Shown: positions 1-64,000 of the stretch, one piece after another
Numbering within the stretch: the stretch's first letter is position 1
How the letters are laid out: each line of letters begins with the position of its first letter
IMG/VR virus record: IMGVR_UViG_3300037067_022550
From: a virus
Strand: one strand, 5' to 3'
Length of the DNA stretch: 64,000 nt
Program-made: the position numbers and the translations under genes
The notes under the pieces: generated by a model
The model's database searches: none
What the model was told of the DNA's origin: nothing
The model's input: only the letters and a program-made list of their open reading frames with translations

Positions 1-2
1 TT

Positions 3-584
3 TTTTGTCCTGAACTTAGAGTAATTATTAATACAGCCAAGCCAAATTGTGTTAAAACAAAAATTAGTTGGTTAGAAAATAATAATCGTGTAGAATTTGA
101 TTGCTATTATTTACGTATTTGGGTTGAAAACTTTGGAAGAGCAAGAGCAAAGGATGTTGAAGTATTTTTATCAAAAATTCTTATTAAAAATGGTGAAGGA
201 AAATATGTTGAAGTGGATTCGTTTTCTCCCATGAATTTAAAATGGTCTTATAATAATGAGTCCTGCTTAGACGGAATATCTCCAGGAATTGGAAGGCATT
301 GTGATTTAGCCCATGTTATTGATCCAAAATATAGATCCAATTTGTCGCCTCTTAATGGATTACAAAACCATCCTAAAGATAAAACAATTTTAGAATTAGA
401 TCTTGTTTTTCCTCTCAATACAAATGACCATCTCCTATTTGGTGTAGATTATATGTTGGAGATTAAAATCTCTTCTTCTAATGCAAAAATTGTTTGCAAT
501 AAAATAAAAATTACTCATACTGGAAAATGGAATATTGATAAAGAGAAAATGTTTCCGGAGTGCGTAAGCGTAATGAATGTTTAA
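3..584 (+). CDS. hypothetical protein, 5' end lies outside the window
   Basis: Frame 3 is open from nt 3 and runs into the listed ORF 213..584. No recognisable motif. Confidence 0.4.
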   Translation, partial: FCPELRVIINTAKPNCVKTKISWLENNNRVEFDCYYLRIWVENFGRARAKDVEVFLSKILIKNGEGKYVEVDSFSPMNLKWSYNNESCLDGISPGIGRHCDLAHVIDPKYRSNLSPLNGLQNHPKDKTILELDLVFPLNTNDHLLFGVDYMLEIKISSSNAKIVCNKIKITHTGKWNIDKEKMFPECVSVMNV

Positions 585-800
585 AAAATAAACACATCCA
601 TATCCCAATTAAATTGGAATTAGATCATGTTAATTTATACAACTTTATACTTGACTTTACCTGTAAAAGTTGTATAAATACAAGAAAAAGAAATAATGGC
701 TTCAATTTATCCTATGCTAAAGTCACGGTGATTTCTTGAAGCAAGTCTAATGAGTAAAATATGCTAACTGGATAAACAGCAGAAAAAAAGGAGAAAAGTT

Positions 801-1391
801 ATGCCATCAGGATACACAGCAGAAATAGAAAAAGGAATTAGTTTTGAAAGATTTGCCCTTAATTGTTCAAGAGCTTTTGGTGCTTTAATTTCAATGAGGG
901 ATGATCCTATGGATACTCCCATTCCAGACAAAATAGAACCAAGTGATTATCATTTTAAAGAATGGCAAAGAGCCAGAAAAGATTACGAATTGGCAAAAAA
1001 AATTACTTTAAAAAATGCAAAAGAATTAGCAAAAAATGATTATGAAAATGCAGTAAAATACAACAAGAAAAGCATTGCTGAAAAAAATGCTTTAAAAATT
1101 AAATATGAACAAATGCTTTCTAAAGTAATGAAATGGGTTCCTCCTTCAAAAGATCATGTTGCTTTTAAAGATTTTATGATAGACCAAATAAAAAAGTCAA
1201 TAGATTGGGATTGTGATACTAAATACAATAAAGATCCAGTATTGAAGTCTGCAAAAGAATGGCTTAAAGAAAAAATAGAAAGAAATAAAAATGATATAGA
1301 ATACCATTTTAAAAATCACAAAGAAGAATTAGAAAGATGTGCTAATAGAACAAAATGGATCCAAGATTTAAAAAATTCATTGAATGTTTAA
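801..1391 (+). CDS. hypothetical Lys-rich protein, first gene of the + strand operon
   Basis: Strong SD AAAGGAGAAAAGTT before the ATG. 196 aa with no motif recognised. Confidence 0.5.
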   Translation: MPSGYTAEIEKGISFERFALNCSRAFGALISMRDDPMDTPIPDKIEPSDYHFKEWQRARKDYELAKKITLKNAKELAKNDYENAVKYNKKSIAEKNALKIKYEQMLSKVMKWVPPSKDHVAFKDFMIDQIKKSIDWDCDTKYNKDPVLKSAKEWLKEKIERNKNDIEYHFKNHKEELERCANRTKWIQDLKNSLNV

Positions 1392-1422
1392 TAAATTAAA
1401 ACACAATAAATTGAGATATAAA

Positions 1423-2100
1423 ATGAAACCAACATTTTTGCTTACCAGTGGAGGAACTAAAGTCAAGATTGATATGGTGAGATCAATAACTAATATGTCT
1501 AATGGAACATTTGGCAGTAGAATTGCAGAGCATATTTTATTTTATGGCTATAAATTATCTTTTTTACATGCAAAATATTCAAAAACTCCAGAAAGATTGA
1601 TTGGAGGAGCTGCACTGTCAGAAAATTATGTTCCTTTGGATTTTGTTACATTTGAAGACTATGAAAAGAGTTTAAACGAAGAGCTAAAAAAGAAACCGGA
1701 CATCATTATTCTTGCAGCTGCTGTTTCAGATTATGGTGTTGAAAACTATATTGACGGTAAAATTCGTTCAAATGATGCATTGGTCATTAGATTAAAACCT
1801 TTACCAAAATTAATTAGTCAAGTCAGGGAGAAATGCCCTTCTTCCATTATTTGTGGTTTTAAACTTTTAGTTAATTCCACTGAAAAAGAGCTGAGAGAAG
1901 CTGCTATTGAATCTCTATTAAAAAATAAACTTGATTTAGTTGTTGGGAATGATCTAAGAGACATTAAAGCAGGAAAACACAAATTGTTAATAGTTGAAAA
2001 TAAAAGCGATAGTGTTGTTTCTACTACATATGAAAAATATTTACCAGAAGTAGTACTAGATAAATGCATGGAACATTGGCAATTAGGAGTATTGAGGTGA
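1423..2100 (+). CDS. coaB: phosphopantothenate--cysteine ligase (CoaB domain protein)
   Basis: LLTSGGTKVKIDMVRSITNMSNGTFGSRIAE and ILAAAVSDY match the CoaB nucleotide-binding motifs. Start chosen at MKPTF (nt 1423) rather than the ORF-track start at 1384. Confidence 0.7.
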   Translation: MKPTFLLTSGGTKVKIDMVRSITNMSNGTFGSRIAEHILFYGYKLSFLHAKYSKTPERLIGGAALSENYVPLDFVTFEDYEKSLNEELKKKPDIIILAAAVSDYGVENYIDGKIRSNDALVIRLKPLPKLISQVREKCPSSIICGFKLLVNSTEKELREAAIESLLKNKLDLVVGNDLRDIKAGKHKLLIVENKSDSVVSTTYEKYLPEVVLDKCMEHWQLGVLR

Positions 2101-2750
2101 AAAAAAATTTACTAATTGGTTTTACTGGAAGTGTTGCTTCAATCTTATATGAAAAGATTTGCAAGTCTTTTTATAAAGAATATAATGTTAAGGTTGTAAT
2201 GACAGAATCATCTAGACAATTTGTAAATGATACTGTTTTAAATGATATGGAAATAAAAGTTTTTTCAGATTATGACGAATTTTATGAACCTATTAATTTT
2301 GTTAATTCAACAGAAATGGTATTGAGATTAGATAATAAAAATGGAAGATACTGTAACAAAAATGACCCCATTCTACATATTCAACTTAGAGATTGGGCTG
2401 ACTGTTTACTAATTGCTCCTTGTTCTGCTAATACATTGGCTAAAATTTCCAATGGCATTTGTGATAATTTGCTTACATCAATTGTAAGAGCATGGGATTT
2501 CTCACTTAAAAAACAATTGCCTTGTAATAGTAATAAAAAAATTATTATTGCACCAGCTGCAAATTGTAAAATGTGGTGTCATCCAATTACACAAGAACAT
2601 ATTGATAAAATTGGGAAATGGGGAATTTGTGTTATTGATCCTGTTGAAAAGAAGCTAGCTTGTGGAGAAACTGGAATTGGGGCCATGGCAGACATTAGCA
2701 CAATTGTTCATACTGTTAAACAATATTTTTCTAATGAAACGGAACAATAA
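2097..2750 (+). CDS. coaC: phosphopantothenoylcysteine decarboxylase flavoprotein (CoaC / HFCD family)
   Basis: LLIGFTGSVASI, IAPCSANTLAKISNGICDNLLTS, IIIAPAAN and ACGETGIGAM motifs. AGGAG lies 7 nt before a GTG start at 2097, which overlaps the coaB stop as GTGA. Confidence 0.7.
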   Translation: MKKNLLIGFTGSVASILYEKICKSFYKEYNVKVVMTESSRQFVNDTVLNDMEIKVFSDYDEFYEPINFVNSTEMVLRLDNKNGRYCNKNDPILHIQLRDWADCLLIAPCSANTLAKISNGICDNLLTSIVRAWDFSLKKQLPCNSNKKIIIAPAANCKMWCHPITQEHIDKIGKWGICVIDPVEKKLACGETGIGAMADISTIVHTVKQYFSNETEQ

Positions 2751-2753
2751 AAA

Positions 2754-3785
2754 ATGTCAACAATTAAAATATATGATTGTTCTAATTCTGAAGAGAGACC
2801 CATTCATAGAAAATCAAGTCTTTGCCCTTTTATGAATGATATTTGCAGTGATTTAATGGAATATGTTGCCAAAGAAAAATCAGAACAATTTGAATATGTT
2901 ATAGATCCTGTAGATGCCGATGTTATATTTACTAATGATGTTTATCCCCAAAGCATACTTGATTTAGGAAAACCTACGGTTAAAAGAATGGATGGAGTTT
3001 TTTGGCAAAAAGAATTTCAAGACAGAAATAAAAAATATTTACAAGCTGCATATAACTCTTCTAAAATTATTTTTATTTCTAAATATAGTCAAGAATGTTT
3101 TTATAATTTATACCATTGTTTATATAATTTATACCCATTTTGTGATTTTAAAAGTAAATCCAAGGTAATTCTTAATGATGCTCCAGAAGACATATTTTAT
3201 CCACGTTGGGGTAGATTTTGTCTGCCAAAACCAATACACCAAATTACCTTTGCAGCTTGTGTTTCAAATTGGGAAAGAAAAGAAAAGAGATTTAATGATT
3301 TAATTAAGTTTGCAAAAATATGTTCAAATATAAAAGATATAGACATTTATATTAAATTAATTGGGGAATGTAGCCATAAATTACCTTCAAATGTATGGGC
3401 TAATGGATATTGCGAAAACAGAAAAGATATTGCAGACATATTAAGAGTTTCAGATGCTTTTATAAATTTATCTTTTAAAGATGCTGCCCCAAAAACAGTT
3501 TGTCAAGCGATTAGATGCGGATTGCCAGTACTCTATGCCAATTCAGGTGGAGTTGGAGAAATTGTTGGAGAATATGGAGTGCCAATATTTGATAATGAAA
3601 AAGAATTTCAAGCAGTTTATGAATTAAAAGAAAAAGATATTTATTTGTCATTAAATAGTTTTATAGAAAAAATATATGTTCTTCAAGAATCTTTACTTGT
3701 CAAACAAGATCCTTTTCAAAAAGAATTTATTTCTTACAAAAAAACACTTGACAATTACCTATCTGTTTTTTCAGAAGTGGCTTGA
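2754..3785 (+). CDS. glycosyltransferase (GT4-like C-terminal motif)
   Basis: The C-terminal CGLPVLYANSGGVGEIVGEYGVPIFD resembles the GT-B group-1 donor-binding motif. The rest is not recognised. Confidence 0.4.
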   Translation: MSTIKIYDCSNSEERPIHRKSSLCPFMNDICSDLMEYVAKEKSEQFEYVIDPVDADVIFTNDVYPQSILDLGKPTVKRMDGVFWQKEFQDRNKKYLQAAYNSSKIIFISKYSQECFYNLYHCLYNLYPFCDFKSKSKVILNDAPEDIFYPRWGRFCLPKPIHQITFAACVSNWERKEKRFNDLIKFAKICSNIKDIDIYIKLIGECSHKLPSNVWANGYCENRKDIADILRVSDAFINLSFKDAAPKTVCQAIRCGLPVLYANSGGVGEIVGEYGVPIFDNEKEFQAVYELKEKDIYLSLNSFIEKIYVLQESLLVKQDPFQKEFISYKKTLDNYLSVFSEVA

Positions 3786-3848
3786 TTTTCTTCTTGACTT
3801 TATAATTTATATTGCTATCTTTCTTTTAAAGAAACAAAAAAATAAAGG

Positions 3849-4844
3849 ATGAAAAAAATGAAGTTAGAAGAAATTGGATTTTATACTCTTAACGATAAAC
3901 GTGCAATTAACTTGAGCGATAATTCTCCAATGCAGAGATGCGAAATGCTTTTAACAGGCAATTGCAATTTTTCTTGTCCTTATTGTAGGGGATTTAAGAA
4001 TTTTAGCGAAAAGTGCGGAACAATTTCAAGAAAAACAGCCTTAATGGTTCTTGATATTTGGATTAATGATGGACTAAAAAATGTAAGGTTTTCTGGTGGA
4101 GAACCAACATTATATCCTCACTTATTTGAATTGGTAGAACGCTGCAAAAAAGGCAATGTTTCCCACATTGCAATTTCTAGTAATGGTTCTGCTGATACGG
4201 ATGTATACAAAAAATTAATAGACTTGGGAGTAAATGACTTTTCTATATCATTAGATGCTTGCTGTTCATCCTTTGCTGATAAAATGGCAGGGGTTGATGG
4301 TTACTTCAATAAGGTAACAAATAACATTAGGACGATATCAAAATTAACTTACGTAACTGTTGGTGTTGTTTTAAATGAAGCCAATATTGATGAAGTTATA
4401 AAAATAACAAAATTTGCAGATGAATTGGGGGTTTCTGATATTAGACTTATTTCTTCTGCCCAATACAATAGACTATTGGATCACGTTAAGATTATAGACA
4501 ACGATATATTGGATAGACACCCTATTTTAAAATACAGGATAAACAATGTTAAGAAATATAAAAATGTAAGAGGAATTTCAGAATTGGGTTGTAACCGTTG
4601 CTATATGGTTATAGATGATTCTGTTGTAGCTGGTAACGGAGACGATGCCTGGCATTTCCCTTGTGTAATCAATTTAAGAGAAGGCGGAAAAGCAATAGGC
4701 AGAGTTGGACCAAATATGAGAAAAGAAAGAATAGAATGGTTTAAGACCCATAATTCTTTTAGTGACCGTATATGTAGGACAAACTGCCTGGACGTTTGCC
4801 AAGATTACAATTGCAAATGTATGGAACTAAACAAAAATTTTTAG
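3849..4844 (+). CDS. radical SAM enzyme (MoaA-like core, Cys-rich C-terminal domain)
   Basis: CNFSCPYC (CX3CX2C) and GGEPTLYP motif. Cys-rich C-terminus CNRCYMV...WHFPC. SD AAGGA precedes the start. Confidence 0.65.
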   Translation: MKKMKLEEIGFYTLNDKRAINLSDNSPMQRCEMLLTGNCNFSCPYCRGFKNFSEKCGTISRKTALMVLDIWINDGLKNVRFSGGEPTLYPHLFELVERCKKGNVSHIAISSNGSADTDVYKKLIDLGVNDFSISLDACCSSFADKMAGVDGYFNKVTNNIRTISKLTYVTVGVVLNEANIDEVIKITKFADELGVSDIRLISSAQYNRLLDHVKIIDNDILDRHPILKYRINNVKKYKNVRGISELGCNRCYMVIDDSVVAGNGDDAWHFPCVINLREGGKAIGRVGPNMRKERIEWFKTHNSFSDRICRTNCLDVCQDYNCKCMELNKNF

Positions 4845-4856
4845 TTTGTTAGAAAA

Positions 4857-5657
4857 ATGATATCAATTCTTTTTAGAAATAGCTGGCACCATAATGGGGA
4901 ACTTGAAACAGGAGAAGAATTTGAAGTTTCCAAGAAATATTTTCCTGTTTATGAGTACCGTTCTCAGGTGACAGAAAATTCATTAATTATAGGTAGATAT
5001 TCTGTTTTGCCGTTCTATGAAGAATTAGAAAAAGAACTATCTCTAAAAAAATCACTACTTATAAATTCCTACAAACAGCATAGATATATAGCTGATATAA
5101 CTAATTATTGTGAAGATCTTAATGGTTTTACGCCAAAAACCTATACTCAATGGATGAATATTAAGGAAGGCAAATATATAGTCAAAGGCAAAACAAACAG
5201 CAGAAAATTTAGGTGGGATACGCACATGTATGCTCCCAATAGAGATAGCCTTTTACGGGTCATTAGAAACCTATTTACAGACCAAATGATAGCCGATCAA
5301 GGAGTTGTCGTAAGAGATTATATTCCATTGAAAAAACTAGGAGAAGGAATCAACGGTTTGCCTATTTCAGCAGAATGGCGTTGTTTTTGTTATAAAGATA
5401 AGGTTTTAGCAACAGGTTTTTATTGGAGTAATTTTGAAGAACTTTCGCCTGGAAACTTACCTCAAGAAGGGGTTGACTTCTTAAAAAAAGTTACTGCCAT
5501 TGTATCAAAAAAAGTAAATTTCTATGTGGTTGATGTTGCTCAGAAAGAAAATGGGGAATATATGGTAGTAGAATTGAATTGTGGAATGATGTCGGGATTG
5601 AGTTGTGTAGACCCCAACGAAATGTATGGCAACTTAAAAAAAGCCTTAAACAGTTAA
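4857..5657 (+). CDS. ATP-grasp family enzyme (RimK / glutathione synthetase-like)
   Basis: GKYIVKGKTNSRKF, VVVRDYIP and GEYMVVELNCGMMSG resemble the ATP-grasp motifs KP..GS.G.GV and EvN..PG. Confidence 0.45.
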   Translation: MISILFRNSWHHNGELETGEEFEVSKKYFPVYEYRSQVTENSLIIGRYSVLPFYEELEKELSLKKSLLINSYKQHRYIADITNYCEDLNGFTPKTYTQWMNIKEGKYIVKGKTNSRKFRWDTHMYAPNRDSLLRVIRNLFTDQMIADQGVVVRDYIPLKKLGEGINGLPISAEWRCFCYKDKVLATGFYWSNFEELSPGNLPQEGVDFLKKVTAIVSKKVNFYVVDVAQKENGEYMVVELNCGMMSGLSCVDPNEMYGNLKKALNS

Positions 5658-6431
5658 GTGATTATTTGCATGTACAGAATAATGTTCATCTTCCCACATA
5701 GGAATAGTGTTTGTATAATGAAAACATAATTTCTGTTGCTCTGGGTCTACTAAGTCAAAAGTATAGCAAGGTTTTATATGGTGTAAATGCCACTTTCTTA
5801 TTCCATCATTGGCTAAAGTCATTCCATGCTTAAATAAAGATTTGATATAATTTTTAAAGAATTCTGATGTACAAACTAAACACTCAACGATATGTAATGT
5901 TTTTTTAACTCTTTGGTCTTTCAAAGCCATATTCATCCTACAACGTAAAATCTTAAGCATTCTAAAAGACGGGTCTATTTTGCGTTTGATTTTTTCGTAT
6001 TTTGATTGAGCAATACGTATTTCTTTTTTGTGTTTAAAGCGGTATTGTTTTTCTCTAAATAAAATTTCATCTCTATGTTCCATTCTGTGTTTTTTTCTCT
6101 TTAGACTATTTTTTTCTTTATTTTTTAAATATTGTTGTTTTTTCTTAATTCTACGTTCATATTTATGTTTTAGTTCCCACTGTTTGAGCTTTAATTTCCT
6201 TTGTTCCTTATGCGTTGATATCCATTGGTTGTTTCTTAAATCAATTTTATCTTTATGTTTTAAATAATTTTGTTTATGCCACAAACTAATTTTATCTTTT
6301 TTATCTATTTTGTGTTGCTTATCACAAAATTTGCAATTACATTTCAGCCCATCAGAACGATATTTATCTTTGTAAAAATCATTGACGTTTCTTTCATGGT
6401 GACATTTAGAACATACTTTTGTGTCATTCAT
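5646..6431 (-). CDS. HNH endonuclease with N-terminal Zn finger and basic K/R-rich repeats
   Basis: CSKCHH...CNCKFC Zn finger, then K/R/H-rich repeats. C-terminal WHLHHIKPCY...HANNH is an HNH-like motif. Confidence 0.55.
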   Translation of the reverse strand: MNDTKVCSKCHHERNVNDFYKDKYRSDGLKCNCKFCDKQHKIDKKDKISLWHKQNYLKHKDKIDLRNNQWISTHKEQRKLKLKQWELKHKYERRIKKKQQYLKNKEKNSLKRKKHRMEHRDEILFREKQYRFKHKKEIRIAQSKYEKIKRKIDPSFRMLKILRCRMNMALKDQRVKKTLHIVECLVCTSEFFKNYIKSLFKHGMTLANDGIRKWHLHHIKPCYTFDLVDPEQQKLCFHYTNTIPMWEDEHYSVHANNHLTV

Positions 6432-6766
6432 TTTTCAAATTTCTCCAGTAGTTCCTTTAGGAAAATCTTAAAAGCACCAGAAATGTTGATAGCATGTTTT
6501 TCCCTCAACTTTTCTATCATTGTGTATTCTTCTTTATTTACTCGGAAGTTGAATTGTGTTTGATTTTTAATATATTTTGTTTTCATGTATAGTTATTCTG
6601 CACAAATGCCTTTAAAACCTTTATTTATTTTGTTATTTTTTATCTTGACATTTATAGGTCCTTTGGTAGTTTTTACTTATGTCCTTATTCAATTGATTTG
6701 AAATGTAGATATACTATAGAAAAAAATAGGAATAAAATTTTTGTGTATGGTTGGAAGAAAATAATT

Positions 6767-6973
6767 ATGAATAAAACTACAAATCAAAAAATTATTAATG
6801 CCATTAAAGTTTGGCAAACTAATCCGTTTTTACATCCTTTAACTTGTGGCAATGATAGTAGACATAGAAATCTCGAACCGTTTGACGATAATGGTATTAT
6901 TAAACTTAAATGTATAGATTGTGATTATATTCAAGATTTTATTCCTGAATGTGTATCAGAATTTAAGCACTAA
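6767..6973 (+). CDS. small Zn-ribbon protein
   Basis: CGND...CIDCDY Cys pairs. Start moved to the internal ATG at 6767 with GGAAG upstream (the ORF track used a TTG at 6698). Confidence 0.35.
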   Translation: MNKTTNQKIINAIKVWQTNPFLHPLTCGNDSRHRNLEPFDDNGIIKLKCIDCDYIQDFIPECVSEFKH

Positions 6974-7030
6974 AAAAATACGTCATGCAATGGTTGGTCT
7001 GTTAAATAAATATAAAATTAGGAGAAATCA

Positions 7031-7498
7031 ATGAGCGAGAATAGCTATTATTATGGTTATACAATTATAGGATGTCGCATAGATAACAAAGACATGGAAA
7101 AATTAATTAAAAAAGAGACGAATAAAAACAAAGTACAAAGACGTGGATGTGACCATGAAGTTCCCGAATCAGCACTTTTTTGTTCTTTATGCGGTAAAGC
7201 AAGAATTGTTAATTTTTTCAAAGAATTTACGAAACATGATCTTCTTGAAAAATTTGAAAAGGACGGTTTAAATTACGTTTTAACTACAGATAATTATAAT
7301 TGTTTTGTGACATTTTCTAAAAAATATATTGCTAGTACTGGAGATATTAATTACTATAGTAGTTTTAATATGATTAATATTCCATCAGAAATTGAACTAA
7401 TAGAACTTAAGAAAACACTTAAAAATAAATTAGAACCTTATGGACTTTGGAATGAATCCAATTTCAATATATGGGCTGTTGGACGTTGTTCCTGCTAA
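7031..7498 (+). CDS. hypothetical Cys-containing protein
   Basis: SD TAGGAGAAATCA before the ATG. CDHE...CSLCG motif. Confidence 0.4.
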   Translation: MSENSYYYGYTIIGCRIDNKDMEKLIKKETNKNKVQRRGCDHEVPESALFCSLCGKARIVNFFKEFTKHDLLEKFEKDGLNYVLTTDNYNCFVTFSKKYIASTGDINYYSSFNMINIPSEIELIELKKTLKNKLEPYGLWNESNFNIWAVGRCSC

Positions 7499-7546
7499 AT
7501 AGTTCTTGAAATTAATTATCATTTTCTGCTTTGTTTTTCTTTTTGT

Positions 7547-8056
7547 TTGTATAATAATTTAAAGAAAGGAAAGGTAATTATGAAATTTCAATGGGGATGG
7601 TGTGATTTATGTGATTCTTCATTTGTTTATTGCCCTAAATGCGGCAATAATTGTTGCAGTGGTACATATGGGAAAATTAATGATCAAACATGCGATGTTT
7701 GCGAACTAGCTTATCAATATCAACATTTGGCTATGGAAACAAAAACAGAACCAAGTAAGGAATATGTTGAAAAAAACCCCCCATCAAAAATACCCCATTG
7801 GTTTTATGCAGAATGCAAAACAATTTCAAAAATATTAGATATGCCTAAAGAAGAAAAACTAAAGCATATTAAAGAACACCCAGAAGAACACAAACATTGC
7901 TATAATGAATTAATATGCTGTTGTTTTATAGATGAAAAAGTAGATGATGAATTAATAGAAGCTCATAATAATATTCCGGAATATAATGTTCCAAAAAAAT
8001 ACTTAGAAGAAATAGAACTACTTGATAGGATTTTTTCGAACGGCGAAAAACACTAA
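7547..8056 (+). CDS. hypothetical Cys-rich (Zn-binding) protein
   Basis: SD AAAGGAAAGG upstream. Multiple CxxC pairs (CDLCD, CPKCG, CDVCE). Confidence 0.4.
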   Translation: MYNNLKKGKVIMKFQWGWCDLCDSSFVYCPKCGNNCCSGTYGKINDQTCDVCELAYQYQHLAMETKTEPSKEYVEKNPPSKIPHWFYAECKTISKILDMPKEEKLKHIKEHPEEHKHCYNELICCCFIDEKVDDELIEAHNNIPEYNVPKKYLEEIELLDRIFSNGEKH

Positions 8057-8080
8057 TTAAAATTTAATGAAATAAAATAT

Positions 8081-8386
8081 ATGAAAATAAAGGGAATTTG
8101 GGAAACAAGAAAAGTTTGGATTGATGGCGAATATCTTGATCCAATAAATAGTCAGAAAGTATATAATCATTCTCCAGATGGTCATTGTTGGTCTTATTCT
8201 GGATCTGGTCCATCACAATTAGCTTTATCAATTTTGTTGTATCATTTTCCAAAAGAAAAGGCTATTATATGGTATCAGGAATTTAAGAGAGATGTTATAG
8301 CTAACCTTCCTGCTACTGATTTTGAACTTGATATTGATTTGGATGAATGGATAAAAACAAAACAAAATGAGTCAGTGAAAATTTGA
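8081..8386 (+). CDS. hypothetical protein
   Basis: 101-aa ORF. Preferred over the overlapping low-complexity antisense ORF 8064..8252. Confidence 0.35.
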   Translation: MKIKGIWETRKVWIDGEYLDPINSQKVYNHSPDGHCWSYSGSGPSQLALSILLYHFPKEKAIIWYQEFKRDVIANLPATDFELDIDLDEWIKTKQNESVKI

Positions 8387-8389
8387 TCA

Positions 8390-9121
8390 TTATTTTGGTA
8401 AAGAATGATTATTTAACTTTTTCATTAAAGAACTGCTCAATTTGTTATTTAAATAATCAGTGTAATATTTGTTGGCAGTAACTGGCACTGGTTGTTGACG
8501 AATTTGATTTGGCTTTTTATACCTACCTCTTGTGAACCTATCCCAAGCTTGCATAACAGCCGTAGTTTGACTTGCCGGTGGTATGTCTTTTGCTGGATTT
8601 TTTATTTTATTAGATCTTATTGCTTTTATCCAATATTCGTCATTTTTAGTAATATTGGGAACAGCCGTAGACGGAGTTGATGTTTGAGCTACAGGTTGTT
8701 GCCCCTGGACTTGATTAGAAGGCTGTGGCTGTACTGGAGCTTTATTAGGAAGCTCTTGAGTAGTTGACTGTGGTTCATAAGCGTTAACTTGTTCAACAAA
8801 ACCATTAACAGTTGAATTTATTGTATCTTGTAATTTTTGAATAAGAGAAGCTATGCCTTTATATTCAGGAAAATTTTTCAAGTAACCCATTGCAGCACTA
8901 TTAGACTTATTAATAGTGGTATTGAAATCCCATATTTGTTTTACTAATTTATTTAACCAGTTTTCTAAGTAATCTATTGAAGCAGCAGGCATTTGAAATG
9001 TTTGTGCTGTCTTTAATATTTTTTTGCTGCTATTACCCAAAATAACATTTTTAACAATAGATTCTATTTCTTTATTAGATAAATTTAAAAATATTGAATT
9101 AGCATATGTTGTAATATTCAT
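8390..9121 (-). CDS. hypothetical protein with Q/P-rich linker
   Basis: 243 aa with a central low-complexity PQ-rich segment (QPQPSNQVQGQQPVAQ). Confidence 0.45.
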   Translation of the reverse strand: MNITTYANSIFLNLSNKEIESIVKNVILGNSSKKILKTAQTFQMPAASIDYLENWLNKLVKQIWDFNTTINKSNSAAMGYLKNFPEYKGIASLIQKLQDTINSTVNGFVEQVNAYEPQSTTQELPNKAPVQPQPSNQVQGQQPVAQTSTPSTAVPNITKNDEYWIKAIRSNKIKNPAKDIPPASQTTAVMQAWDRFTRGRYKKPNQIRQQPVPVTANKYYTDYLNNKLSSSLMKKLNNHSLPK

Positions 9122-9196
9122 AATTAAAATCCTTTTTTAAATTATTCACTAAAAAAAATAAAAATCCTGTTAAATAATATCAAAGGATAGGTAGGA

Positions 9197-11914
9197 CTAT
9201 AATCTCCAATAAACAAAACCGTTTTTAATGCACTCTTCTTTATCATAGAGACCTTTTATATCTATAATAATAGGAGGATGAGAAGACATTTCTTTGAGTT
9301 TGTTTAATGGATATTTTTCTTTAAACATGTTGTGCTTAACAGCCACAATAATAGCTTCATAGGGCTTATTTAAACACAAATCATTATAATTTATAAGTGG
9401 GATATTATATTCTTTATATACTCTATTTATATCTGCTTTGGGATCATAAACAAATGGATTGGTATGATATTTTTTTAATTCTTTGTAAATATCCCCAATT
9501 CTTGAATTTCTTATATCACTTATATTTTCCTTAAAAGTAATGCCCATAATAAGAATATTAGCACCATTAATTTTTTTACCTAATTCTATTAATTTTTTAA
9601 TAGTATTTTCTGCTATATATTTTCCCATATTATCATTTGTTCTTCTACCAGACAAAATTACTTCTGGATGATAGCCCAATATTTCTGCTTTATAAGTAAG
9701 ATAATATGGATCAACGCCGATACAATTGTGAGAAATTATTCCAAAATCCGTAACAATAGTTTTTGTTTTTTCAACTTCTATGGAAAAAACTTCTTGCTCA
9801 TTATTTTCAATAAAAACTTCTTTTACTGGAACTAACCATAATCCATCTGAAAATTCATATTTAATAAGTGGATTTCTTCTGCAATTATTTATATGATTAC
9901 CTATCTTTAAATAATTTTTATCACCCAAAAGTGGAGATATTTTAGATAATATTTTCTGACCACCCAGCAAAGTCAAATGATTTACTTTCGGATTAACTTT
10001 ATTAATATAGGTAGAATAGTGTATTCCATTACTAAGCAATATATAGCAGATTTGGTTAAACATAACTTTACTAGAAGAACTAAAAGTCATTACACAACAA
10101 TTAAAATTATCTCTATTATCTTGCTTTAAACTACCGTCACCTCTAAAAATTCCTGACAAAATAGATAAACATAACTTTTTGTTGTATAAAATGAGAGATG
10201 GAATATTTTTTTCATAACAATTACTTCCACATTTAAAAACTTCTTTAATTAAAAATCCCAATATATTAGAAGAAATTTTAACCTGAATGCAATGGTCTTT
10301 CTTATTATGCCAAATTGAATAAGATATTCCTAATTTTTTAGCAATAGATATTACATCATCAATATATTGCCGTTCGTTTTCATTAAAAGTAAATCTAGTT
10401 CTTATAGAGTTATCTTTTGAAATACATCCCTCTGACAAATAATATCCTATAAATCTGGAAAAATATTCATCAATTTCAATAATATTAGAAATTTTATTAA
10501 AAGACGGGCCTTTGCCTGTAACTAAATAAATATTATCTCTAGAAACTGGCATACTTTTGTTTTTTTCTAGTTCTATAAAAACTTTAAGCGGAAGATAATC
10601 CCATTTAAAATAATTGTCTGGTTTTATTGTTTTTGATTTTTTTAATCCAAATATTTTTTTATAATCTATCCACTTCCCACTTTTTAATTTAACTCTTGTT
10701 TTTGAAATGAGACTATCGGGAATAACATTAATTAAATCAATGTTTGTTGATGTTTGTTCTTGTGGTAAATCCTCATTATAAAATAAGGGTATTTTATCGC
10801 CGACAGCAATATTTTTAGCATGTTTAACTATTAACTTTTCGTTTTCAAAAACAAGTAAGGGATGTTTGTCAGTTACAGATATTTTATGGTTTTTTTCGGT
10901 TGTTACAGTAACTATTTTGTCATAGGTAGCTTTTGAGCATCCAGAAATTTTACTAAATAATAATTTTCGCGAATCAACATCAAAAGAAAGAATTTCATCA
11001 GAATTTTCTTTTTCAAATCCATTGACATATTCTTTAATGGTTTGAGTTTTAATGATATTATTTTTTCTAATAGTAATGAGATGATTTTTAGTAAAGCAAT
11101 GGCCTCCTACAAGCCCAGGTTCATATTTGTGGAAATTCCATTTTGTTCCAGCAGCAGCTAAAACATCTTGGGTGTCTATGTTCATCTTGTGAAAAATCAA
11201 AGCTAATTCATTTACAAGAGCAATGTTTAAATCCCTTTGTACGTTTTCTATAACTTTAGCAGCTTCTGCTGTCCTGATATTTGGAGCCATATGTATTTTT
11301 GCTTCAATTACACTACCATATAAATCATAAATAAACTTTGCTGTTTCTTCATCATCTCCAGAAACTATTTTATTTGTATTTTTAACACAATGAACTTTAT
11401 CGCCAGGATTTATTCTTTCTGGAGAATATCCTACATGAAAATCTTTTTTCCAAACATAGTTTTCTTTAGAAAGTAAGGGGACACATATTTCTTCTGTTAC
11501 GCCAGGATAGACGGTAGATTCATAGATCACCAATATTTTCTTTTTTGTTTCAGAATAATTAAAAGTAGAAATAGTTTTTGTAGCAGATATAATTGGGGTT
11601 AAATCTGGTTGTTTATCTTCATGAATGGGAGTAGGAACAGTAACAATAAAGACATCCATATTTCTTAACATAGCAATGTCTTCTAATGAGATATATTTAA
11701 TGTATGATGCTTGTAATTCTTGTATGGAAACATCTTCATTTCTATCATAATTATTTTTTAATTCTTCAATTCTTTCCTTATAATTATCAAAACCATAAAC
11801 ATTATATTTTTTAGAAAACAAAATTGCTAATGGCAACCCTACATACCCAAGTCCCACGATGCAAATATTTTTTGTTCCAGATCCAATCAAAAAATCAGAA
11901 ATATTATAATTCAT
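9197..11914 (-). CDS. UDP-N-acetyl-D-mannosamine / UDP-sugar 6-dehydrogenase (WecC/TviB-like) interrupted by a 458-aa intein
   Basis: N-terminal Rossmann motif GLGYVGLP. N-extein ends ...LVGGH and C-extein begins CIGVDPYYL, restoring the GGHCIGVDPYY active site. Exteins are 272 + 175 aa. Confidence 0.7.
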   Translation of the reverse strand: MNYNISDFLIGSGTKNICIVGLGYVGLPLAILFSKKYNVYGFDNYKERIEELKNNYDRNEDVSIQELQASYIKYISLEDIAMLRNMDVFIVTVPTPIHEDKQPDLTPIISATKTISTFNYSETKKKILVIYESTVYPGVTEEICVPLLSKENYVWKKDFHVGYSPERINPGDKVHCVKNTNKIVSGDDEETAKFIYDLYGSVIEAKIHMAPNIRTAEAAKVIENVQRDLNIALVNELALIFHKMNIDTQDVLAAAGTKWNFHKYEPGLVGGHCFTKNHLITIRKNNIIKTQTIKEYVNGFEKENSDEILSFDVDSRKLLFSKISGCSKATYDKIVTVTTEKNHKISVTDKHPLLVFENEKLIVKHAKNIAVGDKIPLFYNEDLPQEQTSTNIDLINVIPDSLISKTRVKLKSGKWIDYKKIFGLKKSKTIKPDNYFKWDYLPLKVFIELEKNKSMPVSRDNIYLVTGKGPSFNKISNIIEIDEYFSRFIGYYLSEGCISKDNSIRTRFTFNENERQYIDDVISIAKKLGISYSIWHNKKDHCIQVKISSNILGFLIKEVFKCGSNCYEKNIPSLILYNKKLCLSILSGIFRGDGSLKQDNRDNFNCCVMTFSSSSKVMFNQICYILLSNGIHYSTYINKVNPKVNHLTLLGGQKILSKISPLLGDKNYLKIGNHINNCRRNPLIKYEFSDGLWLVPVKEVFIENNEQEVFSIEVEKTKTIVTDFGIISHNCIGVDPYYLTYKAEILGYHPEVILSGRRTNDNMGKYIAENTIKKLIELGKKINGANILIMGITFKENISDIRNSRIGDIYKELKKYHTNPFVYDPKADINRVYKEYNIPLINYNDLCLNKPYEAIIVAVKHNMFKEKYPLNKLKEMSSHPPIIIDIKGLYDKEECIKNGFVYWRL
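9725..11098 (-). mobile_element. intein with LAGLIDADG homing endonuclease domain, inserted at the catalytic Cys of the dehydrogenase
   Basis: Begins with Cys (CFTKNH), ends HN, followed by the +1 Cys. LAGLIDADG-like blocks FIGYYLSEGCISKD and LSGIFRGDGSLKQ. Boundaries computed from codon positions. Confidence 0.7.
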
Positions 11915-12315
11915 TTTTTTAATCTTTCTGTTAATAAATCTCTTTCATGAGCAATATGCCTTCTTTTTGTTAAATCTCTATCGTATTTTTCTCTTTCTTT
12001 TGGAGACAACTTTAAATATAAATTAGCATCAAAATCTAATGATTTGTGAAACTCATTTTTTCTAATCCACAATCTATCCCAAAAAAGAATTAAATTATTA
12101 AAAAAACAATTAAATATTCTATTAAATTTAAAAGACCTAGAGTTCCATCCCACCCACGCATCGCTTTCAGATAAACATTGAGGGCCTCTTGATGAACAAC
12201 TACGGCACATAACGCTACACCATTCCTGATGATCTCCACCAACTCCCCAACCAATACCCAAAAACAATGATCCGCAATGGGGGCAGGGTTTTCTCATGTC
12301 TATAAAATTATTCAT
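11911..12315 (-). CDS. Lar-family restriction-alleviation-like Zn-ribbon protein with a long C-terminal extension
   Basis: KPCPHCGS...CSVMCRSCSSRGP...AWVGWNSRS resembles the Lar (PF14354-like) pattern. Overlaps the topA end and the dehydrogenase start. Confidence 0.4.
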   Translation of the reverse strand: MNNFIDMRKPCPHCGSLFLGIGWGVGGDHQEWCSVMCRSCSSRGPQCLSESDAWVGWNSRSFKFNRIFNCFFNNLILFWDRLWIRKNEFHKSLDFDANLYLKLSPKEREKYDRDLTKRRHIAHERDLLTERLKK

Positions 12316-14299
12316 CTTTTTCAATAAATTTGCACTTTGGGAAAGCAGAACAACCTATAAAAGTGTTCCCGCTTTTTTTGGCAATTCTTTCAACTAGATC
12401 TGCACCACATTCAGGGCATTTTCTGCCGACCTTTTTAAATGTTTTCTTTTCTTTTAAAGAAAAAGAACCGTCTTCATTTTTTTGAAAAACGCTTTTACAT
12501 CCTGGATATTTGTTACAGGAATAAAATATTCCATACATTCCACTAACTTCAACTATGTCACCTTCTCTACAAACAGTGCATTTTTGTCCAACCATCTTTT
12601 GTTCTTTTTTTCCCATGGTATTTTCTTTTGCTCCTTTTATTTCATTTGTTAATACATTATATACATTTTGAACAATATCTAAATATGTTTTTTTACCATC
12701 TGCAATTAATTCTATGTCTTCTTCCAAACCTGCAGTAAATTTAACATCCATAAAAAAATCTTTAAATCTTGGATTGAGATAATCACAAATCTTCATGCCT
12801 AATTCTTGTGCTACAAATCCTCCGTTTTTGCCTTTTTCTTTTGTAACATAACCTTTATCTTGAATGCTTTTAATAATTGTGGCTCTGGTAGAAGGTCTTC
12901 CTATGCCGTCTGCTTCCATTTTTACAATCAAACTTCCATCATTATATCTTTTAGGAGGCTGTGTAGTATGTTTTGTTTTTTTAATATCCTTTAGATTAAG
13001 TTTCTCACCTTCATTAGCATTAGGCAAAATTTCTTCTTCTGTTTTAGAATATTTATAAACTTTAGACCATCCATCAAATCTAATGGTTTGTCCCTTTGCA
13101 ATTAATTCGTGTTTAGAATCTGTTTTAACTTTATAGACAACCGTATCTACTACCATTGGAGACATTTGACAGGCTAAAAACCTATCTCTTATTAATTCAT
13201 ACATTTTTTTATGTTCTGAATCTAATCCGCTTCCTTCATCTTCAATATGAGTTGGACGAATGCACTCGTGAGCTTCTTGAGCAGCTGCTGAAGACTTTTT
13301 AGCGTAGGAATTCGGTTTAGAAGGCAAATATTTAGAATCAAATTTTTCTTTTATAAAACCTATTACAGAATCCAATGCTTCTTGAGAAATAGTATAAGAA
13401 TCTGAACGAATATAACTAACCTTACCTATCTCATAAAGATGTTGAGCTATTTGCATGGTTTTGGTTGCATTGAATCCAAATAAAGAAGAACAAGAAGATT
13501 GCAATGAAACAGTATCAAAAGGTGGTTGAGCTTTCCTTTCTTTTGTTTCTCTTTCTATTTTATCTAATGTAAATGTAGATTTTTTTAGTGCTTCAAAAGA
13601 ATTAGTGGCTAGTTTTTCATCAATAAATCTATTTTCTTTTTCTTTAGTTACTACTTTTGCCCAAAATTCCCCATTATCATTTTGCAAAAGACATTCTACA
13701 TACCAAAAATCAGTTGGGATAAATGCTTTTATCTCTTTTTCTCTTTCACATATAAACTTTAAAGCTATGGATTGCACTCTACCTGCAGAAGTTCCTTTGC
13801 CAACTGAAAACCAGAGTACCGGAGAAACTTTATAACCGATTAGTCTATCTAAAACTTGTCTTGCTTTTTGAGCATCCACAAGATTATTATCATCATTTAT
13901 ATCTCTTCTATTTTTAATGGCAGTTTCAATTGCTTTTTTAGTTATTTCATTAAAAGAAATTCTAAAACACTTTTTCTTGTCTTTTTCACTTAAAAGATCA
14001 TATATATCCTTAGAAATTCTGGAACCTTCTTTATCTGGATCTGATGCTAAATAGATTAATGGGCTTTTGCCAGCATATTCTTTTATTTTCTTTACAACAT
14101 CTTTTTTTCCGCTAATGATTTGGCAAGTAGGAATAAATCCGTTTTTTATATCAATATTTAATCCCTTCTTAGGTATTTCCATTATGTGGCCGACTGAGGC
14201 TATAACATCATAGTCTGTCCCTAAAAAAGATTTTATCTTTCCACATTTATTAGGCGACTCAACTATAACTAGTTTATTACTCATTTTTTTTATCTCCAA
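12308..14299 (-). CDS. topA: DNA topoisomerase I (type IA) with two C-terminal C4 zinc ribbons
   Basis: TOPRIM N-terminus LVIVESPNKCGKIKSFLG. Zn ribbons CTVCREG...CNKYPGCKS and CPECGADL...CSAFPKCKF. Confidence 0.8.
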   Translation of the reverse strand: MEIKKMSNKLVIVESPNKCGKIKSFLGTDYDVIASVGHIMEIPKKGLNIDIKNGFIPTCQIISGKKDVVKKIKEYAGKSPLIYLASDPDKEGSRISKDIYDLLSEKDKKKCFRISFNEITKKAIETAIKNRRDINDDNNLVDAQKARQVLDRLIGYKVSPVLWFSVGKGTSAGRVQSIALKFICEREKEIKAFIPTDFWYVECLLQNDNGEFWAKVVTKEKENRFIDEKLATNSFEALKKSTFTLDKIERETKERKAQPPFDTVSLQSSCSSLFGFNATKTMQIAQHLYEIGKVSYIRSDSYTISQEALDSVIGFIKEKFDSKYLPSKPNSYAKKSSAAAQEAHECIRPTHIEDEGSGLDSEHKKMYELIRDRFLACQMSPMVVDTVVYKVKTDSKHELIAKGQTIRFDGWSKVYKYSKTEEEILPNANEGEKLNLKDIKKTKHTTQPPKRYNDGSLIVKMEADGIGRPSTRATIIKSIQDKGYVTKEKGKNGGFVAQELGMKICDYLNPRFKDFFMDVKFTAGLEEDIELIADGKKTYLDIVQNVYNVLTNEIKGAKENTMGKKEQKMVGQKCTVCREGDIVEVSGMYGIFYSCNKYPGCKSVFQKNEDGSFSLKEKKTFKKVGRKCPECGADLVERIAKKSGNTFIGCSAFPKCKFIEKDE

Positions 14300-14518
14300 T
14301 AATATTAGAATTATTTATATTAATTTTCCATTCTCCAAAAATCATACCGCATTCGCAATATATTTTAAAATATAAAATATTATTAGTATAAGTCTTTAAA
14401 GAACATTCTCTATGTTTAGAACTAAAAGAAAACAAATACCAAAGGCAATGTAGCCACCTTTTAAAACACGCAACAAATATTTCTATTAATAACATAATTA
14501 ATACATTATACCGTTTTT

Positions 14519-15817
14519 TTAATCTTCTTCTAACAATAATTTTCTATATTCATCAATTCTAGAAGCATCAGAGAATGGGACTGTTGGCTTTTTATTATAT
14601 TTTTTAAAAATAGCATCTTTAGCTTTTTTATAAACTTCTTTGTTCTTTATTTTTTCTATATAAACATCATTTTTTACACAATAATCAACAGCCCAATCAA
14701 CAGGAGCATTTTGATGACATGCTATTGCTTCATCCATTTTTTTTAAAAAATCATCTAAATTCAGTTCTTTTTCAGTATTTCCCTCTTGCATCAATATTCC
14801 GGAAGGAGAATTTAATGCTAAATTTAATGCTTCATGTTCAGCATATACATTTTCAAGTTCTTTTCTAATATTAGTTATAATAAATAAAACTTCTGTAGAT
14901 GTGGACTGATTATTAACTAAAGCTGCTATCTTTTCTGGTCTAAAGTTAACAACACTTTGATTAATTTTAGCAATTTGTTCTATGGCTTTAATATTATTAA
15001 TTTCATTAACTTTAGAAACGTCTTGGCTTTGCAAAACATAGTTAAGTGCTATATTTAGAGGGGCATTTTTATTGGTTGCTATAGAACTAATTATGGAAGG
15101 TATTTTATGAAAAAACCCAATTTTATAAAAGTTTTCTAATATTTTTGGAGTTAAATTAGGAATTAAATTTTTTTCACCTATAATTTTTAAAACTGTGTCT
15201 TTAAAATAAGGTGCTATTTTTTGATTATTAAATAAAAGCTCAGAAAAATCTTCAAAAACGTTAAGAGGGCAGTTTTTATTTTCCAATATTTCTTTTATAA
15301 TATCTGTTATTGATTGATTCCTTACAAGTCCTTCAACAGATAAAAAATTTCCTAATAGTTTTTTATTTATATAGTCCCAATATTCTGATAATGCTATCGG
15401 TGGCGTGTTTTGATTTTCTATTATCTTTTTTATAATTAATAGTTTCCATCCTTCTGGCTGTTTTTTAATTCCTGAAAAATAAAAAGCAAGAAATTTCATG
15501 TCGTCAAATAAAGATGGATTTGTTGACAAAGCTTTAAGCATATTATGCAATTCATTGGGATCTGTTGAATGTGTTACAATGTCTTCTATTTCTTTTTTTA
15601 AAATTTCTATTTTACCTCTTTCATATTCATAGCTTTTATTTTCTTTTTCTTCTTGTAGCTTTTGTTGCTTCAAATCTTTAAGGGGATCATTATATTGGGC
15701 TTGAGCATTGATGATAGAAAAATATTTATTAGAGGAGATCACATCATAAAACGAATCAGAAGTTTTAGTTATAGTTAAACTACTACTATTTGATAGTTGT
15801 TCTATTGAATATGCCAT
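14519..15817 (-). CDS. hypothetical protein with degenerate NxNxP (LRV-like) repeats
   Basis: NQNTPPIALSEYW, NKNCPLNVFEDF, NKNAPLNIALNYV and HQNAPVDWAVDY resemble the NPNCPPEIL repeat of 27821..28729 and 58454..59299. Confidence 0.4.
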   Translation of the reverse strand: MAYSIEQLSNSSSLTITKTSDSFYDVISSNKYFSIINAQAQYNDPLKDLKQQKLQEEKENKSYEYERGKIEILKKEIEDIVTHSTDPNELHNMLKALSTNPSLFDDMKFLAFYFSGIKKQPEGWKLLIIKKIIENQNTPPIALSEYWDYINKKLLGNFLSVEGLVRNQSITDIIKEILENKNCPLNVFEDFSELLFNNQKIAPYFKDTVLKIIGEKNLIPNLTPKILENFYKIGFFHKIPSIISSIATNKNAPLNIALNYVLQSQDVSKVNEINNIKAIEQIAKINQSVVNFRPEKIAALVNNQSTSTEVLFIITNIRKELENVYAEHEALNLALNSPSGILMQEGNTEKELNLDDFLKKMDEAIACHQNAPVDWAVDYCVKNDVYIEKIKNKEVYKKAKDAIFKKYNKKPTVPFSDASRIDEYRKLLLEED

Positions 15818-15868
15818 AAATATATTATTATCAATTTTATATATAAAAACCTATATGATAGTGAATTG

Positions 15869-16111
15869 TTAACTATTTTCCCAACATTTATTTTCATAAT
15901 TCCAATGCCTATGATCATAAATCTGTATGTGAAAATAAAATAATTTATACAATTCTATAAATAAACCTATTCCAGCGTGGTCTGCTTTTTGATTAATCAT
16001 AAATTTGCAATTAAAAATAGTAACGTCATCTTGCGGGAACAAATCTATCTGAAATTCAAGGCTCTTGTTTATAGATAAATTAATGTTTTTTAAGAACGTT
16101 TTCGGTTTCAT
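15869..16111 (-). CDS. hypothetical small protein
   Basis: 80-aa ORF only. Confidence 0.25.
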   Translation of the reverse strand: MKPKTFLKNINLSINKSLEFQIDLFPQDDVTIFNCKFMINQKADHAGIGLFIELYKLFYFHIQIYDHRHWNYENKCWENS

Positions 16112-16126
16112 CGTTCTCCATATCTT

Positions 16127-16957
16127 CTAATAATTTTTTATTATTATTTCTTCTGATTTTGAATTTCCTGAACGACTTACTTTGTCATAATCACATTCTA
16201 TTTTAACAATATCATACTTCTTTATTCTATCACAATAGGGATTTTTTTTGCCTTTATGTTGCATTACATTAGACATTAAAAACCTTATTCCATTTGAGTT
16301 TAAACCATCAATATAATCATAGAGTTTTAATTCTAAGCTCTTTGACCAATAGCAATTATATCCAGCATCAGTAATCATATAAGGTGGATCTAAATAAACA
16401 AAAGCCCTTTTATTTTCTATATTAATGTTTTCAAAACTATTATTAATAAATACTAAATTGTTGTTGTTGTAAATTCTCTTATGATAATCATAAAGTTTTT
16501 TTTCAATACTTCTATTGAATATTCTATTGCCCCATGTTTGGTTAAAACTTAAACTTTTGTTAAATCTCATCATGTTGTTTGTGCAAGAACAGCAAAGCAA
16601 AAACAAATCAATAGGATTATTTTCCTTATTAAATCTTTCTCTTAATAGTAAATATTCTGTTTGATTTCTATTAATTTGTTTTTTTTGTATTGCGTCTAAT
16701 ACATCAAGCCAAGTGTTTTTCTGCATAAAAATATAAAATTCTATTAAAGGAAGTATAATGTCATTGGCATAAACTTTGTTTGACAAACAGTAATTAATGA
16801 AAAAACTTCCACCACCACAAAACAAATCATATATTTCATCAATATCAGAAGGAATATATTCAGACAATATAGGTATTAACTTATACTTAGAACCAGTGTA
16901 GTTTAGTGGAGAAGCAAGAACTTTTTTATCAACCCTATCAAATAAATTAGTTTCCAT
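16127..16957 (-). CDS. dam: DNA adenine methyltransferase (Dam-like, alpha class)
   Basis: N-terminal NYTGSKYKLIPIL, motif I LFCGGGSF, and motif IV FVYLDPPY near the C-terminus. Confidence 0.7.
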   Translation of the reverse strand: METNLFDRVDKKVLASPLNYTGSKYKLIPILSEYIPSDIDEIYDLFCGGGSFFINYCLSNKVYANDIILPLIEFYIFMQKNTWLDVLDAIQKKQINRNQTEYLLLRERFNKENNPIDLFLLCCSCTNNMMRFNKSLSFNQTWGNRIFNRSIEKKLYDYHKRIYNNNNLVFINNSFENINIENKRAFVYLDPPYMITDAGYNCYWSKSLELKLYDYIDGLNSNGIRFLMSNVMQHKGKKNPYCDRIKKYDIVKIECDYDKVSRSGNSKSEEIIIKNY

Positions 16958-17130
16958 ATGTATTTTATAACTCCTGTTTCAAGAAAGCTCATATGCTTTA
17001 GTCATAGGTATTTTATTTCTTAACCTATATATTATACAGTTTAAATTCAAAAAAGATAATTTAATGAAAGCCAGAAGGGATTATGTTAAGAACTGTTTTA
17101 AGGGCGTTTCAGACTACTTTAAATGCCAAT

Positions 17131-17790
17131 CTATACATCATTAAACAATGTTTTAGGTTCTTCATTTATGTTTTCAAACACATCATATTGTTTGTAACTC
17201 CAAGAAAATAAAGATGTGAAACTAAACCATATTTCCTGATAATTTAAATTATTTTTTGCAAGAATTTTATCTTTAACTGGAACATCAGAATCTTGTTTAT
17301 AGCACCAATCTAATATTATCCAATTATTATCCGTCTCTCTGCAATAAGTTACATAACAGTGACCTTCTTGTTGACCATTGTTGTCTTGTACTAATCCTGC
17401 ATTAACTCTTACTCTCCACCAGGGAACTCCGTTGGAACACAATAAACTTGCCATAAGTAAAGAACCGTCTTCGCAATCACCTCTTTTTAAATATAGTGTT
17501 TCATTAGGAAATTGCCAAAATTCATTATATCCCCAAGAATCTTGATCATACTCGTATTTGCAATTTTTGACAATATACTGTTGACAAACTAAAGCAAAAT
17601 CATCATTTTTTGGAACATATAAGTTTTCTTTTTTTATTAAATCAATAAGAACATAATCGTTTGTCCAAAACATTTTTCTAACATCAATTGGTATCTTGCC
17701 AGCAAAATTAGGTATTTGCCTACCACCATAAATTATTGGTGTTTTGGGATGCTTGTTATTCCAATATTGTTCAAGTTCTTGTTCGTTCAT
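17131..17790 (-). CDS. transglutaminase-like / papain-fold cysteine peptidase domain protein
   Basis: Candidate Cys-His-Asp triad: GDCEDGSLLMASLL, GHCYVTY, ILDW. Immediately downstream of the fibre gene. Confidence 0.4.
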   Translation of the reverse strand: MNEQELEQYWNNKHPKTPIIYGGRQIPNFAGKIPIDVRKMFWTNDYVLIDLIKKENLYVPKNDDFALVCQQYIVKNCKYEYDQDSWGYNEFWQFPNETLYLKRGDCEDGSLLMASLLCSNGVPWWRVRVNAGLVQDNNGQQEGHCYVTYCRETDNNWIILDWCYKQDSDVPVKDKILAKNNLNYQEIWFSFTSLFSWSYKQYDVFENINEEPKTLFNDV

Positions 17791-17793
17791 GCT

Positions 17794-20700
17794 TTATCTT
17801 CCAATAAAATGTCCTTTAAATCTTGAAGATCCATTGGTTCCCCCACCAGATATTGTGTCAGCAGCATTCTCAAGAACTCTAATAATATACCAGTTTGTTT
17901 GTCCATCGTCATAAAGAACAGCATTAATTCTAGCATCGTGTGCGTTAGCTAATGCTCCAATTCCACCTGACTGTATATTATTGGTTGAAGATGAATTACA
18001 TCTACTTAAATAAATAGTTAAAGCGTGATTGCCTGCAATTGTAATTTCAGCATTAACTTCATACCAACCAGCTATAGGAGGAATAAAAGCATTTTTGACA
18101 TTATCATAACACCCTGAAACAGATCCGTTTTCAATAAAAGGGATTGTTGTTATTTTATTGTTTGGAATTGTCCATCCATTGGTAATATAAGCATCAAAAG
18201 CTGCTAAAGCATTCATTGCCATATTGCTAACAGTATTAATATTATTCTGTAGATTAGTATCAGCCATATGCAAAGCGTTACTAGTAACATTAATATTGCC
18301 CTGCAAATTTGTGTCTGCTGCATGTAAAGCGTTACTAGCAACATTAATATTATTCTGTAGATTTGTGTCTACTGCATGTAAAGCATTACTAGCAATATTA
18401 ACATTTTCCTGTAAATTTGTTTCAGCAGTACCTGCCCTATTTATTTCAATGTTCAAATTAGATTCCGATGCATAATATGAAGGTAATTGACTTCCAAGAA
18501 TATCTGGTTTTGTTATCTGTATGTTTATAGAACCATTTGTTGCACTTACATTACACCATCCAATAAATTGAGAAATATTAGTTCCCGTCGGTTCAACATT
18601 AGTAATGCCCCCTGCAATAAGAGGACTTACATAAAGTTTATCGCCAGCAGTCCAAGATGTGGTATCCATTATATATTCAGCTCTTCCCAATCTAAGGATC
18701 ATACCTCTATTACCAGCAGAAATTCCGCCAATACTTGTAACTATACCAAAGCATGGCATTGTACTTAAAGAATCTGCTTTTGCTCTTTTAACATAATGTG
18801 ATGTGTCACTTATTCCAGAAGTTATATAAATTAATTCGCCTCGTTGTAAAGTATTTGTTTCAGAGTTATATACTGTTAAAACAGAATCTCTGCCTATTCT
18901 AGTTTGATTTCCTTTTGAATCTGTAAAATATGGTCTTTCAAATCCGCTTACAGCATCAATAAAAATTCTAAGGTGACCAGAAGCAGGATTAACTTGTTCA
19001 CCAGTATTTTCAGCTGACATATCAAGAGCCCCACCCAATAGCAATGTTCCGTCAGAATGTGGTGTAATATATATAAAATTGCCAGCATAGCCACTATTAG
19101 TATATCTACGGGGATAATTTGTTAAACTGCTTGATAAAATTGTGTTTATAATAAAAACAGAATCTTTATCATGTGTTGCTGCACCCCAATACACATTTGA
19201 AGGATTACCATCAGATATAGATACCCTATTGTCTTTAAAAGATATGCCACTTTCTCCAGACTTTCCATTAGCTGAATAGCCTAAAAACAAATTGCAATTA
19301 TTTGTTGTTAACAATGATAAAATATTAAAAACCCCTTCATATCCAATTCTTCCTGTAGCTCTATTATTATATGCAATTATAATATTATTCGAATATGAAA
19401 GACCTGCTGTATTAAGCTGAATTCTAGAAATACCACCTTGCACTGTATTTATTCCACGATATGAACTATCATGATTATATGTTATACTAATGTTGTCATT
19501 TTCATCTTTAGAGTTAATAATACTAGAACTATTAAATGATGAAAATTTAATTAATCCGCCAATTGATTCTCCATCTGTACTTTCAAATATTTGAGCATTG
19601 CAAACAGATTCAGAACCATTAGTTGGAATAATATTAAGTTCATTATAAGTGGTTGAATAAATTTCAACATCACCACGTTTTAATATAATCACGCTTTTAT
19701 TTGTAATATCATTGTCATAATCAGAACGCAAATAACAAGAATTAACAGCCATATAAGCATTATCAGCACCAGCATCTGCTATAATTGCAGGAGCATTTGT
19801 TTGAAATACAGTTATAAAAGTCAGTTCAGTTCCATTACTATCTGTATAATTTGTTGTCCAATTTACTGTTCCTTTAATTACAGTTGCCTCAATTGAGTTT
19901 GCATTAATTCCTATATAATTCTTCATCGTAATGTTTTCTGGATAAATTCCTGGACTTACTGTTACTATAAAACGATTAGAGTCTGATGCCACAATAGCAG
20001 CATCATCAATTGCAGCTTGTATGGTTTTATACGGTAAAATTGAACTCTCAAGTAAAGCTGTTGAATCATTTCCACTATCTGAATCAACATAAGCCCTGTT
20101 TGCGTTAATCTTATTAATTGTTGAATCAACATATCCTTTATTAGCTGCCTGATCGTCTGTGGCAGGATTACCCATACCAGATGGCAATATTCCTCCTGTA
20201 ACAGGACTTTTTAAAAGAACTTGATATAAACTTGGAACAGAACTGCCACTACTTCCCCCACCTGTAGATATGGTTCCTCTTCTTATCATAAATCTACGAT
20301 CTAACCAATAGTCTGACTCTTCTCTTAAACTAATATCTCCCCCTTGGAAAATATAGGCAGTACACTTTGGAACATAAGGTTCAAAACCAGGAGGCAAAAC
20401 TGGATCATCACCAGCTAAAGCAGATGCATAATTAGTATATTCTATTTGAGGATAAACCCATTCCATTGCAGGATTACCTTCTTGAGATAAAAATACTCCT
20501 CTATACCAATTACTAACTGTGCAATTAACTATATTTGTGCCATTATCCCATTTATCAATGGGGAGTTGATTAGTAACTGAATAGACCCATGTTGCTGTAT
20601 TTGTATGATAATATGTAACTAAAACAGTTGCAGGGGAAACAAAACCATAATTTGTTAAATTTTTAGACAAATGAACATTTCTTTGAGACATATTTTGATA

Positions 20701-21480
20701 TTCTATACCACCAACTTCTATAATTTGATTTAAATTTGTTCCAATAGCTGCATAATATAAGCCATCAACAACCAAAGAAGGCATTACGGCTGCATGTCCA
20801 GCATCAGTTTTTAATGGAAGATCTCCGGCTGGTATAATAGGTGATACATGCATAATTCTACCAAATCCCGTAATAAATCTACAAATAGCCATATTGTTGC
20901 CCGTATCAGGTCTCGTACCAGTAGTCCATGAAACCACATTTGGATTTGATAAACGCCAATATGCATAATTTATAGCATTATCCACCAGTGTGTTAGAACC
21001 AGCAGCCAGATGATAATAACCGTTTGTGGGATCATATACGTCTCCTTCATTCCAAGAAACATTTAAATCAGCAATTGGAGAAATATTATATGTAAAAACA
21101 GGGATATCTCTTGCTGCTCCTCTTGAACTGGTGTCTTCTATGAATTTATCTAAATAATAACCACCTAATGCACCTATTTGTCTAAATCCTTCACTGCCTA
21201 AAGTTTTAGAAGCTATTATATTACTGTATGTATTAATATTGTTTTGTAAGTTAGTATCAGCAGAAGTGGATCTAACAATTTCGTTATCAATCTTAGCACC
21301 TAAATTAGTTTCAGCGGCAACAGCGCGAATTGATTCAGCTTCAACTTGTTCAATTACATAATTAGTAGTGGCAACATTACCATCTGAGGAACCGTCATGA
21401 ATAACAGTTCCAAAAGATAAATTACCAAACAACAAAACAATAAAAAACAATAATATTATGATGTTATATTTAAGTTTCAT
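17794..21480 (-). CDS. large fibre-like protein with signal peptide, ETNL repeats and a C1q-like C-terminal domain
   Basis: 1228 aa. N-terminal signal/TM MKLKYNIIILLFFIVLLFG. Four 18-aa repeats (NALHAADTNLQNNINVAS). C-terminal FIPPIAGWYEVNAEI fits the C1q GxYxF signature. SD GGGGAGAG upstream. Confidence 0.55.
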   Translation of the reverse strand: MKLKYNIIILLFFIVLLFGNLSFGTVIHDGSSDGNVATTNYVIEQVEAESIRAVAAETNLGAKIDNEIVRSTSADTNLQNNINTYSNIIASKTLGSEGFRQIGALGGYYLDKFIEDTSSRGAARDIPVFTYNISPIADLNVSWNEGDVYDPTNGYYHLAAGSNTLVDNAINYAYWRLSNPNVVSWTTGTRPDTGNNMAICRFITGFGRIMHVSPIIPAGDLPLKTDAGHAAVMPSLVVDGLYYAAIGTNLNQIIEVGGIEYQNMSQRNVHLSKNLTNYGFVSPATVLVTYYHTNTATWVYSVTNQLPIDKWDNGTNIVNCTVSNWYRGVFLSQEGNPAMEWVYPQIEYTNYASALAGDDPVLPPGFEPYVPKCTAYIFQGGDISLREESDYWLDRRFMIRRGTISTGGGSSGSSVPSLYQVLLKSPVTGGILPSGMGNPATDDQAANKGYVDSTINKINANRAYVDSDSGNDSTALLESSILPYKTIQAAIDDAAIVASDSNRFIVTVSPGIYPENITMKNYIGINANSIEATVIKGTVNWTTNYTDSNGTELTFITVFQTNAPAIIADAGADNAYMAVNSCYLRSDYDNDITNKSVIILKRGDVEIYSTTYNELNIIPTNGSESVCNAQIFESTDGESIGGLIKFSSFNSSSIINSKDENDNISITYNHDSSYRGINTVQGGISRIQLNTAGLSYSNNIIIAYNNRATGRIGYEGVFNILSLLTTNNCNLFLGYSANGKSGESGISFKDNRVSISDGNPSNVYWGAATHDKDSVFIINTILSSSLTNYPRRYTNSGYAGNFIYITPHSDGTLLLGGALDMSAENTGEQVNPASGHLRIFIDAVSGFERPYFTDSKGNQTRIGRDSVLTVYNSETNTLQRGELIYITSGISDTSHYVKRAKADSLSTMPCFGIVTSIGGISAGNRGMILRLGRAEYIMDTTSWTAGDKLYVSPLIAGGITNVEPTGTNISQFIGWCNVSATNGSINIQITKPDILGSQLPSYYASESNLNIEINRAGTAETNLQENVNIASNALHAVDTNLQNNINVASNALHAADTNLQGNINVTSNALHMADTNLQNNINTVSNMAMNALAAFDAYITNGWTIPNNKITTIPFIENGSVSGCYDNVKNAFIPPIAGWYEVNAEITIAGNHALTIYLSRCNSSSTNNIQSGGIGALANAHDARINAVLYDDGQTNWYIIRVLENAADTISGGGTNGSSRFKGHFIGR
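18215..18430 (-). repeat. in-frame tandem repeat, 4 copies of a 54-nt unit inside the fibre gene
   Basis: The unit catgtaaagcgttactagcaacattaatatt... recurs with a 54-nt period. It also generates the spurious antisense ORF 18224..18475. Confidence 0.5.
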
Positions 21481-21643
21481 AATTAACTCTCCCCATATTT
21501 TGACTATTCTACTTATTCTAATTAGTTCTTAAATTTTTGTTTATTTTCCTCTATATTCAAAAATATTGTGAAAATAATTAAATTAATGATAAAGGGTTTA
21601 TTGATTAAAATAAGGAACAATAAAGTAAATTGAGGAGAAAAAT

Positions 21644-22396
21644 ATGCCAATTACATACTATTATGATTCCAAATTTAAAAAACCTTATCCAAACTTTGAA
21701 AAGATACAGAAAAGAAAAGTAATTCTTTCTGCAAGCAATGGGGCTGATTTAACAACTTCCGGGCTAAACTATACATTATGGCATCCTTCTGAAAACTGGG
21801 TAGTACATGAAGTTCTAATGCATTTTGGAGCTGCAACAGCTAGGTCTTACTCAGTTAACAAAGTAATCGGTAGAGGCATTATTACTAATTTAAATGACCT
21901 TTTATGGATAAGATGCGATGGATATACTGCACAAAGTATTTATTTGGATCAGGGCTTTTATACTGGAACAACATTGGCTACTCAAATTAAAACAAAATTA
22001 GATGCCGATGCCAATTTTATTGCTGCAGGTGTTGCTCCATTCACAGTATCCTATAGTGCTACAACAGGTAAATTTACTATTGTAACTACTGCTGGAAATA
22101 TTCAATTTATTAATACTAATATAGCTGTAGGAGTTAATAGAAATAGCACTGCTGGAGCTGTTGTTGGATTTGCAGCTGATAGTTCTTTTGCTACTTCAAT
22201 TACTAGTGACACTGCTGTTTTGGGGTTAGGAGATTTAATCCCAATAGATGCAGAAGCAACTAGTACAGATATAAATACAATTGTTAATGTAGATTCTCTT
22301 TCTCCAATTTTTGATGTGGACGGAGCTTTAAATTTAACAATTGGAACAGTTGCTACCACAGTAGATTATAAAATATCTTATGAAGAAGTTTTTTAA
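21644..22396 (+). CDS. hypothetical protein, possibly structural
   Basis: SD GAGGAG upstream. 250 aa, Thr/Ala/Gly-rich and beta-rich in character. Divergent from the fibre gene. Confidence 0.4.
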   Translation: MPITYYYDSKFKKPYPNFEKIQKRKVILSASNGADLTTSGLNYTLWHPSENWVVHEVLMHFGAATARSYSVNKVIGRGIITNLNDLLWIRCDGYTAQSIYLDQGFYTGTTLATQIKTKLDADANFIAAGVAPFTVSYSATTGKFTIVTTAGNIQFINTNIAVGVNRNSTAGAVVGFAADSSFATSITSDTAVLGLGDLIPIDAEATSTDINTIVNVDSLSPIFDVDGALNLTIGTVATTVDYKISYEEVF

Positions 22397-22427
22397 AGCA
22401 TTGTTATAATTTTTAACGCAATACATT

Positions 22428-23090
22428 ATGCCTATTTGTATAAAATGTCAATGGTTTAATAAAGATGCATCAGATTGTCACGCTCCAGGATATGATTCTG
22501 AATTGCGTAGGGTAACTTTAATGCGGAGATGTATATTTGGTGCTATAACAGAAAACTTAGACTTAATTAACGGCAAAGTTTTAGAAGTTGGACATGGCAA
22601 AGTCTTTTTTCTTAGAAAAAGAGTTAATAGAAAAAAATCTTTTTGGTATGGACTGGAGCCAAGATGGGCTGGAGGCGAACCACAAAACAAAATGTTTTAT
22701 GGCACTGTTTCTAAAATGCCTTTTGACAATATTTTTTTTGATTGTGTTGTTTGTAGTCAGAGTATAGAACATTGGCATGAATTTGGAGATACTATAGATT
22801 CTGGTCTAAAAGAAATATATAGAGTATTAAAACCTTCTGGTCTACTCTTTATTGATGTTCCTATTCATTCTCACGGAGCAAAAATATTTATTGTTGGAAA
22901 TATGGATGAAATTAAAAACATTTTTGATAAAGAAAAATGGGAAATAATTAAATTTGAAGAAAGAAGAAAAATTTATGAACCCTTAAAAGAACTTCCTACT
23001 ACAGTTAAACATCGTAAATATGCAATAGAAAATTCAGGACAAATAGTTCCTTCAGAATGGATATTAAATATTATTGTCAAAAAAATATAA
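22428..23090 (+). CDS. class I SAM-dependent methyltransferase
   Basis: Motif I VLEVGHG, motif II FDCVVCSQSIEHWHE, motif III LKPSGLLFIDVP. Confidence 0.45.
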   Translation: MPICIKCQWFNKDASDCHAPGYDSELRRVTLMRRCIFGAITENLDLINGKVLEVGHGKVFFLRKRVNRKKSFWYGLEPRWAGGEPQNKMFYGTVSKMPFDNIFFDCVVCSQSIEHWHEFGDTIDSGLKEIYRVLKPSGLLFIDVPIHSHGAKIFIVGNMDEIKNIFDKEKWEIIKFEERRKIYEPLKELPTTVKHRKYAIENSGQIVPSEWILNIIVKKI

Positions 23091-23858
23091 TTATTTGTTT
23101 AGTAATTTAATTATCAATGATTCAGGAGCACCATAAAGATTTTTTACAGGAGACCCAGCAAGTTTAACATCAACAATTGTTAAATCTACTATATAAACAT
23201 TATCTAAATAAGTTGTTGTAGCCCCATTGTAAACATTAAATCCCATAAAATTAGTTAAATTAGGATTAATAAATCCAAGATTATTAGTAACCAATGTATC
23301 ATTCATAAACAAACTCCATTTTTTAGTAATAAAGTTTTCATGAATACTAATTGTTATCCAACTATTGTTATTAGTTCCCATCCCGATATTTGTTATCGTT
23401 ATCCAATTCAAAGAATTTGTTGGAGAAGGATTAGTTGCAGGACCATTATGTACTGTGAAATAACCATTAGAATTTACATAAAACATTGCGACAACATTAG
23501 TATCAACAACAGGGTTATTAGTTCCATCATAAAAAACCATTCTAAGATCCATCTGAACACCCACAAAATTGTTAGTAACACCTTCAAATCTATTAGATAA
23601 TGTACTATCAACTGGAATCATTGCCATCTTTATACTACCAATTGGGGCAATAGCAGAATTTGATGTAACAATAACATTACTAGAAGAAGCATACCATCCA
23701 TTAGTACCCGTATCCAAGGGAGTTCCGTTGGTATATGATTCAAAATTGTCAGTGAATGGAATATTGGTGTTAACTCCTGAAAAGCCCTGCCCTGTTAAAA
23801 GAATAAAAATAGTTAAAACTATAATAGCTAACCTTCTCATTATTGAATTGCTCCCCAA
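23091..23858 (-). CDS. secreted protein, possible lectin/jelly-roll fold
   Basis: Signal peptide MRRLAIIVLTIFILLTGQGFSG. The FTDNFESYTNGTPLDTGTNGW segment is reminiscent of LamG/ConA-like domains. Confidence 0.4.
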   Translation of the reverse strand: MGSNSIMRRLAIIVLTIFILLTGQGFSGVNTNIPFTDNFESYTNGTPLDTGTNGWYASSSNVIVTSNSAIAPIGSIKMAMIPVDSTLSNRFEGVTNNFVGVQMDLRMVFYDGTNNPVVDTNVVAMFYVNSNGYFTVHNGPATNPSPTNSLNWITITNIGMGTNNNSWITISIHENFITKKWSLFMNDTLVTNNLGFINPNLTNFMGFNVYNGATTTYLDNVYIVDLTIVDVKLAGSPVKNLYGAPESLIIKLLNK

Positions 23859-24364
23859 ATTCCATCAGGACTAAAATGTATCTTGTTTGTTTCTATAGCA
23901 TATCCTATTATTCTTATAATTTCTCCTGAATTTGTTGGAATTGTTTGTCCCCACTCTCCAGATGTAGATGAAACATAAATAGGACTGCCAGGAGATAAAT
24001 TTGTGTTTGTAACAGTTAAATCTCCATTTACTAACATTCCATTAATTGAGCTATTTGTTCCTATAGCTATCCCCAACATCTTAGTGCAATTTCCATTAGT
24101 ATCAATAGTAACAACCCAAGCATTAGTTACCCACTGATATAACTTTTCAGGAATTGTGGTTGTATTACCAATTTTTAGTATTTTTTTAAATGTTCCGTCA
24201 GCTTCTACATTATTTAGAAGAGTATTACTTACTACGACAAAATCATTGGAAACAATTATCTTATCCTTTTCTACTATTGTGCCAGCATAGGCGTTATAAT
24301 AAAAGATAATAGATAATAATCCTATAAACCCAATGGTTAAAATTTTATTTATCTTTTTATACAT
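23840..24364 (-). CDS. secreted hypothetical protein
   Basis: Signal peptide MYKKINKILTIGFIGLLSIIFYYNAYAG. Confidence 0.4.
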   Translation of the reverse strand: MYKKINKILTIGFIGLLSIIFYYNAYAGTIVEKDKIIVSNDFVVVSNTLLNNVEADGTFKKILKIGNTTTIPEKLYQWVTNAWVVTIDTNGNCTKMLGIAIGTNSSINGMLVNGDLTVTNTNLSPGSPIYVSSTSGEWGQTIPTNSGEIIRIIGYAIETNKIHFSPDGIWGAIQ

Positions 24365-24557
24365 ATTTTCTCCTGTTTGTTTTTATAATTATACAATGAT
24401 TTGTTTATTTTAATAATTTTACATTAAAAAATTAATCACAAATATATAATGTATTTCTGCATTTTATTCAATTATCCCTACCTTGAACATTTTTTAAAAT
24501 AAAAGGGTTTTAGCATTTTTTATTGAAAAACTAAATACAATTAGGAAATAATAAATT

Positions 24558-25667
24558 ATGTCACTTCAAACTAGAGCAACAGCATTACAAGGAGAATATG
24601 TTAGGCTTTATTGTAGATTTATTCAGGATGGCATTTTAACAGATCCTTTTGCTGCACCAGAAGTTTATATAACAGATAACGGCTATTATCCGGATTCTGT
24701 TTCTTCATCTGAATCTTCTTCCTATAGCTACTCACTATCAGTTTCATCAGAAAGTTCATCTGAATCTGGAATTTATTATGGACCATTTACTGCACAAAAA
24801 GAACATACAGGACTTTGGTATATAGATTGGTTAGTTCCTGATAGTTTGCCTATTGGTAAATATTTTGATGTATGGAAATTTAAATGGTCAATAGATACAA
24901 GTATTAATAAAACAGAAATATTTGAATTAGTAGTAAATAAAATGGATCAACTTGTTAATTCTGTTAGCCCTGCAGAAACTTTCAATGTTGGGGATAATGT
25001 TTACGGTATGATGAACGATCTATCAAATAATTTCATCTATGAAGCCATGCATATACCTATATATTGGGAACAAGGTTATAAATCTAATGATAAAAAAACA
25101 ATTAACTTTGCCTTTGGTAATTGGAATCACGATCCCAGACCTATAATTAGAGTAAATCAAAAAATTCGTCCAGACGGTTGGCAACCCAATTATAATGGCA
25201 ATATTTATTTTAACCAAAGTTTAGATCCGGAAGATATGGTCTATGCTCAATATAATTTTAAATATTTTAGTAAAGAAGAAATAATGGATTTTCTTAATAT
25301 GGGTTTATATGCCATGAATGCTACACCTCCAGCTAGCCTAACTTATAATAGTATTAATAGTTCTCCTTTTGCTTGGAGATTTGGGATTATTTTATATGCT
25401 GCTATTAAAGCTATTCAAAGATTGGTGTTCGGATTAAATTTCCAAGAAAGAGCTTTAATATTTGCAGAAAAACCAGAAAATGTACAAGCTGCCATTAATA
25501 ACTTTAAGGCACTTTATGCAGATTATAATACTTTGTGGATTGAAGTTAAAAAAGAAGTTAAGACCTTGAAGTTGCCTAGTATCGGACAAATTTCTGTTCC
25601 TGAATATACGTTACCAGGTGGCAGAAGTCGTTGGTTTCGTTATCTTTACAAAAATGGATCTGGTTAA
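24558..25667 (+). CDS. hypothetical protein with Ser-rich low-complexity segment
   Basis: 369 aa. Low-complexity stretch SVSSSESSSYSYSLSVSSESSSESG. Confidence 0.45.
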   Translation: MSLQTRATALQGEYVRLYCRFIQDGILTDPFAAPEVYITDNGYYPDSVSSSESSSYSYSLSVSSESSSESGIYYGPFTAQKEHTGLWYIDWLVPDSLPIGKYFDVWKFKWSIDTSINKTEIFELVVNKMDQLVNSVSPAETFNVGDNVYGMMNDLSNNFIYEAMHIPIYWEQGYKSNDKKTINFAFGNWNHDPRPIIRVNQKIRPDGWQPNYNGNIYFNQSLDPEDMVYAQYNFKYFSKEEIMDFLNMGLYAMNATPPASLTYNSINSSPFAWRFGIILYAAIKAIQRLVFGLNFQERALIFAEKPENVQAAINNFKALYADYNTLWIEVKKEVKTLKLPSIGQISVPEYTLPGGRSRWFRYLYKNGSG

Positions 25668-26794
25668 GATAGTTGATGTTTCTCTTTATATCTTTTTAAT
25701 ATTAATTCTTTGTTTAAATTTAATATTGCATTTTTGTGTTTTAAATACTCTTGTTCATCAAACTTGTATAAAAGTTCTTTTATCGCAAATTTTTTAGTTA
25801 TTTTTAATAATTCTGATGAAGATTTAAAATCAAATATTATCCTAGGTTTTAGTTTTAACGCAGGACATCTAAATCTTACTTCTGCTGTTAATCCAAATTT
25901 TTCATATAATATTGTCTTTAATTTTTTATTTTCTTCTTCGGTAAAAGATTCAGAACACAATTGACATCTTGGAAGAGCATTGTTTAATTTTATTCCGTTT
26001 CTATATCCCCAATCAGTTATCCCATCATCCATAAACCAAATTGCTAAAACAAACTCATTTATATAATCTTCCATATTTTCTGGAACTACCTTTTTTCCGT
26101 TTTTATAAAAAGATTCTTTTAATTCTAAATTTAAACTATGAACTTTACAAACAAGTTGAAAAGTATAAACCCTAGTTCCAGATCTCTTATCATCTCCTAC
26201 GTAATAAGTAAAAGGGTTATTATTCCAAATTTCCTTTAAAAAACTAGCTTTCCACTCTAAATACTCAACTTGTTTTTCAGAATGTTTTTCTCTAAAATTT
26301 CCCCATTTATCTATACAACCATCCCCCAGAAGTGATCCAATAATAACATCCTTGGCTTCTTGAGACAATGGTTTTTCATTAGCAAGTCTTCTTATAAAAG
26401 TAGCTCCTTTTCTCTTAATGCCATAGAAGTCTCTTAAATATGTAATGTGTTCTCTTGGTATATTATATTTTTTTGATATATCATCTAAACTATTTATGGT
26501 TTGGTTATATTCTAATTCAAAAATTTCCTTATTAATAATTGTTGATTGATTTTTTAAAAAGTAATTATAAAAACTAATTAAGTGTTTAGATGTACCTTTT
26601 TTTATTTCTTTTGAAAATCCTCCATTTAATATTTTTTCTTTATATTCTTCAAAAGATATAAATTCTTTTTTTCTATGAGATGGTATTTTTAATCCATGTT
26701 CTTCCTGTTGAATGTGGCATTTATCAATACATTCCACCAATTCTTTTCTTGCCATTTCGTTGCTCACTTTATAAATATTGCTTGTTTTTAACAT
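25664..26794 (-). CDS. free-standing LAGLIDADG homing endonuclease
   Basis: Two LAGLIDADG motifs: IIGSLLGDGCID and LAIWFMDDGITD. Confidence 0.6.
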   Translation of the reverse strand: MLKTSNIYKVSNEMARKELVECIDKCHIQQEEHGLKIPSHRKKEFISFEEYKEKILNGGFSKEIKKGTSKHLISFYNYFLKNQSTIINKEIFELEYNQTINSLDDISKKYNIPREHITYLRDFYGIKRKGATFIRRLANEKPLSQEAKDVIIGSLLGDGCIDKWGNFREKHSEKQVEYLEWKASFLKEIWNNNPFTYYVGDDKRSGTRVYTFQLVCKVHSLNLELKESFYKNGKKVVPENMEDYINEFVLAIWFMDDGITDWGYRNGIKLNNALPRCQLCSESFTEEENKKLKTILYEKFGLTAEVRFRCPALKLKPRIIFDFKSSSELLKITKKFAIKELLYKFDEQEYLKHKNAILNLNKELILKRYKEKHQLS

Positions 26795-26930
26795 TATTTA
26801 TTCTCCTTAATTGTATATCTTATTATATATTACCAGAATTATTATACAACATCCTACAAAAATATACAATTTATTTTACCATATTTTTTATCCAATAGGA
26901 TTCTCCCCTTTAATCCAAGAAACATATTTC

Positions 26931-27815
26931 ATGAACAACATTACAAAAATATTAACACTTATATTTTTATTAATTTCATCAATATTATTTGCAGATTCAT
27001 TTTCTGCTTATATTGAAAATGATGTATATGAAAATAGTGATGGTTTCTATACTCATGGAACACAATTAGAATATACTCATAATATAGATTCAACCAATGT
27101 TTTAGGAATTAAGGGATCACAAGAAATATTTACTCCATCTGACAAAAATAATCCCCTTCCTGAATATGGTGACAGACCTTATGCAGGATGGTTACATGGG
27201 GATGTTTATTTGGAAAGATATTATGATAATCATTGGATAGATCATTATGAATTAAGTCTGGGAGTAGTTGGACCATATTCAGGTGGAGAATTAGCTCAAA
27301 AAACAGTTCATAAATGGTTAGGCAACAAACAACCTCAAGGATGGCAATATCAACTATTAAATGAACCTACTATTCAAATAAATTATGGTAAAATATACTC
27401 TGTTTTTTTAAATGATTATGTTGAATTACGTCCAGAAATGAGATTAAATGCTGGTAATGTTTTAGATGATTTTGAACTTATTCAAACTGTAAGATTTGGT
27501 TATAATATTCCTAAAGATTTTAGTCCTAGAATTTCTATTAAAGGATTATCAAAGAAATATTATTGTTATGGATTTTTAGGAGTAGCTGGGGCTGCAATTG
27601 CTAGGAATTTACTTTTAGATGGGAATACATTTAGGGAAGATGAAGATGTTGTGACTGTAGAACATAGACCAATTGTTTGTGATGGAATAATGGGTATATG
27701 CTTTGGAATAAATTTTATAGAAATAACTGTTACCCATATTGAACAAACAGATGAATTTTATGGTCAGAAGAGAGATGAAAGATATGACAGCTTAAAGGTA
27801 AGGTACATTTGGTAA
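26931..27815 (+). CDS. outer-membrane protein, LpxR/DUF2219-like (putative lipid A deacylase family)
   Basis: Signal peptide MNNITKILTLIFLLISSILFA. Mature N-terminus has YIENDV, and GDRPYAGWLHGD recalls a conserved LpxR-family motif. Start moved from 26811 to the internal ATG at 26931. Confidence 0.35.
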   Translation: MNNITKILTLIFLLISSILFADSFSAYIENDVYENSDGFYTHGTQLEYTHNIDSTNVLGIKGSQEIFTPSDKNNPLPEYGDRPYAGWLHGDVYLERYYDNHWIDHYELSLGVVGPYSGGELAQKTVHKWLGNKQPQGWQYQLLNEPTIQINYGKIYSVFLNDYVELRPEMRLNAGNVLDDFELIQTVRFGYNIPKDFSPRISIKGLSKKYYCYGFLGVAGAAIARNLLLDGNTFREDEDVVTVEHRPIVCDGIMGICFGINFIEITVTHIEQTDEFYGQKRDERYDSLKVRYIW

Positions 27816-27820
27816 ATTAA

Positions 27821-28729
27821 TTATTGATTCCACCAAGAATTTTGTATGGCTTCTTCTTTTTGTTCTTTTTGGCGTTCTTGAACCTCTTTATTAATCTTAT
27901 CTTGTTCTTGTCTTTTTTTAAATTCTTCTCTATCAAATCTAGCTTCTATTTCATATCCCAATTGATAATAATCTTTTAAAAGGGGATAACTTTTTAAAAA
28001 TTTGAGTCTAGCTTGATTGGGAGAATAAGCATCTTTTATAACATTTTCTAATTGTTGAGGAGTTTGTTCTATACCATATTTAATAACAACTATTTTATAG
28101 GGATAGGGCGTTTCTACTTTTTTTTCTGCTATTTTTTTTGATATTTTGTTCCCCTTATTATTTTTAGATAATAGGTGGTGAGATAATTTTACATCTTTGT
28201 GCTTTAAATCATCCATTTTTTTATAAAATAAAGAAATAATAAAATCATCTTTTGATAATATTTTTAGTAATCTTTTTATTCTTTCTACTAATACTTTATT
28301 GGCGGAATTTGTAAACTCATTTTTAAATTCTACAAAACGTTTCCCTAAAAAGTTAATAATAGATTTTTTCACAACATTTATGACTTCTTGGTTTTGTTTT
28401 ATTTCTGGAGGAGCTTCTAAATAAGACAATGCTACTAATGATGGTTCTGAAAGTTCTTTTGGATTAAATAAATTGTGTTCCCATAACCATTTTATTTCTT
28501 TTGGACAATTCCAGTTATCAACAGCTTTCCAAGAGATTTGGTTGCTTTCCCCTTTTCTTAAAACTTCAGCCAGTATTTCAGGGGGGCAGTTAATATTGCC
28601 GGCTGCATACATAGAAATGACATCTTCTTTTCCCCTTCTCAGAACTTCTGCTAAAATTTCAGGAGGACAGTTAGGATCTTGAACCATTTCTGATGTTATT
28701 TTTGATTGTGATGTCTTATACCAGTTCAT
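27821..28729 (-). CDS. MNWYK-leader protein with NPNCPPEIL (LRV/HEAT-like) repeats
   Basis: Starts MNWYKTSQ. Repeats DPNCPPEILAEVLRRGKEDVIS, NINCPPEILAEVLRKGESNQIS and NWNCPKEI. Paralogue of 58454..59299. Confidence 0.55.
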   Translation of the reverse strand: MNWYKTSQSKITSEMVQDPNCPPEILAEVLRRGKEDVISMYAAGNINCPPEILAEVLRKGESNQISWKAVDNWNCPKEIKWLWEHNLFNPKELSEPSLVALSYLEAPPEIKQNQEVINVVKKSIINFLGKRFVEFKNEFTNSANKVLVERIKRLLKILSKDDFIISLFYKKMDDLKHKDVKLSHHLLSKNNKGNKISKKIAEKKVETPYPYKIVVIKYGIEQTPQQLENVIKDAYSPNQARLKFLKSYPLLKDYYQLGYEIEARFDREEFKKRQEQDKINKEVQERQKEQKEEAIQNSWWNQ

Positions 28730-29322
28730 TCATATTTATCCTTAAAAATAGTATCAAATACATCTTTAATTCCGAATTTTTCTTTAATCATTTTATTGAT
28801 ATCTGGATAGCTTCTTATCTTATCTGATTCATTATTATAAACGGCCAATGCTTCTTTTATCATATCCATTCGCAAATAATCAATAAATGTTTTAACACAA
28901 GAAACTCCTCTACCGTTATTTTTTATTTTTTGAATATTGTCTAGTTTATCAATCCAATCTGTTTCTACTAATTTGTCGCTTATCCCTAAATATACCTGAA
29001 TAGACTTATTACCTTTTGCTTTTGCCATGCCTATTCTATGTTTTCCGTCTAAAACATCATAGGAATTATTATCTATTTTTAAAACAATCGGTGGAATATT
29101 TGTTTGTTTGTTTTTAAATTTAGGATCTGCTACCCAGTCAAAAAGATCTAATGATAATTCTGTTAGTTCCCATTGTTTAGACGCATAAGCTATTTCTTTG
29201 GCACTATTAAGATTTATTTCTCCTGACCAATCTTTTAATGAATTATTTAAAATAAAATCAACCATTTCATCGCCTGTTAGAGATTTTGGATAATTTTTTT
29301 GTGATATTTTATACCAGTTCAT
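28726..29322 (-). CDS. MNWYK-leader protein with ParB/Srx-like nuclease domain
   Basis: Starts MNWYKISQ. PPIVLKIDNNSYDVLDGKHRIGMAKAKG matches the ParB/sulfiredoxin DGxHR motif. 4-nt overlap with the downstream gene. Confidence 0.5.
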   Translation of the reverse strand: MNWYKISQKNYPKSLTGDEMVDFILNNSLKDWSGEINLNSAKEIAYASKQWELTELSLDLFDWVADPKFKNKQTNIPPIVLKIDNNSYDVLDGKHRIGMAKAKGNKSIQVYLGISDKLVETDWIDKLDNIQKIKNNGRGVSCVKTFIDYLRMDMIKEALAVYNNESDKIRSYPDINKMIKEKFGIKDVFDTIFKDKYE

Positions 29323-29627
29323 TGCAATACAAGTCCCATATAGTAAGCAGTTCTTTCACATTCTTTTAATATTAAATCTTCGTCACTGCTTCCTAAAAAT
29401 TCAAAAAATTGGAAATTAGGAAGTTGATGTTTTTCTTGTTTAGAACCGCTTTGCCAAAAAGCTTTTAATTTTTCATTCAAATACACATTGCAAAAATAAA
29501 CAAATTTTTGCAACTCATTTTGGTCTTCACTTTCAAAACAAATTCCCCAGGTATGAACTCCGTCTGGATAATGAATATATAGTTTGTCTTTTAATTCTGC
29601 TTTTTTATACCAGTTGGTTTTAAACAT
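29319..29627 (-). CDS. NWYK-leader hypothetical protein
   Basis: Starts MFKTNWYKK. 102 aa. 4-nt overlap with the neighbouring gene. Confidence 0.45.
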   Translation of the reverse strand: MFKTNWYKKAELKDKLYIHYPDGVHTWGICFESEDQNELQKFVYFCNVYLNEKLKAFWQSGSKQEKHQLPNFQFFEFLGSSDEDLILKECERTAYYMGLVLQ

Positions 29628-29629
29628 AT

Positions 29630-30577
29630 TTATTTACCAATAATTTTTTGTTTTAAATTTCTAACAAAATCTTCTTTATTTTCATATCTGTCTATCATTG
29701 TTTTAAGAACATCTTCTGGAACTCCATGAACATTTCTGCCTTTTAGAAAATCGAAATTCCATTTTCCGGTAGAATCTTTTAAATCTTTATGCCAATGAGG
29801 TTCTTCTATTCTTATTTTATAACCGTGACCGATAGCCATTCTAACGTAAGGTTCTGCTTCTATAGCTTGTGTATTAGTATTGGCTATAATTATGGGAGTT
29901 ATACCATTTTCCATTGCTTCAAGACATCTTTCTTGATTCCAATTATGGGCTTCTATTTGTTTTTCTTTATCAAAAACATATTTATCTTGTTGCATAAAAA
30001 ATTCATCTGATTCTAAAACAATACCTGTATTTCCAGCTAATTGTTTGGCTAATGTACTTTTTCCGCCGCCAGGAGGGCATCTCACCAATATCATTAGTTT
30101 TTCTTGTTGGGATATTTTGTGCCAATTGCAACTATGGCTTAAGTTTAATTCTGGTTGATATTTAATTTCTTCTTTTCTTTTCTTTTTTTGTTCAATTAAA
30201 TAATTACACATTCCAATAACTCTTCTTAATGTTTCTTTATCAAACAAAGCCATATGACATAAATTTCTTGGAACATTAAGTTTTCTGGCCAACCAATTAT
30301 AATATTTTTGTTGAGCTTCTTTAGGATTGGATTCGTTTTCTATCATTTCTTTTATTTTATTATGAGCTGCTTTCCTCAATGCTATTGTTTCTAAATCTCC
30401 AGGAACTCCTTGTGGCTTACCATCTTTGAATGCTCCATGAGTAACTTTACAATCTGGATAATTTTGACAACGATAGTAAAATCTGTCATTCCATTTATGA
30501 AGTTTAAGTTTTGAGCCGCATTCAGGGCAATCTAAATCGTGTTCCTTTACTTCTTGTGCAATTTTATACCAGTTCAT
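29630..30577 (-). CDS. MNWYK-leader protein with topoisomerase-type Zn ribbon plus P-loop kinase domain (polynucleotide-kinase-like)
   Basis: Starts MNWYKIAQ. Zn ribbon CPECGSKLKL...CQNYPDCK. Walker A CPPGGGKST. C-terminal HGVPEDVLKTMIDRY resembles PNK-family kinases. Confidence 0.55.
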   Translation of the reverse strand: MNWYKIAQEVKEHDLDCPECGSKLKLHKWNDRFYYRCQNYPDCKVTHGAFKDGKPQGVPGDLETIALRKAAHNKIKEMIENESNPKEAQQKYYNWLARKLNVPRNLCHMALFDKETLRRVIGMCNYLIEQKKKRKEEIKYQPELNLSHSCNWHKISQQEKLMILVRCPPGGGKSTLAKQLAGNTGIVLESDEFFMQQDKYVFDKEKQIEAHNWNQERCLEAMENGITPIIIANTNTQAIEAEPYVRMAIGHGYKIRIEEPHWHKDLKDSTGKWNFDFLKGRNVHGVPEDVLKTMIDRYENKEDFVRNLKQKIIGK

Positions 30578-30837
30578 AATTCCCCCGATAAAGTTCCCAA
30601 AAGGTATTTTGCCCCAATTTCTTTTGCTTTTGAGGCATAATCAAAAGTTGTTGGCATATGACCTCTATATTGACCTTCAAACCAAAAATGAGGAACATAA
30701 TAAACATAAAAATCTTTAAGTGGGTCATTTTTTTTGACACCTTCCTTATAATGTTTTTTTACAGTTACCTTCCACCCCTTGGGCAATTTTACTTTTTCTG
30801 CTTCTGGAAATTCTTGAGACGTTTTATACCAGTTCAT
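30574..30837 (-). CDS. MNWYK-leader small hypothetical protein
   Basis: The ORF track starts at MKRTIM (30852). An AAGGA SD sits 7 nt before the MNWYKTSQ ATG at 30837, so that start is preferred. Confidence 0.45.
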   Translation of the reverse strand: MNWYKTSQEFPEAEKVKLPKGWKVTVKKHYKEGVKKNDPLKDFYVYYVPHFWFEGQYRGHMPTTFDYASKAKEIGAKYLLGTLSGEL

Positions 30838-31048
30838 GATTGTCCTTTTCAAAAATCAATTTTTCTTCACCTATATATAGTTCTTTTTTGAATTTTCTAA
30901 AAATATGTTCTAATATTTCAGCACAACCACTTTTATTAATAGTTGTTATAGGGATGCAATTTCTACAGGTGCTGATAACTTTGCCAACATGTTCTCTACC
31001 AACATTTATTATAATTTTATTTTCGCGTCTTATGTATTTAACGAACAC
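30824..31048 (-). CDS. hypothetical small protein
   Basis: 74-aa ORF with CRNC...C Cys residues. Confidence 0.3.
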   Translation of the reverse strand: MFVKYIRRENKIIINVGREHVGKVISTCRNCIPITTINKSGCAEILEHIFRKFKKELYIGEEKLIFEKDNHELV

Positions 31049-31052
31049 TTTT

Positions 31053-31274
31053 TTAACTCCCTATTAATTCTATTTTCTCGTCACCTAGTTTCAGGCCATC
31101 AAAATTATTAAAAACTGTTATGGGTATTATTATTTTCCCATCCTGTTTAATATTCCCCAAAAAAACATTTATTTCACATCCATTTTTATATCCACATATC
31201 TTTTCCCCTGTATACCTACAACCAAAAGATATAGTTATATCTAGTCCTTTCTTAATTAATGTGAACTTATTCAT
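31053..31274 (-). CDS. hypothetical small protein, first gene of the minus-strand operon
   Basis: 73-aa ORF with CRYTGEKICGYKNGC. Confidence 0.3.
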   Translation of the reverse strand: MNKFTLIKKGLDITISFGCRYTGEKICGYKNGCEINVFLGNIKQDGKIIIPITVFNNFDGLKLGDEKIELIGS

Positions 31275-31411
31275 ATTAATATTTATTCTTATTTTTTAAA
31301 TAAAAAACCTATAAACACAATTTTAAACAAACAATTTTATTTTTTGTAGGATTAGGCAAAAATGTATGGGAATTAATAATTATATTAAAAATCAATATAA
31401 AAGGATAATAT

Positions 31412-32281
31412 ATGGTTACAAATTTAATAACAAACAATTTGGTAAAAGCTTGTCAAGTTTGCGGCCAAGCAGATAGCCTTCTACATAATCTTATTCATTT
31501 TCCAGGTTTGGGCTATGTTCTTATTGCTCTTATAGCTGTTCTTGTTTTTATTTTGATTATAAAAAACGGAGCTGCTGTTAATATAGAAACTATTTTTGGG
31601 AAAATAAAAATTCCTTCACTTAGAAAAAGCAACAATGCTGTAGATATGTGCGAATTATGTAAAATTAATGTTATGTTTTTTATAACAGATTTTATGGAAA
31701 CTTTTTATGCCATAAACAAAGCTGAACAAACAAATTCTAATGAACAAATTAGAGAACTAGATAGCCAATTTGTTATTGAATATAGTTGGATAAACAATTT
31801 ACATTCTAGTGTTGTTAATGAAAAAATAAAATTAAGAAAAAATCTTAATGAATCTGAAATGACTAAAATTTTCATGAAAAACAACCAGATATTAAATTAT
31901 ATTTGGTTAATCAAAGAAAGAGAAATATATGATTTTATGAAAAATGTTATTCTATTAAACACTTTTCTGAACAAAAATGCAACAGAACTGAGATACTTTG
32001 TTCACGAAAGAAGTCAGGTTCTAGCAGCCAGTTTAGAGAGCGGATCAAACTTGTATCCTGATTGGGATGATCCAGAACTTTTATTCAAAAGAAAAGAATA
32101 TATAGATTATATATTAATGGGCAAAATTAAACCAAGAATAGAAGAAGTTTTATTAACTACATTAGAGAAATGTCAAATCATTCAACAAAAACACAGTAGT
32201 GAAATAGAAGTTCTTAAAAACAAAAAAAATAAAATAATAGAAGAACTTAAAAAATCAATGCCACCAAAAAAGAAAGAATAA
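31412..32281 (+). CDS. membrane protein (one TM), hypothetical
   Basis: Hydrophobic segment GLGYVLIALIAVLVFILII. SD AAAAGGA upstream. Confidence 0.45.
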   Translation: MVTNLITNNLVKACQVCGQADSLLHNLIHFPGLGYVLIALIAVLVFILIIKNGAAVNIETIFGKIKIPSLRKSNNAVDMCELCKINVMFFITDFMETFYAINKAEQTNSNEQIRELDSQFVIEYSWINNLHSSVVNEKIKLRKNLNESEMTKIFMKNNQILNYIWLIKEREIYDFMKNVILLNTFLNKNATELRYFVHERSQVLAASLESGSNLYPDWDDPELLFKRKEYIDYILMGKIKPRIEEVLLTTLEKCQIIQQKHSSEIEVLKNKKNKIIEELKKSMPPKKKE

Positions 32282-32282
32282 A

Positions 32283-32945
32283 TTAATTTTTTAATGTTTT
32301 TAATTGGCTCCATTGCCTTAATAAATAAGCATTGTTTTCCTTATTTTTATTAATTATAGCATTTAATTCTTCTTCTGTTTTATTATATTTAGGTTTTAAC
32401 TTCAAAGACATTTTGTATATAATAAAATCTATGTTCCATGGAGCATAATTTGGAGAACCATCAACTCCAACATCCATTCTTTTAACATCATCTCTTTCTT
32501 CTAATCTTTGGTGTGAATGAGCATAACAATTTATACTTCCATAATGAGAAGCTTCCCAAACCAACATCGCACAATGAGTTATAACGAACTGAACATTGTG
32601 TATAGTAGTTATCCACATCCCTTCATGAACGGCAGTAAAATTTTTCAAGCAATCTTGATTCATTTTATCGTGACTGCCTCTAATTAATATCTTTTTGCAT
32701 CTTATTCCACCTATATAATGGTTGTGATTTTTCCATGCAAAGTCGCCAGCAATAATTAGAGTATCTTTGGGAGAACAAGTTTTATTAAACTGATCCAAAA
32801 TAAAGCTATCATGAGCTTCAATATTTTCAAATTCTTTGAATGTTATAGGATTAGTTCTTTTAGCGTGATGTATTATTCCGCCCAATCCTTTCTTGTTCTT
32901 ATCATGACCAAAATGAGGGTCTCCTGTTATCCAAATTTCACTCAT
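32283..32945 (-). CDS. calcineurin-like metallophosphoesterase
   Basis: GDPHFGHD (motif I), IIAGDFAWKNH (GD/GNH motifs) and CYAHSH. Confidence 0.6.
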   Translation of the reverse strand: MSEIWITGDPHFGHDKNKKGLGGIIHHAKRTNPITFKEFENIEAHDSFILDQFNKTCSPKDTLIIAGDFAWKNHNHYIGGIRCKKILIRGSHDKMNQDCLKNFTAVHEGMWITTIHNVQFVITHCAMLVWEASHYGSINCYAHSHQRLEERDDVKRMDVGVDGSPNYAPWNIDFIIYKMSLKLKPKYNKTEEELNAIINKNKENNAYLLRQWSQLKTLKN

Positions 32946-32959
32946 TGTTTAACACCGTT

Positions 32960-34132
32960 TTATTTGTCAATATTATCAATACCAGTATTGTTTTCACAAG
33001 AAGATGGTGGTATTTTAACTGAATATATTGAAGTTGTTGTTCCCCAACCACCAGGAACTGCATACATAAAAACACCGTCTTTATTTTTTTTAGGATATTC
33101 ATATTCAGGATAAACAACTCCATATACCATAACTTCATTAAAAACTCCATATAGAATTCTTTGGCCAACCATTTCTTTCGTTTTAAATTGTTTTTTAGTG
33201 GATTTATTTTCATTAATTTCAACATATTTATTTTTACAATGGTCTTTACAACATTTAAAAGATTCAAATCTGTATTTATTTAATCTATTTTGCCATATAT
33301 ATTTTAATGGATTTTCTTTATAATCTTTATATCCCTTATCAGATCCGTAATCACAATCTGTTTCATCTAAAATATTACCAACGACAACATCATTAATATT
33401 TACCCAAGACCTCATGCTTAAACAAGGAACTACATATCCATTATGAAGTATTCCAATTGAACACATTCCAGCACTACATTTTCCACAATTAGCGTTATCT
33501 GCTATTACTATTTTAATTCCGTTACTAATAGAATTTGAAATTTTTTCAGAAAAGAAATTTAAAGCTTTTGAATTGTTATAAATAGCCGATACATTATCTT
33601 CTTCTTTATACATTGTATATTGAATTTGCCAAGTTAAATTATTTTCTTTAACAAAACCTTCTATTTCGTCATACATAAAAATATTTTGCAAATTAAAATT
33701 ACTAATAATTGTTGACTTTTTTAATAAATCTTTATTAAAAGAAGTTATTAATAATTTTAATTCTTTTTCTGTGTTAACAGACAATCCAATCCAATCATAT
33801 AGCTCTAAAATATTATCAATAATTAAATTTGTATAAGATTTTGAATTTACAATACTCTTTGGATTTATAATGATTTTACATTTAACTTCTTTATCTTTCA
33901 ATATTTCTGTAACAATTTTGTGAGTTTCATAATTAACCAGAAGAGGATCTCCACCAGACATATCTATTTCTTCTGGACTAAATTTTGCAATATTTTTTGC
34001 AATTTGGATTATTTTTTCTGAGTCTACGGGGTAATTCCAAGATTCTTTAGAACCGCAATATTCACATCCGTTATTACATTTACCTGTCATTTCCCAAATA
34101 ATTTCTTTAAGTTTTAAATGACTATTTTGCAT
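32960..34132 (-). CDS. radical SAM enzyme with SPASM-like Cys-rich domain
   Basis: GKCNNGCEYCGS (CX3CX2C) and GGDPLL. Later CGKCSAGMCSIGILHNGYVVPC cluster. Confidence 0.6.
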   Translation of the reverse strand: MQNSHLKLKEIIWEMTGKCNNGCEYCGSKESWNYPVDSEKIIQIAKNIAKFSPEEIDMSGGDPLLVNYETHKIVTEILKDKEVKCKIIINPKSIVNSKSYTNLIIDNILELYDWIGLSVNTEKELKLLITSFNKDLLKKSTIISNFNLQNIFMYDEIEGFVKENNLTWQIQYTMYKEEDNVSAIYNNSKALNFFSEKISNSISNGIKIVIADNANCGKCSAGMCSIGILHNGYVVPCLSMRSWVNINDVVVGNILDETDCDYGSDKGYKDYKENPLKYIWQNRLNKYRFESFKCCKDHCKNKYVEINENKSTKKQFKTKEMVGQRILYGVFNEVMVYGVVYPEYEYPKKNKDGVFMYAVPGGWGTTTSIYSVKIPPSSCENNTGIDNIDK

Positions 34133-34148
34133 TGTTTTTCTCCTTAAA

Positions 34149-34685
34149 TTATGTCCACATAAAACTTCTTATTTTTATTAGTCTTATCATGTTTTCTTCG
34201 TCTTCTTTATTGCATTTTTCTTCCCATTTATCGAAATCTATACATGCCTTTTCCCATCTTTCTTCTGCTTCTTTAGAGTCATGTACAAATTCCATTGTTG
34301 AAGTGGATTCTTCTTTTTGATTTATTGGATTTATAATTTTTTCATCTGTAGGAGTGAATTTAAAGTCTGGAGATTTTACGTCTGGTCCAAGAAGGGGATT
34401 GTGCTTTTCTCTATTTTTTCTTTCTTTCCACCAATTATACATTTCCTGCATTTCTTCCCAAGCATGTTTGTGTTCTGGATCTGAATTCCAATCAACAATT
34501 TCATCAGGTTTTTCTTTTTCAATAAAATTACATAATGATTGGAACATAGCATGAATTAGTATTTCATCTGCATCATGATAGCCTGGATTTAAATATTCCA
34601 GTTTTAAAACATGAAAGCGATTCCATATGCGATAATAAATCCAATTAAAAAAATCAAATTTTCTAAAAAATCTATATATGCTCAT
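34149..34685 (-). CDS. hypothetical protein (acidic, W-rich)
   Basis: 178-aa ORF only. Confidence 0.4.
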   Translation of the reverse strand: MSIYRFFRKFDFFNWIYYRIWNRFHVLKLEYLNPGYHDADEILIHAMFQSLCNFIEKEKPDEIVDWNSDPEHKHAWEEMQEMYNWWKERKNREKHNPLLGPDVKSPDFKFTPTDEKIINPINQKEESTSTMEFVHDSKEAEERWEKACIDFDKWEEKCNKEDEENMIRLIKIRSFMWT

Positions 34686-34766
34686 TTTTTACCTTTAATT
34701 TCCACTATATCTTTGACCTTCAAATGATTAAAAATAAATATTCTTTTCTATCTTTCCTCAATCTTC

Positions 34767-35084
34767 TTAGTTTTCTTTTTTATTCCCCCTATCAACCTTA
34801 TCTAATAATTCTTTTATTTCTTTACAATCTTCTGGCTTTAACAAAGTGCAATCCCAATGTCCATATTTACATTCGTAACCAAAAATATATTTAAGAGCAA
34901 GCCAAATTCTTTCAAACACATTATGGTCTTGACACAATTGAACTTCTGTATATAAATCATTTTCATCTGGATCATATACAAACCTGATAGTATGATCTGA
35001 ACATTCACATTGGCATTCATAATAACTTATTTGCAATTTCTCCATATTTTTATAATCCTTACTTTCCTGTTGAACCAAATCCAC
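34767..35084 (-). CDS. hypothetical Cys-rich protein
   Basis: 105 aa with CQCECSDH...C...C. Overlaps the dut start by 26 nt. Confidence 0.35.
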   Translation of the reverse strand: MDLVQQESKDYKNMEKLQISYYECQCECSDHTIRFVYDPDENDLYTEVQLCQDHNVFERIWLALKYIFGYECKYGHWDCTLLKPEDCKEIKELLDKVDRGNKKEN

Positions 35085-35580
35085 CAGCCCCTCTTTCTGT
35101 TTTATCTAGTTCCCAAACAGAATTAAAACTTGATTGAACAACAGGAGAAATTATTCCTTGAGCTATTCTTTCTCCATCCTTTAAAATAATGGTGTTGGGA
35201 TCATATGGTGTTTTCTTTATCAATCTACGAAACAAACGAACTAATATGTTAGACTTTTTTGCAATATTATCACAAATTATTCCTAATTCTCCTCTATAAT
35301 CGCTATCTAGTGTCCCCGGGGAGTTAGCTATTCTAAGTTTTGTTTTTAAAGACATTCCACTACGAGGTCTAATTTGAAGTTCATAACCTTCTGGAATAGA
35401 AAAGTACAATCCTGTTGGTATTAATTTGGTTTCTCCAGGTTTTATTTCATGAAATCTATCCATGGGTAAATCTTCATAATCAAACCCTGCAACCATTAAA
35501 TCAAATCCTGAAGAAAATTTTGTTTGATATTTTGGAATTTTACTGCTGCCATATTTTGATACTATATTTGTATTAATCAT
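35059..35580 (-). CDS. dut: dUTP diphosphatase (dUTPase)
   Basis: Motifs RPRSGMS, GTLDSDYRGE and C-terminal RGAGGFGSTG. Confidence 0.75.
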   Translation of the reverse strand: MINTNIVSKYGSSKIPKYQTKFSSGFDLMVAGFDYEDLPMDRFHEIKPGETKLIPTGLYFSIPEGYELQIRPRSGMSLKTKLRIANSPGTLDSDYRGELGIICDNIAKKSNILVRLFRRLIKKTPYDPNTIILKDGERIAQGIISPVVQSSFNSVWELDKTERGAGGFGSTGK

Positions 35581-35674
35581 TTATTTTATAACTCCGTATT
35601 TGTTTGTTGATATAAGGCAAAGAAAGCTTCGGAACACTAAAAAGTTCCTATAACTTTCTAGCCTTATTTCTATA

Positions 35675-35905
35675 TTATACCTTATTTTTATTTTTTTTAG
35701 ATATTAATTTGCTCAAACAAGTGTTTTTTTCTTTAAGATCTTTTATATAATTTTCAAGTCCCTTGTTGATGGCCCAATTGATTAAACATTGTTTGTCATT
35801 AACAATATTTTTCTTGGCGTATTCTAACAAGGCATCTTCTTCTTTTTTAGATATTGTGGTTTCCATATCCCAACACTTAACTGCTTTTTCTTTGCCGAAT
35901 TTCAT
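35675..35905 (-). CDS. hypothetical small protein
   Basis: 76-aa ORF only. Confidence 0.3.
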   Translation of the reverse strand: MKFGKEKAVKCWDMETTISKKEEDALLEYAKKNIVNDKQCLINWAINKGLENYIKDLKEKNTCLSKLISKKNKNKV

Positions 35906-35925
35906 GTTTTCTCCTTTTATTTAAT

Positions 35926-36573
35926 TTATTTGAAAATATTCAATTGTGACAACAATCCCATAGCTATCATAAGCTTTCCGTCTATTGGTTTTGTATCCGA
36001 AACCATATTAGCAATCCCTTCTTTTCCCAACCATTCTAACTGTATTCTTTCTTCATCATCACAAGATTGTTTTCCTGGTTCTCCTTCAATCTCTACAAAA
36101 AAATAATGTTGAATTTCATTACTATATCCAGGAGTTGGATATATCAACCCTATTTTTCTAATATTAAAAGCTTCATAACCAGTTTCTTCTTTCAGTTCTC
36201 TTTTTGCTGCATCTATTGCTGATTCTCCTGGATCTATTTTACCAGCTATTGCTTCAAGTAACAGACCTTCTACCGGTTTTCTAAATTGTCTAACACATAA
36301 TATTTTATTGTCTTTTTTTCTTAACGGCAATATAACAACCACTTCTGGAAAATTAACTATTTCCCTAATTGCTTTATTGCCATTATCTAATTCAACTTCG
36401 AGCTTGTCAATCTTTAATAGTTTGCCATCAAATACTCTTTGGGTTGATAATGTTCTTTCCATAAATAATTCTACCTTTCTATGATTTAAGAATTGGATGC
36501 AGTTTAACTTTTCTTGGGTTAAAATACCATTTAATTTGCTATTTTTGCATCTTAGCCCTGCAAGGTTTTCCAA
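35926..36573 (-). CDS. Nudix hydrolase (ADP-ribose pyrophosphatase-like)
   Basis: Nudix box GKIDPGESAIDAAKRELKEETGY. Confidence 0.7.
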   Translation of the reverse strand: MENLAGLRCKNSKLNGILTQEKLNCIQFLNHRKVELFMERTLSTQRVFDGKLLKIDKLEVELDNGNKAIREIVNFPEVVVILPLRKKDNKILCVRQFRKPVEGLLLEAIAGKIDPGESAIDAAKRELKEETGYEAFNIRKIGLIYPTPGYSNEIQHYFFVEIEGEPGKQSCDDEERIQLEWLGKEGIANMVSDTKPIDGKLMIAMGLLSQLNIFK

Positions 36574-37064
36574 ACATCATCACAATAAGCCTTATGCCAG
36601 TAATCGTATGTAGTTTTTTCAAGTTCAAAAAACATAGTATTAGAAATAATATTTTTATAAAATTCTTTAGCTTCCGTTTCTAGTCCAAATAGGCGCAAAC
36701 AGCGAATAATTCTTGTTATACGGAGGAGATTATGATTACCGTTTTTACACCATTCTCTTTGACTGTCTATATTTTCATATTCCCCAATGGCAAAAAATTT
36801 TTCAAAACGATTTTTTGCTAAGCGAAGATTGTCCAAAATTTTAGAATCTTTTTTAGCTTCTTCTGCAATTTCAGGGGTTATGATTGGGTATGTTGAAGCG
36901 TGGCAAGATTCTTCGTGGAGAGGAAAAATTTGTTGTACCTGATCGTGGCAACGTTCCAAAACTTCATCAGAACTATATATAATTTCTTTGAACGTTCTTC
37001 CTCGGTAATCTTTTGTTTTGCCTCTAAGAAAACCAAGAATTTTATTTTTATCAGTAATAATCAT
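36552..37064 (-). CDS. hypothetical protein
   Basis: 170-aa ORF, no confident motif. Confidence 0.4.
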   Translation of the reverse strand: MIITDKNKILGFLRGKTKDYRGRTFKEIIYSSDEVLERCHDQVQQIFPLHEESCHASTYPIITPEIAEEAKKDSKILDNLRLAKNRFEKFFAIGEYENIDSQREWCKNGNHNLLRITRIIRCLRLFGLETEAKEFYKNIISNTMFFELEKTTYDYWHKAYCDDVWKTLQG

Positions 37065-37069
37065 ATTTT

Positions 37070-37315
37070 TTATCCTCTTAATTTAACAAACTCACTTATA
37101 TTATGGCCTTTTTTTCTTCTTTTAATCATTCCTTCAAAATGGACTATAATTTCTGACAATTCACTATCTGTCATCATTTCTCCAAGATTTAATAGAGCTG
37201 GAATAAAACGATCTTCAACCTTAGTAACCGTATGCAAGCAATTAAATCTATCCATACTTTCAATATAACTAACCTGAGTGGTTATACGTATGTCCCTATT
37301 TTTGATTTTTATCAT
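37070..37315 (-). CDS. hypothetical small protein
   Basis: 81-aa ORF only. Confidence 0.3.
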   Translation of the reverse strand: MIKIKNRDIRITTQVSYIESMDRFNCLHTVTKVEDRFIPALLNLGEMMTDSELSEIIVHFEGMIKRRKKGHNISEFVKLRG

Positions 37316-37423
37316 GCTTTATTTCCTTTGATTCTTATATACTGTCATAAACAACTTAAAATGCCAATAATATTTTTAACAAGATTCAATATTAACAACA
37401 ATAACCAACAACCATTATTAAAA

Positions 37424-38506
37424 TTACTTTCTCTTTTCAAATTCATTACCAATAGCCCAATACCAAAATGCAATCTCACTTATAATTATTAAAATTATCA
37501 AAACAAAATAACTCCAAATCGGTGGATTAATTGTTATATAATCAAACTTAGACCAATCTTTAATTTGATAATTTTTTCTAACTTCTTGTTCTATTTTTGG
37601 TATTATGCTTGAATCTATTTTATTGTCAATAAAAATAGTTTCTAGATTTCTTTTTACTATTTCTTTTTCTGTCCAACCAAAACAAAAAGACCAATCCGCC
37701 TTATTATTTTTTTCTCCACCATAGCATATTACTAAATCATTCTTTTTACCTCCAATCCATTTAGCCTGTTGCCATTTGCCCATAGAAGAATCTTTATTCC
37801 CAAAATAAACTATTATAACATTAACTTTTTTTAATGGGCCTAACCTAGAATTCATTCTGTCAAATTCTAATAAATTAATGGGAACATTGCCCAATAAACG
37901 ATCTGACCTCAACCAATCACCATTAGGTGGATATTCATAAACAGCAATATTTTTTGAAACCTTAACAAAAGAAAAAACACTTGGTGCAGCTTTTACTTTA
38001 TTTTTCCATATTCTGACACTAGTAACTGGATAAACAAATTTAGAATTATTATAGGCAACATAAATATTCGGATCTCCAGAATCAAATCCGTCTTTATAGG
38101 GTCTTTCTGTCGTTAAGTTATGAAAATTTTCTGAAATTTCACTAAAAAAATCTTTAGTAATATCATATTCATCTCCAAGAGTTGTTGATGCTTTCCATTC
38201 TTCATCATGAGTTCGGTGATGAGTATCTGTAGATGTAGTAACATTGCCTTCATCATCTGTTTCTGTATGTGTTTCTGTATATTCTTCAATCCATTCAGGA
38301 TAATGCGTGGCTTTTGATATTTGCCCACTTAATGTTTGAACATCTTTACATGTTCCATAAATAACAAGAATGTGCATTACAGCAGAAAAAAACAGTGCTA
38401 TAGCAACCGATCCGAGCCATTCTAACCAGACAACCTTCTTATTGCATACGTATAATACAATCCCTACAATGGCTGGAATTATAGATATTAAATAAAGAAA
38501 TATCAT
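37424..38506 (-). CDS. integral membrane protein, hypothetical
   Basis: Two N-terminal TM segments and a C-terminal TM (INPPIWSYFVLIILIIISEIAFWYWAIG). Confidence 0.45.
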   Translation of the reverse strand: MIFLYLISIIPAIVGIVLYVCNKKVVWLEWLGSVAIALFFSAVMHILVIYGTCKDVQTLSGQISKATHYPEWIEEYTETHTETDDEGNVTTSTDTHHRTHDEEWKASTTLGDEYDITKDFFSEISENFHNLTTERPYKDGFDSGDPNIYVAYNNSKFVYPVTSVRIWKNKVKAAPSVFSFVKVSKNIAVYEYPPNGDWLRSDRLLGNVPINLLEFDRMNSRLGPLKKVNVIIVYFGNKDSSMGKWQQAKWIGGKKNDLVICYGGEKNNKADWSFCFGWTEKEIVKRNLETIFIDNKIDSSIIPKIEQEVRKNYQIKDWSKFDYITINPPIWSYFVLIILIIISEIAFWYWAIGNEFEKRK

Positions 38507-38507
38507 A

Positions 38508-38753
38508 TTAATGTATATAAATATATTTTTTAATTGAAATTAACTTTTGATTTTTAAGTAGGCAATCAATATCACGAAGTGAAATCTCCGGAAACCAACT
38601 AGTTTTCTTATGAGCTAAATCTTTAAATGTTCCTAATTCCATTAATTGAACACTGTCTGGTGTAAAGTAATTACAAAATTCATCATTAAGCAAAGCAATT
38701 TCAGCATCATCTGGAAAATCTTCCATTAATTTTATTAATTGTTTTTTATTCAT
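38508..38753 (-). CDS. hypothetical small protein
   Basis: 81-aa ORF only. Confidence 0.3.
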   Translation of the reverse strand: MNKKQLIKLMEDFPDDAEIALLNDEFCNYFTPDSVQLMELGTFKDLAHKKTSWFPEISLRDIDCLLKNQKLISIKKYIYIH

Positions 38754-38755
38754 TT

Positions 38756-39007
38756 TTAATTTTCAATATTAACTATGCTTAATGTATTCTTAATAAATTT
38801 CCTAAATTCATAATCACTAAGTTTTTCATTATCTACATTTGAAGAAATAGTATTAACAAAATTATCTGATGATATTTTATCAGATTGTTGTAAAAGTTCC
38901 ATCTTTTCTGCTCTATATACGTCTTTACAATAATTACTAAATTCTCCATAATATTTATTATTAACTGTTTCAAGTATTTCAATTAATTTTTCTATAGTTA
39001 ATTTCAT
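38756..39007 (-). CDS. hypothetical small protein
   Basis: 83-aa ORF only. Confidence 0.3.
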   Translation of the reverse strand: MKLTIEKLIEILETVNNKYYGEFSNYCKDVYRAEKMELLQQSDKISSDNFVNTISSNVDNEKLSDYEFRKFIKNTLSIVNIEN

Positions 39008-39044
39008 TTTTTTATACCCTTATTTTAATCCTTATCACATTCAT

Positions 39045-39623
39045 TTAGTTTTTTTCTACTTTTGTTTTGTCTCCAAAAACAACAGTATCATCATCCTTAC
39101 CGGTTTCAAAAGATTTTTCAGTTTCAGTAGATATAATAACAGGAATTTTAACCTCCTTAAAACCCATCATTCCCAACATAAAATTAGATGGAAATCTTTG
39201 CAACATTAAATTATATTCCCTCTGCAAATCAATAAGTTCTTTCTGTCTCATGGTCCAAGCATCCCGAGATGAAACAATAATGTTTTGAAGATTTTTAAAA
39301 GTAGATGTATCAACATTAGGAACACTTTCAGAAATCCATTTCATAATTAATTTGCTATCATCTCCATTACCACTTCTTGATTTTGCATAACCGTCAAATA
39401 TACGGGCAAGAGAATTTATTTGTTCTGTTGAAACTTGAGCAACTTGACAAATTTTCTTCTTGGTATTGTCAAATTCATTCTTATTATCTTCAATTTTAGC
39501 TGTTATAGCAACGGTAATAGTTTTTGCATTATTATACATTCCCACAAAACTAGAACCAACAATAACAGCAATCAGAAATATAATACTTAAAATACCTAAT
39601 ACAACAATTAATCCTTTTGACAT
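39045..39623 (-). CDS. LemA-family membrane protein
   Basis: N-terminal TM, then VGMYNN and C-terminal REYNLMLQRFPSNFMLGMMGF resemble LemA motifs. Confidence 0.45.
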   Translation of the reverse strand: MSKGLIVVLGILSIIFLIAVIVGSSFVGMYNNAKTITVAITAKIEDNKNEFDNTKKKICQVAQVSTEQINSLARIFDGYAKSRSGNGDDSKLIMKWISESVPNVDTSTFKNLQNIIVSSRDAWTMRQKELIDLQREYNLMLQRFPSNFMLGMMGFKEVKIPVIISTETEKSFETGKDDDTVVFGDKTKVEKN

Positions 39624-39641
39624 AACTTTTCTCCTTTAATA

Positions 39642-39836
39642 TTATTTTAGAACAAATTCACCTATTTCTTCGTTAAATATAACACCTATGCATTTAATGT
39701 CAACTTGAGGCAAAATAACGTTTTCTAATGTTTTTATATTAACTCCATGAGAAACGACTCTAAATTTTTTGCCTTCTTTATTTTCCTCCTTTGTAGTTAT
39801 AACAACAATTATTTCTTTTAAGCATTCTTCTTTCAT
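39642..39836 (-). CDS. hypothetical small protein
   Basis: 64-aa ORF only. Confidence 0.25.
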   Translation of the reverse strand: MKEECLKEIIVVITTKEENKEGKKFRVVSHGVNIKTLENVILPQVDIKCIGVIFNEEIGEFVLK

Positions 39837-39840
39837 TTTT

Positions 39841-40074
39841 TCACAACTTTACTTTGTACATTTTTGATGGTGGCGATATTATTACTGTTTTTCCAATATC
39901 GAAAATAACATATCCCAGCCCTATTATAGCCAAAATATGTAAATTATCAAAATTACCATACCCAACTAAGTAGGATAATAAAAATACAGGGACAGTTAAA
40001 CATATTCCTAATATCATCCACATAACTAACAACATCTTATATGTCTCTTTTATATTACATTCTTTTTCTATCAT
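39841..40074 (-). CDS. hypothetical small membrane protein
   Basis: 77 aa with two hydrophobic helices. Confidence 0.3.
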   Translation of the reverse strand: MIEKECNIKETYKMLLVMWMILGICLTVPVFLLSYLVGYGNFDNLHILAIIGLGYVIFDIGKTVIISPPSKMYKVKL

Positions 40075-40099
40075 ATTTATTATCCTAATGAATTATCTT

Positions 40100-41098
40100 T
40101 TAATTTGTTAATTTAACTGCAATTCTAAAAGCTTCTCTTTTAAAGTCTGCTCCTCTTCCAGTCCAAATAGATGCAAACCTTGATGTAGGATTTTTTGTTT
40201 TGGTTTTTGAATATATGCTATAATGATCTGTAAATTCAGTAGCACTATTAAATGCAGCCCAAGCAGAACCTCTAATTCCTGGCAGGGAATTAGATTCAGA
40301 TTCAAATCTAGATAAAATTCCATGCCTAATATTATTGGTTCTAGTGCTTACTTCTTCTTCATCTTTAGCAGGAACAAGTTCTTTAACGTATTCTGTAAGC
40401 CACTCGTCATTGACTTGATATCCTGCAAGTTTATCGTATGCTTGTTGTAATTCGCCATATGTTTTGTCAACAAGTCCTAAAATTTCCTTCGCAGCTTCTA
40501 CTTTGTTATGAACACCTGGCAAATGTTTTATTCTCACAACATTACCACCAGATTGTTCTACTTCAGTATTAGCAGCAGCAAGGGTATTCTCACAAACTAC
40601 ACGTACACCTGTAAAGAACATACGCATAGTACTTTTGCCGTTATGTGAATTAGTTAGCAATAGATATTTTTCAACAATATCATCTGTTTTAAGAATTCTT
40701 ATCTCCCCCGGAATTTTAGCTAACAACCATATCGTTTCGCCTTGCCCAAGAGATCCACAAACTTCATAAATAGCCTTACCTTGACCTACGACGCCATCAA
40801 AGAAGCTAAAGCTGTCAACATTCTGTATGGGAGTATATAGCCGTCCTACGACCCCAATGGCAGCCATAGTGTCCATCCTAACAGTAGCTCTTGTGTCGCA
40901 TATTGGTATAAACTCATTAATTTTGAAATTATCACTAATATCAGGAACACCAGCATAAACAGGAAATGCTTTTACTTCCCAATCTAGTTTAGCTGCCTTA
41001 ATTGCTTCTGCTGCTGTGGCTGGCTTATCAAGTTCCGTACCCATACCGTGCCAAGGTCTTTCCCCATAATAACAAATGCTATTGATATTTGCTGGCAT
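40100..41098 (-). CDS. phage/plasmid-like protein (DUF932 / TIGR03299-like), hypothetical
   Basis: The N-terminus GERPWHGMGTELDKPATAAEAIKAAKLDWEV resembles the conserved DUF932 N-terminus as I remember it. Confidence 0.35.
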   Translation of the reverse strand: MPANINSICYYGERPWHGMGTELDKPATAAEAIKAAKLDWEVKAFPVYAGVPDISDNFKINEFIPICDTRATVRMDTMAAIGVVGRLYTPIQNVDSFSFFDGVVGQGKAIYEVCGSLGQGETIWLLAKIPGEIRILKTDDIVEKYLLLTNSHNGKSTMRMFFTGVRVVCENTLAAANTEVEQSGGNVVRIKHLPGVHNKVEAAKEILGLVDKTYGELQQAYDKLAGYQVNDEWLTEYVKELVPAKDEEEVSTRTNNIRHGILSRFESESNSLPGIRGSAWAAFNSATEFTDHYSIYSKTKTKNPTSRFASIWTGRGADFKREAFRIAVKLTN

Positions 41099-41216
41099 AA
41101 CCGTTCTCCTTTATTTGTTTTTTTTATAATTGAATAATAAGTTTTTTAATTTTTTAGTCAAGTTTTAAATATTTCTTAAAGTGATAAAATTGCCAAGGAT
41201 TATTTTTTCCTTTATT

Positions 41217-41711
41217 TTAAGATTCAGGGTCTAAGTGGCAAGTTACGCACCATACGGCGTCAGGAATGGCGTCTTCAAACCCATGTCTTATTTTACGCAA
41301 AGCCCCATCAGCATCATCAGCCATCCCAAGCCCTTTCTTCATTTCTTCTATAATTTTTTGGTCATTGATTCCAAATTCTTTAACAGCTTTTTCAAGAACT
41401 ATGTCAAAAAAATTCTTTGTTGCTTCTATCATCCAATCGTCATCAAGAAGCTCTTTTATAACAGTATTAATTTTCTCTATGTTATGTTCGTATACCGCCG
41501 TCTTTTCTTTTTTTGGAAGAGATAAAAAATCTTTCTTTTTTAGGTTTTTCATTATTTTGTCATTTTCTTTTTTTTCAGATAACTTCTCGTTGAGCTTGGC
41601 AATTTCTTCTCTGTCATCTATAACAATTCTGCCTGCTTTATCTCTTGATATAAGACAATCACCTACTTTTGTGGATTTTTCTGTTATGTCTTTGGGGTTC
41701 ATTTCTTTCAT
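41217..41711 (-). CDS. hypothetical acidic protein
   Basis: 164-aa ORF only. Confidence 0.4.
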   Translation of the reverse strand: MKEMNPKDITEKSTKVGDCLISRDKAGRIVIDDREEIAKLNEKLSEKKENDKIMKNLKKKDFLSLPKKEKTAVYEHNIEKINTVIKELLDDDWMIEATKNFFDIVLEKAVKEFGINDQKIIEEMKKGLGMADDADGALRKIRHGFEDAIPDAVWCVTCHLDPES

Positions 41712-41768
41712 TTCAATTTCTCATCTGTATTTTCTGGCATATGCAAATTCTTTTTTATTCATGGAATT

Positions 41769-42113
41769 CTATTTTCTAAAAATATATTGGGCTACATAAT
41801 CCCCAGCTAGCAATGGCTTAAAATATTGAACTTTCCAACCGGCCTCTTTATAAAGAGCTATAATGTCTAAATAAAAATATTTAAAAAGAAATGGTTCGGA
41901 CATTTTGTTTTTTGCAAAATAATATTTAGTTAATTTTTTAACTTCGTTTTCATAAACAACAGCTTTATTGTTACGCCAGCTATTTCTAATCAATTTGTTA
42001 AACACTTGAATAACTTTATTGGGTATATCGTCTTTTATTTCGGATGGTTTAATTGGTTTAACTTTATAGTTTTTTTTCATTTTTTTATCTCCTTTGGCTG
42101 TTTTCTGACGCAA
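41769..42113 (-). CDS. small paralogue family protein, copy 4
   Basis: Shares KPIKPSEI..DIP..VI..FN.LI...W and C-terminal GW.V.Y...FIFRK with the next three genes. Confidence 0.45.
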   Translation of the reverse strand: MRQKTAKGDKKMKKNYKVKPIKPSEIKDDIPNKVIQVFNKLIRNSWRNNKAVVYENEVKKLTKYYFAKNKMSEPFLFKYFYLDIIALYKEAGWKVQYFKPLLAGDYVAQYIFRK

Positions 42114-42165
42114 TTCTATTTCTTTTTTAAATCATAATTAGATTTGAAAATTATTCTTTGTTTTC

Positions 42166-42507
42166 TTATGGATGTTTAAAAACAAATCCTTTTATATTAT
42201 ATTCAACTATCCATCCTGCTTGGCTATAAACACTTTTAACACTCAAAATACAATTGAGACTTAGCTCGCTTAATCCCGAAATAACATATTTACAGTTTAT
42301 TGGGAGAATTACAAGTTCAAATTCTTTTAAAATAATTTGAACGGCTTCTTTTGGAGAAATGATGGATTTGTTGCCATCCCAGTTTCTTTTAATTGCTTCA
42401 TTAAATATTTTTATCATTCTAGGTGGAAGTGTAAAATCTCCGTCGCTCTCACAGGGATTAACCAATTGAATCGGCTCAATTGGTTTAATTGGTTTAATTT
42501 TATTCAT
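42166..42507 (-). CDS. small paralogue family protein, copy 3
   Basis: Has KPIKPIEPI...IFNEAIKRNWDGN...AGWIVEY. Confidence 0.45.
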   Translation of the reverse strand: MNKIKPIKPIEPIQLVNPCESDGDFTLPPRMIKIFNEAIKRNWDGNKSIISPKEAVQIILKEFELVILPINCKYVISGLSELSLNCILSVKSVYSQAGWIVEYNIKGFVFKHP

Positions 42508-42513
42508 GAAATT

Positions 42514-42816
42514 CTATTTTCTAAAAATGAATTTGGCTCTAGTATCGCTAGGTGAAGATTCAATATATGTAACGCTCCATCCATTTTTTTGATAAACATC
42601 TATAATTTGTAAATATAAAAATAAACGAAGTGGTGTGTATGTATTATTTTTTGAAGAATAATAACTATCTAATTTTTTAACTTCATCTTCATAAACCTCA
42701 GCCTCATGGTTTTTCCAGTTTTTTATAATCAATTCGTTAACCGCCCGAATAACTTCATCAGGTAAAATATCATCATCTATTTCGGATGGCTTAATCGGTT
42801 GAATTGTATTTTTCAT
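42514..42816 (-). CDS. small paralogue family protein, copy 2
   Basis: Has IQPIKPSEIDDDILPDEVIRAVNELIIKNW...GWSVTY...FIFRK. Confidence 0.45.
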   Translation of the reverse strand: MKNTIQPIKPSEIDDDILPDEVIRAVNELIIKNWKNHEAEVYEDEVKKLDSYYSSKNNTYTPLRLFLYLQIIDVYQKNGWSVTYIESSPSDTRAKFIFRK

Positions 42817-42820
42817 TTTT

Positions 42821-43195
42821 TTAAGACTTAATTTGGTTTATTGCCCCATCTTTTTTAAAAATAAACATAGCAACAAAATCATCACCAATACCAGGTTTTT
42901 CATAGGTTACATCCCATCCTTCTTTCCCATAAATACTTTCTATATTCAAGTAACCACGATCAAAAATTGAGGATCGCGTTAAGTTTCCTTTCGTTTCTTC
43001 TGAAATATCTAAAATCAATTCTATAACATCATTTTGTGTAAATTCAGATTCATTGCCGTCCCATCGTCTTTTAATTAATTCGTTAAATGCCACAATAACT
43101 TCATCTGGAATTTGCAAACCTACTTCATTAGGGCTAATAGGTTTGTTTTTATTATTAATTACTTGGGCAGCAAGTGTTGAAATATATGTTTTCAT
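42821..43195 (-). CDS. small paralogue family protein, copy 1
   Basis: Has NKPISPNEVGLQIPDEVIVAFNELIKRRWDGN...GWDVTY...FIFKK. Confidence 0.45.
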   Translation of the reverse strand: MKTYISTLAAQVINNKNKPISPNEVGLQIPDEVIVAFNELIKRRWDGNESEFTQNDVIELILDISEETKGNLTRSSIFDRGYLNIESIYGKEGWDVTYEKPGIGDDFVAMFIFKKDGAINQIKS

Positions 43196-43204
43196 ATTTT
43201 ATTA

Positions 43205-43627
43205 CTATTTCTTTGAAACTTTTTGATAATTTTCTAATTCTTCTGACAATGTAGCCGGTTTTGTTTTAGATTGATTTTTCATTAAACTATTAAATATGGC
43301 GTTTTCCCTATTTCTTTCTTTTAATAGCAATTCTTCACTTTTATCACCAACTAGATCATTTTTATGGTCTTTCTTAATGGGATTATTTTTAACTTCTTCT
43401 TTAATAATTTTTACATACCATTTCATTAAAGGAAGCCAATTTTGAGGAGTACTTACTTTAATTTTCTTTTTATCTTTTTCTGACTGAACTTCTCCTTGCC
43501 AAGCAAGCTGTAGAATCTCGCACTTATCACATTTTTCACAATAACGAATAAGCGGGTATTTTTCTTTTGTATTTTGTTTTGGGTTGTCAATAAGCAACCA
43601 TTTATGTTTAAAGTGAAATGGATTCAT
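43205..43627 (-). CDS. hypothetical protein
   Basis: Start moved to the internal ATG at 43627, which has a strong SD TAGGAGAAAT. This removes the 56-nt overlap with the upstream gene. Confidence 0.4.
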   Translation of the reverse strand: MNPFHFKHKWLLIDNPKQNTKEKYPLIRYCEKCDKCEILQLAWQGEVQSEKDKKKIKVSTPQNWLPLMKWYVKIIKEEVKNNPIKKDHKNDLVGDKSEELLLKERNRENAIFNSLMKNQSKTKPATLSEELENYQKVSKK

Positions 43628-43634
43628 ATTTCTC

Positions 43635-44390
43635 CTAATAATAATTTTGTTCATAATCTTCTTTCTCAGAAATACTGTCTTTTTGTTCATCTAATTCCTT
43701 TTGAGATTTGACAAACTTACGTATCCCTAATGGATCTGATTTATTACCAGTTAAATAGTAAGCACAGACCATATCCTTCATTCTTACGGTGGGATATTTG
43801 TCTTTTTTACAATAGTTCCACATTTCTCTGAAAACTTCATCGGAAAACAGTACTTTCATTTTTAATCCGTGCGTACGATTTTTTTCTCTATTATAATATG
43901 GAATTTCTTCTTTTTCTACTGATAGAACGAATTTATTATTTTTTAGATATTCAAGCACTCCGTCTATATGATAGTGTTCATTGTCGATGCCACCGCAATA
44001 ATCAAAATACATAACTGTTGGTATTGGGTAAAGATCCTTTATTTTAAAAACCATATGCCCACCGTAATATGGGCACAATATTCTATTAATGTCCAATTTT
44101 TTTTCATTCTTGAATTTGTCAAAAGGAATAATAAATTCATTAAATTTTATTTCAGTAAAATGTTTGACATTAAATTCATCAAATATCTTTTTATCAAAAT
44201 AATAATATGAAAGATTTTTATCAAGTTGGTCTTCAGATTTAAAAGGCATTTTATTACAATGAATTTGATAACTTTGAATCTTATTATTTTGTTTGCTAAC
44301 ATAAATATTAATATTCTTATTACCATCAACTGAATATATGTCTGTTTCGTAAGTAATTACTGTTTTGACACATTTTCTTATTTCAATCAT
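43635..44390 (-). CDS. hypothetical protein
   Basis: 251-aa ORF only. Confidence 0.45.
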   Translation of the reverse strand: MIEIRKCVKTVITYETDIYSVDGNKNINIYVSKQNNKIQSYQIHCNKMPFKSEDQLDKNLSYYYFDKKIFDEFNVKHFTEIKFNEFIIPFDKFKNEKKLDINRILCPYYGGHMVFKIKDLYPIPTVMYFDYCGGIDNEHYHIDGVLEYLKNNKFVLSVEKEEIPYYNREKNRTHGLKMKVLFSDEVFREMWNYCKKDKYPTVRMKDMVCAYYLTGNKSDPLGIRKFVKSQKELDEQKDSISEKEDYEQNYY

Positions 44391-44416
44391 ATCATATTTA
44401 TCCTTTTATATGTCAT

Positions 44417-44641
44417 TTATATTGAAATGGTTTTTCCTTTTGATGGCTGACTAGAAACAATATTAATAATATGTTCCCTAATTTTAGCGTCTAAATGAAA
44501 ATAAACATTTGGATCAACTCTAGTAAAAATATGACTTCTGTTTTTTTTAGCATATTCCAAAATATATCTTCTACACATTGATTTTTTTATCATCGTTTTC
44601 ATTATTTTATCATTCTCATAAATTCTTCTTCTGATATGCAT
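44417..44641 (-). CDS. hypothetical small protein (uncertain)
   Basis: 74-aa ORF overlapping the ligA 3' end. May start at an internal Met. Confidence 0.2.
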   Translation of the reverse strand: MHIRRRIYENDKIMKTMIKKSMCRRYILEYAKKNRSHIFTRVDPNVYFHLDAKIREHIINIVSSQPSKGKTISI

Positions 44642-46584
44642 GTGACTCCAAGGGCAGAAGCCTTATCCATCTTAGAACCGCACTTTTCTCCACAAATAAG
44701 ATAGTTTAATTTGCTTGAAACTGAAGAAGAAAAATTTCCCCCATTTTCTTCAATCATTTCTTGAAATTTGCTTCTTGAACTACTTAATGTTCCAGTAATG
44801 CAAAAGCTTTTACCATTTAGTTTTTTTGACATTGTTTCTTTATCCTTTTTTATTGTTATGTAACTATTCAATAATCTATCTATTTGATCCCTTTGCTTTT
44901 TCCATCCATTGATAAAAGAATTAGCTTTCTTTTCTTTAAATCCATGAATTTTAACTATATCTTCTACTTTTAATTTGTCAATATCTTTAATTGTAGGAGC
45001 TATGGCTGTAATATCTTTACTCATTCTGCCTATCTTGCCTATTCCCAAAGCTTCTATAAAATCTGCTAATGAAAGCTCCTTAACAGAATTAACAGCTTGA
45101 ACAATATTGGCAAAGGCTTTCTTGCCAAAAATCTCATTATACACTGCTGGGCCGTCGGGCTGATATATGTTAGACAGATTGCACAATAAATACATATCTG
45201 CAACATTCCTGAGTGGTATGTAGCCTTCTTTTTCTTCTCCAGATGTTAATTTTTCAATAATTCCTGGACCAATACCAAGAACTCCTATTTTTTTAAACCA
45301 ATGTTCTATGCATCTGTCAACCTGTGCTGGGCAAGCGTCATTATAGCAATGTTTTGTGGTTTCTGTATCATCCCATTCCAATTCTCCTTCACAAGCAGGG
45401 CAAGTATCTGGTATTTCTATTTTTTTCCCCTTGCCCTGTTCTACTACTTCAATTATTTTGGGAATAATATCTCCTGCTTTCTCCAGTACAATTTTGGTGC
45501 CCAAATTGGTAATGCCAAGTCGCGTCATTTCCTTTAAGTTATGGATAGTTGATCTTTGAACTGTTGTACCAGCAATATGAACTGGTTTTAACAATGCTAC
45601 AGGGGTCAAAGAACCTGTGCGACCAATGCTCCATTCTACGCCTTCCAAGATTGTCTCTTTTTTTTCTGTTGGGAATTTTATTGCCCTATTAGCTTTGAGT
45701 CTTTTACCTTCATCTGTTGTACCCATTGACTCTACTAATTCCAGATCATTAATTTTAACAACAATCCCATCAACATCAAAAGGCAAGTCTTCCCTCTTTA
45801 CTTGGTTCATAAATTTATTAATTTCTTTTATGACATCTTCTACTTTCTTGCCTTTACAAACAATCAAACTAGTTTCGTCCCTCAAGGTTTTAAACCCATT
45901 ATATTCAAGAAACTTTGATTTTTCAACTTCTTGTTTAAAGTCTACACCACGAACATCATAGGCTATAAACTCCAATCCTCTGCGTTTTGTTTCTTGTGGA
46001 TCTTTCTGGTTAATAGCTCCTGCAGTAAAATTTCTAGGATTGGCTGGATTCCTTCCGTTGATAAGTTGATTTGCCCAATTTTTATAAAAATCTTGTCTAT
46101 TTTTGAAAACTTCACCCTTAATTTCTACATATCCTTGGCTACTAATTTTTTCTTGAACGTTTTTAATAAAGCGAGCGTTACTTGTATAGTCCAACCCTTC
46201 TACTCCATCTCCACGAGAAACCCCCTGAATAAACTTACCGTCTTGATATTTAAGACAAAAAGAACTTCCGTCAACTTTTAATTCAACAACAAGAATAAGT
46301 TTGTCTAACTTATCACCGAATGTTTTCTCAAACCATTTTGCAAACTCATCTGTGTTTGGATCTTTGTTAAGAGATCCCATAATATATTTGTGTTTAACCC
46401 TAGTACCATAGACAGATTCTTCTATTCCACCAACTTCACTAAAAAAATCATTTGTGGGGTCAAGTTCTTTTAGAGCAGAATATTCCTTGTCATATTCATC
46501 ATCTGTAATAGGAGAAGTTCCATTGGTTTCATACAGTTTGGCACATTTTTTGAGATAATCTATCCTATCTTGAACTGATTTCAT
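44602..46584 (-). CDS. ligA: NAD-dependent DNA ligase
   Basis: Adenylation KxDG motif (ELKVDGSSF). Zn finger CPACEGELEW...C..ACP. C-terminal HhH and BRCT region. 660 aa. Confidence 0.85.
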   Translation of the reverse strand: MKSVQDRIDYLKKCAKLYETNGTSPITDDEYDKEYSALKELDPTNDFFSEVGGIEESVYGTRVKHKYIMGSLNKDPNTDEFAKWFEKTFGDKLDKLILVVELKVDGSSFCLKYQDGKFIQGVSRGDGVEGLDYTSNARFIKNVQEKISSQGYVEIKGEVFKNRQDFYKNWANQLINGRNPANPRNFTAGAINQKDPQETKRRGLEFIAYDVRGVDFKQEVEKSKFLEYNGFKTLRDETSLIVCKGKKVEDVIKEINKFMNQVKREDLPFDVDGIVVKINDLELVESMGTTDEGKRLKANRAIKFPTEKKETILEGVEWSIGRTGSLTPVALLKPVHIAGTTVQRSTIHNLKEMTRLGITNLGTKIVLEKAGDIIPKIIEVVEQGKGKKIEIPDTCPACEGELEWDDTETTKHCYNDACPAQVDRCIEHWFKKIGVLGIGPGIIEKLTSGEEKEGYIPLRNVADMYLLCNLSNIYQPDGPAVYNEIFGKKAFANIVQAVNSVKELSLADFIEALGIGKIGRMSKDITAIAPTIKDIDKLKVEDIVKIHGFKEKKANSFINGWKKQRDQIDRLLNSYITIKKDKETMSKKLNGKSFCITGTLSSSRSKFQEMIEENGGNFSSSVSSKLNYLICGEKCGSKMDKASALGVTCISEEEFMRMIK

Positions 46585-46630
46585 GGTTTTGTTCCTAAAT
46601 GGTTTATGACTTATTCTTTAAAATAATGTA

Positions 46631-47029
46631 TCAGATGTTAGTTGTTTTGTCAATACTATTTTGAAGAATATTGGCGTTTAATAATTCCAACCATTTGTTT
46701 TTTAGTTTAACGGAAATTTCGCGAGTGCCGACAGGTATTGCAATGTCAGAAGAAATAACTTTTGAACTATCCCAGTTTAAGCCAACTTTCACTGACTTCT
46801 CTGACACTTTCCTGCGAAAATCAGATTTACTAGATGAAATTCCCAACTCCAGCATTATCCATGATATATTAACTGGAAATGGGCACACTAAAATAACCAT
46901 GTCGTCTTCGCTTATATCTGCAATAATTGTGTTATCAAAAATCTTATCTCTGTTTTCAATTTCGCTAATCTGTTCGCAAATAAAACCAGACTTTATTTGG
47001 GGATGCCCACTTAATGAAAACTTATTCAT
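46631..47029 (-). CDS. hypothetical protein (possible S4-like RNA-binding C-terminus)
   Basis: FRRKVSEKSVKVGLNWDSSKV weakly resembles S4-type motifs. Confidence 0.3.
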   Translation of the reverse strand: MNKFSLSGHPQIKSGFICEQISEIENRDKIFDNTIIADISEDDMVILVCPFPVNISWIMLELGISSSKSDFRRKVSEKSVKVGLNWDSSKVISSDIAIPVGTREISVKLKNKWLELLNANILQNSIDKTTNI

Positions 47030-47160
47030 ATTTTGACTACATTCTTTAAAGGTTTCCTTACTTATTCTTTAAATACAATGTAGCAGACATTAATAGATTT
47101 GTCAAGTATTAACTTCTATTCTACCACTTTATGCAATTATTTAAATCACAATTATTAGCT

Positions 47161-47412
47161 CTATTTTTTTGTAAATGGATAAAACAAGACTGGTTGATGT
47201 CTTGTTTCTCTATTAGCATTATACATAATGGATTCCTTATGTTCTGATCGCGTGAATAAAACAAAATGTCCATTGTCGTCTTCCACCCAAACCACAGCAG
47301 ATGGACCAATTTCTTTTTGATAAATATTCCAATAATCAAACGCTGCTTTGATGAGTTTTTTTGCAGCTTTTCCAAGGTCGCTTTTCAAATTTATTGATTT
47401 ATTTGTTTGCAT
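47161..47412 (-). CDS. hypothetical small protein
   Basis: 83-aa ORF only. Confidence 0.3.
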   Translation of the reverse strand: MQTNKSINLKSDLGKAAKKLIKAAFDYWNIYQKEIGPSAVVWVEDDNGHFVLFTRSEHKESIMYNANRETRHQPVLFYPFTKK

Positions 47413-47714
47413 TTTTTATCTTTTTTTGAAGGGATTTGCCAATCCATGTGACCAAAGCTACAAAATATCATTCCATTAATCGCATTACAACCACCGTCTG
47501 GATAAATACAATTGGTTAAAAAATTTTTATATTTAACTTCTTCATCCACAAATTGTGGGACTTCAATAATTCTGCGTCTATTGGCAAGATTAAGTTGATA
47601 GTCTACGTGATAACCATTTTTTTCAAAAGATTTAATAGTTTTAAAATCAGAATAAAACTGTTTGTGGCTTGCTTTTGGTCTTTCTCCGTGTTCCCATATT
47701 TCCATGTCTGTCAT
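47391..47714 (-). CDS. hypothetical protein
   Basis: 107-aa ORF only. Confidence 0.3.
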   Translation of the reverse strand: MTDMEIWEHGERPKASHKQFYSDFKTIKSFEKNGYHVDYQLNLANRRRIIEVPQFVDEEVKYKNFLTNCIYPDGGCNAINGMIFCSFGHMDWQIPSKKDKKCKQINQ

Positions 47715-47794
47715 GTTGTTTTACTCCTGCTGCTATTTTAATGGCTATCAGTTCTTTGGTTGAACATGCCCAACAATTTTAGTGATTTTGTAAT

Positions 47795-48610
47795 TTATTT
47801 TCCCAACAACATTTCCTTGGTTATTTCTTTAGGAATCTTTTGGGCAAATTTATTCTTTATTTCAATAAACTTTTCAAACCCAGGATTACCTTCTTTAATC
47901 CAATTTTCAAAAGAAAGATACTCTTTAGGAACATCTTTAAGTTGATCAAATTCTTTATATAAATAATATTCTGATATTTTATGCAATCTTTTATCATAAC
48001 TTGGAATGAAAGGAATTATAAGTTCAACACTAAATGGAACATAATAAGACATATCTCTTGTTAATTCTGCAGTAAAACCGTTCATGCTTGGAACATAATT
48101 AAAATCTTTCAATATTTTATCCCAAATTTTTCCTCTTTTCTCCCAATCTTTATAATTAATTCCATCAAGAGGGTCTGTATTGTTCCAATAACCGAATTTT
48201 TTTATCCATTCTTGTTGAAACCACATTTCATTAATTTTTCTATTATCACAAAATAGCATTCCGTAAAATGTATCTTTATACAAATGAACTGTGGCAGAAC
48301 AGGAATAATCAAAAAGGCTCCTTTCTGGAGAAATTTTTACTTTTTTAGTTTCTTGCAGTAAATATTCGTATGCATAAAAAAAGGGGGATGTATTTTTTTC
48401 ATTATTTTCTATACCACAGCAACAATTGTCTATAAAATTTGATGCAATAGCGGCAGAAAATTTATTGAATTCACTAGTAATATATTTATCAATTTTATGT
48501 CTAAATTCCTGATTTTTTTTATTTATAACTGCTATGTTTTTAGGAACAAACATAAAACCATCATATATTTTTGTACTCATATTTTCACATTTAGTGCAAT
48601 GGTTGATCAA
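47795..48610 (-). CDS. hypothetical protein
   Basis: 271-aa ORF, Cys-rich N-terminus, no motif recognised. Confidence 0.4.
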   Translation of the reverse strand: MINHCTKCENMSTKIYDGFMFVPKNIAVINKKNQEFRHKIDKYITSEFNKFSAAIASNFIDNCCCGIENNEKNTSPFFYAYEYLLQETKKVKISPERSLFDYSCSATVHLYKDTFYGMLFCDNRKINEMWFQQEWIKKFGYWNNTDPLDGINYKDWEKRGKIWDKILKDFNYVPSMNGFTAELTRDMSYYVPFSVELIIPFIPSYDKRLHKISEYYLYKEFDQLKDVPKEYLSFENWIKEGNPGFEKFIEIKNKFAQKIPKEITKEMLLGK

Positions 48611-48649
48611 CTTGTTTATTTTTTAAAAAAAAATATTTCTAATTATCAA

Positions 48650-49024
48650 TTAATTACTTTTTAGTTTATTTAAATCTTCTTCTGCATTTTTTATTTGTTC
48701 CTCTAGTCGTTTCATTTCTTCCTGTTTGCGAATAATTTTATAAGCAATTTCTTTCTTTTCTCTACTTTTTTTAGCTTTTTCAACTCTTTTGCTTTCATCA
48801 ATAAATTCAGTAGCAGAAACTGTCAATTTTACAATTAACGGAATCCCATAATCTGGGTAATTATTGGCCCACCAAGTAACCATAGATCTGGCTCCACCAA
48901 TTTTGGGGTAAATACGTGCCTTATTTATGTTATCAACCCAGCATGTTCCACTACCACCGTATCCCTTTCTCCTAAGCCATTTTCCATCTTTACTTTGAAC
49001 AACATATAATTCTAAATTTTGCAT
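48650..49024 (-). CDS. hypothetical protein with coiled-coil C-terminus
   Basis: 124-aa ORF with C-terminal K/E-rich helix. Confidence 0.35.
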   Translation of the reverse strand: MQNLELYVVQSKDGKWLRRKGYGGSGTCWVDNINKARIYPKIGGARSMVTWWANNYPDYGIPLIVKLTVSATEFIDESKRVEKAKKSREKKEIAYKIIRKQEEMKRLEEQIKNAEEDLNKLKSN

Positions 49025-49106
49025 CAGATTTTTACCATAGTTATCTTGAAAAAATAATCTTTATTTCAGTAAACAAATAACAATCAAAAATATTGGCAAT
49101 TATTTT

Positions 49107-49388
49107 TTATTCATTAATAGATTCAGGAAAATCACATCCTATTTCTTTTAACTTTGACTTTTTCACAAGAAATATCTTTTTTAGTCTCCTATCTTCCTTA
49201 CTAGTAAAAACATTATATTCTTTTTCATCATAAGCAATTCCAGCTGCAGAAAACATTCCATTGTTAATTAAAATAACAGGAATAAGATCTTTTGGAATAT
49301 TTCCCCAATCTGCCTCCGGAACTTCAAGTCCTTCTCTATACAAAAAAGTTTCTTTTTCTTCATTTGGTGGATTTACATAAAAGCCCAT
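49107..49388 (-). CDS. hypothetical small protein
   Basis: 93-aa ORF. Weak N-terminal similarity to the next gene (MGFYVN vs MGYTYG). Confidence 0.3.
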   Translation of the reverse strand: MGFYVNPPNEEKETFLYREGLEVPEADWGNIPKDLIPVILINNGMFSAAGIAYDEKEYNVFTSKEDRRLKKIFLVKKSKLKEIGCDFPESINE

Positions 49389-49400
49389 TTGTTTTTCTCC

Positions 49401-49634
49401 TTATATTATTTGAAGTCTAATCGGTTTTTTTATTAATTCAACCTGATCTTCTCGTAAAACTATACCAAAACATCCAATTCCAGTTTCTTTCATAAATGTT
49501 CCATCTTTACTTTTAGTAAGAATATCATCCGTAAAAAGTTCTATATTTCTGTCCTTTTCAGATAGGCATGGCCAAGGATATTCTCCGTCTTTTTTGACCT
49601 TATAATATTCATTAAGTCCATATGTGTATCCCAT
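49401..49634 (-). CDS. hypothetical small protein
   Basis: Start placed at the MGYTYG internal Met to reduce overlap with the upstream gene. Confidence 0.3.
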   Translation of the reverse strand: MGYTYGLNEYYKVKKDGEYPWPCLSEKDRNIELFTDDILTKSKDGTFMKETGIGCFGIVLREDQVELIKKPIRLQII

Positions 49635-49644
49635 TTGTTTCTCC

Positions 49645-50076
49645 TTATTTTTGTTCTTTATTGCGTGTTGCTTCAAGTATGGGCAAATTAGCTTCTGTTG
49701 GAATATAAACTACTGTTTTTTGTTGCCCAGCTCCAGCTACATCAGTAATCCAAAGATAACGAAGATAAGCTTCATTGTTGTGTAAACTTTCTCCAATAAT
49801 TTTGTTTGCTTTGGCTACTCCTTCTGCTCTCAATACTTCTGCTTTAGCCAAAAGCTCAGAACTTTCCATCTTAGCTTTGGCTTCTGCCACAGCAACTTCC
49901 TTGGCAGATTGAGCATGAGCCAATTGAGCTTGACCCTCAAGGCGTTTTTGGTACACATTCCAACGAGGACAACCCCACATTCCTAAACACGTTATTATTA
50001 GAATAAATATTCCAACATGAATTAATATGGGTGCAACTTTCGGAGTTTCGTTTCTTTCATTCCAATAAATACTCAT
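49645..50076 (-). CDS. SPFH/band-7-like membrane protein (short)
   Basis: N-terminal TM. Ala/Glu-rich helix RLEGQAQLAHAQSAKEVAVAEAKAKMESSELLAKAEVLRAEGVAKA typical of SPFH/YqiK C-terminal regions. Confidence 0.45.
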   Translation of the reverse strand: MSIYWNERNETPKVAPILIHVGIFILIITCLGMWGCPRWNVYQKRLEGQAQLAHAQSAKEVAVAEAKAKMESSELLAKAEVLRAEGVAKANKIIGESLHNNEAYLRYLWITDVAGAGQQKTVVYIPTEANLPILEATRNKEQK

Positions 50077-50095
50077 TTGTTTCTCCTTATTATGT

Positions 50096-51268
50096 TTATT
50101 TTTTTATGATTTCAAGATATAACTGATTAATTGCCTTGTGGTTTACAGTATGAGGAATTTTTGTTGTTTCTTTCAACCTTTTCAATCCTTCCATTTCTTC
50201 TTCAACTATCTTTATTAATGTTTGATAGTCGTATTTTCCTCTCCTAATATCCATCAAGAATTCTCTTTGCTTTCCTTCAAATCTAACAATTGGCTCAGAT
50301 TTTGTCAATATATTTTTTCCAGAATAAAGAAGTCTCATGCAATGCATCATATTTTTACAGTCATAATCAACTACACCTTTTTCTTGAATAATCCATCTTG
50401 CTTCATTTCTATTTTTAACCCAATCCCAATAGTTTTTCCATACTTTGTGAGCTTTTTCAAATTCAGCTTCGCTATATTGTAAAAGACCGACAAATCTATC
50501 TCTTTCGTCGTCAAGCGGAATAGATTCGCAAACCAACATTTGGTCTCCTCTAAAAACCCCCTTGGAAGAATCTCCATAATAATAAAGTCTATAGGTGTTA
50601 GGAATATGTTCCAAAGCAGCAACATGAAATTTAGATAAGTCATATACTTTTGAAAGACGGCAATATTCTATTGGTCTGCATGGAGTGTTCATTATAAATT
50701 TAATCATGTCTAAATCATATATTGTTTCTATATTAGACATATCAGATCTGAACCCGCACTTTCTTGGAGAATAATTTTCCCAAAGAGGCAAAGGAATAAT
50801 GCGACAAAAATCTTCTTTCTTTGGTGGATCTTTTGGACAAGGGTTATTAACTAGTTTATTTTGACCACGACACTTTTCCCACTGAGCATAAGCATATCCG
50901 CTGTGCGTAAAGTAAGCCTTTTGAGAAATAAAAAGATTTCTGTTAGCAATTATCATTTCCATTTCCGGAGTGCATTTCTTAATACATTCTTTTGGTAAAA
51001 ATGCCATTTCTAGAATATTTGGATTCCCATCTTGTATTAGTTTAAAAAACTTTCTAAGTTCATAATATTTAACATCTTGCTTATCATCTGCAACTTCCTC
51101 GGGAGGATCAAACAAAGACATATGCATTTCATTTGGAACCTTAAATACACCCCTAATATCCGTATCAGAAGAATATTCTGGAGTATCAATGGCCAAATTA
51201 TATGCCCTTGATCCTGAAATTGCTTCAAACATAATGTATTTTTGTTCTTTAATGTCTTTAATATTCAC
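50096..51268 (-). CDS. predicted nucleotidyltransferase (pol-beta superfamily, PF10127-like)
   Basis: ISGSRAYNLAIDTPEYSSDTDIRGVF gives the GS...DxD NTase motif. Confidence 0.5.
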   Translation of the reverse strand: MNIKDIKEQKYIMFEAISGSRAYNLAIDTPEYSSDTDIRGVFKVPNEMHMSLFDPPEEVADDKQDVKYYELRKFFKLIQDGNPNILEMAFLPKECIKKCTPEMEMIIANRNLFISQKAYFTHSGYAYAQWEKCRGQNKLVNNPCPKDPPKKEDFCRIIPLPLWENYSPRKCGFRSDMSNIETIYDLDMIKFIMNTPCRPIEYCRLSKVYDLSKFHVAALEHIPNTYRLYYYGDSSKGVFRGDQMLVCESIPLDDERDRFVGLLQYSEAEFEKAHKVWKNYWDWVKNRNEARWIIQEKGVVDYDCKNMMHCMRLLYSGKNILTKSEPIVRFEGKQREFLMDIRRGKYDYQTLIKIVEEEMEGLKRLKETTKIPHTVNHKAINQLYLEIIKK

Positions 51269-51447
51269 AGTTTTTCTCCTATTTGTTAAAAGACTACCAT
51301 ATTATAAAATAATGTCAATAATTTTATTATTATATAGAATATACACATTTTTACAATATTTAATTATAAAAAAATAAAAGAAGAAAGGATATTTAAAAAA
51401 AACTATGAATGATAAAATAGTTAATAAAAAACTAAAAGGAGAAAAAC

Positions 51448-52611
51448 ATGAGTATTTTCACAACTATTTGGAATTTAATTAAGTCTATTTTATGTATTAA
51501 TAGTGGTAATAATAGTAGCAGCAATGGTCCAAAACCTTGGGAAGGCAATCGTAAATTTTTCACTTGCCAATTTCTTTTGAAAGGGCAGTATTCTCCTGAC
51601 GGGTTAGATAATACTATGCAATTTTTTGGAGACAAAATTACAGATGCCATGCGTCAAAAATATCTTGATCAAGTTATTTCATTGGGATTAGATTCCATAT
51701 TTGTCTTTATGCTAAATGGTGGTGGTGGAAATGCAGGAATGGTTTCTTTCTATAAAAACAGGCAAATGATTGGTGGAGAAGTTGATCAAAACGAAATTAA
51801 TTTGAGAAAAACTTGGCTTGCAAAAATGAAGTCAATGGGCATTCAACCAATTTTATGTATGCAATGCTGTGAACACGACATTAACCAAACATGGTCTAGT
51901 TATATTGTAAACCATGCTGATAAGATTTGCTCTGATATTATGCCTGCATTAGAAGAGTATAATCCATTGTGGGTATCTTTCCTTGAAGCAGAAAAGAATG
52001 TTGATGGAGCTGGTTCTCAAAAAGTTGCTGAAGCTATGTGTAAGTATACCATGTCTCCTATTGGAATTCACTCAAGCAAGGTAGAATATATTACAGGAGT
52101 GATGGGAGCTAAAATAGTAGAATTTTTAAAAGACTATAATAATGGAGAAAGAAAGAAAGGCGAACAATTAAATGTGGACGATTTTGTGGCATGGGAACTA
52201 TTCTTGAAAGGCTATGTTAAATCAATAAAAGTTGCTCGTGGTGGATATGATTGGATTGCTTATGAAAGAGGAGAAAATCCAAGTGCTTGGGATAGTATTT
52301 CTCCTGAACAAAATTATGATGATAGCAAAAGAGTAGCCAACAATGTAAGAAGTCCAAAACGCTTTATGATGTTTGAGTATTCTTTAGGAAGAATTAATGA
52401 TAAACATGAACGTCAAGGACTTGCTGTTTCATTTTGTGATACCACCAAAACATTCGGTTGTGGAAGTGGATGCCCTAAAGATCTAGGTGCATTCATGCGT
52501 AATTTATCTGCTGGAATGAATAGTAGTAGATCCGGTAGTAACATTACTCTTACGGGAAATGGTACAACTTGTACTGCCAATCTTTCAACAGGAACGTTTA
52601 CAAAAATATAA
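51448..52611 (+). CDS. hypothetical protein
   Basis: Strong SD AAAAGGAGAAAAAC. 387-aa ORF. Confidence 0.45.
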   Translation: MSIFTTIWNLIKSILCINSGNNSSSNGPKPWEGNRKFFTCQFLLKGQYSPDGLDNTMQFFGDKITDAMRQKYLDQVISLGLDSIFVFMLNGGGGNAGMVSFYKNRQMIGGEVDQNEINLRKTWLAKMKSMGIQPILCMQCCEHDINQTWSSYIVNHADKICSDIMPALEEYNPLWVSFLEAEKNVDGAGSQKVAEAMCKYTMSPIGIHSSKVEYITGVMGAKIVEFLKDYNNGERKKGEQLNVDDFVAWELFLKGYVKSIKVARGGYDWIAYERGENPSAWDSISPEQNYDDSKRVANNVRSPKRFMMFEYSLGRINDKHERQGLAVSFCDTTKTFGCGSGCPKDLGAFMRNLSAGMNSSRSGSNITLTGNGTTCTANLSTGTFTKI

Positions 52612-52877
52612 TATAGTAAAAAAGATGAATTAAGTATGTCTTAAAAAGCTTTGGCTATATATGACGGTTATATAGTTGTATTAATTGTTGTTTTTTATCC
52701 ATTTAATTCTAATTAATATTGCAAATTATTGCTTGTATTTCTATTATGTAGACTTAATAAAATATAAGTGAACACATAAATAATAATATAGTATAAATTT
52801 TAGTGGATCCGTTAGGTTGGCAAAACAATCTAATAAGGACTAAACATAGAATTAAATATAGACAATATTAGGACGGG

Positions 52878-52908
52878 TTGACAAAATCATATAATATTGA
52901 GTATTAAT
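52878..52908 (+). promoter_or_regulatory. candidate sigma-70-type promoter
   Basis: -35 TTGACA at 52878-52883, an 18-nt spacer, then TATTAA at 52902-52907 preceded by TG. Confidence 0.3.
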
Positions 52909-52913
52909 ATACC

Positions 52914-52945
52914 GGGAAACTATTTTCAGGAAATAGTTTTGTCCC
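52914..52945 (+). promoter_or_regulatory. imperfect inverted repeat (stem-loop) in the putative 5' leader of the 52997 gene
   Basis: GGGAAACTATTT-TCAGG-AAATAGTTTTGTCCC forms a 12-bp stem with one 3-nt bulge. No T-run follows, so it is not a + strand terminator. Confidence 0.35.
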
Positions 52946-52996
52946 TAAAAAAATAATTAAAATAAGTTGGTTGATAAATAAAAGGAATAATAAAAA

Positions 52997-53806
52997 ATGA
53001 GTATAACATTAAATTCAGACTATAAAATAGTAGCTCAGAAAGCTATAGAAAAAATAAAATTAGATGTGCTTGAAGCAATTACAAGTAAATTTTCTCCACA
53101 AGCAGTCAAAAAGGGTTGTTCTATTACTGTACCGCTTGTTGGTAATAAAAAAGCTGTTCCATTCTGTCCTGTTCTATTGGATCAATCTTCAGATTCTTTT
53201 ATTCCATTACCTGATATAGAGATTACAAATGATAAGTTAGCAGATTTTGCAGCTGAAGATATGTATGCTGTAGCTAAAAAGGTTATAAACCATGCCTTTA
53301 GTAAAGTTACAGCTGCAAATTATAAAAGAGAGTATATGGTTACTGCTGCATCATTTTCAATATCGGATATTGTAAAATTGATACAGTTAGCAATTACCAG
53401 TGGATTTTCTAAAGGATCAATTGTTCTTAATACCGAAGTTTATGGAGCTTTACTGAATAATAATAATCATATATTACAAGGTAAAAATATATTTAAATTT
53501 ATGAATTTTGATATTATGGGCTATGCTGATTTGCCCAATAATTCTGAAAACCTTGTGGGAATGATTCTTAATCCAGTTGCTATAGCTTGTGCTTCCAGCC
53601 CTGTTTTATCTCCAGAACACTTAAAAACTCAAATGCAGGTGGTAACTAGTACTAATACTGGCATTTCCATGGGATTAATAAAGTTCTATGATAATAATTC
53701 AGGCAAAACATATCAAGGCGTACATCTGATTCATGGATCTATAGCAACCCAATCTGATTCCTTAATTAGGATTGTTACAACGCATATTAAAACAAATCAA
53801 AAATAG
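52997..53806 (+). CDS. hypothetical protein, possibly abundant structural protein
   Basis: 269 aa. Preceded by a 385-bp non-coding region with a promoter-like element and a leader hairpin. Confidence 0.4.
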   Translation: MSITLNSDYKIVAQKAIEKIKLDVLEAITSKFSPQAVKKGCSITVPLVGNKKAVPFCPVLLDQSSDSFIPLPDIEITNDKLADFAAEDMYAVAKKVINHAFSKVTAANYKREYMVTAASFSISDIVKLIQLAITSGFSKGSIVLNTEVYGALLNNNNHILQGKNIFKFMNFDIMGYADLPNNSENLVGMILNPVAIACASSPVLSPEHLKTQMQVVTSTNTGISMGLIKFYDNNSGKTYQGVHLIHGSIATQSDSLIRIVTTHIKTNQK

Positions 53807-53892
53807 ATCAATTTCATCATTATATATTAATAAAAAACCTATGCTTTAATTGTCTATGATTTTTTATTAACAAATACAATTAACTAATAAAA

Positions 53893-54150
53893 CTATTTCT
53901 CTACAATAATATCATAATTTTGTTGATTTTCTTTTATGGTAATATCAAGGTCTTTTATTCCAATTTTTTGAAGTGCAAACATTATCCCAATTGTTAAAAT
54001 AGATGTTAACTTGCCATCTAATTCTTCTTTAGGAATTTGAACAACTACTTTATTATTGTTTATAAAATGAGATGAATAATTATTTTCATTAATTGTTTTT
54101 TGTGCTTTATTAATAATTTTTGATTTTTCTTTTTTTTGTTTTTTTATCAT
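53893..54150 (-). CDS. hypothetical small protein
   Basis: 85-aa ORF only. Confidence 0.3.
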   Translation of the reverse strand: MIKKQKKEKSKIINKAQKTINENNYSSHFINNNKVVVQIPKEELDGKLTSILTIGIMFALQKIGIKDLDITIKENQQNYDIIVEK

Positions 54151-54824
54151 TTTATAATTCCTTTTTTACTTTTTTCTCCCAAATAACCCCCATGATGTCT
54201 AATATGAAAATCTTCCATAGTAAATTTATTAATTCTAGCTGCATTTGTAGCAATTATATCTGCTATAACCAACATTACAACAATTGAAGTTGTAGGTGCT
54301 GTATGTAAGTACCCTGATTCTTTAATAATTCCCATATCAATTGTAATATCTGCTTTTTTACGAATAACACTATCGGGATGAGATGTAATAGCAATAATAT
54401 TACCAATATTTAGTTTTCTAGTAAAATCTACTGTTTCTATTACTTCTCTTGTTTTTCCAGAAGTTGAGAAAACCAATAAAACATCTCCTTCTCTAACAAC
54501 TCCTATATCCCCGTGTGCTGATTCCCCAGGATGAATATAAAAAGAAGGGATGCCTAAAGAAGAAAAAGATGATGATGCTTTTTGAGCTATGTGGCCAGCT
54601 TTACCCATACCTGTTGTAATAACTATTGATTTTTTTCTAGATGCGTTAGCAATAATATTACAAGCTTTGCAAATTGACTTGTTTTCTGCCAATAAATGTT
54701 TAAGATTTAACATAGACCAAATAGTTTCATCAATCATTTGGATTACATTTTCATGTATTTCTTTATCTTCTTCAATAATATTTTCAGCAATACATTTTTT
54801 ATTTTTTAAATTTGTTTTTATCAT
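54147..54824 (-). CDS. SIS-domain sugar phosphate isomerase (GmhA/KpsF-like)
   Basis: SIS motifs VITTGMGKAGHIAQK and VLLVFSTSGKTREV. The track start at 54878 is GTG, and the internal ATG at 54824 avoids overlap with the upstream gene. Confidence 0.55.
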   Translation of the reverse strand: MIKTNLKNKKCIAENIIEEDKEIHENVIQMIDETIWSMLNLKHLLAENKSICKACNIIANASRKKSIVITTGMGKAGHIAQKASSSFSSLGIPSFYIHPGESAHGDIGVVREGDVLLVFSTSGKTREVIETVDFTRKLNIGNIIAITSHPDSVIRKKADITIDMGIIKESGYLHTAPTTSIVVMLVIADIIATNAARINKFTMEDFHIRHHGGYLGEKSKKGIIK

Positions 54825-54828
54825 ATTT

Positions 54829-55371
54829 TTATTCAAATAACATGAGTTTGTTTTTGGGGCATATTTTATCAAACACACTAACTATCTGTGCTCTACCGAA
54901 ATATGTTTTTGGTTGCCAAACATACACTGCTGACAATGCAAACTTTTCCTGTGACTTTTTATATTTACCATTTGGATTTGCAGGTATAAACCAATGCTGA
55001 AAAATAATTCTTTGACTTGCAACCCTAGATAACTCTTTTAACAAATCGTGATTCCATTGAAATTTGCCATTATATGGAGGATCTGATATTACTGTATCAA
55101 ATTCATTGTCTTTAACAAAATCTTTCATATTGGCAGCATCGCACTTTATATCGGCTGTTTCTTCATTTAAATCAACCCTAACATCTCCTAATTTACTTTT
55201 GCCACAACAAACATGAAGAGTCCTTCCTACAAATAAAGTTTGTAGGAAGGACTCTATTGACTGTGGCCATAAAACCTTTTTAACAGTATAGATATGACTA
55301 GTTCCAGCTAAAGGTATATTGCCTTTAGATGCATCTATAGCAGGTTGATTTTTATAAGTAACAGTTGACAT
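54829..55371 (-). CDS. small DNA methyltransferase (motif I followed by DPPY)
   Basis: TLHVCCGKSKLGDVRVDL (SAM-binding motif) then TVISDPPYNGKF. 180 aa, no separate TRD. Confidence 0.45.
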   Translation of the reverse strand: MSTVTYKNQPAIDASKGNIPLAGTSHIYTVKKVLWPQSIESFLQTLFVGRTLHVCCGKSKLGDVRVDLNEETADIKCDAANMKDFVKDNEFDTVISDPPYNGKFQWNHDLLKELSRVASQRIIFQHWFIPANPNGKYKKSQEKFALSAVYVWQPKTYFGRAQIVSVFDKICPKNKLMLFE

Positions 55372-55629
55372 GGGTTAAATCAGAACTCCAGCAATTAGAA
55401 ATTTATTTTAGAATATTTTTCTTGTGCGGAAGAAACAGAACAACCTATTTGTTTAGAAATAGCTTTGTAATTCCTATGACCTATTTTCTTCATATGAATT
55501 AGTTTTCTAACCCTGCTCCTGCTCCAAACAAACTTCTTTGAATATATCTTCATTTTATTTTTCCTTTTGTTTTTATACTTAATTGCATAAAAACATTTAT
55601 ATTATACAAATTAGAAGGAAAAATACAAA

Positions 55630-56040
55630 CTATTTTTTAAATTCGTCTTGTGTTGGGAAGAGTAGATTTGGTCTAGGGTGAAAGACTCCTGGATCAGGAG
55701 ATAATGCAGCAATTGAAAATTTTTTTGATTCACTTATGGAAAGTTTTGAAGTTAATGATTTCATATAACGGTATGCTTCTCCAAGTGAAGAAAATGGGAT
55801 AGGAGCTTCATCAATTTTTGGGCTTGTCCCTTCTATTAATTGAAAATGGCAATTTTTAAAGATGGCCATTGGAGGAAAAACACGATTATCTTTTACAAAC
55901 CAACCGTGAATATCTATTCTTGAGTCGCTTTCTAGTTTTTCTTGTAATCCGAATAATCTTCTTAATTTATGCCAAGGATAAGAAGCGTTTCCTCTAAAAC
56001 CTTTATCTCCGGGCAATATTAGTTTACCTCTATTAATCAT
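55630..56040 (-). CDS. hypothetical protein
   Basis: 136-aa ORF only. Confidence 0.35.
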   Translation of the reverse strand: MINRGKLILPGDKGFRGNASYPWHKLRRLFGLQEKLESDSRIDIHGWFVKDNRVFPPMAIFKNCHFQLIEGTSPKIDEAPIPFSSLGEAYRYMKSLTSKLSISESKKFSIAALSPDPGVFHPRPNLLFPTQDEFKK

Positions 56041-56738
56041 ATGCTGCTTTTGTCCTCTGATTTTGATAAATTTTTTAATAAACTGACTATAATATTTTTT
56101 TCTTCTTCATTTTTTGCATTGTCTAAAGCATTATTAAATACTTGTTTAAATTTCCCTCTGTCAATTAAAATCATTTCTCCAGTGCTTTTCATTTCTCCTA
56201 ACAGTTCTGATCTTAACTTTAAGAGAGATGAAAAACTTTTTGATATTTGAGTTACAACATTTGATTTTATTACTTCTGCATCTATTTTTGATGTTCTTGA
56301 ATCACCAACTATTTTATTTGTCTCAATTAACCTTTCTTTTAGTGCAGCCAACATAATATCAACTTCTTCAAGTGTTGACTGTTTAACGCTAGCAATATTA
56401 TCTATGGTGTTTATATATTCTATTTTACGTAATTGTGATTCTCCTTGATTAATATGAGAATTACAATGGTTTTTGACTACATCAATAGAGAAATTTTCTC
56501 CTTTTTCTATTAAAAATTTTAGAGCATTATCATATTTATCATTTTGATATTGAGGTGTTTTTAAAAATATAGATTCGGCTTCTGTCCTATATTTACTAGA
56601 ACAAAAAGCACAGCTATGTTCGTTAAATATGCCAAGTTCATTGATTTTTATTACACTCCCCATAAGTTCTCTAAATCTTGAAGGGACATGTTTTATTAAA
56701 TCAACTGAATCTATTTTGATTATTTTGTTTTCTTCCAT
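56037..56738 (-). CDS. hypothetical protein
   Basis: 233-aa ORF with 4-nt overlap to the downstream gene. Confidence 0.4.
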   Translation of the reverse strand: MEENKIIKIDSVDLIKHVPSRFRELMGSVIKINELGIFNEHSCAFCSSKYRTEAESIFLKTPQYQNDKYDNALKFLIEKGENFSIDVVKNHCNSHINQGESQLRKIEYINTIDNIASVKQSTLEEVDIMLAALKERLIETNKIVGDSRTSKIDAEVIKSNVVTQISKSFSSLLKLRSELLGEMKSTGEMILIDRGKFKQVFNNALDNAKNEEEKNIIVSLLKNLSKSEDKSSI

Positions 56739-56808
56739 ATATATTATTATACAATAAAAACATCAGATATATTACAATGTTTATAAAACAGTAGACAAAA
56801 AGGTATAG

Positions 56809-57147
56809 TTAATCTAACGGCGTATCCATGTCGGCATAAGGTAGAACAGGAACATTTTTATTTTTTAGGGATTTTTCTCCCATATCTGCTATAATAACAA
56901 ATTCTTCAACCTTATGAAATTCTTCTAATAAAACTTCTGGTTTATAGCTCTTAATAGCATATATTAATGAATCAAAAATATCTAATAATCCATCTTTAAT
57001 TCCAAATTTCCTACTATCACATAAAATTTTACAAGAATTAATTGTATCAATAGCTAAAGTTCTATTGCTATGGTCCACGGAAAGTTCTTTTGCATTATTT
57101 AGAAGGGCAATTAGTTTTTTTGCGGTGTCTGAAGCATTATGTGACAT
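56809..57147 (-). CDS. hypothetical protein
   Basis: 112-aa ORF only. Confidence 0.3.
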   Translation of the reverse strand: MSHNASDTAKKLIALLNNAKELSVDHSNRTLAIDTINSCKILCDSRKFGIKDGLLDIFDSLIYAIKSYKPEVLLEEFHKVEEFVIIADMGEKSLKNKNVPVLPYADMDTPLD

Positions 57148-57148
57148 T

Positions 57149-57598
57149 TTACAACCGATATATATTTGTTACACTATCTAATTCCAATGTAGAAAATTTT
57201 TGAATTTCTTCTTCTGCCTTAATACGTGCTTCTTGTTCATTTGCTGCAGTAATTGAAATGCCAAAATCATCACTACTTGAATATATTCTTCCATGAGTAT
57301 CTTCTATATCAAACCCCCAATGTTGAGATATATCATCTGCAAATTCTTCATTAAAATTTCCACTTTCCATAAAGCTTTTTATCATAATAGGATCATATCC
57401 GTCTAATTGAAGCAATTCTTCTGTTTCTTTTCTACTCATTCCTGCGTGTATATATTGATGAGCATTTTTAATCATTTCGTTTTTCTTACAATTGGCACTC
57501 ATTTTATCAATCGCTTGACGAAGATTAGTAATAAAGATAGAACTTTGCACCTGTGTGGGAGTTGATTTATTCGTGCTATTTATATTTAAACTTTTCAT
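57149..57598 (-). CDS. hypothetical protein
   Basis: 149-aa ORF only. Confidence 0.3.
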   Translation of the reverse strand: MKSLNINSTNKSTPTQVQSSIFITNLRQAIDKMSANCKKNEMIKNAHQYIHAGMSRKETEELLQLDGYDPIMIKSFMESGNFNEEFADDISQHWGFDIEDTHGRIYSSSDDFGISITAANEQEARIKAEEEIQKFSTLELDSVTNIYRL

Positions 57599-57684
57599 AT
57601 ATAATTATTTCTTTATTTGCTAATATTTGTCCTTTATTTTTTATATATTATTCTTTTATCAATATTCAATTACCTACATATTAT

Positions 57685-57912
57685 TCAATTAATTAGTTCA
57701 AAGTCCTTGCTACCACAATTTTTACAACCGTCAGAAAAATATTGTTCATCCAAAACCAATCCGCAGTTAGAGCATTTTATCATTTTGACTGTTGTAAGTT
57801 CAGGATTATTAATAGAATTATCTATTACTGCAATTAGGGATTTACCTATAAATCTGCCGCTAGGTGTTTTATTAAAAACCCCTTGTAATTGTAGTATTCT
57901 TTTAATGTCCAT
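57685..57912 (-). CDS. small Zn-ribbon protein
   Basis: CSNCG...CKNCG. Confidence 0.3.
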   Translation of the reverse strand: MDIKRILQLQGVFNKTPSGRFIGKSLIAVIDNSINNPELTTVKMIKCSNCGLVLDEQYFSDGCKNCGSKDFELIN

Positions 57913-58001
57913 AAGTATTTATTCAATCAAATATTAAATTTTCCTTCATAGGTAATTTTTAAAAACTGATTGAATAATTAAGCATAATAGGAGAAAAACC
58001 A

Positions 58002-58457
58002 ATGGGCAAAAAAAGAAAAATAAATAAAGAAACTAAAACATATAAAGAAAAAATAATTCGCCGTTTAAAAAAGAAATTATTAGCTCTTTGGTCTATGAAA
58101 GTAAAAGAACTCAATGGCAATTGTTGTGAAGTTGACGGATGTTCAACTGGAAATGCTCTTAATAGTCACCACGTAGAAAACTTTGTTGTTAATCCAGAGT
58201 TAAGATACGATCTTAATAATGGGGTTTGTTTGTGTCAAAGTCATCATAAATTTTTAGCCAAATCTGCTCACAAGTCTTTTATATTCATGTATGACTTAAT
58301 GTTGAAAAAACATCCAAAAAGTTTAGAATATCTAATTAATTTTAAGCCAACGGGAGAAGAACTAACTGTTGAAACATTAGAAAAAAAAATAAAGGAAATG
58401 GAATCTATTAAGTTTGTAAAAGAAAATCAAGATGTTAATAAAACAGGTAATGTGTGA
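58002..58457 (+). CDS. HNH endonuclease-like protein
   Basis: CEVDGCSTGNALNSHHVEN...NGVCLCQSHH gives an HNH-type motif. SD ATAGGAGAAAAACC upstream. Confidence 0.5.
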   Translation: MGKKRKINKETKTYKEKIIRRLKKKLLALWSMKVKELNGNCCEVDGCSTGNALNSHHVENFVVNPELRYDLNNGVCLCQSHHKFLAKSAHKSFIFMYDLMLKKHPKSLEYLINFKPTGEELTVETLEKKIKEMESIKFVKENQDVNKTGNV

Positions 58458-59299
58458 AAATAATTAAAATAGCTACAGAAATAACATTAGAAATGGTTAA
58501 AGATCCCAACTGTCCCCCAGAAATATTGACAGAAGTATTATTAAAAAAAGAAAATTATGATGATGAAGATTATGTTTCTCACTATGCGGCTATTAATCCT
58601 AATTGTCCTCCTGAAACATTGGCAAAAGTTTTAAGGAGAGAAAAAAATGATACTGTTTCTCAATGTGCTGTTGGTAATCCAAATTGCCCACCAGAAATAT
58701 TAACTGAAATATTAAAAAGAGGTAAAAATGATGATGTTTCTCTATATACTGCTACAAGTCCAAACTGTCCTCCAGAAACGTTAACAGAAGTATTAAAAAG
58801 AGGAAAAAATGATTTTGTTTCTAGGTATGCAGCCGGAAACCGCAATTGCCCTCCAGAAACATTAATAGAATTATTAAGGATAGGTAAAGATAATGAAGTT
58901 TCCCAACATGCAGCTCGTAATCCAAATTGCCCACCAGAAATGCTAGCTGAAGTATTAAAAAGATTGAAAAACGATAATGTTTCTGCATTTGCTTCTAAAA
59001 ATCCAAATTGCCCACCAGAATATGCTTGGTTGTGGAAAAACAAGATGCATAATCCAACCGACTGGTTTTTAAACTATTTGGATGCTTCTCCAACGGTAAA
59101 AAACGATCCTTATATAACTAAACTAGTTAAAACAGATTTAGTAAAAACATTAAATGATTTTTTTAATGGTAAAACATTACTAATGGGGAAAACATTACTA
59201 ATAGGTAAAGACAAAGATAAAATAAAAAAGTTAGTGGATTACTTTGGTAGCAATGACTTTGTAATTTCACTTTACAAAAATAAAATATTTAATAATTAA
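58454..59299 (+). CDS. NPNCPPExL (LRV/HEAT-like) repeat protein
   Basis: Six ~28-aa repeats NPNCPPE[IT]L[AT]EVLKRGKND.VS..AA. Ends with a WLW segment like 27821..28729. GTG start overlapping the upstream stop as GTGA. Confidence 0.5.
   Translation: MKIIKIATEITLEMVKDPNCPPEILTEVLLKKENYDDEDYVSHYAAINPNCPPETLAKVLRREKNDTVSQCAVGNPNCPPEILTEILKRGKNDDVSLYTATSPNCPPETLTEVLKRGKNDFVSRYAAGNRNCPPETLIELLRIGKDNEVSQHAARNPNCPPEMLAEVLKRLKNDNVSAFASKNPNCPPEYAWLWKNKMHNPTDWFLNYLDASPTVKNDPYITKLVKTDLVKTLNDFFNGKTLLMGKTLLIGKDKDKIKKLVDYFGSNDFVISLYKNKIFNN
58490..59030 (+). repeat. in-frame tandem repeats, about 6 copies of an 81-84-nt unit inside 58454..59299
   Basis: The nucleotide unit aatccaaattgcccaccagaaat... recurs. 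It produces the spurious antisense ORF 58660..59043. Confidence 0.5.
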
Positions 59300-59562
59300 A
59301 CATCATTTTCTTTAGCATTAGGTTGTTCCGCATTAGTTTCTTCCATTATATCTTTTTCAGTATTAGTTAATTCTAATTTAAATTTTTCTATGTCTTCTTC
59401 GGTTATATTTTCTTCAACATATATTAAGGATATTAAATCCTGAACTTCATCCATAAAAGAACTTGATAATCTAATTATTTCCTGTTTATCATTGCAACTA
59501 ATCATGTTTTGCATTATTTTACTAATTCTATAATACCCACGAATCATTAAATCTTTTTCCAT
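59296..59562 (-). CDS. hypothetical small acidic protein
   Basis: 88-aa ORF only. Confidence 0.3.
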   Translation of the reverse strand: MEKDLMIRGYYRISKIMQNMISCNDKQEIIRLSSSFMDEVQDLISLIYVEENITEEDIEKFKLELTNTEKDIMEETNAEQPNAKENDV

Positions 59563-59732
59563 TATTTTTATTCTCCTTGTTTAACATATTTGTTTGTCCA
59601 ATCTTCACAAGCCTTATCTTTTATATTTTTACCTACTATCTTTTTATAAACTATTTCACATATAGATAAAACATCAACTATTTTCCAACATATAAATCTA
59701 GATATTTTCATAAAAATGTTCATATATTTCCC

Positions 59733-60932
59733 TTATCTTACAATAGAAATTTTTCTGATAGCACTGGCAAAAATAGCATCTTTAGAATCTGTTGAACCTG
59801 TTCTTAATTCATAAAGTCCGTCAAATGCACATATATATCTTTCTATATTTTTATTAAGTACCATTTCTTTTTTATTGGAATTTTCTGAAACAATAGACTT
59901 GGGAAGAATATTGTTTATGAAATTCAATATGTCTTTATTGTTGTAATTTGATGGTAGATTCTCGTTTTTAAAATCAATTTCTTTATCTTCTGAAACTGAA
60001 TTCAAAATTCGGGGATCTAAAAGTTTCTGTTTGAATATTTCTTCCCTGATAAATTTGTTTACTGAAAAATTGTTTATTTTATTTAGTGTGCCATATTTAA
60101 ATAATAAATGAGAATAAATAACATGCCATCTTATCTGCTTCAAACACAATATAATAATGCCGTCATAATTAAAGCCGTTATTCATTAGATTTTCGGCAGC
60201 ATTCATTATTTTTGAATAAGAACCGGTATTTAAGGCTGTATAAAATGACCAAACAGGATAATCTTTTGACATTGGAAATGTTAGGTCAGTAACATCTTCT
60301 TGCTTTATATCATTTCCATCAACAGAAATAGAAATTTTATTAATTTCACTATTTAATGCCAATCTATTGTCTCCTACTATTTCAAGTAAAAGATTAGCAT
60401 TTTCTTGAGTAATTTTTTTATCTTGTTTTTTGAATTCTTCAACAATATATTTTATCTTTTCGCTTATTGAAAATTCTGAAATAGGAATTCCAGCATTTGA
60501 AATAGTAGCGTTTTGGTAACAAAATTGTTTAAAATCAATCCACTTTAGTTTTCCAAAACAAGCCTTACCGTTATTTAGAACATTAGTCTTGTCACATACA
60601 ATAAGATAATTGCTATGTGGTAAATTTTTAAAGGCATTAAATAAAAACTCAAGAAATGCGGAGCTATCTATTATTTCTTTTAAAACGATAAACTTTTTGT
60701 CATTGTCTATCCAAGAAGAACAGGTAATTTCAGAATCAACTAAATTAAGCCATTTTTCTTCAGATGATGATTTCTTTTTAAAACTAGGTATATCTATCTC
60801 TTTCCATAAATTTGGAGGAATTTGTTTTATGTTTGGAAAAAAATATTTTTTTATTTTTATTAGCTTTTCAGGATAAAATGACGGATCTCCACATATTAAA
60901 ATAACATTTTTTAATTTACTTTTTTCAGACAT
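59733..60932 (-). CDS. hypothetical protein, possibly clamp-loader delta-like subunit
   Basis: N-terminal NVILICGDPSF resembles the HolA N-terminus (yLlyG.d). Location next to dnaN. Weak call. Confidence 0.3.
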   Translation of the reverse strand: MSEKSKLKNVILICGDPSFYPEKLIKIKKYFFPNIKQIPPNLWKEIDIPSFKKKSSSEEKWLNLVDSEITCSSWIDNDKKFIVLKEIIDSSAFLEFLFNAFKNLPHSNYLIVCDKTNVLNNGKACFGKLKWIDFKQFCYQNATISNAGIPISEFSISEKIKYIVEEFKKQDKKITQENANLLLEIVGDNRLALNSEINKISISVDGNDIKQEDVTDLTFPMSKDYPVWSFYTALNTGSYSKIMNAAENLMNNGFNYDGIIILCLKQIRWHVIYSHLLFKYGTLNKINNFSVNKFIREEIFKQKLLDPRILNSVSEDKEIDFKNENLPSNYNNKDILNFINNILPKSIVSENSNKKEMVLNKNIERYICAFDGLYELRTGSTDSKDAIFASAIRKISIVR

Positions 60933-61238
60933 AATAATTATTATTTCAATTTACTGAACCATTAATTTTCCATGATTTTTGACAACCACCCTTGCCTTGC
61001 TAAAGATGAAAAAGCAGAACTTTTTGCTTTCCAGACTTCGTCTTCTTTTGAATTTTCTCCTCCTACTCCGTCTTTATCCCAAGTATACCATAGTCAGTTA
61101 GAATAAACAGATGCCCTACATCTTCCAAAAGGAGAAAAACTTAATTGCCATTCTTGTAGACAATCTGACCAATGCCACCTTAAAAAATATAATACAATTC
61201 TACGAAATATGGAATACATTTTTTTTGATCCAAAATAA

Positions 61239-62477
61239 TTAATTTGGTGTCATACTTTGCATCAAATAGACAAAATTGGTATCTTTATCAATAGAAGACA
61301 TTTTTATCTTTTTTTCGTCTTTAGAAAATGAAATTTTTATATTATTTCCATTTATCTTTTTACAACCATCTTTAATAAAACTATTTGACATTGCAACAGG
61401 ATTGTTTAAAGAAGATTCGATTTGATTACATCCTACAATAGCTGTTTCTGGATCAGTTCCTCTTCTGGCTGCATCAACCTTTATCTCTGATTTACCAGCA
61501 TTAACATGAAAGATTGATTTTTCAGAATTATATAGACTCAAGAATTCAACAGCTTCTAACAAGTCTGCTTTATCTACAACTATATTTGTTGGCAAATTCA
61601 AATTAAGTATATTAATGAAATTGGGAAACTGTTGTTTAATTTCTTCTGATGCAATACATAATTTTATTTTAAGTCTTTCTGAAGATAGTATAATATGTTC
61701 CTTATTTTCACAATCAATTATTTCAATTTTTTCATCATCTTCAAATGATTTGCAAGATGTTTTTAATAAATTACCGTCAATTAAAAATTTTTGTTCATCA
61801 CAATTAATTTTAACATCATCTTTATTTTCGCCAATAGAGAAAATGGCACATCTTTTGCCGTCTGTACCAGCTAAATAAATATTTTTACCAGAAACAACAA
61901 TTGCTATCCTATCAAGGATGTTGGACAAATCTGTTGGGTCTACTGCAAATATTACTTGTTCTACGGCTTCTTTAAACGCTTTGGCTTTAAGAGAAAAAAT
62001 AACTTTATTGTAGTTATAATCAACTTTAACAAACTCACTAACTGGAAAGGTATCGTTTTTGCCCTTTCTTTTCTCTGATTTGTTATCAATAGCTATTGTT
62101 GTTATTTTGCCGTTAGGCTGAACAATTCCTGCAAAAGAATCTTTACCATAATTTTCATTTTCTTCATAAGAAATCTGAATGGAATATTTATTGGAAAGGG
62201 TATTTAAAACCTTTAAGTAACTACTTGCTTCAACACAAAAGCTGCCTTCTTCTTCTGTAATTATACTTTCATCTTTTGGGACAGAGCATAATATGGATAT
62301 TTTTGGAGACGAAGATTCAAAAGCAATGGAATCTTTATTTGAAGATATTTTTATACAAGAATCAGTTGGCCTAATTTTCTTTCTTTCTTCATCTTGTGAA
62401 TCTTTGGTTAATGCTCCAGATACACTTTTTTCTACTAATGCTGTTAATGTTTTTAACGGTACTGTCATTTTCATCAT
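61239..62477 (-). CDS. dnaN: DNA polymerase III beta subunit (sliding clamp)
   Basis: N-terminal MKMTVPLKTLTALVEK, LAGTDGKRCAI, and C-terminal FVYLMQSMTP resembling the beta-clamp C-terminal motif. 412 aa. Confidence 0.7.
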   Translation of the reverse strand: MMKMTVPLKTLTALVEKSVSGALTKDSQDEERKKIRPTDSCIKISSNKDSIAFESSSPKISILCSVPKDESIITEEEGSFCVEASSYLKVLNTLSNKYSIQISYEENENYGKDSFAGIVQPNGKITTIAIDNKSEKRKGKNDTFPVSEFVKVDYNYNKVIFSLKAKAFKEAVEQVIFAVDPTDLSNILDRIAIVVSGKNIYLAGTDGKRCAIFSIGENKDDVKINCDEQKFLIDGNLLKTSCKSFEDDEKIEIIDCENKEHIILSSERLKIKLCIASEEIKQQFPNFINILNLNLPTNIVVDKADLLEAVEFLSLYNSEKSIFHVNAGKSEIKVDAARRGTDPETAIVGCNQIESSLNNPVAMSNSFIKDGCKKINGNNIKISFSKDEKKIKMSSIDKDTNFVYLMQSMTPN

Positions 62478-62580
62478 ACTATTTTACTCCTTTGTTCTTA
62501 ATTTTTATCAACTACTTTTTAACTACTTTTTAACTATCAATCATTATACAATAAAATATAAAAATGCAAAGTAAATATTT

Positions 62581-63486
62581 TTAATTGAACAAAAGAGGGA
62601 CAATATCTTTGCTGTTGCATTTAATAAGTTCTTGAGCCTTTTTTCTTATTCTTAATAGGGCATTGTCTATAGACTTGGCATTATATCTAATTTCTAATCT
62701 TTTAGACACCCCTTTAGCAACTTCTTTATAAGATTTTTCATTTAAGTATTCCTCTAAAACCACTATTTCAAAACTACTCAATCTACTTTTTATTGATTCA
62801 AATGTTTGATTAAAACTTTCTTTATCTGAAAGTTTTTTGTAAGGTAATGTTTTATTATTATCATCTGCAATTATGTTAGAAAGAGGAGCCATTTCCATTT
62901 CATTGTCATTTTGATTAATTGGAGAATGATCCATGCTAACAGCAGTATTTATTGGAATATTTTTTTTCCTATGTTTGGATGCGTGTAGAATAGTTATAAG
63001 ATGTCTAGTTATACACATTTTGGCAAAATTTAAAAAAGACATTCCTTTATTGGGATTGAATTTTGGTATAGCTTTTTTAAACAATGCTATTAAAGATTCT
63101 TGATACATGTCGTTTTCATCGTAACCTTTAATAAAACTAAATTTTTTAAATACTAAACCCAACAAATATTTGTGTATATAAAAATGTATTTTATTGAAAC
63201 AATCATTATCATTTGGATGTTTTTGCATTTTTAATGCTAATGCATCAAGTTCTTTTCTTACTTCTCGGGGAGTTCCTATTAAAGGATCATTTACTCCCGT
63301 AACATTAAAAATAGAAACATCTTCTTCAACAGAACTTATAGGTAAGATTTCATCTGATATTACAACCTTTATCTTTTTTCTATAATTTCTTTTTTTAAAA
63401 CAGGAACGTTTTTTAAACACTCTTACCTGTTTAATCTTTTTATTACATTTTGTTTTTCTTTTGTTTTTTGATTTAACTAGTGGCAT
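62581..63486 (-). CDS. RNA polymerase sigma factor (sigma-70 family) with K/R-rich N-terminal extension
   Basis: Region 2: DMYQESLIALFKKAIPKFNPNKGMSFLNFAKMCITRHL. Region 4 HTH: SYKEVAKGVSKRLEIRYNAKSIDNALLRIRKKA. SD AAGGGGGA is 4 nt before the ATG. Confidence 0.65.
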   Translation of the reverse strand: MPLVKSKNKRKTKCNKKIKQVRVFKKRSCFKKRNYRKKIKVVISDEILPISSVEEDVSIFNVTGVNDPLIGTPREVRKELDALALKMQKHPNDNDCFNKIHFYIHKYLLGLVFKKFSFIKGYDENDMYQESLIALFKKAIPKFNPNKGMSFLNFAKMCITRHLITILHASKHRKKNIPINTAVSMDHSPINQNDNEMEMAPLSNIIADDNNKTLPYKKLSDKESFNQTFESIKSRLSSFEIVVLEEYLNEKSYKEVAKGVSKRLEIRYNAKSIDNALLRIRKKAQELIKCNSKDIVPLLFN

Positions 63487-63539
63487 CAATCCCCCTTTTA
63501 AAGGATAGACGCCGCACGCTATGTTTCTAATCTAATTTA

Positions 63540-64000
63540 TTATTTCGCATTACTGACATCGTTTTTAAGAAGAATAAGGCAATTAATTAGTGCAGCCTCT
63601 AATATCCATCTTTCATTTAAATTAACGTTTATTTCTTTTTCTATTCTACTCAAAGCACTTGCCGTCTTAATCAAACTATTTCTATTAACCTTTTCTGCAA
63701 TTTCAGCAATGGACTTTCTTTCAACATCCAAAACATCTAATAGAGCTGAATCTTTCCCACAAATTTTACATACAAATATATTTCTTAAAATATATGAAAT
63801 ATCATTTAATATTGTTTTTGCTTCTATTCCAGATTGCAATAAAATATTAACTTTTTCTAATAGCCCAGAAGCATCCTGTGAAACCATTAAATTAACTATT
63901 TCATAAGTAATGGTTTCATCAGGGATACCAAAATATTCATTGGCTTCTTTTTCTCCTATCTTATTGTCTTTTGCCATAGCAATTTGTTCTAAATGATTAA
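63540..64000 (-). CDS. dnaX: DNA polymerase III tau/gamma (DnaX)-like, C-terminal part only, 5' end beyond the window
   Basis: The reading frame stays open upstream of the listed Met to the window edge. ITYEIVNLMVSQDASGLLEKVNILLQSGIEAKTILNDISYILRNI resembles DnaX domain III. Confidence 0.45.
   Translation of the reverse strand, partial: NHLEQIAMAKDNKIGEKEANEYFGIPDETITYEIVNLMVSQDASGLLEKVNILLQSGIEAKTILNDISYILRNIFVCKICGKDSALLDVLDVERKSIAEIAEKVNRNSLIKTASALSRIEKEINVNLNERWILEAALINCLILLKNDVSNAK

Follow-up and report, generated by a model that had tools for sequence, protein, structure and literature searches.

The capsid-targeting sequence (CTS) of phage T4, MKTYQEFIAE, is a peptide of ~10 residues at the extreme N terminus of unrelated, fast-evolving accessory proteins (IPI/II/III, Alt, gp67 and gp68), whose cargo includes host-modifying and anti-defence enzymes and whose genes lie in variable clusters. 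Encapsulin cargo-loading peptides, usually C-terminal, are likewise short, are attached through a flexible linker to diverse cargo and bind the lumen of an HK97-fold shell. In giant phages of the phiKZ/SPN3US type, ejection and inner-body proteins carry propeptides and are recognized by their cleavage motifs (S/A/G-x-E). Two reports describe many non-structural proteins of these phages as packaged and processed by the prohead protease (PMC10052503, PMC5694885), and the former gives more than 50 gene products for giant phage capsids, many of them ejected. Finally, the capsid-packaged polyvalent proteins known from phages and conjugative elements, predicted early-phase effectors delivered with the DNA, combine 2–15 domains on one polypeptide, and their listed domains include ART, kinase, GNAT, Pol-beta nucleotidyltransferase, ParB and lysozyme/SLT (PMC5512222).

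Here we describe MNWYKx(A/S)Q, which we regard, with a probability of roughly 85%, as a portable N-terminal recognition tag of about eight residues under selection at the protein level. It resembles the T4 CTS in its position, its kind of cargo and its variable gene clusters, but similarity in sequence between the two is not established, no counterpart of the T4 L/I-x-E protease site is conserved after the tag (62 proteins), and the tag has many more cargo families (at least 54). As with encapsulin peptides, a short terminal peptide is joined through a flexible linker to diverse cargo, and the phages concerned have an HK97-type capsid protein; the encapsulin consensus differs from the tag, however, and the shell is not of the encapsulin family. 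The phiKZ/SPN3US-like propeptides belong to a different phage lineage and have no shared N-terminal peptide. The tag cargo resembles polyvalent proteins in its kinase, GNAT, Pol-beta nucleotidyltransferase, ParB/Srx-like and lysozyme/SLT domains and in its predicted role, but its modules are mostly separate small genes, each tagged and seldom fused, and no linkage to MuF or zincin-like peptidases was seen. The literature as searched contained no description of the tag, literal peptide searches returning irrelevant matches alone, and the peptide looks like an undescribed protein address label.

A five-gene island with a common N terminus

The window, that is, the whole 64-kb stretch of viral DNA that was analysed, contains five adjacent minus-strand genes separated by three 4-nt ATGA overlaps and one 2-nt gap (Table 1). 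Their positions and couplings, as given in the preliminary description, agree with the ORF list and with an independent public gene call for the same metagenomic contig, which returns the same five products with the lengths of Table 1. The shared N terminus reported there is also present: four products begin MNWYK[IT][SA]Q, and the third begins MFKTNWYKKAE. Within the 64 kb the 11-mer AACTGGTATAA has exactly five occurrences, each at the start of an island gene; with one mismatch allowed there are eight matches against 2.6 expected, a number reached in none of 100 shuffles. The near-identical string noted earlier is found at these starts, although the third of the 14-mers on the plus strand begins at 30564 and not at 30566. 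A six-frame scan confined NW[YH]K to the island starts and to one internal copy in gene 4 that had been overlooked.

Table 1. Coordinates of the tagged island and related features in the window
Feature	Position	Strand	Description
Synteny markers	21644..26794		250-aa gene, 369-aa gene, LAGLIDADG homing endonuclease
Gene 1	27821..28729	-	302 aa; MNWYKTSQ tag at 28706-28729
Gene 2	28726..29322	-	198 aa; MNWYKISQ tag at 29299-29322
Gene 3	29319..29627	-	102 aa; displaced tag MFKT-NWYKKAE at 29595-29615
Gene 4	29630..30577	-	315 aa; MNWYKIAQ tag at 30554-30577
Internal relic tag in gene 4	30107..30127	-	NWHKISQ, aa 151-157, sequence SCNWHKISQQEK
Gene 5	30574..30837	-	87 aa; N terminus MNWYKTSQ, tag codons 30814-30837
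Two untagged small ORFs	30824..31274	-	74 and 73 aa; head of the island's leftward gene string
Divergent AT-rich intergenic region	31275-31411		upstream of the two untagged small ORFs
Gene 1 paralog	58454..59299	+	GTG start, N terminus KIIKIATEITLEMVKDPNCPPEIL

Beyond the tag, the five products have no BLAST-level similarity to one another. The tag of gene 1 is followed by the NPNCPPEIL repeats already recognized, which are visible in the sequence without a Pfam match, and then by a 200-aa region without assigned function; its paralog carries M-K-I-I-K-x-A, a second flavour of the motif, in the position homologous to the gene 1 tag. Gene 2 joins a ParB/Srx-like module (aa ~14–117; family alignment, AF2 and Foldseek) to a C-terminal module that elsewhere forms a tagged gene of its own (family alignment; P0010). 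The ParB/Srx-like fold proposed for this protein gains weak support: the DGKHR motif is present and the top ~45 Foldseek matches are nearly all of the ParB/Noc/KorB/Srx/SbnI type, but only at E values of 0.015–0.6. In gene 3, ACC appears, from comparison of MNILKTNWYKKAS in L010 with ...TKMNWYKKAS in L141, to stand in place of the original ATG, with a new start three codons upstream. The call of a Zn-ribbon and a P-loop kinase in gene 4 was confirmed by Pfam, which finds DUF3268/Zn-ribbon (aa 17–124) fused to AAA_33 (aa 162–258). Both modules occur in homologs as separate tagged genes or as parts of other fusions, and the relic tag falls between the two Pfam boundaries, at the module junction, where the stand-alone kinase L010, which begins MNWYKKAQNKKTLYIMRG, offers a comparison. 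Gene 5 has no match in Pfam or PHROG searches; the 74-aa ORF upstream overlaps it by 14 nt and ends in ...NHELV-stop. The island had no match to known phages in a nucleotide similarity search, its sigma-70 and terminator scans scored below shuffle expectation, and PHROG and Pfam searches of the neighbouring genes in the window added no structural genes.

Conservation, cargo and range of the tag

The tag is present, portable, dependent on its N-terminal position and restricted to one clade. A pattern scan of viral contigs in IMG/VR added 62 gene starts that encode the same peptide. Position 7 was left unconstrained in the pattern, and it is Ala or Ser in 62 of the 64 matches at true ORF starts, but in only 4 of the 27 non-ORF matches having a residue there. 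Conservation goes past the first four or five residues, seven of the eight being kept in this larger set. The tag codons vary (AAC/AAT, TAT/TAC, AAA/AAG, GCN, TCN, AGT) across 24–50% GC, and this variation at synonymous sites argues for selection on the protein. The 69 tagged proteins form 54 BLAST clusters, and in one orthologous family the N terminus alternates between MNWYK, MDWYK, MKIYK and MRIYK, the alignment also having low-complexity insertions between tag and domain. Internal relic copies show a Tyr-to-His change (NWHK in the window and in L040, KWHK in P0020) that is seen in none of the ~85 N-terminal copies. After the tag, no residue at positions 9–16 is conserved among 62 tagged proteins; AF2 gives residues 1–10 a pLDDT of ~52 and starts the domain at residue 14, and residues 9–20 exceed those of untagged neighbours in hydrophilicity (p = 5e-6). 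A Sec, Tat or lipoprotein signal peptide, in which a short charged n-region would precede a hydrophobic h-region of 7–15 residues, was rejected on account of these unusually hydrophilic residues and of a hydrophobic helix in just 2 of 64 proteins. Protein-level selection, some 54 families, N-terminal dependence, a polar linker and a single phage clade together strongly support the portable signal suspected in the preliminary description.

The tagged cargo consists mostly of small accessory proteins (median length 160 aa), among them RNA-repair-type kinases, ParB/Srx-like, Zn-ribbon, GNAT and HTH proteins and nucleotidyltransferases, together with a homolog of a Thoeris inhibitor and a membrane-anchored transglycosylase. 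Further tagged products are a glucose-6-phosphate dehydrogenase of full length, an aldo-keto reductase and some proteins longer than 1000 aa. Domain searches of the tagged set returned kinase, GNAT, PolyA_pol head, SLT and ParB-like domains. A transmembrane helix occurs in only 2 of 64 tagged proteins, and in the tagged membrane protein the tag lies on the cytoplasmic side. In the family with the conserved [YF][RH]G motif, a resemblance to ART was noted, but ART identity was supported neither by Pfam nor by a profile search of PDB sequences. Most tagged proteins have a single module, fusions with an internal tag being a minority; where modules have recombined or fused, they did so exactly at tag junctions, as in gene 4 of the window, in gene 2 compared with P0010, and in P0020, P0027, P0029, L037, L040, L050, L061 and L090.

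The tag is essentially virus-only. Across 596 Gb of bacterial and archaeal genomes there were 28 pattern matches against ~35 expected by chance, and just five of them, on three short low-GC contigs, coincided with the start of a real ORF. It marks one clade, huge phages from the environment with Bacillus phage G as a relative: a capsid protein 54–100% identical to phage G gp27 is encoded on at least 14 tag-bearing contigs, and 35 of 50 tag loci can be tied to the clade. Phage G itself, the only cultured relative, has no pattern match in its IMG/VR copy and no tag in the 120 kb inspected directly. Homologs of the kinase in Vibrio, Aeromonas and Nitrincola phages are untagged and align only from about residue 11; no tag lies near the homolog in the huge-phage records LR756511 and LR756508, a Variovorax phage and a Vibrio phage, and nothing useful on cultured tag carriers came from the DUF5661 homologs of cyanophages and Flavobacterium phages.

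Possible functions of the tag

The leading guess on mechanism, offered tentatively and by analogy with the systems above, is that tagged proteins are loaded into the capsid for co-injection. The tag would be a handle recognized by a conserved, clade-specific and probably phage-encoded partner; tagged proteins would enter the procapsid and be delivered together with the DNA at the next infection, making the tag a functional equivalent of the T4 CTS and a non-covalent counterpart of polyvalent injected effectors. Virion-packaged, protease-cleaved and injected anti-defence effectors, as first proposed, are compatible with the data on the same analogy. Somewhat less probable is the fuller version in which this eight-residue label and its second flavour, M-K-I-I-K-x-A, would let a phage-encoded receptor load dozens of effector modules, each encoded on its own and freely exchangeable, into the capsid for co-injection. 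Candidate receptors would be the highly conserved capsid lumen or a protease-fusion protein of 1800–2400 aa encoded beside the capsid gene. The tag motif is absent from this giant protein, which was rejected as a discriminator, nearly every environmental G-like locus encoding it with or without tags nearby.

Capsid loading is favoured by the overlap of the cargo with the polyvalent-protein domain list, by the precedent of the well-filled giant phage capsids described above and by genomic setting. In the clade, tagged genes form tandem islands, often translationally coupled and often directly downstream of the capsid gene. Among 80 capsid-centred loci, 38 of 41 tags sit 0–8 kb downstream of the capsid gene, and 25 are co-oriented with it. 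The capsid protein is small, very conserved and of the HK97 type, matching Phage_capsid and phage G gp27 (PDB 6WKK), and the gp27-type protein lies in a tailed-phage head module. Against it, the window has no capsid gene within 27 kb of the island. In phage-G-like contigs, homologs of the synteny markers lie 6–11 kb downstream of the major capsid gene and are followed by tag-like genes, and the island is syntenic with this capsid-downstream region. Such proximity is weak evidence, however, since the region downstream of the capsid gene is generically variable. Other observations count against capsid loading. With no residue conserved after Gln8, no T4-like L/I-x-E cleavage motif is visible, and glucose-6-phosphate dehydrogenase, aldo-keto reductase and proteins of more than 1000 aa would be odd capsid cargo. 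The one cultured relative, phage G, lacks the canonical tag in its IMG/VR copy and in the 120 kb inspected. Tagged genes are also depleted in Shine–Dalgarno (SD) sites, which argues against abundant synthesis: 17% have a strong site against 40% of their neighbours (p = 4e-7), and 72% have none against 50% (p = 4e-6).

A rather unlikely alternative is that the tag is a degron, read by an AAA+ unfoldase or protease (a host enzyme or a phage ClpXP-like one) that would keep accessory or early proteins short-lived. Strict N-terminal dependence with decay of internal copies would suit this, as would the unstructured polar linker, apt for unfoldase engagement, and the tagging of any type of cargo, from metabolic enzymes to a membrane protein whose tag faces the cytoplasm. 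The lambda-O-type N-motif of ClpX, near the free N terminus, is ‘polar-phi-phi-basic-phi’, with T as an option at the second position, and N-W-Y-K-I and K-I-Y-K-I would fit it; motif and tag are both N-terminal, run polar, aromatic/hydrophobic, hydrophobic, basic, and need an unstructured start. Yet the ClpX motif is loose and occurs on host proteins too, whereas the tag is sharply defined and virus-only, and at position 6 Lys, Gln, Arg or Glu is frequent, a hydrophobic residue standing there in only about one third of cases. Phage G encodes both ClpP and ClpX (bioRxiv 10.1101/2024.12.16.628780), which speaks for a degron, but it does so without the canonical tag. ClpX is very common in IMG/VR, and the 80 best of at least 556 ClpX matches included no tag contig. 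With a universal host protease as the reader, confinement to one phage clade would be unexpected.

Lower again stands the possibility of a translation device, in which the first codons or the nascent peptide would aid SD-independent initiation or early elongation and supply built-in stops. The tag contains stops in both other frames (A-TGA and TA-TAA), so that an upstream gene terminates inside it and the next gene is coupled. In addition to the shortage of SD sites, tight coupling is seen at 26 of 71 tagged starts (16 ATGA overlaps, seven 14-nt overlaps, which give an upstream product ending in ...ELV-stop, and four in the same frame), and AAC at codon 2 is in excess (42 observed against 19 expected, z = 6.4), a nucleotide-level signal. 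On the other hand, TAT, required for the TAA stop, is not over-used (z = 0.95), and the stops do not require Trp, Ala/Ser or Gln. Conservation obeys the genetic code and not an RNA motif, third positions being free and Trp exchanging with Ile and Ala with Ser; no shared promoter or RNA motif was found upstream of tagged genes. In the same phages, the highly expressed capsid and decoration genes are untagged and preceded by strong SD sites.

Sorting to a place other than the capsid, such as a compartment built by the phage, the membrane, the cell pole or a complex of several effectors assembled on a hub protein, has comparably poor prospects. The evidence for a recognition handle applies equally to it, and glucose-6-phosphate dehydrogenase and aldo-keto reductase would be more at home in a cytoplasmic assembly than in a capsid; however, no gene emerged as a candidate for a compartment or hub, no hydrophobic or amphipathic segment is long enough for membrane binding, and transmembrane helices are rare (2 of 64).

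Very unlikely is a recombination linker, a 5' sequence conserved primarily for cassette exchange with the peptide as by-product: modules do fuse exactly at tag junctions, and all five window copies share AACTGGTATAA although AAC makes up just 20% of Asn codons there, but identity stops at the tag codons on both sides with no flanking nucleotide homology, nucleotides drift synonymously between phages while the peptide stays, the tag switches to chemically similar residues within one orthologous family, 14 nt is short for homologous exchange, and T4 PeSL-like cassettes differ in their frame-independent conservation of flanking nucleotides, so that the recombination hotspot first envisaged is partly right, as a consequence of the tag, and not its main explanation.

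If MNWYKx(A/S)Q is an address label, a one-line sequence rule would pick out the accessory and effector arsenal of an entire uncultured megaphage clade in which most genes are unannotated, and protein sorting in giant phages would become testable, whether the destination is a particle, a protease or a complex. A peptide and receptor pair, if real, could serve as a tool for loading cargo or foreign proteins into large capsids. Even if the tag were a degron or a translation device, a sharply defined motif that spans a clade, is virus-only and heads more than 50 protein families would add a new principle to the regulation of phage gene cassettes. Should the reading as a label with its receptor be true, the tag would do in a modular and non-covalent way what polyvalent proteins do on one chain.

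A tagged gene island in the window

Five consecutive reading frames (table) occupy exactly the coordinates proposed for them in the preliminary description, with ATGA overlaps at three of their junctions and a 2-nt gap at the fourth, and the identical five products are found in the public gene call for the same metagenomic contig (ENA ERZ27247363, k141_727378). The N-terminal peptide ascribed to all five was confirmed, reading MNWYK[IT][SA]Q in four products and MFKTNWYKKAE in the third; apart from this tag the five proteins show no BLAST-level similarity to one another. The 11-mer AACTGGTATAA has five copies in 64 kb, solely at the five tagged starts, and with one mismatch permitted it has eight matches against 2.6 expected, eight being attained in none of the shuffles. 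A six-frame scan of the window revealed an internal copy that had been overlooked: in the 315-aa protein, SCNWHKISQQEK occupies aa 151-157, separating the DUF3268/Zn-ribbon domain (aa 17-124) from the AAA_33 kinase domain (aa 162-258); beyond this and the five starts, the scan found no tag peptide.

Tagged reading frames of the island, with product features where available
Feature	Coordinates	Strand	Product
Tagged ORF (gene 1)	27821-28729	minus	
Tagged ORF (gene 2)	28726-29322	minus	198 aa; ParB/Srx-like module
Tagged ORF (gene 3)	29319-29627	minus	
Tagged ORF (gene 4)	29630-30577	minus	315 aa; Zn-ribbon and AAA_33 kinase
Tagged ORF (gene 5)	30574-30837	minus	

The window has a GC content of 29%, no tRNAs were found in it, and its genes include those for topoisomerase I, NAD-dependent ligase, dUTPase, radical-SAM proteins and a homing endonuclease, as well as an LpxR-like gene; a 264-kb contig also carries the exact gene 2 product. 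The LpxR-like gene, encoding a lipid A 3-O-deacylase (26811-27815, plus strand), is convergent with the tag island, meeting it at its end, and points to a Gram-negative host, in contrast to Bacillus phage G, the sole cultured relative of the tag-bearing clade. In a UDP-glucose/GDP-mannose dehydrogenase gene (9197-11914, minus strand), matches to Pfam Intein_splicing and LAGLIDADG_3 separate the dehydrogenase domains, so that the gene seems to contain an intein bearing a LAGLIDADG endonuclease, and four tandem paralogous small genes (41769-43195, minus strand; 100-124 aa) have the common core K-P-I-K-P-S-E-I ... N-E-L-I-K/R-x-x-W. This phage also has an RNA-repair set of RtcB, RNA ligase and a tagged polynucleotide-kinase-like P-loop kinase (L131 676-5107, a locus lying 10 kb before the window begins, and 29804-30094 in the window), which suggests defence against host anticodon nucleases; in locus L041 an RNA-ligase-like gene comes after the tagged island.

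A portable peptide conserved at the protein level

The pattern ATGAAYTGGTAYAARNNNNNNCAR, which encodes MNWYKxxQ and leaves positions 6 and 7 unconstrained, gave 104 matches in 89 stretches of IMG/VR. The tag is widespread beyond the five genes: 64 of the matches qualify as plausible starts of ORFs, with no fewer than 45 aa downstream and at most 24 in-frame codons upstream. At 62 of the 64 starts the free position 7 holds Ala (42) or Ser (20); in the remaining matches, an internal control, Ala/Ser occupies it in just 4 of the 27 having a residue there. Synonymous variation runs throughout the tag (AAC 35/AAT 26, TAT 50/TAC 11, AAA 50/AAG 11; at position 7, eight Ala/Ser codons plus AGT), in loci spanning 24-50% GC. 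The preliminary description had envisaged, as an alternative, module shuffling by recombination at a conserved 5' sequence; upstream of the tagged genes there is neither nucleotide identity nor a common 7-mer. Conservation along the tag shows the periodicity of a constraint on coding rather than on an RNA or DNA motif.

The 64 IMG/VR proteins and the five from the window form 54 BLAST clusters, the majority of tagged proteins having no Pfam match. Domains found under the tag include HTH (3), GNAT (2), glucose-6-phosphate dehydrogenase, aldo-keto reductase, AAA_33 kinase, a cyclic-phosphate-processing receiver domain, Tad6 (a Thoeris inhibitor), PGDYG, DUF5661, methyltransferase and SLT, and a 1235-aa tagged protein contains a PolyA-polymerase-head nucleotidyltransferase. 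A full-length glucose-6-phosphate dehydrogenase tagged MNWYKWAQ (L005 11652-12974, 50% GC) lies on a contig where three tagged genes have Trp at position 6 (MNWYKWAQ twice, MSWYKWAQ once), in what looks like a contig-specific sub-flavour.

Genes neighbouring the tagged ones carry the variants MSWYK, MTWYK, MQWYK, MNWYR and MNWYQ, GTG- and TTG-started NWYK, and prefixed forms, for example MNILKTNWYK and MKTKKNWYK. The orthologous family of gene 2 (18 homologs, metagenomic throughout) begins with MNWYKxxQ, MDWYKTSQ, MIKNWYGLAK, MKIYRIAQ, MKIYKISQ or MRIYKIAK, and in two members low-complexity insertions separate tag and domain. A paralog of gene 1 (58454-59299) has a (GTG) KIIKIAT start at the homologous position; this second flavour of the tag, M[KR][IVLT][IVLY][KR]x[AS], was counted 42 times across 1.37 Mb of related loci, and none was found in 120 kb of phage G or in 252 kb of mixed viral loci. 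In an AlphaFold2 model of the gene 2 product, built with the family alignment, residues 1-10 have a pLDDT of ~52, a 4-residue helix at 3-6 being followed by coil to 13 and a confident domain from 14. Tagged proteins have a median length of 160 aa, and their residues 9-20 are the more hydrophilic, with a mean hydropathy of -0.75 compared with -0.11 in untagged neighbours (p = 5e-6). A separate conserved N-terminal signature, MKIR(K/Q/N)GFVSNSSSSSF, unrelated to the NWYK tag, begins all of the at least five paralogs of a tandem array on a 461-kb phage contig (L020 7849-10489, minus strand).

The modules behind the tag recur in other combinations. The kinase half of gene 4 is elsewhere a stand-alone tagged gene, starting MNWYKKAQNKKTLYIMRG in locus L010 and MNWYKKTV, MNWYKNIL or MAQGWYKSAQ in others, and is also fused to other N-terminal modules with KKWHKKAQ internally; the Zn-ribbon half occurs with different C-terminal partners, and the C-terminal 80 aa of gene 2 form a separate tagged gene (P0010). 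Longer proteins carry internal tag copies where two domains meet (the window protein and L037, L040, L041, L050, L061, L090, P0020, P0027 and P0029). Within the tag DNA the +1 frame holds a TGA, and the +2 frame a TAA whenever Tyr is encoded by TAT; among 71 tagged starts, 16 have an ATGA overlap with the upstream gene, seven a 14-nt overlap, whereby the upstream proteins end ...ELV, and four a same-frame stop within the preceding 15 nt. A one-base indel at a junction of this sort joins two modules into one, which accounts for the internal copies as relics. In three of these copies Tyr has given way to His (NWHK in the window protein and in L040; KWHK in P0020), a change found in none of ~85 N-terminal copies; the pattern fits a constraint that loosens when the peptide loses its N-terminal position.

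The phage-G-like clade and the capsid neighbourhood

A scan of 596 Gb of bacterial and archaeal genomes, with position 7 limited to KCN, gave 28 matches against ~35 expected by chance (calculated for uniform base composition), and only five were real ORF starts, on three short low-GC contigs binned with Halanaerobium, Flavobacteriales and Patescibacteria. These contigs (L104, 19 kb, from a Halanaerobium MAG; L109; L113, 10 kb, from a Patescibacteria MAG; 25-34% GC) hold the sole genuine tagged genes of the cellular collection and are probably phage DNA mis-binned with host MAGs. A tagged kinase (P0034) bears the NCBI name 'MAG: AAA family ATPase [Candidatus Asgardarchaeia archaeon]' and lies on a 547,943-bp contig; IMGVR_UViG_3300033145_003233, of 547,943 bp, has a phage-G-like capsid gene, and the 'Asgard' record probably represents a megaphage binned wrongly.

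In several tag loci the island adjoins the gene for the major head protein, which has 54.7% identity to the phage G capsid protein gp27 and matches PDB 6WKK. A capsid alignment search of IMG/VR found 123 relatives; among the best 80, at least 14 contigs were already tag-bearing by the independent DNA scan, and 35 of 50 tag loci (the window counted) either lie on a capsid-relative contig or have untagged genes in common with loci of that kind. Among complete phage-G-like contigs, 3300005681_000225 and 3300005690_000003 are free of tags, in contrast to, for example, 3300037247_001786, 3300033145_003233, 3300020429_000539 and 3300018080_008436. In phage G itself the canonical tag had no pattern match in the IMG/VR copy and none in 120 kb read directly.

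Islands may be long: seven consecutive genes are tagged in L010 and 13 of ~16 in L078, and in L142 and L157 eight co-oriented genes with either flavour directly follow the capsid gene. Tags occur in 16 of 80 capsid-centred loci. Measured from the start of the capsid gene, 38 of the 41 tags lie 0-8 kb downstream (25 of those on the same strand). The window contains no capsid gene; its island is syntenic with the capsid-downstream region of contig 3300038679_000357, where, 7-11 kb past the capsid gene, there are homologs of three window genes (21644-22396, 24558-25667 and, for the homing endonuclease, 25664-26794) and the next genes start MSWMKKYSQ, MDWLDRYAQ and MKIWKLAL.

All but a few of the environmental relatives encode, ~6-7.5 kb upstream of the capsid gene (L133-L212), a protein of 1800-2400 aa whose N-terminal ~200 aa match head-maturation protease; the annotated head protease gene of phage G is short. 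In L010 the capsid protein is encoded at 4422-5294 and an 1842-aa protease-fusion protein at 6174-11702. LAGLIDADG-type homing endonuclease genes recurrently adjoin the capsid gene or tag islands of phage-G-like contigs (window 25664-26794, minus strand; L010 3303-4292; directly past the capsid gene in L141, L146, L152 and L174). A conserved hairpin between the decoration and capsid genes in L133-L177, TTTATAGG...CCTATAAA or in other members TTTTAGGA...TACCTAAAAA, lies ~30-70 nt upstream of the capsid start (locus position ~9930-9970), is followed by a strong AAGGAGA ribosome-binding site, and may be a transcript-processing or stability element.

Possible functions of the tag

The tag exists, is not a product of chance, and reaches far beyond what the preliminary description could see. 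Its interpretation there as a sorting signal is well supported in general form, the tag being a portable, protein-level, N-terminal, position-dependent peptide on a flexible linker; the specific form proposed, virion-packaged or injected effectors, is a hypothesis, and the T4-type cleavage motif is missing. The T4 capsid-targeting sequence is the closest analogue, yet the lack of that motif places the tag outside its class; the tagged set likewise differs from polyvalent proteins, which have their effector domains in a single polypeptide, and resembles encapsulin cargo peptides in design only. Literal and conceptual searching of the open-access literature did not find the motif, the material covered including two comparative-genomics papers on jumbo phages and polyvalent proteins and a recent phage G multi-omics preprint.

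We rank capsid loading for co-injection first, with a probability of about 0.35, because the cargo repertoire matches the effector domains listed by Iyer et al. for capsid-packaged polyvalent proteins (PMC5512222), the islands adjoin the head module, T4 offers a precedent in its capsid-targeting sequence, and giant capsids hold >50 gene products, of which many are ejected (PMC10052503). The missing cleavage motif, the metabolic cargo and weak ribosome-binding sites count against it. That the tag is instead a degron is unlikely, although this is the best placed of the rivals. Several signals complicate a pure address-label reading: a strong Shine-Dalgarno precedes 17% of tagged genes versus 40% of other genes in the same loci (Fisher p = 4e-7), capsid genes having the strong AAGGAGA site, and codon 2 is AAC more often than expected (42 observed, 19 expected, z = 6.4), whereas TAT is not over-used in the tag (z = 0.95). 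In addition, an SLT domain follows a TM helix in two of the tagged proteins, an architecture that fits an ejection protein and a membrane-anchored lysin equally. A translation or coupling device seems doubtful, and equally so an address for another destination or complex. A recombination linker, with the constraint lying on the codons, is very improbable.

Only one phage clade uses the tag, and there it is limited to accessory modules shuffled as cassettes. A conserved partner probably reads it, more likely phage-encoded than a universal host factor because the tag is absent from cellular proteins and used by one clade only; under capsid loading, the tagged proteins would be loaded into the capsid for co-injection.

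Follow-up and report, generated by a model that had tools for sequence, protein, structure and literature searches.

What do four small genes of similar length do when they stand side by side on one strand of a phage genome? The question is raised by the interval from 41769 to 43195 of a 64,000-nucleotide stretch of viral DNA (hereafter the window), whose source is probably a jumbo (giant) phage. An earlier note on this DNA had described the interval as a tandem array of diverged paralogues and had suggested immunity proteins, anti-defence repertoires or receptor-interacting adaptors as possible roles. The four co-directional ORFs are present on the minus strand at these coordinates, with gaps of 4, 6 and 85 nt between neighbours. 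We refer to them, and to a small fragment beside them, as follows.

42821..43195, minus strand: copy c4, 124 aa, pI 4.7, net charge -6; an ORF with a family HMM match at E 3e-28.
42514..42816, minus strand: copy c3, 100 aa, net charge -2; found by alignment, BLASTP, HMM and DNA repeats shared with c1.
42166..42507, minus strand: copy c2, 113 aa, net charge +3; the most divergent copy, found by alignment, BLASTP and HMM.
41769..42080, minus strand: copy c1, 103 aa from the ATG, pI 9.9, net charge +13; found by alignment, BLASTP and HMM.
41721..41762, minus strand: a stub ORF of 13 codons (MNKKEFAYARKYR*) directly after c1, read from the sequence.

For c1, the ATG at 42080 (103 aa) is a more likely start than the TTG at 42113: an AAAGGAG stands 8 nt upstream of the ATG, and gene callers run independently on four other assemblies arrive at the same 103 aa. 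Four other assemblies carry an array 100% identical to this one (five in total, representing one strain), which leaves no usable polymorphism for an analysis of selection.

Are the four genes really related over their whole length? Pairwise BLASTP with SEG on gives near-full-length alignments in every comparison. Copies c1 and c3 share 48% identity (E 3e-28), c4 and c3 39% (E 5e-16), c4 and c1 37% (E 1e-22), and c2 is 26-29% identical to the other three (E 2e-11 to 3e-7). The range is therefore 26-48%, in place of the 25-35% estimated in the earlier note. A MAFFT alignment of the copies contains 17 invariant columns, which include the N-terminal KPIxPxE, P30, (V/M)Ixx(F/V)NxxI...W and GWxVxY ... 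F. All four copies match the family HMM (the profile of our alignment A3, built without them) over their full length, with a best E value of 3e-28 and a weakest of 3e-10; of 800 shuffled controls, none matches. Judged by their sequences, c1-c4 are true full-length, diverged paralogues, as had been proposed.

The shared N-terminal motif that had been described recurs in all four copies as KPIxPxE, P30 and the VxxAFNxLI of helix 1, which are features of the wider family as well. P19, P22 and P30 do not vary among the array copies, and at least 93% of 89 family members keep each of them. The C-terminal motif fared less evenly: GWxVxY and the final F are kept, but the (F/Y)IF(R/K)K spacing is missing in c2 (42166-42507), which ends in FVFKHP, because its wing loop is deleted. 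The full wing motif of the family, GWxVxYDKPGYNExYxAxFxF, is absent from the array copies; at least 91% of members keep each of its residues D99, K100, P101, Y103 and E105. Where the family consensus reads YDKPGYNExY, c4 has YEKPGIGDDF, and c1 and c3 have the degenerate YFKPLLAGDY and YIESSPSDTR. Besides its deletion, c2 carries a duplicated N-terminal motif (IKPIKPIEPI) and two insertions. On this evidence the array copies are atypical, derived family members in which the wing motif has been eroded in all four. The most canonical is c4, with its nearest relatives outside the array at 45-48% identity, and c1 alone is strongly basic. AF2 models c4 with a winged-helix topology (pLDDT 85.9, core above 93) and c2 with the H-b-H-H-b-b topology kept (pLDDT 74.6) and its inserts, residues 12-23 and 71-79, disordered. 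Since parts of the most conserved motif of the family are lost in all four, the window copies may no longer act like canonical members.

The history of the array can be partly read from its DNA. Copies c1 and c3 are sisters, joined by DNA repeats of 75-81% identity that include the scar running from stop through junction to start. Two repeat families (D2 and D7) match 41753-41806 to 42498-42551 at 81%, with a 21-nt core at 95%. The first 10 nt of the stub ORF, together with the junction that precedes it, repeat the c3/c2 junction, so we read the stub as a duplication scar. For c1 and c3, at least, the origin is a duplication in situ. They are also the only pair below saturation (NG86 dS 0.46, dN/dS 0.73), with the reservation that dS is likely underestimated in a genome of 29% GC and dN/dS is inflated as a result. 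For the remaining pairs dS is 0.8-1.3, near saturation, and the ratio is not informative. The spread of net charge from -6 to +13 and these distances agree with the earlier suggestion of old, diversifying duplications.

The same data could be taken to mean that c4 alone, or no copy at all, is functional and that c1-c3 drift under relaxed constraint toward loss. The progressive loss of the wing motif up to its deletion in c2, the disordered c2 insertions and the high c1-c3 ratio would fit such a decay, and the stub after c1 indicates that partial copies do decay at the array. However, none of the four ORFs is broken and the gaps between them are short, every copy keeps the hydrophobic core, KPIxPxE and GWxVxY, and each matches the independent HMM at E 3e-10 or better with its predicted fold retained. 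The c1-c3 ratio is probably inflated for the reason given above, and the array is identical in the five assemblies, though these stand for one strain only. We regard decay as very unlikely.

What family do the copies belong to? It comprises 2,897 clusters at 50% identity (representatives at E <= 1e-3), and its members come from contigs of large or jumbo phages and from genomes of Patescibacteria (CPR). None of the 1,333 matches at E <= 1e-8 has a Pfam domain. Scans of the four copies and up to 89 members against Pfam, PHROGs and NCBIfam gave nothing above noise, a search of PDB sequences with the family profile gave a best E of 0.32, which is not meaningful, and no nucleotide similarity of the array region to cultured phages was found. 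The earlier statement that the family could not be named thus agrees with our searches. Family members of 174-269 aa have heterogeneous N-terminal extensions without a Pfam match and mostly an internal Met just before KPIxPxE. We looked to such fusions for a functional clue and dropped the idea, as the long members are probably over-long gene calls and the sole true two-domain fusion is the protein P0110.

Multi-copy arrays are rare in this family: of about 145 loci examined, about 143 have just one copy of the gene. This bears on the proposal that the array is an immunity-protein array for a polymorphic toxin, or a set of receptor-interacting adaptors. Tandem, diverged small paralogues are the generic pattern of such arrays, and it is this pattern only that speaks for them. 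Among the genes that flank the array there is no tail-fibre gene, none carries a toxin or nuclease domain, and searches of Pfam and PDB matched none of them; no tail or receptor genes were found near the array, and no toxin- or nuclease-like neighbour recurs across the 145 loci. Both readings are therefore unsupported, and we consider this alternative largely refuted, with a minimal probability. A canonical copy beside one with a degenerate wing occurs independently in a tandem pair of a second phage (L070) and in the fused P0110, which hints at a dimer.

AlphaFold models of the family predict a winged-helix-like fold for a stand-alone protein of about 100 aa, with the H1-b1-H2-H3-b2-wing-b3 topology and the three-stranded sheet of the superfamily. 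One alternative takes the copies as small winged-helix DNA-binding regulators, which would read different operators and so time phage expression or control NAD operons. The strong positive charge of c1 agrees with this, as does the divergent arrangement of CPR family genes with another regulator (see below), which is reminiscent of repressor/Cro pairs. However, the basic or polar recognition helix and basic wing of DNA-binding winged helices are absent from the family. Its median pI is 5.45 and its net charge -2. Conserved acidic residues lie on the last helix (D84, E86) and in the wing (D99, E105), and by column the helix before the wing has a charge of -0.7 (84), -0.9 (86) and -0.6 (87), and the wing one of -0.9 (99) and -1.0 (105). 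The helix before the wing spans only about 6 residues in the c4 model, and profile comparison shows no resemblance of the family to the NrtR, TrmB or HTH domains encoded next to it. Many of the top fold matches are protein-binding winged helices (Nse1/Nse3, cullin WHB, kleisin, MukE/F). As the canonical family is mildly acidic and has acidic residues on the putative recognition helix, classical DNA binding is unlikely for it, and we find regulators of this kind a decidedly improbable explanation of the array. We also considered that the family might be a detached DNA-binding domain of NrtR or TrmB, and rejected this, hhalign against the neighbouring regulators giving a probability below 1%.

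A new clue comes from the genomic company that the family keeps. Within the window itself, this company is sparse, and only two genes related to NAD or ADP-ribose were found.

44602..46584, minus strand: NAD+-dependent DNA ligase (LigA), with Pfam DNA_ligase_aden at 9e-47, an OB fold and BRCT.
35926..36573, minus strand: Nudix hydrolase gene, with Pfam NUDIX on the identical contig L088 and a phmmer self-match.

The ligase gene belongs to the same block of closely spaced, co-directional genes as the array and lies four genes upstream of it; the Nudix gene lies about 5 kb downstream of the array. No homologues of NAMPT, NadM, PncB or NadE were found within the 64 kb of the window, out of a source contig of 263,965 bp, nor was NrtR or an NrtR box (searched with up to 1 mismatch).

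In other phages, the family gene stands between NadM-Nudix and NAMPT genes at L001, L002, L012, L050/51, L076 and L151-153. This order spans at least six deeply diverged phage lineages, in which the family proteins are 32-49% identical, the NAMPT proteins 27-80% identical and GC ranges from 38 to 62%. The roseophages DSS3P8 and RpAliso are examples of phages with this order. Two further loci have the family gene before PncB-NadE-Nudix (L008) or directly after NadE in a PncB...NadE arrangement (L154). Among 87 loci, NAMPT is the commonest neighbour family. On the other hand, about 70-85% of the phage loci have no NAD gene within 10 kb, which counts against the link. Mere proximity to NAD genes is only modestly enriched, since NadV itself is common in large phages, being found in 22-33% of them (PMC9503650). 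The strong evidence is the immediate adjacency and the conserved gene order.

In cellular genomes the link takes another form. A divergent NrtR, Nudix-HTH or TrmB regulator lies 19-124 bp away in 19 of the 47 MAG or genome loci with upstream sequence, and the regulator homologue of the CPR/MAG arrangement matches NrtR_WHD at 5e-17. Six NrtR loci (L117, L118, L122, L125, L128, L129) each have two NrtR-like boxes 55 bp apart, at about -95 and -40; these are palindromes of 19-21 bp with a GT-N7-AC core and match the NrtR box consensus (Rodionov et al. 2008, PMC2330246). At the Woesebacteria locus with NrtR (CP066686.1) the intergenic region measures 80 bp. The neighbourhood of L129 consists of housekeeping genes. 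At nine cellular loci the partner of the family gene is a TrmB-type regulator, which counts against an NAD link. In summary, the family gene of other phages and of CPR genomes stands next to genes for NAD salvage or biosynthesis and to regulators of the NrtR type.

Our preferred reading, to which we give a probability of about 45%, is that the array is a lineage-specific tandem expansion of a widespread, unannotated winged-helix-like family that is tied genomically to NAD+/ADP-ribose homeostasis. The canonical protein would be an accessory factor that binds a protein or a small ligand and is not a DNA-binding regulator, probably as a dimer. Its gene might be switched on during NAD+ breakdown, when ADP-ribose would release NrtR, and the product may help to maintain or rebuild the NAD+ pool. 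In a probable jumbo phage whose array shares a gene block with an NAD+-dependent ligase, at least two duplications would have followed; the copies would then have diverged in charge and lost the wing motif to varying extent. The presumed outcome is a near-canonical c4 beside three derived copies, perhaps serving in heteromers or with new partners.

As the family gene turns up repeatedly with NAD+ salvage genes, it may plausibly serve to counter NAD+ depletion. One alternative, an anti-defence repertoire as the earlier note had suggested, has each paralogue neutralise a different NAD+-depleting or ADPR-signalling defence, as an NADase inhibitor or a sponge for ADPR-derived signals, with the array widening the range. 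The proteins are small, mostly acidic, phage-enriched and co-located with NARP2-type NAD+ reconstitution genes, which the searched text of the preprint describes as counter-defence genes (bioRxiv 10.1101/2024.02.11.579819). The conserved aromatic and acidic wing residues (W94, Y98, Y103, Y107, D99, E105) could form a nucleotide pocket, and the paralogues diverge strongly in surface charge, with a c1-c3 dN/dS of about 0.7. Yet CPR bacteria keep a single chromosomal copy under NrtR-type control amid housekeeping genes, the surface motif of the family is highly conserved across hosts, unlike that of arms-race inhibitors, and arrays are exceptional. We think this repertoire rather unlikely. The general function in NAD homeostasis is favoured because the gene is also chromosomal and under putative NrtR control in CPR bacteria. 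A bolder version, which we hold to be similarly doubtful, would have the family take part in the NAD+ arms race as a small winged-helix dimer that inhibits the enzymes consuming NAD+, captures molecules derived from ADP-ribose or boosts salvage enzymes. It would be induced by ADP-ribose via NrtR in CPR and carried by large phages beside NARP2-like or PncB/NadE modules, and the array would be a diversified repertoire or heteromeric set for several targets.

The new lead is a genomic one: an unnamed family of about 100 aa, which stands beside NAD+ salvage genes and has NrtR-like boxes in CPR, is a candidate for a so far unrecognised part in the contest of phage and host over NAD+. NARP1, NARP2 and NARP3 are recently recognised means of counter-defence by NAD+ reconstitution and have been described as two-gene enzyme pathways. 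Should the family modulate NAD+ or ADP-ribose homeostasis, these pathways would gain an accessory factor so far missed, and bacterial NAD regulons would gain a member. Ruegeria pomeroyi DSS-3 with DSS3P8-like phages offers a cultured system for this idea. The array would illustrate the diversification of such a factor within a giant phage, a near-canonical copy standing beside derived ones, in a pattern seen independently in the second phage and the fused protein.

How does the family compare with known systems? The winged helices that mediate protein contacts (Nse1/Nse3 KITE, the kleisin C-terminal wH, cullin WHB, MukE/F) are 3-19% identical to it with Foldseek E above 0.02, which is no evidence of specific homology; unlike them, the family is marked by invariant motifs of its own, KPIxPxE at the N-terminus and GWxVxYDKPGYNExY in the wing, and stands alone at about 100 aa. 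NARP2, the phage NAD+ reconstitution pathway 2, consists of two genes, NAMPT and NMNAT, according to the searched text of Osterman et al. (2024, bioRxiv 10.1101/2024.02.11.579819). The family gene lies between both of its enzymes (NadM-Nudix and NAMPT) in the lineages listed above, whereas neither enzyme is in the window; it also accompanies PncB/NadE, and so is not specific to NARP2 chemistry. A small family of this kind had no match in the searched text of the NARP1/2 preprint and of the viral NAD-ADPr survey of Iyer et al. (2022). NrtR proteins are Nudix-related, ADP-ribose-responsive repressors of NAD metabolism, and the layout of the family gene in CPR/MAG genomes matches their 'nrtR<#>target' divergons; in other phyla, the unassigned genes nrtX/nrtY form a two-gene operon (Rodionov et al. 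2008, PMC2330246). The family gene differs from the targets in that it encodes no known NAD enzyme or transporter. The Tad1 and Tad2 sponges are small proteins with which phages counter defence by acting on signals derived from NAD, and they resemble the family in size, phage enrichment, a possible oligomeric state and a genomic setting beside NAD-related counter-defence genes. No match in sequence or structure was found, and, in contrast to them, the family has chromosomal members in bacteria that are controlled by a regulator.

The four neighbouring genes c1 to c4, which the earlier note had described as a tandem array of diverged small paralogues, are confirmed as such. With gaps of 4, 6 and 85 nt between them, they lie within a co-directional, tightly packed block that runs from LigA down to a DUF932 gene:

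44602-46584, same direction as the array: NAD+-dependent DNA ligase LigA, upper end of the block
42821-43195, minus strand: c4, ORF of 124 aa
42514-42816, minus strand: c3, ORF of 100 aa
42166-42507, minus strand: c2, ORF of 113 aa
41769-42113, minus strand: c1, ORF; 103 aa from the ATG at 42080
41721-41762, minus strand: stub ORF of 13 codons (MNKKEFAYARKYR, then stop) after c1, with a c2-like beginning (from sequence and repeats)
40100-41098, same direction as the array: DUF932 gene, lower end of the block

The c1 start at 42080 has AAAGGAG in front of it and was also picked by gene callers in four further assemblies of this element. The full-length alignment of the four proteins has 17 invariant columns; in BLASTP with the low-complexity filter on, their pairwise identity is 26-48%, with E-values from 3e-28 (c1-c3) to 3e-7 (c2-c3). 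An HMM of the family, built from 85 outside sequences, found the copies with E = 3e-28, 6.6e-24, 3.4e-16 and 3.1e-10 (with the database size set nominally to one million), and none of 800 shuffled versions appeared, even at E = 100.

The family, here called X, is real, large and unnamed; its fold is of a known kind and its genomic context is new. Searched exhaustively with the family profile, 1.84 billion representatives clustered at 50% identity gave 2,897 matches at E <= 1e-3, of which 2,274 reach E <= 1e-10. A word-indexed search gave 1,333 proteins at E <= 1e-8, none with a Pfam domain and all with names that are only "hypothetical" or obviously spurious. [quoted passage not shown] Almost all members have 98-125 aa. 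Where calls are longer, the added N-terminal parts are unrelated and an internal Met stands just ahead of the conserved start, so that these genes are likely over-called; one protein, P0110, does combine two family domains in a true fusion. X is often found on very large IMG/VR contigs (at least 100 kb in 37 and at least 200 kb in 17 of the 80 loci returned). Among cultured phages it occurs in 5 of 50,697 records, all DSS3P8-like roseophages, and among species-representative genomes mainly in Patescibacteria/CPR MAGs, including closed chromosomes of about 1 Mb.

From an alignment of 89 sequences, AlphaFold2 gives a c4 model with a mean pLDDT of 85.9 (above 93 over residues 30-115) and the element order H31-44, E49-53, H54-67, H74-79, H86-91, E94-99, E110-115; the predicted topology is that of a winged helix. 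The N-terminal tail, with the KPIxPxE motif, is less confident. The c2 model (pLDDT 74.6) keeps this order, has two disordered insertions and shows the wing shrunk to a tight hairpin. The family is mildly acidic (median pI 5.45, net charge -2), with conserved acidic residues on the helix before the wing and in the wing (D84, E86, D99, E105), accompanied by conserved aromatics (W94, Y98, Y103, Y107). Such a surface is not the mark of a DNA-reading winged helix, and protein or ligand binding seems to fit it better. Along the array, from c4 to c1, the net charge is -6, -2, +3 and +13. That the copies are DNA-binding regulators, for which c1 would be the best candidate, is quite unlikely given the family surface.

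Tandem copies of X occur in only 2 of about 145 loci, namely the four-copy array and one pair:

9615-9986 and 10007-10339 of L070, a 476-kb viral contig: two tandem copies, the sole other tandem found

The earlier note had also named immunity or adaptor arrays, to which the tandem arrangement itself would point; for so rarely tandem a family we regard this as highly improbable. Within the array c1 and c3 are mutually closest (48% identity, sisters in the NJ tree), c4 resembles members on unrelated contigs (45-48%) more than it does its neighbours, and c2 is the most derived. DNA repeats between c1 and c3 of 142 nt (75%), 53 nt (77%) and 54 nt (81%) have a constant offset of about 740 nt. The 54-nt repeat (41753-41806 vs 42498-42551) takes in the stop codon together with the 6-nt spacer and the 10 nt that open the following gene; since it spans the c3 stop to the c2 start, c1 is followed by a stub that begins like c2. 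The stop-spacer-start junction (TTTTTAGAAAATAGAATTYCATGAATAAAA) is 95% identical over 21 nt between c3/c2 and c1/stub, far above the coding regions. Judged from the sequence, it would be either the scar of an unequal crossing-over that duplicated c3 and the c2 start, or a conserved translational-coupling element. A hairpin with a 15-bp stem (AACCAATTGAATCGGCTCAATTGGTTTAATTGGTT; window 42460-42494) lies within the first 16 codons of c2; it results from a duplicated coding repeat (KPIKPIEPIQLV) and could affect c2 translation. A terminator scan scored it as terminator-like on the opposite strand.

The earlier note had called the duplications old and diversifying, and that they are old and diverging is supported. 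For c1-c3 the Nei-Gojobori method gives dS 0.46, dN 0.34 and a ratio of 0.73, with dS probably underestimated at the window's GC of 29%, so that relaxed or diversifying evolution is indicated only qualitatively; the remaining pairs are near saturation. The wing motif DKPGYNExY, conserved in at least 91% of the family, is eroded in all four copies (partially in c4, strongly in c1 and c3, completely, by deletion, in c2). This might be taken for decaying duplicates, which we consider improbable, as the hydrophobic core, the N-terminal motif and GWxVxY are retained in all four. The L070 pair and the halves of P0110 mirror the array in having one canonical wing (YDKPGY / YDRPGW) and one degenerate wing. 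This pattern hints that X may work as a dimer and that duplicates may evolve into asymmetric heteromers.

The source contig of the window has 263,965 bp and most likely comes from a jumbo phage. Its genes in the window include topoisomerase IA, DnaN, LigA, a radical-SAM enzyme, dUTPase and Nudix as well as the following:

9197-11914, minus strand: UDP-glucose/GDP-mannose dehydrogenase split by an intein that carries a LAGLIDADG homing endonuclease (Intein_splicing 6e-16, LAGLIDADG_3 8e-13)
25664-26794: free-standing LAGLIDADG_2 endonuclease
36552-37064, minus strand: OGFr_N-domain protein, adjoining the Nudix gene
50096-51268, minus strand: RlaP-type (RNA repair pathway pol-beta family) nucleotidyltransferase

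The OGFr_N protein and the RlaP-type gene suggest an RNA-repair or nucleotide-modification theme in this region of the genome. A few window ORFs match PHROGs of unknown function; neither tRNAs nor structural genes were seen within the window. Its 64 kb contain no homologues of NAMPT, NadM, PncB, NadE or PARP and no NrtR-like box, and the sole NAD-related neighbours of the array are LigA, four genes upstream, and the Nudix gene, 5 kb downstream. A direct anti-defence repertoire, also raised in the earlier note, is plausible if unlikely: the divergence of the copies would suit it, and the company of X elsewhere points to NAD+ metabolism.

This NAD-linked genomic company is the main new result; compared with it, the array of four copies is secondary, an unusual elaboration. 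In the DSS3P8-like roseophages X is directly flanked by a bifunctional NadM-Nudix (NMN adenylyltransferase/ADP-ribose pyrophosphatase) on one side and by NAMPT on the other, after which comes a DNA ligase. When we clustered the neighbours at 87 loci, NAMPT and NadM-Nudix were the commonest families. The order NadM-X-NAMPT recurs in L001, L002, L012, L050/51, L076 and L151-153, with an identity of only 32-49% for X and 27-80% for NAMPT and a GC of 38-62%, so that the synteny is old. Other phage contigs have X immediately ahead of PncB-NadE-Nudix (L008), immediately behind PncB ... NadE (L154), or beside NAMPT and a kinase of NadR type (L047); on L003, L027 and L053, Nudix and PARP-like genes are a few kb away. 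In L003, AAA_28 kinase, NUDIX and WGR-PARP genes are consecutive (1087-3761), 2-5 kb upstream of X. Since most phage loci of X have no NAD gene nearby and NadV is common in large phages (22-33%; PMC9503650), the link rests on immediate adjacency, order conserved across deep divergence, and operators, rather than on how often such genes are near. Neither the searched text of the preprint on the NAD+ reconstitution pathways NARP1/2 (bioRxiv 10.1101/2024.02.11.579819) nor that of the survey by Iyer et al. mentions X.

In cellular genomes a divergent regulator lies 19-124 bp from X in 19 of the 47 loci with enough upstream sequence, and is of NrtR (Nudix + NrtR_WHD), Nudix-wHTH or TrmB type. All six NrtR-type loci have two palindromes with a GT-N7-AC core, whose positions relative to the start codon are about -95 and -40, at a spacing of 55 bp:

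about 7855-7960 in each of L117, L118, L122, L125, L128 and L129, nrtR-X intergenic region: putative NrtR boxes, e.g. TAACGTAAAAATCACGTAT and TAGCGTTATTAATACGTTA (from sequence)

The label of these MAGs is either Woesebacteria or "Gammaproteobacteria/Pseudomonadales"; L118 and L129 hardly differ in this region, which suggests that the gammaproteobacterial labels are mis-assignments. On a closed Woesebacteria chromosome the nrtR/X pair lies amid housekeeping genes, among them YceG, adenylate kinase and a HAD hydrolase, so that X is a genuine gene of the cell and no leftover of a prophage. At four more cellular loci, NadE and a small adenylyltransferase are found within 1-6 kb of X. Between a TrmB-like regulator and X, the palindrome GTGTAyyAnTnTTGnTACAC is conserved in five loci (L107, L119, L121, L123, L131), which also have a TTTTCTGCAG motif; this is likely an operator at which an uncharacterised regulator acts. 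In L131 the TrmB-type regulator forms one operon with a Nudix hydrolase.

On the best-supported reading, c1-c4 are diverged copies from a winged-helix-like family that lacks annotation, and the canonical members of this family function in NAD+/ADP-ribose homeostasis. In cells, a build-up of ADP-ribose would lift the putative NrtR control and de-repress X; in phages, X would accompany whichever NAD+ rebuilding route the phage has. Taken together, this would make its role route-independent: X could act on the shared steps as a regulator or scaffold, guard the pool, or deal with ADP-ribose or molecules derived from it. The array copies, being atypical, may have moved to new partners. For the field of NAD+ counter-defence X is a testable lead. 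As to known systems, the palindromes upstream of X in the CPR/MAG loci share the core consensus reported for the operators of the NrtR regulon, from which ADP-ribose frees NrtR in vitro (PMC2330246).

Follow-up and report, generated by a model that had tools for sequence, protein, structure and literature searches.

The window, a 64-kb stretch of viral DNA with a GC content of ~29%, carries on its minus strand ligA (44602..46584), which encodes an NAD-dependent DNA ligase of 660 aa. Directly upstream on the same strand lies orf132 (46631..47029), an ORFan of 132 aa that is flanked by two predicted promoters, P1 upstream of orf132 (47060..47105, minus) and P2 upstream of ligA (46609..46653, minus). 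The genome to which the window belongs measures at least 264 kb, is recorded as a metagenomic contig of 263,965 bp and is also present in three other samples; megablast of 44000..49000 returned no close relatives among GenBank phages. Among 5.8 billion proteins orf132 has no homolog other than itself, and it is absent from the related genomes L032, L029, L036 and L040. Its codon statistics are typical of the small genes of the window (0.23 nats per codon, vs 0.015 for the antisense ORF). The predicted structure of its product, made with no alignment depth, is unusable (pLDDT 41). A derivation of orf132 from ligA or other window DNA was considered and rejected, as neither blastn nor tblastx detected any likeness.

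Both genes are preceded by the exact 14-mer TTTAAAGAATAAGT, which has two copies in the window (47073..47060 and 46622..46609, both minus), each with TACATT upstream. The 14-mer ends 24 nt before the ATG of ligA (46584) and 30 nt before that of orf132 (47029). The initial annotation had proposed a recurring motif in front of these consecutive genes, and the two exact copies bear this out locally. The second extended site, given there as 47062..47085, is present at 47060..47082, and the single-register consensus joining TACATT to the motif does not fit both copies, which differ by a 1-nt indel (TACATT-GTA-14-mer in P1, TACATT-AT-14-mer in P2). Within the 64-kb window the 14-mer is not a genome-wide or dispersed motif: with up to two mismatches it has 10 matches vs 6.06±2.37 expected, a number reached in 8 of 100 shuffles, so that the frequency test put forward for the motif turned out against it. 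Short exact matches are common in DNA of this composition, and six other exact 14-mers are each common to a pair of intergenic segments of the window. The repeat around the 14-mer is an alignable block of ~62 nt between P1 and P2.

Two other occurrences had been listed alongside these copies. The string TTTAAAGAAT in the orf132 leader, described as a third copy at 47035..47044, does exist, but at 47041..47050 (minus). Its counterpart in the alignment is the stretch of the ligA leader that holds the Shine-Dalgarno sequence (TTTAGGAAC), and the ATG-TAG that comes after it is matched to the ligA ATG. Rather than an independent instance of the motif, it is most likely what is left of a duplicated ligA leader that has since decayed. 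The string upstream of the fibre gene, GAATAAGTAGAATAGTCAAAATAT, is present at 21495..21518. Its common part with the 14-mer is limited to the 8-mer GAATAAGT, which has 8 copies in the window, and a 13-mer that also occurs in the orf132 start region is no better than a chance match (blastn-short E=0.45); this supposed relative of the motif was dropped. The 'fibre' gene itself had no match in Pfam or PHROG.

The predicted promoters P1 and P2 and their class in the window

A complete -35/-10 promoter architecture stands directly upstream of each 14-mer. P1 consists of a -35 box TTGACA (47105..47100, 6/6), a 17-nt spacer (47099..47083) with an extended -10 TG at 47085..47084, and the -10 box TACATT (47082..47077), followed by GTA (47076..47074) and the 14-mer. 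P2 is built in the same way, with TTGACA (46653..46648, 6/6) inside the 3' end of orf132, a 17-nt spacer (46647..46631) whose last three bases, TGA, serve both as the stop codon of orf132 and as the TGn of the extended -10, and TACATT (46630..46625) followed by AT and the 14-mer. Both copies thus combine a perfect -35 box, a spacer of the optimal length (17 nt) and TGn (TGC-TACATT in P1, TGA-TACATT in P2), and the 14-mer lies 2–3 nt downstream of TTGACA-N17-TGnTACATT in each. TACATT keeps the A at position 2 and the T at position 6 of the consensus TATAAT. Transcription from sigma-70/sigma-A promoters starts ~7 nt after the -10 box, so the 14-mer would extend from the discriminator across the start site to about the tenth transcribed base (about -4 to +10). 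For P1 this would put the start at an A of AAAG near 47070, and for P2 near 46619.

There is no terminator-like site between orf132 and ligA near 46585..47160. The ligA gene is probably transcribed from P2 and also, because no terminator intervenes, by read-through from P1. No significant stem-loops were found in the promoter DNA (fold z of -0.80 for P1, -0.56 for P2, -1.02 for the promoter of L032 and +0.29 for that of L029), and the leaders as RNA have no structure (z +0.5 to +0.7) and no Rfam family match.

The architecture recurs elsewhere in the window. TTGAC[AT] with a spacer of N16-18 ending in TGn, followed by TAnnnT, has 7 sites vs 0.53±0.72 expected from dinucleotide shuffles (0 of 300 reached this number). 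Six of the seven sites lie 23–53 nt upstream of a same-strand ATG, so that the expected placement relative to gene starts holds for the class. When the 5.3 kb of gene-oriented upstream DNA was analysed and itself shuffled, TTGACW-N16-18-TAnnnT had 5 sites vs 0.23 expected (0/500 shuffles). One member at 51291..51318 (minus) reads TTGACA-N16-TGGTAGTCT, is followed directly by TTTAAC and lies 23 nt before the start at 51268; further members with sigma-A-type architecture are at 6645..6672 (plus) and 39676..39703 (minus). In four of the seven sites TTTAA occurs no more than 10 nt after the -10 box, against a background of 4.2%. Promoters of this class thus seem in general to have a run of T and then a run of A at the start site; the full 14-mer is specific to the ligA-type promoter.

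The 9-mer core TTTAAAGAA has 5 occurrences in the gene-oriented upstream DNA vs 0.51 expected (0/500 shuffles). The composite TGnTAnnnT-N2-3-TTTAAAGAA has 3 occurrences in the window vs 0.04 expected (0/200 shuffles), under pattern definitions that were partly set after the data had been seen. The core recurs at the same offset from the -10 box in two promoters that are not paralogous to P1 and P2. One, the third occurrence of the composite, is an independent promoter of the same type at 3794..3833 (plus), TTGACT-N16-TGCTATCTT-TCT-TTTAAAGAA, which ends 16 nt short of the start codon (ATG) of a radical-SAM gene (3849..4844). The other, at 7548..7566 (plus), has no -35 box and reads TGTATAAT-AA-TTTAAAGAA, followed by AGGAAAGG and an ATG at 7580, a start that is backed by an independent gene call.

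Conservation upstream of ligA in related genomes

Relatives were found in three ways, by LigA, by a pattern scan of metagenomes and by the 271-aa protein encoded upstream. The pattern TTGAC(A/T)-N16/17-TGnTAnnnT is present upstream of ligA in 8/8 promoters from 7 genomes, and a spacer of 16–17 nt and TGn were found in all nine promoters aligned; L005 is the only relative without a promoter at the ligA position. The 14-mer is identical in L032 and L029. L036 has TACATT-ATC-TTTAAGAAATAAGG, with the same TACATT and 11 of 14 bases of the 14-mer. In L040, L007 and L001 the 14-mer is unrecognisable, and L001 and L007 keep the -35/-10 pair before ligA.

Across P1, P2 and the promoters of L032 and L029, the -35 box, the -10 box and the 14-mer are 100% identical in 6/6 pairwise comparisons, whereas spacer identity is 8–15/17 and that of the next 24 nt 9–18/24. 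Invariant columns number 12/41 in the flanks vs 14/14 in the 14-mer, and the chance of 14/14 at the flank rate is ~3e-8. The L032 and L029 spacers are 8–11/17 identical to that of P2, and the ligA 5' coding DNA is 74–76% identical. As the spacers are near saturation, there has been time enough for unconstrained positions to change. The constancy of the two boxes and the 14-mer amid a drifting spacer and leader has the form of a phylogenetic footprint, which argues that the block is constrained like the core boxes. Its distance to the start codon varies (24, 30, 25 and 25 nt) and is shorter in L036.

The ligA gene is a mosaic. Its first ~80 codons are 84–87% identical to those of L032 and L029 and the rest is 28–50% identical, whereas the LigA proteins of L005, L007 and L001 are roughly 40–80% identical throughout, with no such step. 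On these alignments, the promoter and the ligA 5' end (first ~80 codons) form a mosaic module common to L032, L029 and L036. Since the two appear to travel together, part of the motif identity could be younger than the gene body.

L032 is the most informative about the history of the locus. Its gene order is a homolog of the 271-aa gene (85% aa identity), one unrelated 97-codon ORF, a single promoter and ligA. The promoter is 44/46 identical to P1. Spacer and discriminator together match P1 at 18/20 positions and P2 at 9/20, whereas in the ligA leader the matches number 9/24 with P1 and 18/24 with P2, a switch away from P1 with a Fisher p=0.0005. By this pattern of identity the single promoter of L032 is a chimera, P1-like upstream and P2-like downstream, which places the predicted breakpoint in the shared patch from the -10 box to the 14-mer. 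A single promoter is also found in L029, L036 and L040, so the duplicated state in the window is probably derived. What lies between the 271-aa gene and ligA differs among the window, L032, L029, L036, L040 and L037, the picture expected of a hyperplastic region. Taken together, the comparisons identify the two exact 14-mers as putative paralogs that arose by duplication around an inserted ORFan.

The remaining candidates added nothing to this comparison. L002, a population variant that is 98.5% identical overall, has all of its 101 differences (101/101) in 43600..44000, and its identical promoters are uninformative. A scan of the viral collection with the full composite pattern gave no matches; the sole match to a relaxed pattern, L035, has no blastn or tblastx likeness to the window and was treated as chance. 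No relatives were found in the viral collection through orf132 or the radical-SAM protein, and 23 of the 26 matches of the metagenome pattern scan were unrelated chance matches, including one coding-sequence family that occurred 7 times.

Possible roles of the start-site block

As the initial annotation had stated, the genome encodes its own sigma factor: a sigma-like ORF at 62581..63489 (minus) matches phrog_351 (E=1.4e-11), NCBIfam SigH models (E~1e-30, below the equivalog cutoffs) and a PDB sigma-H chain (E=1.4e-10), and by these matches it is SigH-like. The annotation had gone on to suggest a phage-specific promoter class, and the 14-mer with TACATT might accordingly be a recognition motif read by this protein. 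SigH promoters have a -35 AGGA separated by 17–18 nt from a -10 GAAT (PMC12456013), and AAAGAATAA within the 14-mer fits the latter. However, AGGA is absent at 17–18 nt upstream of GAAT in both copies, and neither 46609..46653 nor 47060..47105 is among the matches to AGGA-N17/18-GAAT; the sole nearby AGGA, in the P1 leader, is 10 nt from the GAAT of the third copy. Sites with SigH geometry occur at other loci. In oriented upstream DNA they number 4 vs 0.20 expected (0/500 shuffles), and control spacings of N13-14, N21-22 and N25-26 gave 0 sites each. These candidates are at 9144..9168 (minus), 31348..31373 (plus), 51386..51410 (plus) and 57921..57945 (minus), and the relatives have a few similar intergenic sites. 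That this genome has a promoter class read by its own sigma is plausible, but with another motif and at other genes. With a complete TTGACA-N17-TGnTACATT directly upstream of both copies, with just two exact copies in the 64 kb analysed, which are paralogous, and with -35/-10 pairs kept before ligA in L001 and L007 where the 14-mer is missing, a phage-sigma recognition motif is very unlikely. What stands of the annotation's proposal is a promoter element in front of consecutive genes, of sigma-70/sigma-A type.

The 14-mer could instead lack a function of its own and be the part that has kept best since the ligA promoter was recently duplicated in tandem. The duplicate-like alignment of P1 and P2 over ~62 nt and the other exact 14-mer pairs in this AT-rich window are in keeping with such a remnant, but its invariance in L032 and L029 as well, beside near-saturated spacers and leaders, and the core at the same offset in the two non-paralogous promoters make a neutral origin improbable. 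Scarcely more probable is a role in the RNA or in early elongation, either as a 5'-leader element or through pausing at the -10-like AAGAAT (about +2..+7). Sigma-dependent promoter-proximal pausing occurs at lambdoid late promoters; AAGAAT agrees with TATAAT at 4/6 positions, including A2 and T6, and the block would be the first ~11 nt of both mRNAs, A-rich and unstructured and so favouring ribosome access. The homologous bases of L036 merge into its Shine-Dalgarno sequence (TTTAAGAAATAAGGAG). Against this, there is no conserved RNA structure, the distance from block to start codon is not constant, and no antiterminator or leader-binding protein was identified; the reading is speculative. A last reading, that the -10-to-+12 block is also an operator at which a phage or host regulator switches the promoters off or on, is somewhat less doubtful, though still unlikely, and it is compatible with the explanation preferred below. 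Repressor sites are commonly centred on +1. TACATT and the 14-mer are invariant in five copies from four genomes, other relatives having TATGCT, TATCGT or TAGAGT, and an imperfect dyad (7–8 of 11 pairs) is centred on TTT|AAA at the predicted start. The dyad, however, was noticed post hoc and is weak in view of the AT-rich DNA, the 1-nt deletion in P2 shifts the half-sites, no candidate regulator was identified, and the other two core-bearing promoters have only TTTAAAGAA in common with P1 and P2.

We consider it likely that the 14-mer is the discriminator, start and initial-transcribed segment of a host-type ligA promoter that was duplicated around an ORFan, and that it does not mark a new phage-specific class. 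The ancestral ligA promoter of this clade of uncultivated large phages would have consisted of TTGACA, 17 nt, TGnTACATT, 2–3 nt and TTTAAAGAATAAGT, and P1/P2-type promoters would be read by the host housekeeping (sigma-70/sigma-A) holoenzyme, provided that the primary sigma of the host uses TTGACA/TATAAT, with a presumed start in the run of A in TTTAAAG, ~7 nt beyond the -10 box. Outside the 64 kb analysed, the genome may carry further sigma factors or copies of the motif. The simplest history would be homologous recombination inside the invariant patch of ~22 bp from the -10 box to the 14-mer, by which a module of leader, orf132 and promoter was put into the resident ligA promoter, or was deleted in the relatives. 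As a result, P1 would drive orf132, and P2 together with read-through from P1 would drive ligA. The block may be conserved for start-site choice and promoter escape, the initial transcript being purine-rich and unstructured, and/or for the binding of a regulator.

The invariance of TACATT and the 14-mer exceeds the needs of sigma recognition and leaves room for an overlapping protein-binding site. A bolder version of the host-type promoter reading, possible but tentative, gives the -12..+12 block (TACATT-N2-3-TTTAAAGAATAAGT), invariant as it is, a dual purpose particular to this lineage of uncultivated jumbo phages. It would serve both as a regulatory site at the start of a host-type promoter (an operator or an escape/pause determinant) and as a homology patch by which phages exchange promoter-linked ORFan cassettes and the ligA 5' end.

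Relation to known promoters and mobile cassettes

P1 and P2 agree with the extended -10 promoters of sigma-70/sigma-A, which include those of many phage early genes, in TTGACA, the spacer of 16–17 nt, TGn and the A2/T6 of the -10 box. They also resemble sigma-70/sigma-A promoters in the AT-rich discriminator, the 23–53 nt to start codons and the excess over shuffles. They depart from these in the -10 box, which is TACATT in place of TATAAT and which, like the 14 bases downstream, does not vary within the sub-clade. In the T5 N25 promoter the initial transcribed sequence strongly modulates productive initiation (PMC12464699). N25 is likewise of sigma-70 type and has no sequence similarity to P1 or P2; here the first ~11 transcribed bases are purine-rich and invariant, and a comparable kinetic role is conceivable.

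The closest parallel to the locus is provided by promoter-early stem-loops (PeSLs), mobile cassettes of T4-type phages (Arbiol et al. 2010, PMC2839356; Comeau et al. 2014, PMC4122927). In RB49 an ORFan lies between two cassettes with sigma-70-like promoters and phi1 has one chimeric cassette in its place; PeSL crossovers have been mapped between the -10 box and the ATG, with mini-circles, and the defining part of the cassette is the accompanying stem-loop terminator (PMC2839356). The window and its relatives have the same sigma-70-like promoter on both sides of an ORFan, a single chimera in a relative and a hyperplastic locus. The promoter likewise comes with a Shine-Dalgarno sequence and an ATG at its 3' end, and the predicted crossover also falls between the -10 box and the ATG. 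In contrast to PeSLs, the locus has neither a stem-loop nor a terminator, it belongs to a phage that is not T4-like, and the 64 kb analysed, out of at least 264 kb, contain one closely similar pair among seven class promoters rather than a dispersed family. The orf132 locus therefore appears to work like a PeSL without being one.

A lambdoid moron is an inserted gene with its own promoter and terminator. The window similarly has a small accessory ORF with its own promoter between two conserved genes, but it differs from a moron in having no terminator and in that the -35 box of P2 lies inside the 3' end of orf132. Because the two flanking promoters and the resident promoter are all homologous, a homology-driven exchange is indicated rather than illegitimate recombination. 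The same contrast has been drawn between PeSLs and morons (PMC2839356).

The analysis yields a promoter map for an uncultivated phage of at least 264 kb, with 7 sites of a host-type class (-35 and extended -10), a class that has TGTATAAT and no -35 box, and a candidate class of SigH type matching the phage's own sigma. It corrects the tempting inference that a repeated motif in a genome with a phage sigma must be a phage-specific promoter. Outside the T4 group, the locus is an example of an ORFan bracketed by copies of the resident promoter with a single chimeric state in a relative, supporting the view that conserved promoters can act as recombination linkers in hyperplastic regions. Current understanding is not overturned, the 14-mer being an ordinary yet real, conserved promoter feature, and it would be of greater interest only if the start-site block were a regulator-binding or recombination-specific site. 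If the dual-purpose interpretation of the -12..+12 block were true, the block would provide a stem-loop-less analogue of the modular shuffling by PeSLs outside the T4 superfamily.

A few observations touch on the host. No tRNAs were found in the window, and a search for the host through LpxR in reference genomes gave no match. The presence of the LpxR homolog suggests a diderm host, and the strong Shine-Dalgarno sequences argue against a member of the Bacteroidota.

Candidate promoter classes

The pattern AGGA-N17/18-GAAT was found four times in the oriented upstream DNA (5.3 kb of gene-oriented upstream segments), against 0.20 expected, and none of 500 shuffles contained as many. Versions of the AGGA/GAAT pattern with the wrong spacing, searched as controls in the same DNA, gave 0 sites. 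The AGGA-N17/18-GAAT sites lie 8-38 nt upstream of starts on the same strand. SigH-type candidates are located at 9144..9168 (-), 31348..31373 (+), 51386..51410 (+) and 57921..57945 (-), with an additional one at 57683..57707 (-). As judged from their sequence, these candidate promoters match the window's own SigH-like sigma, whose gene occupies 62581..63489 (-).

A second signal, TGTATAAT, often in the form TTGTATAATA, recurs in the window downstream of T-rich DNA that lacks a TTGACA -35 element, with sites at 7548(+), 17031(-), 24388(-), 26841(-), 55601(-), 56746(-) and 62543(-). Six copies occur in the oriented upstream DNA (0.63 expected; 0/500 shuffles had as many), and intergenic regions of the related metagenomic phage genomes L036, L005, L007, L001 and L029 also carry the signal. 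The TGTATAAT sites may represent a third promoter class. The region upstream of the sliding-clamp gene (62478..62580, -) contains a tandem direct repeat of two AAAAAGTAGTT units (GTTAAAAAGTAGTTAAAAAGTAGTTG), which sits downstream of a TGTATAAT site.

Sites around orf132

Just upstream of P1, the promoter of the 132-residue ORFan orf132, is a second promoter-like site, TTTAAA-N16-TGGTAGAAT (47118..47145, -); the two could possibly act as tandem promoters for orf132. This site shares GTAGAATAG with the fibre-upstream region, named in the initial annotation as carrying a related motif, and the match is not above chance. Antisense to orf132 runs an ORF of 121 codons (46671..47036, +); its codon statistics, only 0.015 nats per codon, indicate that it is spurious.

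Mosaic ligA and variable loci

LigA (gene at 44602..46584, -) is mosaic: its identity to L032 and L029 is 68-87% over residues 1-80 and drops to just 28-50% in the rest of the protein. This step, with a breakpoint near codon 80 (~46345), implies recombination within the ligA 5' region. The step is absent from comparisons with L005, L007 and L001, in which identity is roughly 40-80% along the whole length; identity to L040 is 68-95%. The variable region upstream of ligA in L005 (7233..8924) holds an IS200/IS605-type pair, a Y1 transposase and an OrfB/Cas12f-like TnpB.

L002, a contig of a near-identical population variant from another sample, differs from the window at 101 positions over 6.4 kb and is otherwise identical. 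All 101 are packed into ~400 nt inside one 251-aa gene (43635..44390, -), and 43600..44000 is a hypervariable locus.

Other gene content

An LpxR homolog (lipid A 3'-O-deacylase, an outer-membrane protein; 26811..27815, +; Pfam E=6e-66) suggests a diderm host; a reference-genome scan returned no close homologs of it. A 905-aa ORF (9197..11914, -) combines a TviB-like nucleotide-sugar dehydrogenase and an intein with both N- and C-terminal splicing motifs. A LAGLIDADG endonuclease is encoded separately, by a free-standing gene at 25664..26794 (-). Adjoining the sigma gene is a replication cluster (59733..63977, -), with genes for the beta clamp of DNA polymerase III, for a holA-like delta subunit of the clamp loader and for a fragment resembling the C-terminal part of DnaX. 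The window also encodes topoisomerase I (12308..14299) and a Dam methylase (16127..16957).

Follow-up and report, generated by a model that had tools for sequence, protein, structure and literature searches.

A phage RlaP-family nucleotidyltransferase and an adjoining, probably independently mobile membrane protein gene

The RlaP family (PF10127) of Pol-β nucleotidyltransferases (NTases) has been characterized biochemically through PfRlaP and PaRlaP of Pseudomonas: these enzymes add one or two NMPs to the 3'-OH of RNA, prefer mimics of damaged tRNA and do not use DNA; NrdC.11 of phage T4 belongs to the same family (PMC12776372). In PfRlaP, the NTase domain and a C-terminal helical domain form a cleft, and three aspartates are strictly conserved (PMC12776372). 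For jumbo phages, earlier comparative genomics linked RlaP to RNA ligases (PMC7824862). An NTase may also be coupled to a membrane protein, as in the Hailong system, where the partner is an ion channel (PMC13434031).

The window analysed here, a 64,000-nt stretch of viral DNA, carries an RlaP-type gene at the head of a co-directional run on the minus strand, and all eight ORFs that an initial annotation had reported between 47161 and 51268 are present. In keeping with that description of the NTase gene as the leading one, it is preceded on its 5' side by a 180-nt AT-rich divergent intergenic region (51269..51447, not assigned to a strand) in which there are hexamers of sigma-70-like type (e.g. 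TTGTAA-16-TATAAT on the minus strand, 51356-51329); this region is the probable start of the run.

The first gene (50096..51268, minus strand) has a GTG start and an AGGAG ribosome-binding site, and its 390-aa product clearly belongs to the RlaP/PF10127 family with the Pol-β catalytic Gly-Ser pair and three aspartates intact. It is matched by Pfam RlaP with 76.6 bits (cut-off 23; E 3.2e-21) and, over residues 6-386, by PHROG 388 'nucleotidyltransferase' (9.7e-48); the database holds 626 homologues at E ≤ 1e-5, and PF10127 is present in all 120 of those listed. The motif described initially, GS followed after 14 residues by DTD, is exactly as claimed (G19-S20 and D35-T36-D37), and a third acidic residue, D65, completes the set. 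In an alignment with 20 diverse phage RlaPs at 21-56% identity, T4 NrdC.11 among them, the invariant positions are G19, S20, D35, D37, D65, D303, K305, H309 and R312, the last four of which lie in the C-terminal helical domain (residues 267-389). This is separated from the catalytic core (~1-135) by a variable α/β insert (~136-265), and the AF2 model (pLDDT 87.8) shows the NTase core fused to the C-terminal helical domain, which is the RlaP architecture.

The resemblance to known RlaP proteins extends to the Pfam match, the GS pair and three aspartates and the order of the two domains, and, as with T4 NrdC.11, the enzyme is encoded by a phage; homology to NrdC.11 is detected directly by BLASTP (E 3e-7). 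Additionally, the RlaP gene is adjoined by a homing endonuclease gene in T4, where this is mobD, and likewise in loci L001, L002 and L003, the three closest relatives of the window. The identity to NrdC.11 is, however, only ~32% over the N-terminal 128 residues, and the NTase carries between its domains a lineage-variable insert of ~130 aa that has no Pfam match. The connection with RNA repair that had been drawn for PF10127-type NTases holds at the level of family membership, through the Pfam match (E 3e-21) and the NrdC.11 homology. When the two candidate groupings were compared by profile, the protein fell firmly with RlaP and not with the CD-NTase clades; it matches no PADLOC model and is therefore not a CD-NTase.

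[quoted passage not shown] From this we infer a substrate and an in vivo role in the phage: tRNA may be the main substrate, and, when host anticodon nucleases or ribotoxins trim transcripts or tRNAs, the NTase would permit their resealing or reuse during infection.

The genomic surroundings of the family are mixed. An RNA-repair gene lies within 10 kb of RlaP in 11 of 80 viral loci, encoding a CCA-adding enzyme in five, a PseT-like kinase-phosphatase in three and an Rnl1-like ligase in three; in L068, L072 and L141, the gene for the CCA-adding enzyme is directly upstream of RlaP. The commonest neighbours in the sampled loci are replication and recombination genes: across 48 dereplicated RlaP locus groups, RecA/UvsX recurs in 20, gp32 SSB in 18, helicase in 16 and clamp loader in 12. 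Within the window, tblastn over the whole 64 kb found no Rnl1-, PseT- or CCA-enzyme-like genes, Pfam found no RNA ligase or RtcB in the larger ORFs (most of those of at least ~190 aa), and a Zn-ribbon/AAA_33 kinase, encoded 20 kb away, is the sole candidate for a partner in end healing. In contrast to the described pairing of RlaP with RNA ligase, the conserved neighbour here is the NAD-dependent DNA ligase LigA (660 aa; 44602..46584, minus strand), whose gene likewise lies downstream of RlaP in L001, L002, L013 and L017, and there is no RNA ligase nearby.

The second gene of the run (49645..50076, minus strand) encodes a 143-aa single-pass membrane protein (PHROG 11227), called mini-SPFH here. 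The transmembrane segment expected for it is present as one strong N-terminal hydrophobic stretch (residues 14-34; Kyte-Doolittle 19-mer mean 2.5) that coincides with helix 14-35 of the AF2 model; the remaining ~105 residues are nearly all contained in two helices (a long one, 37-99, and a second, 102-115), and the C-terminus is conserved (KTVVYIPTEANLPILEA). With the SPFH/band-7 proteins (prohibitin, HflK/HflC, QmcA and stomatin), to which it had been assigned as a short member, it shares membrane anchoring at the N-terminus, a long helix rich in Ala and Glu that can be aligned to the coiled-coil wall region (prohibitin ~170-226; HflC 240-293) and a conserved '...AYLRYL...KTVVYIPTE..LPIL'-type tail. 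However, it entirely lacks the SPFH/band-7 domain: Pfam gives no Band_7 (PF01145) match even at E ≤ 10, and the likeness is confined to the C-terminal coiled coil, so we reject its classification as an SPFH/band-7 domain protein. Even this similarity is remote. A profile search of the PDB gives prohibitin at E 1.9e-4, the coiled-coil part weakly resembling the C-terminal region of that protein; PHROG 200 matches through the C-terminal part of its profile (E 3.3e-6); and hhalign gives E. coli HflC at E 0.014 with a probability of 3%, and effectively nothing for HflK (E 0.22). Whether queried by sequence or by profile, the PDB yielded no matches other than prohibitins, ATP synthase b and pilins. 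An NfeD-type operon partner is associated with SPFH proteins, whereas none recurs beside mini-SPFH in 76 dereplicated loci.

The mini-SPFH family is a very large one of short (~140-aa) phage proteins that form 1157 clusters at 50% identity; it is highly conserved, and members from phages with widely differing hosts are still 65-80% identical. The label 'protease' that databases attach to it is erroneous. Its sequences suggest a transmembrane anchor joined to a coiled-coil/C-terminal segment that resembles the oligomerizing wall of SPFH cages. It is conceivable, though improbable, that these are widespread 'headless' phage SPFH proteins that would join host SPFH cages (e.g. HflK/C-FtsH) in assembly, cap them or mimic them, and thereby re-programme the microdomains or the membrane proteolysis of the infected cell.

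In the window, the mini-SPFH gene constitutes a 442-nt cassette bracketed by 31-nt direct repeats. The left copy (50074..50104, no strand) comprises a ribosome-binding site and start codon and includes 18 nt of exact identity, and the right copy (49632..49662, no strand), at a distance of 442 nt, overlaps both the stop codon of mini-SPFH and, at the next gene, o77, the ribosome-binding site and start. Presumably, mini-SPFH was inserted as this cassette between the NTase gene and the gene after it: the L001 junction has no cassette, the NTase gene there directly abutting the o77 homologue, and none of the three closest relatives, L001, L002 and L003, possesses a mini-SPFH gene. More broadly, the gene is found in none of the 80 viral RlaP loci (1.13 Mb), whereas, of 80 mini-SPFH loci (1.29 Mb), just two carry RlaP, at a remove of 2-4 genes and never adjacent; six other mini-SPFH contexts are all without RlaP. 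No neighbour of any kind recurs in the 76 dereplicated (independent) mini-SPFH loci. The gene occurs in regions of early or accessory character, next to those for a primase, NAD salvage or Apyc1. Mini-SPFH is a stand-alone, independently mobile accessory gene of a widespread phage family, and the evidence argues against a link between it and the NTase, and against its being the effector of the latter. Nevertheless, the NTase and mini-SPFH genes of the window are probably co-transcribed, because of the tight spacing on either side of mini-SPFH (19 and 10 nt) and the shared ribosome-binding sites, and, therefore, a lineage-specific functional link may exist. Mini-SPFH would most likely act alone at the host membrane.

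The remaining six ORFs of the run, o77 to o83, are lineage-specific proteins, all on the minus strand. Two of them, o77 (MGYTYG..., 77 aa from the ATG; 49401..49634) and o93 (MGFYVN..., 93 aa; 49107..49388), are lineage-specific ORFans that accompany RlaP in its relatives: the o77 homologue in L001 (56% identity) is directly 3' of RlaP, and o93 is kept downstream of RlaP in L001 (74%) and L002 (59%). They had been proposed as possible paralogues, but BLASTP yields no alignment between them at E ≤ 100. As described, four further ORFs follow, down to 47161: o124 (124 aa; 48650..49024), with a charged coiled-coil C-terminus, whose only counterparts come from this phage in other samples; o261 (261 aa, or 271 aa with the TTG at 48610; 47795..48580), whose family is small, unannotated and represented by 29 proteins in the database, with a homologue near RlaP in L002 (50%) and a more distant one in the jumbo-phage contig L141 (30%); o107 (107 aa; 47391..47714), an ORFan without a family match; and o83 (83 aa; 47161..47412), an ORFan with a 22-nt overlap with o107. 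The same run continues into a further ORFan, o132 (46631..47029, minus strand), just outside the originally annotated interval.

The suggestion of a single small-protein operon stands only in part. The gaps between the first four genes (NTase, mini-SPFH, o77 and o93) are just 19, 10 and 12 nt, these genes have near-identical AGGAGAAA ribosome-binding sites, and there are no terminator-like sites inside the run. However, the entire 64 kb contains three extended -10 promoter-like sites, against 0.05 expected, and all three are on the minus strand and in the run or just past its end: one within the NTase gene, in its 3' portion, one before o132 (TTGACA-N14-TGcTACATT; 47077..47105) and one immediately upstream of the ligase gene (46625..46653), the latter two having ~45 nt in common. 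The run is, therefore, probably not a single operon all the way to its end. The region comprises several unrelated genes rather than a single system, and is an ordinary phage accessory region; in all likelihood, it represents an early or accessory gene run of a low-GC phage of large size, whose contigs reach 264 kb.

Overall, we favour, with reasonable confidence, the explanation that a phage NTase, by family an RNA-end-repair enzyme, lies beside an unrelated membrane protein gene. The arrangement does invite comparison with CBASS, where CD-NTases likewise combine the Pol-β fold with GS and DxD motifs, and here too the gene for a membrane protein comes next; accordingly, the locus had been read as a CBASS-like NTase plus membrane effector. 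Such a two-gene signalling or guard system, whether CBASS-like or modelled on HalB and HalA of Hailong, would have the NTase product control a membrane-disrupting effector, and the 19-nt gap, the probable co-transcription and the transmembrane helix would all suit it. Yet none of 10 proteins matched a PADLOC model (CD-NTase) at E ≤ 0.01, and Foldseek found nothing significant for the NTase, CdnD and cGAS appearing only as insignificant matches (E 2.5-3.7). No sequence-level relationship was detected to HalB, which has 217 aa against 390: RlaP profiles searched against the PDB and HalB gave nothing convincing, the only matches being CdvA (0.016) with a limit of E ≤ 1 and an epimerase (E 2) with a limit of E ≤ 10. 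Nor does mini-SPFH, single-pass and coiled-coil, appear to be a homologue of the tetrameric HalA channel, as it matches prohibitin coiled coils but no HalA or effector sequences. Unlike CBASS, RlaP loci show no conserved effector pairing: mini-SPFH is missing at 80 of 80 and from the closest relatives, the two co-occurrences elsewhere are non-adjacent, mini-SPFH lacks a conserved partner of any kind, and in the window it is a repeat-bracketed insertion in a phage genome rather than part of a defence island. The linkage data largely refute the signalling pair, and we regard it as very improbable.

An equally slim chance attaches to mini-SPFH being an i-spanin-like lysis component, i.e. a type II membrane protein with a coiled-coil ectodomain. 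Rz-type i-spanins are of similar size, with an N-terminal transmembrane helix and a long helical C-terminal part, and mini-SPFH recalls them in each respect; but no o-spanin lipoprotein, holin or endolysin recurs beside it in the 76 loci, its contexts are early or accessory, its conservation across phages of very different hosts is unlike that of fast-evolving spanins, and its sequence similarity is to the C-terminal region of SPFH proteins. Somewhat better placed, though still improbable, is a role for phage-type RlaPs in DNA metabolism, for example, in tailing or priming ends for the NAD-dependent ligase or the replication-recombination machinery. The recurrent replication genes and the downstream LigA are consistent with this, HalB, the nearest solved structure, makes DNA, and dATP is accepted as a donor by Pseudomonas RlaP; however, the characterized RlaPs do not extend DNA (PMC12776372). 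Furthermore, the replication-gene neighbourhood may be mere conserved synteny within a single large clade of phages that is dominant among the loci sampled, and several phage RlaPs directly adjoin CCA-adding enzymes, PNK or RNA ligase 1.

The presence of an NTase gene beside one for a membrane protein is, then, insufficient to call a signalling system, and a tempting but wrong reading of this locus is removed. What the run does draw attention to is a large uncharacterized family of membrane-anchored, SPFH-tail-like phage proteins, which, if the 'headless' SPFH interpretation were true, would constitute a new class of takeover factors in phages. The NTase itself represents a divergent phage RlaP lineage associated with DNA ligase and replication genes, not with RNA ligase; as the biochemistry of the family has only just been described, this DNA-ligase lineage bears on the function of phage RlaPs, including T4 NrdC.11.

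The genes of the minus-strand run described in the initial annotation are all present as sequence features in the ORF list, and the run proceeds uninterrupted from an AT-rich divergent intergenic region of 180 nt (51269-51447). It is headed by the NTase gene (50096-51268; 390 aa, GTG start), followed by that of the membrane protein, or mini-SPFH (49645-50076; 143 aa), and by ORFs named here by their length in amino acids: o77 (49401-49634; counted from the ATG, a start also chosen by the gene callers), o93 (49107-49388), o124 (48650-49024), o261 (47795-48580), o107 (47391-47714) and o83 (47161-47412). Past 47161, the same run continues with o132 and then ligA, whose product is an NAD-dependent DNA ligase of 660 aa. 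Spacers of 19, 10 and 12 nt separate the first four genes, with the near-identical ribosome-binding-site sequence AGGAGAAA before each, and the later intergenic spacings are 69-131 nt; terminator-like sites were sought within the run and none was found. The extended -10, sigma-70-like motif TTGACA-N14-TGnTAnnnT occurs three times in the 64 kb (0.05 expected), always on the minus strand and in or just past the run: in the 3' part of the NTase gene (50280-50308), before o132 (47077-47105) and before ligA (46625-46653), the latter two sites having some 45 nt in common, TTTAAAGAATAAGT included. From these features, the NTase, membrane protein, o77 and o93 genes probably form a single transcript, and the run as far as the ligase probably holds additional internal promoters; the operon originally proposed probably holds for its first four genes, but probably not as one unit to its end.

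The suggestion that the NTase is of the PF10127 type proved correct: it matches Pfam RlaP with 76.6 bits (cut-off 23) and PHROG 388 ('nucleotidyltransferase') over residues 6-386 (9.7e-48). A large protein database yielded 626 homologues (E<=1e-5), with PF10127 in 120/120 among the matches listed, and BLASTP aligns the protein with T4 NrdC.11, a listed member of the RlaP family (PMC12776372), at 32% identity across 128 residues (E 3e-7). Within 22 aligned close homologues, Gly19, Ser20, Asp35, Asp37 and Glu87 are invariant and Asp65 nearly so; across 20 phage RlaPs of 21-56% identity, T4 NrdC.11 among them, the invariant set comprises Gly19, Ser20, Asp35, Asp37, Asp65, Asp303, Lys305, His309 and Arg312. 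The acidic residue sought after the GS and DxD motifs is therefore predicted to be Asp65, the third catalytic carboxylate, since it is invariant in the broad alignment whereas Glu87 is not. With Asp35 and Asp37 it makes up three conserved aspartates, as reported for the Pseudomonas enzyme PfRlaP. The AF2 model (pLDDT 87.8) comprises an NTase core and a C-terminal helical domain with, between them, an alpha/beta insert (residues about 136-265) that is partly disordered in the model and varies within the family; neither insert nor C-terminal domain, taken separately, matched Pfam. Foldseek found no significant PDB neighbour for this model or for that of the membrane protein, and neither the NTase nor two RlaP profiles had a meaningful hit among PDB sequences, PfRlaP being apparently absent from the copy searched.

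In a December 2025 preprint (PMC12776372), two RlaPs from Pseudomonas extended RNA 3'-OH ends by one or two NMPs, favouring nicked-tRNA mimics and Mn2+, and did not extend DNA; with a tRNA lacking one anticodon-loop nucleotide, RlaP pre-treatment partly restored aminoacylation after ligation. A DNA-related role for the NTase is a minority alternative. The recurrent neighbours of RlaP in 48 dereplicated groups are RecA/UvsX, gp32, a helicase, a clamp loader and part of a Pol III alpha gene. Regarding RNA repair, a role also raised in the initial annotation, earlier comparative genomics of jumbo phages saw RlaP go together with RNA ligases (PMC7824862); a CCA-adding enzyme, PseT-like kinase-phosphatase or Rnl1-like ligase lies within 10 kb of RlaP in 11 of 80 loci, and the CCA enzyme is directly upstream of it in loci L068, L072 and L141. 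None of these three was found in the window, where the sole candidate RNA-end-healing partner would be a Zn-ribbon (DUF3268)-AAA_33 kinase fusion 20 kb away (29630-30577, minus strand), which also matches PHROG 505 'polynucleotide kinase', though more weakly. The probable RNA-repair role of the window NTase is therefore deduced from family membership and from the associations seen in other phages.

In the three closest-relative loci (L001, 6440-7429; L002, 7026-7910; L003, 7124-8029), RlaP is directly preceded by a homing-endonuclease gene, these metagenomic endonucleases being of NUMOD3 plus TnsA-like composition, and in T4 the homing-endonuclease gene mobD (16430-17209 of L173) precedes nrdC.11. 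This recurrence suggests that homing repeatedly targets the RlaP gene; upstream of the window RlaP, a homing-endonuclease gene is absent.

The membrane protein has a transmembrane helix (residues 14-34), followed in the AF2 model by helices 37-99 and 102-115 and a conserved tail without structure; the soluble part is far more conserved than the transmembrane segment. Its assignment to SPFH/band-7 was not borne out, with no Band_7 match even at E<=10. The likeness to prohibitins and HflC is limited to the coiled-coil region (prohibitin, single sequence E 0.005, profile E 1.9e-4; HflC residues 240-293, a weak hhalign E of 0.014, with no match to HflK). A pilin-like N-terminus (PDB pilins, E 0.015-0.03) was considered a chance or compositional resemblance. 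The protein matches PHROG 11227 (1.6e-47), whose 'protease' label appears to go back to annotations reading 'membrane protease subunit/HflC'. It belongs to a large family, with 7263 clusters in a 90%-identity database (E<=1e-5); the 120 listed share 59-83% identity with the query and measure 121-184 aa, nearly all of them between 130 and 155 aa. A full HMM scan gave 1157 clusters at the 50% identity level, the best 150 of which are all short, and IMG/VR has more than 529 matches. Our favoured guess is that it may act as a self-assembling or host-SPFH-engaging scaffold at the membrane.

The NTase and membrane genes do not form a conserved pair. The membrane gene has no homologue in L001-L003, whose NTases are 53-61% identical to that of the window, and in L001 the o77 homologue begins 12 nt after the NTase stop. 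The NTase alone, searched for in IMG/VR by exact peptides, gave no match; in the 80 RlaP loci (1.13 Mb) collected there by an alignment-based scan, the membrane gene is found in none, and PADLOC gave no match for the NTase, leaving the CBASS-like reading unsupported. Conversely, RlaP occurs in 2 of 80 IMG/VR membrane-gene loci (1.29 Mb), L165 and L141, where two or four genes separate it from the membrane gene 1.1-1.8 kb downstream. When all ORFs surrounding the membrane gene were clustered without bias, none emerged as a recurrent neighbour across 76 dereplicated loci, and in three annotated phages and another three contigs the membrane gene stands in unrelated contexts (primase, NAD salvage genes, Apyc1 and the interior of a Verrucomicrobiota prophage-like region). 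In the window, a direct repeat of 31 nt (18 nt exact), with copies 442 nt apart, flanks the membrane gene, consistent with a cassette inserted at a gene boundary. The gene has a GC content of 38% (window, 29%), an excess due to its Ala/Gly-rich composition; its GC3 of 22% is in line with that of its neighbours, ruling out a recent foreign origin on GC grounds and arguing that the insertion is not recent.

Among these contexts, mini-SPFH adjoins NAD salvage genes in two unrelated phages, Klebsiella phage MJ359 (L005, 1077-4336) and Ralstonia phage RSP15 (L006, 138-4333), one with NMN adenylyltransferase and PnuC, the other with NAMPT and a cytidyltransferase; in L010 (5117-6438), it is directly 3' of the anti-Pycsar gene Apyc1. 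L141, a 440-kb IMG/VR jumbo-phage contig, carries on one strand within 9 kb (1558-10351) genes for a radical-SAM protein, an o261 homologue, ClpP, a CCA-adding enzyme, RlaP, DUF1848 and mini-SPFH, a distant echo of the window gene content. The small proteins of the run have no Pfam, PHROG, NCBIfam or PADLOC assignment, and none of the ten proteins scanned gave a relevant match in PADLOC or NCBIfam; o261 falls in a family of 29 proteins that carries no annotation, and o77 and o93, once thought possible paralogues (MGYTYG and MGFYVN), have no detectable paralogy and are restricted to this phage lineage.

The window looks like a portion of a large phage, encoding a topoisomerase, an intein-containing sugar dehydrogenase, LpxR, radical-SAM enzymes, Dam, Nudix, DUF932, a sliding clamp and a sigma-like protein; proteins identical to its own occur on contigs of up to 264 kb. 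Searched by megablast, 50,697 phage records contained no match to the region, and no tRNA genes or Rfam families were found across the window. The UDP-glucose/GDP-mannose dehydrogenase gene (9197-11914, minus strand) is split by an intein with a LAGLIDADG endonuclease (Pfam Intein_splicing and LAGLIDADG_3), and a free-standing LAGLIDADG_2 gene lies at 25664-26794. The homologue of LpxR, an outer-membrane lipid A 3'-O-deacylase (26811-27815, plus strand; E 6e-66), in this phage-like genome implies that the host is Gram-negative and that its lipid A is possibly remodelled. Radical-SAM proteins are encoded at 3849-4844 (plus) and 32960-34132 (minus), and an R2K-clade ATP-grasp protein at 4857-5657 (plus); with the adjoining pantothenate/flavoprotein (Dfp-like) genes (1384-2750), the radical-SAM and ATP-grasp genes make a metabolic cluster unusual in a phage.

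Overall, the NTase is a further member of an already known enzyme family, and the membrane gene beside it is an independent insertion from a common, uncharacterised family of phage membrane proteins.
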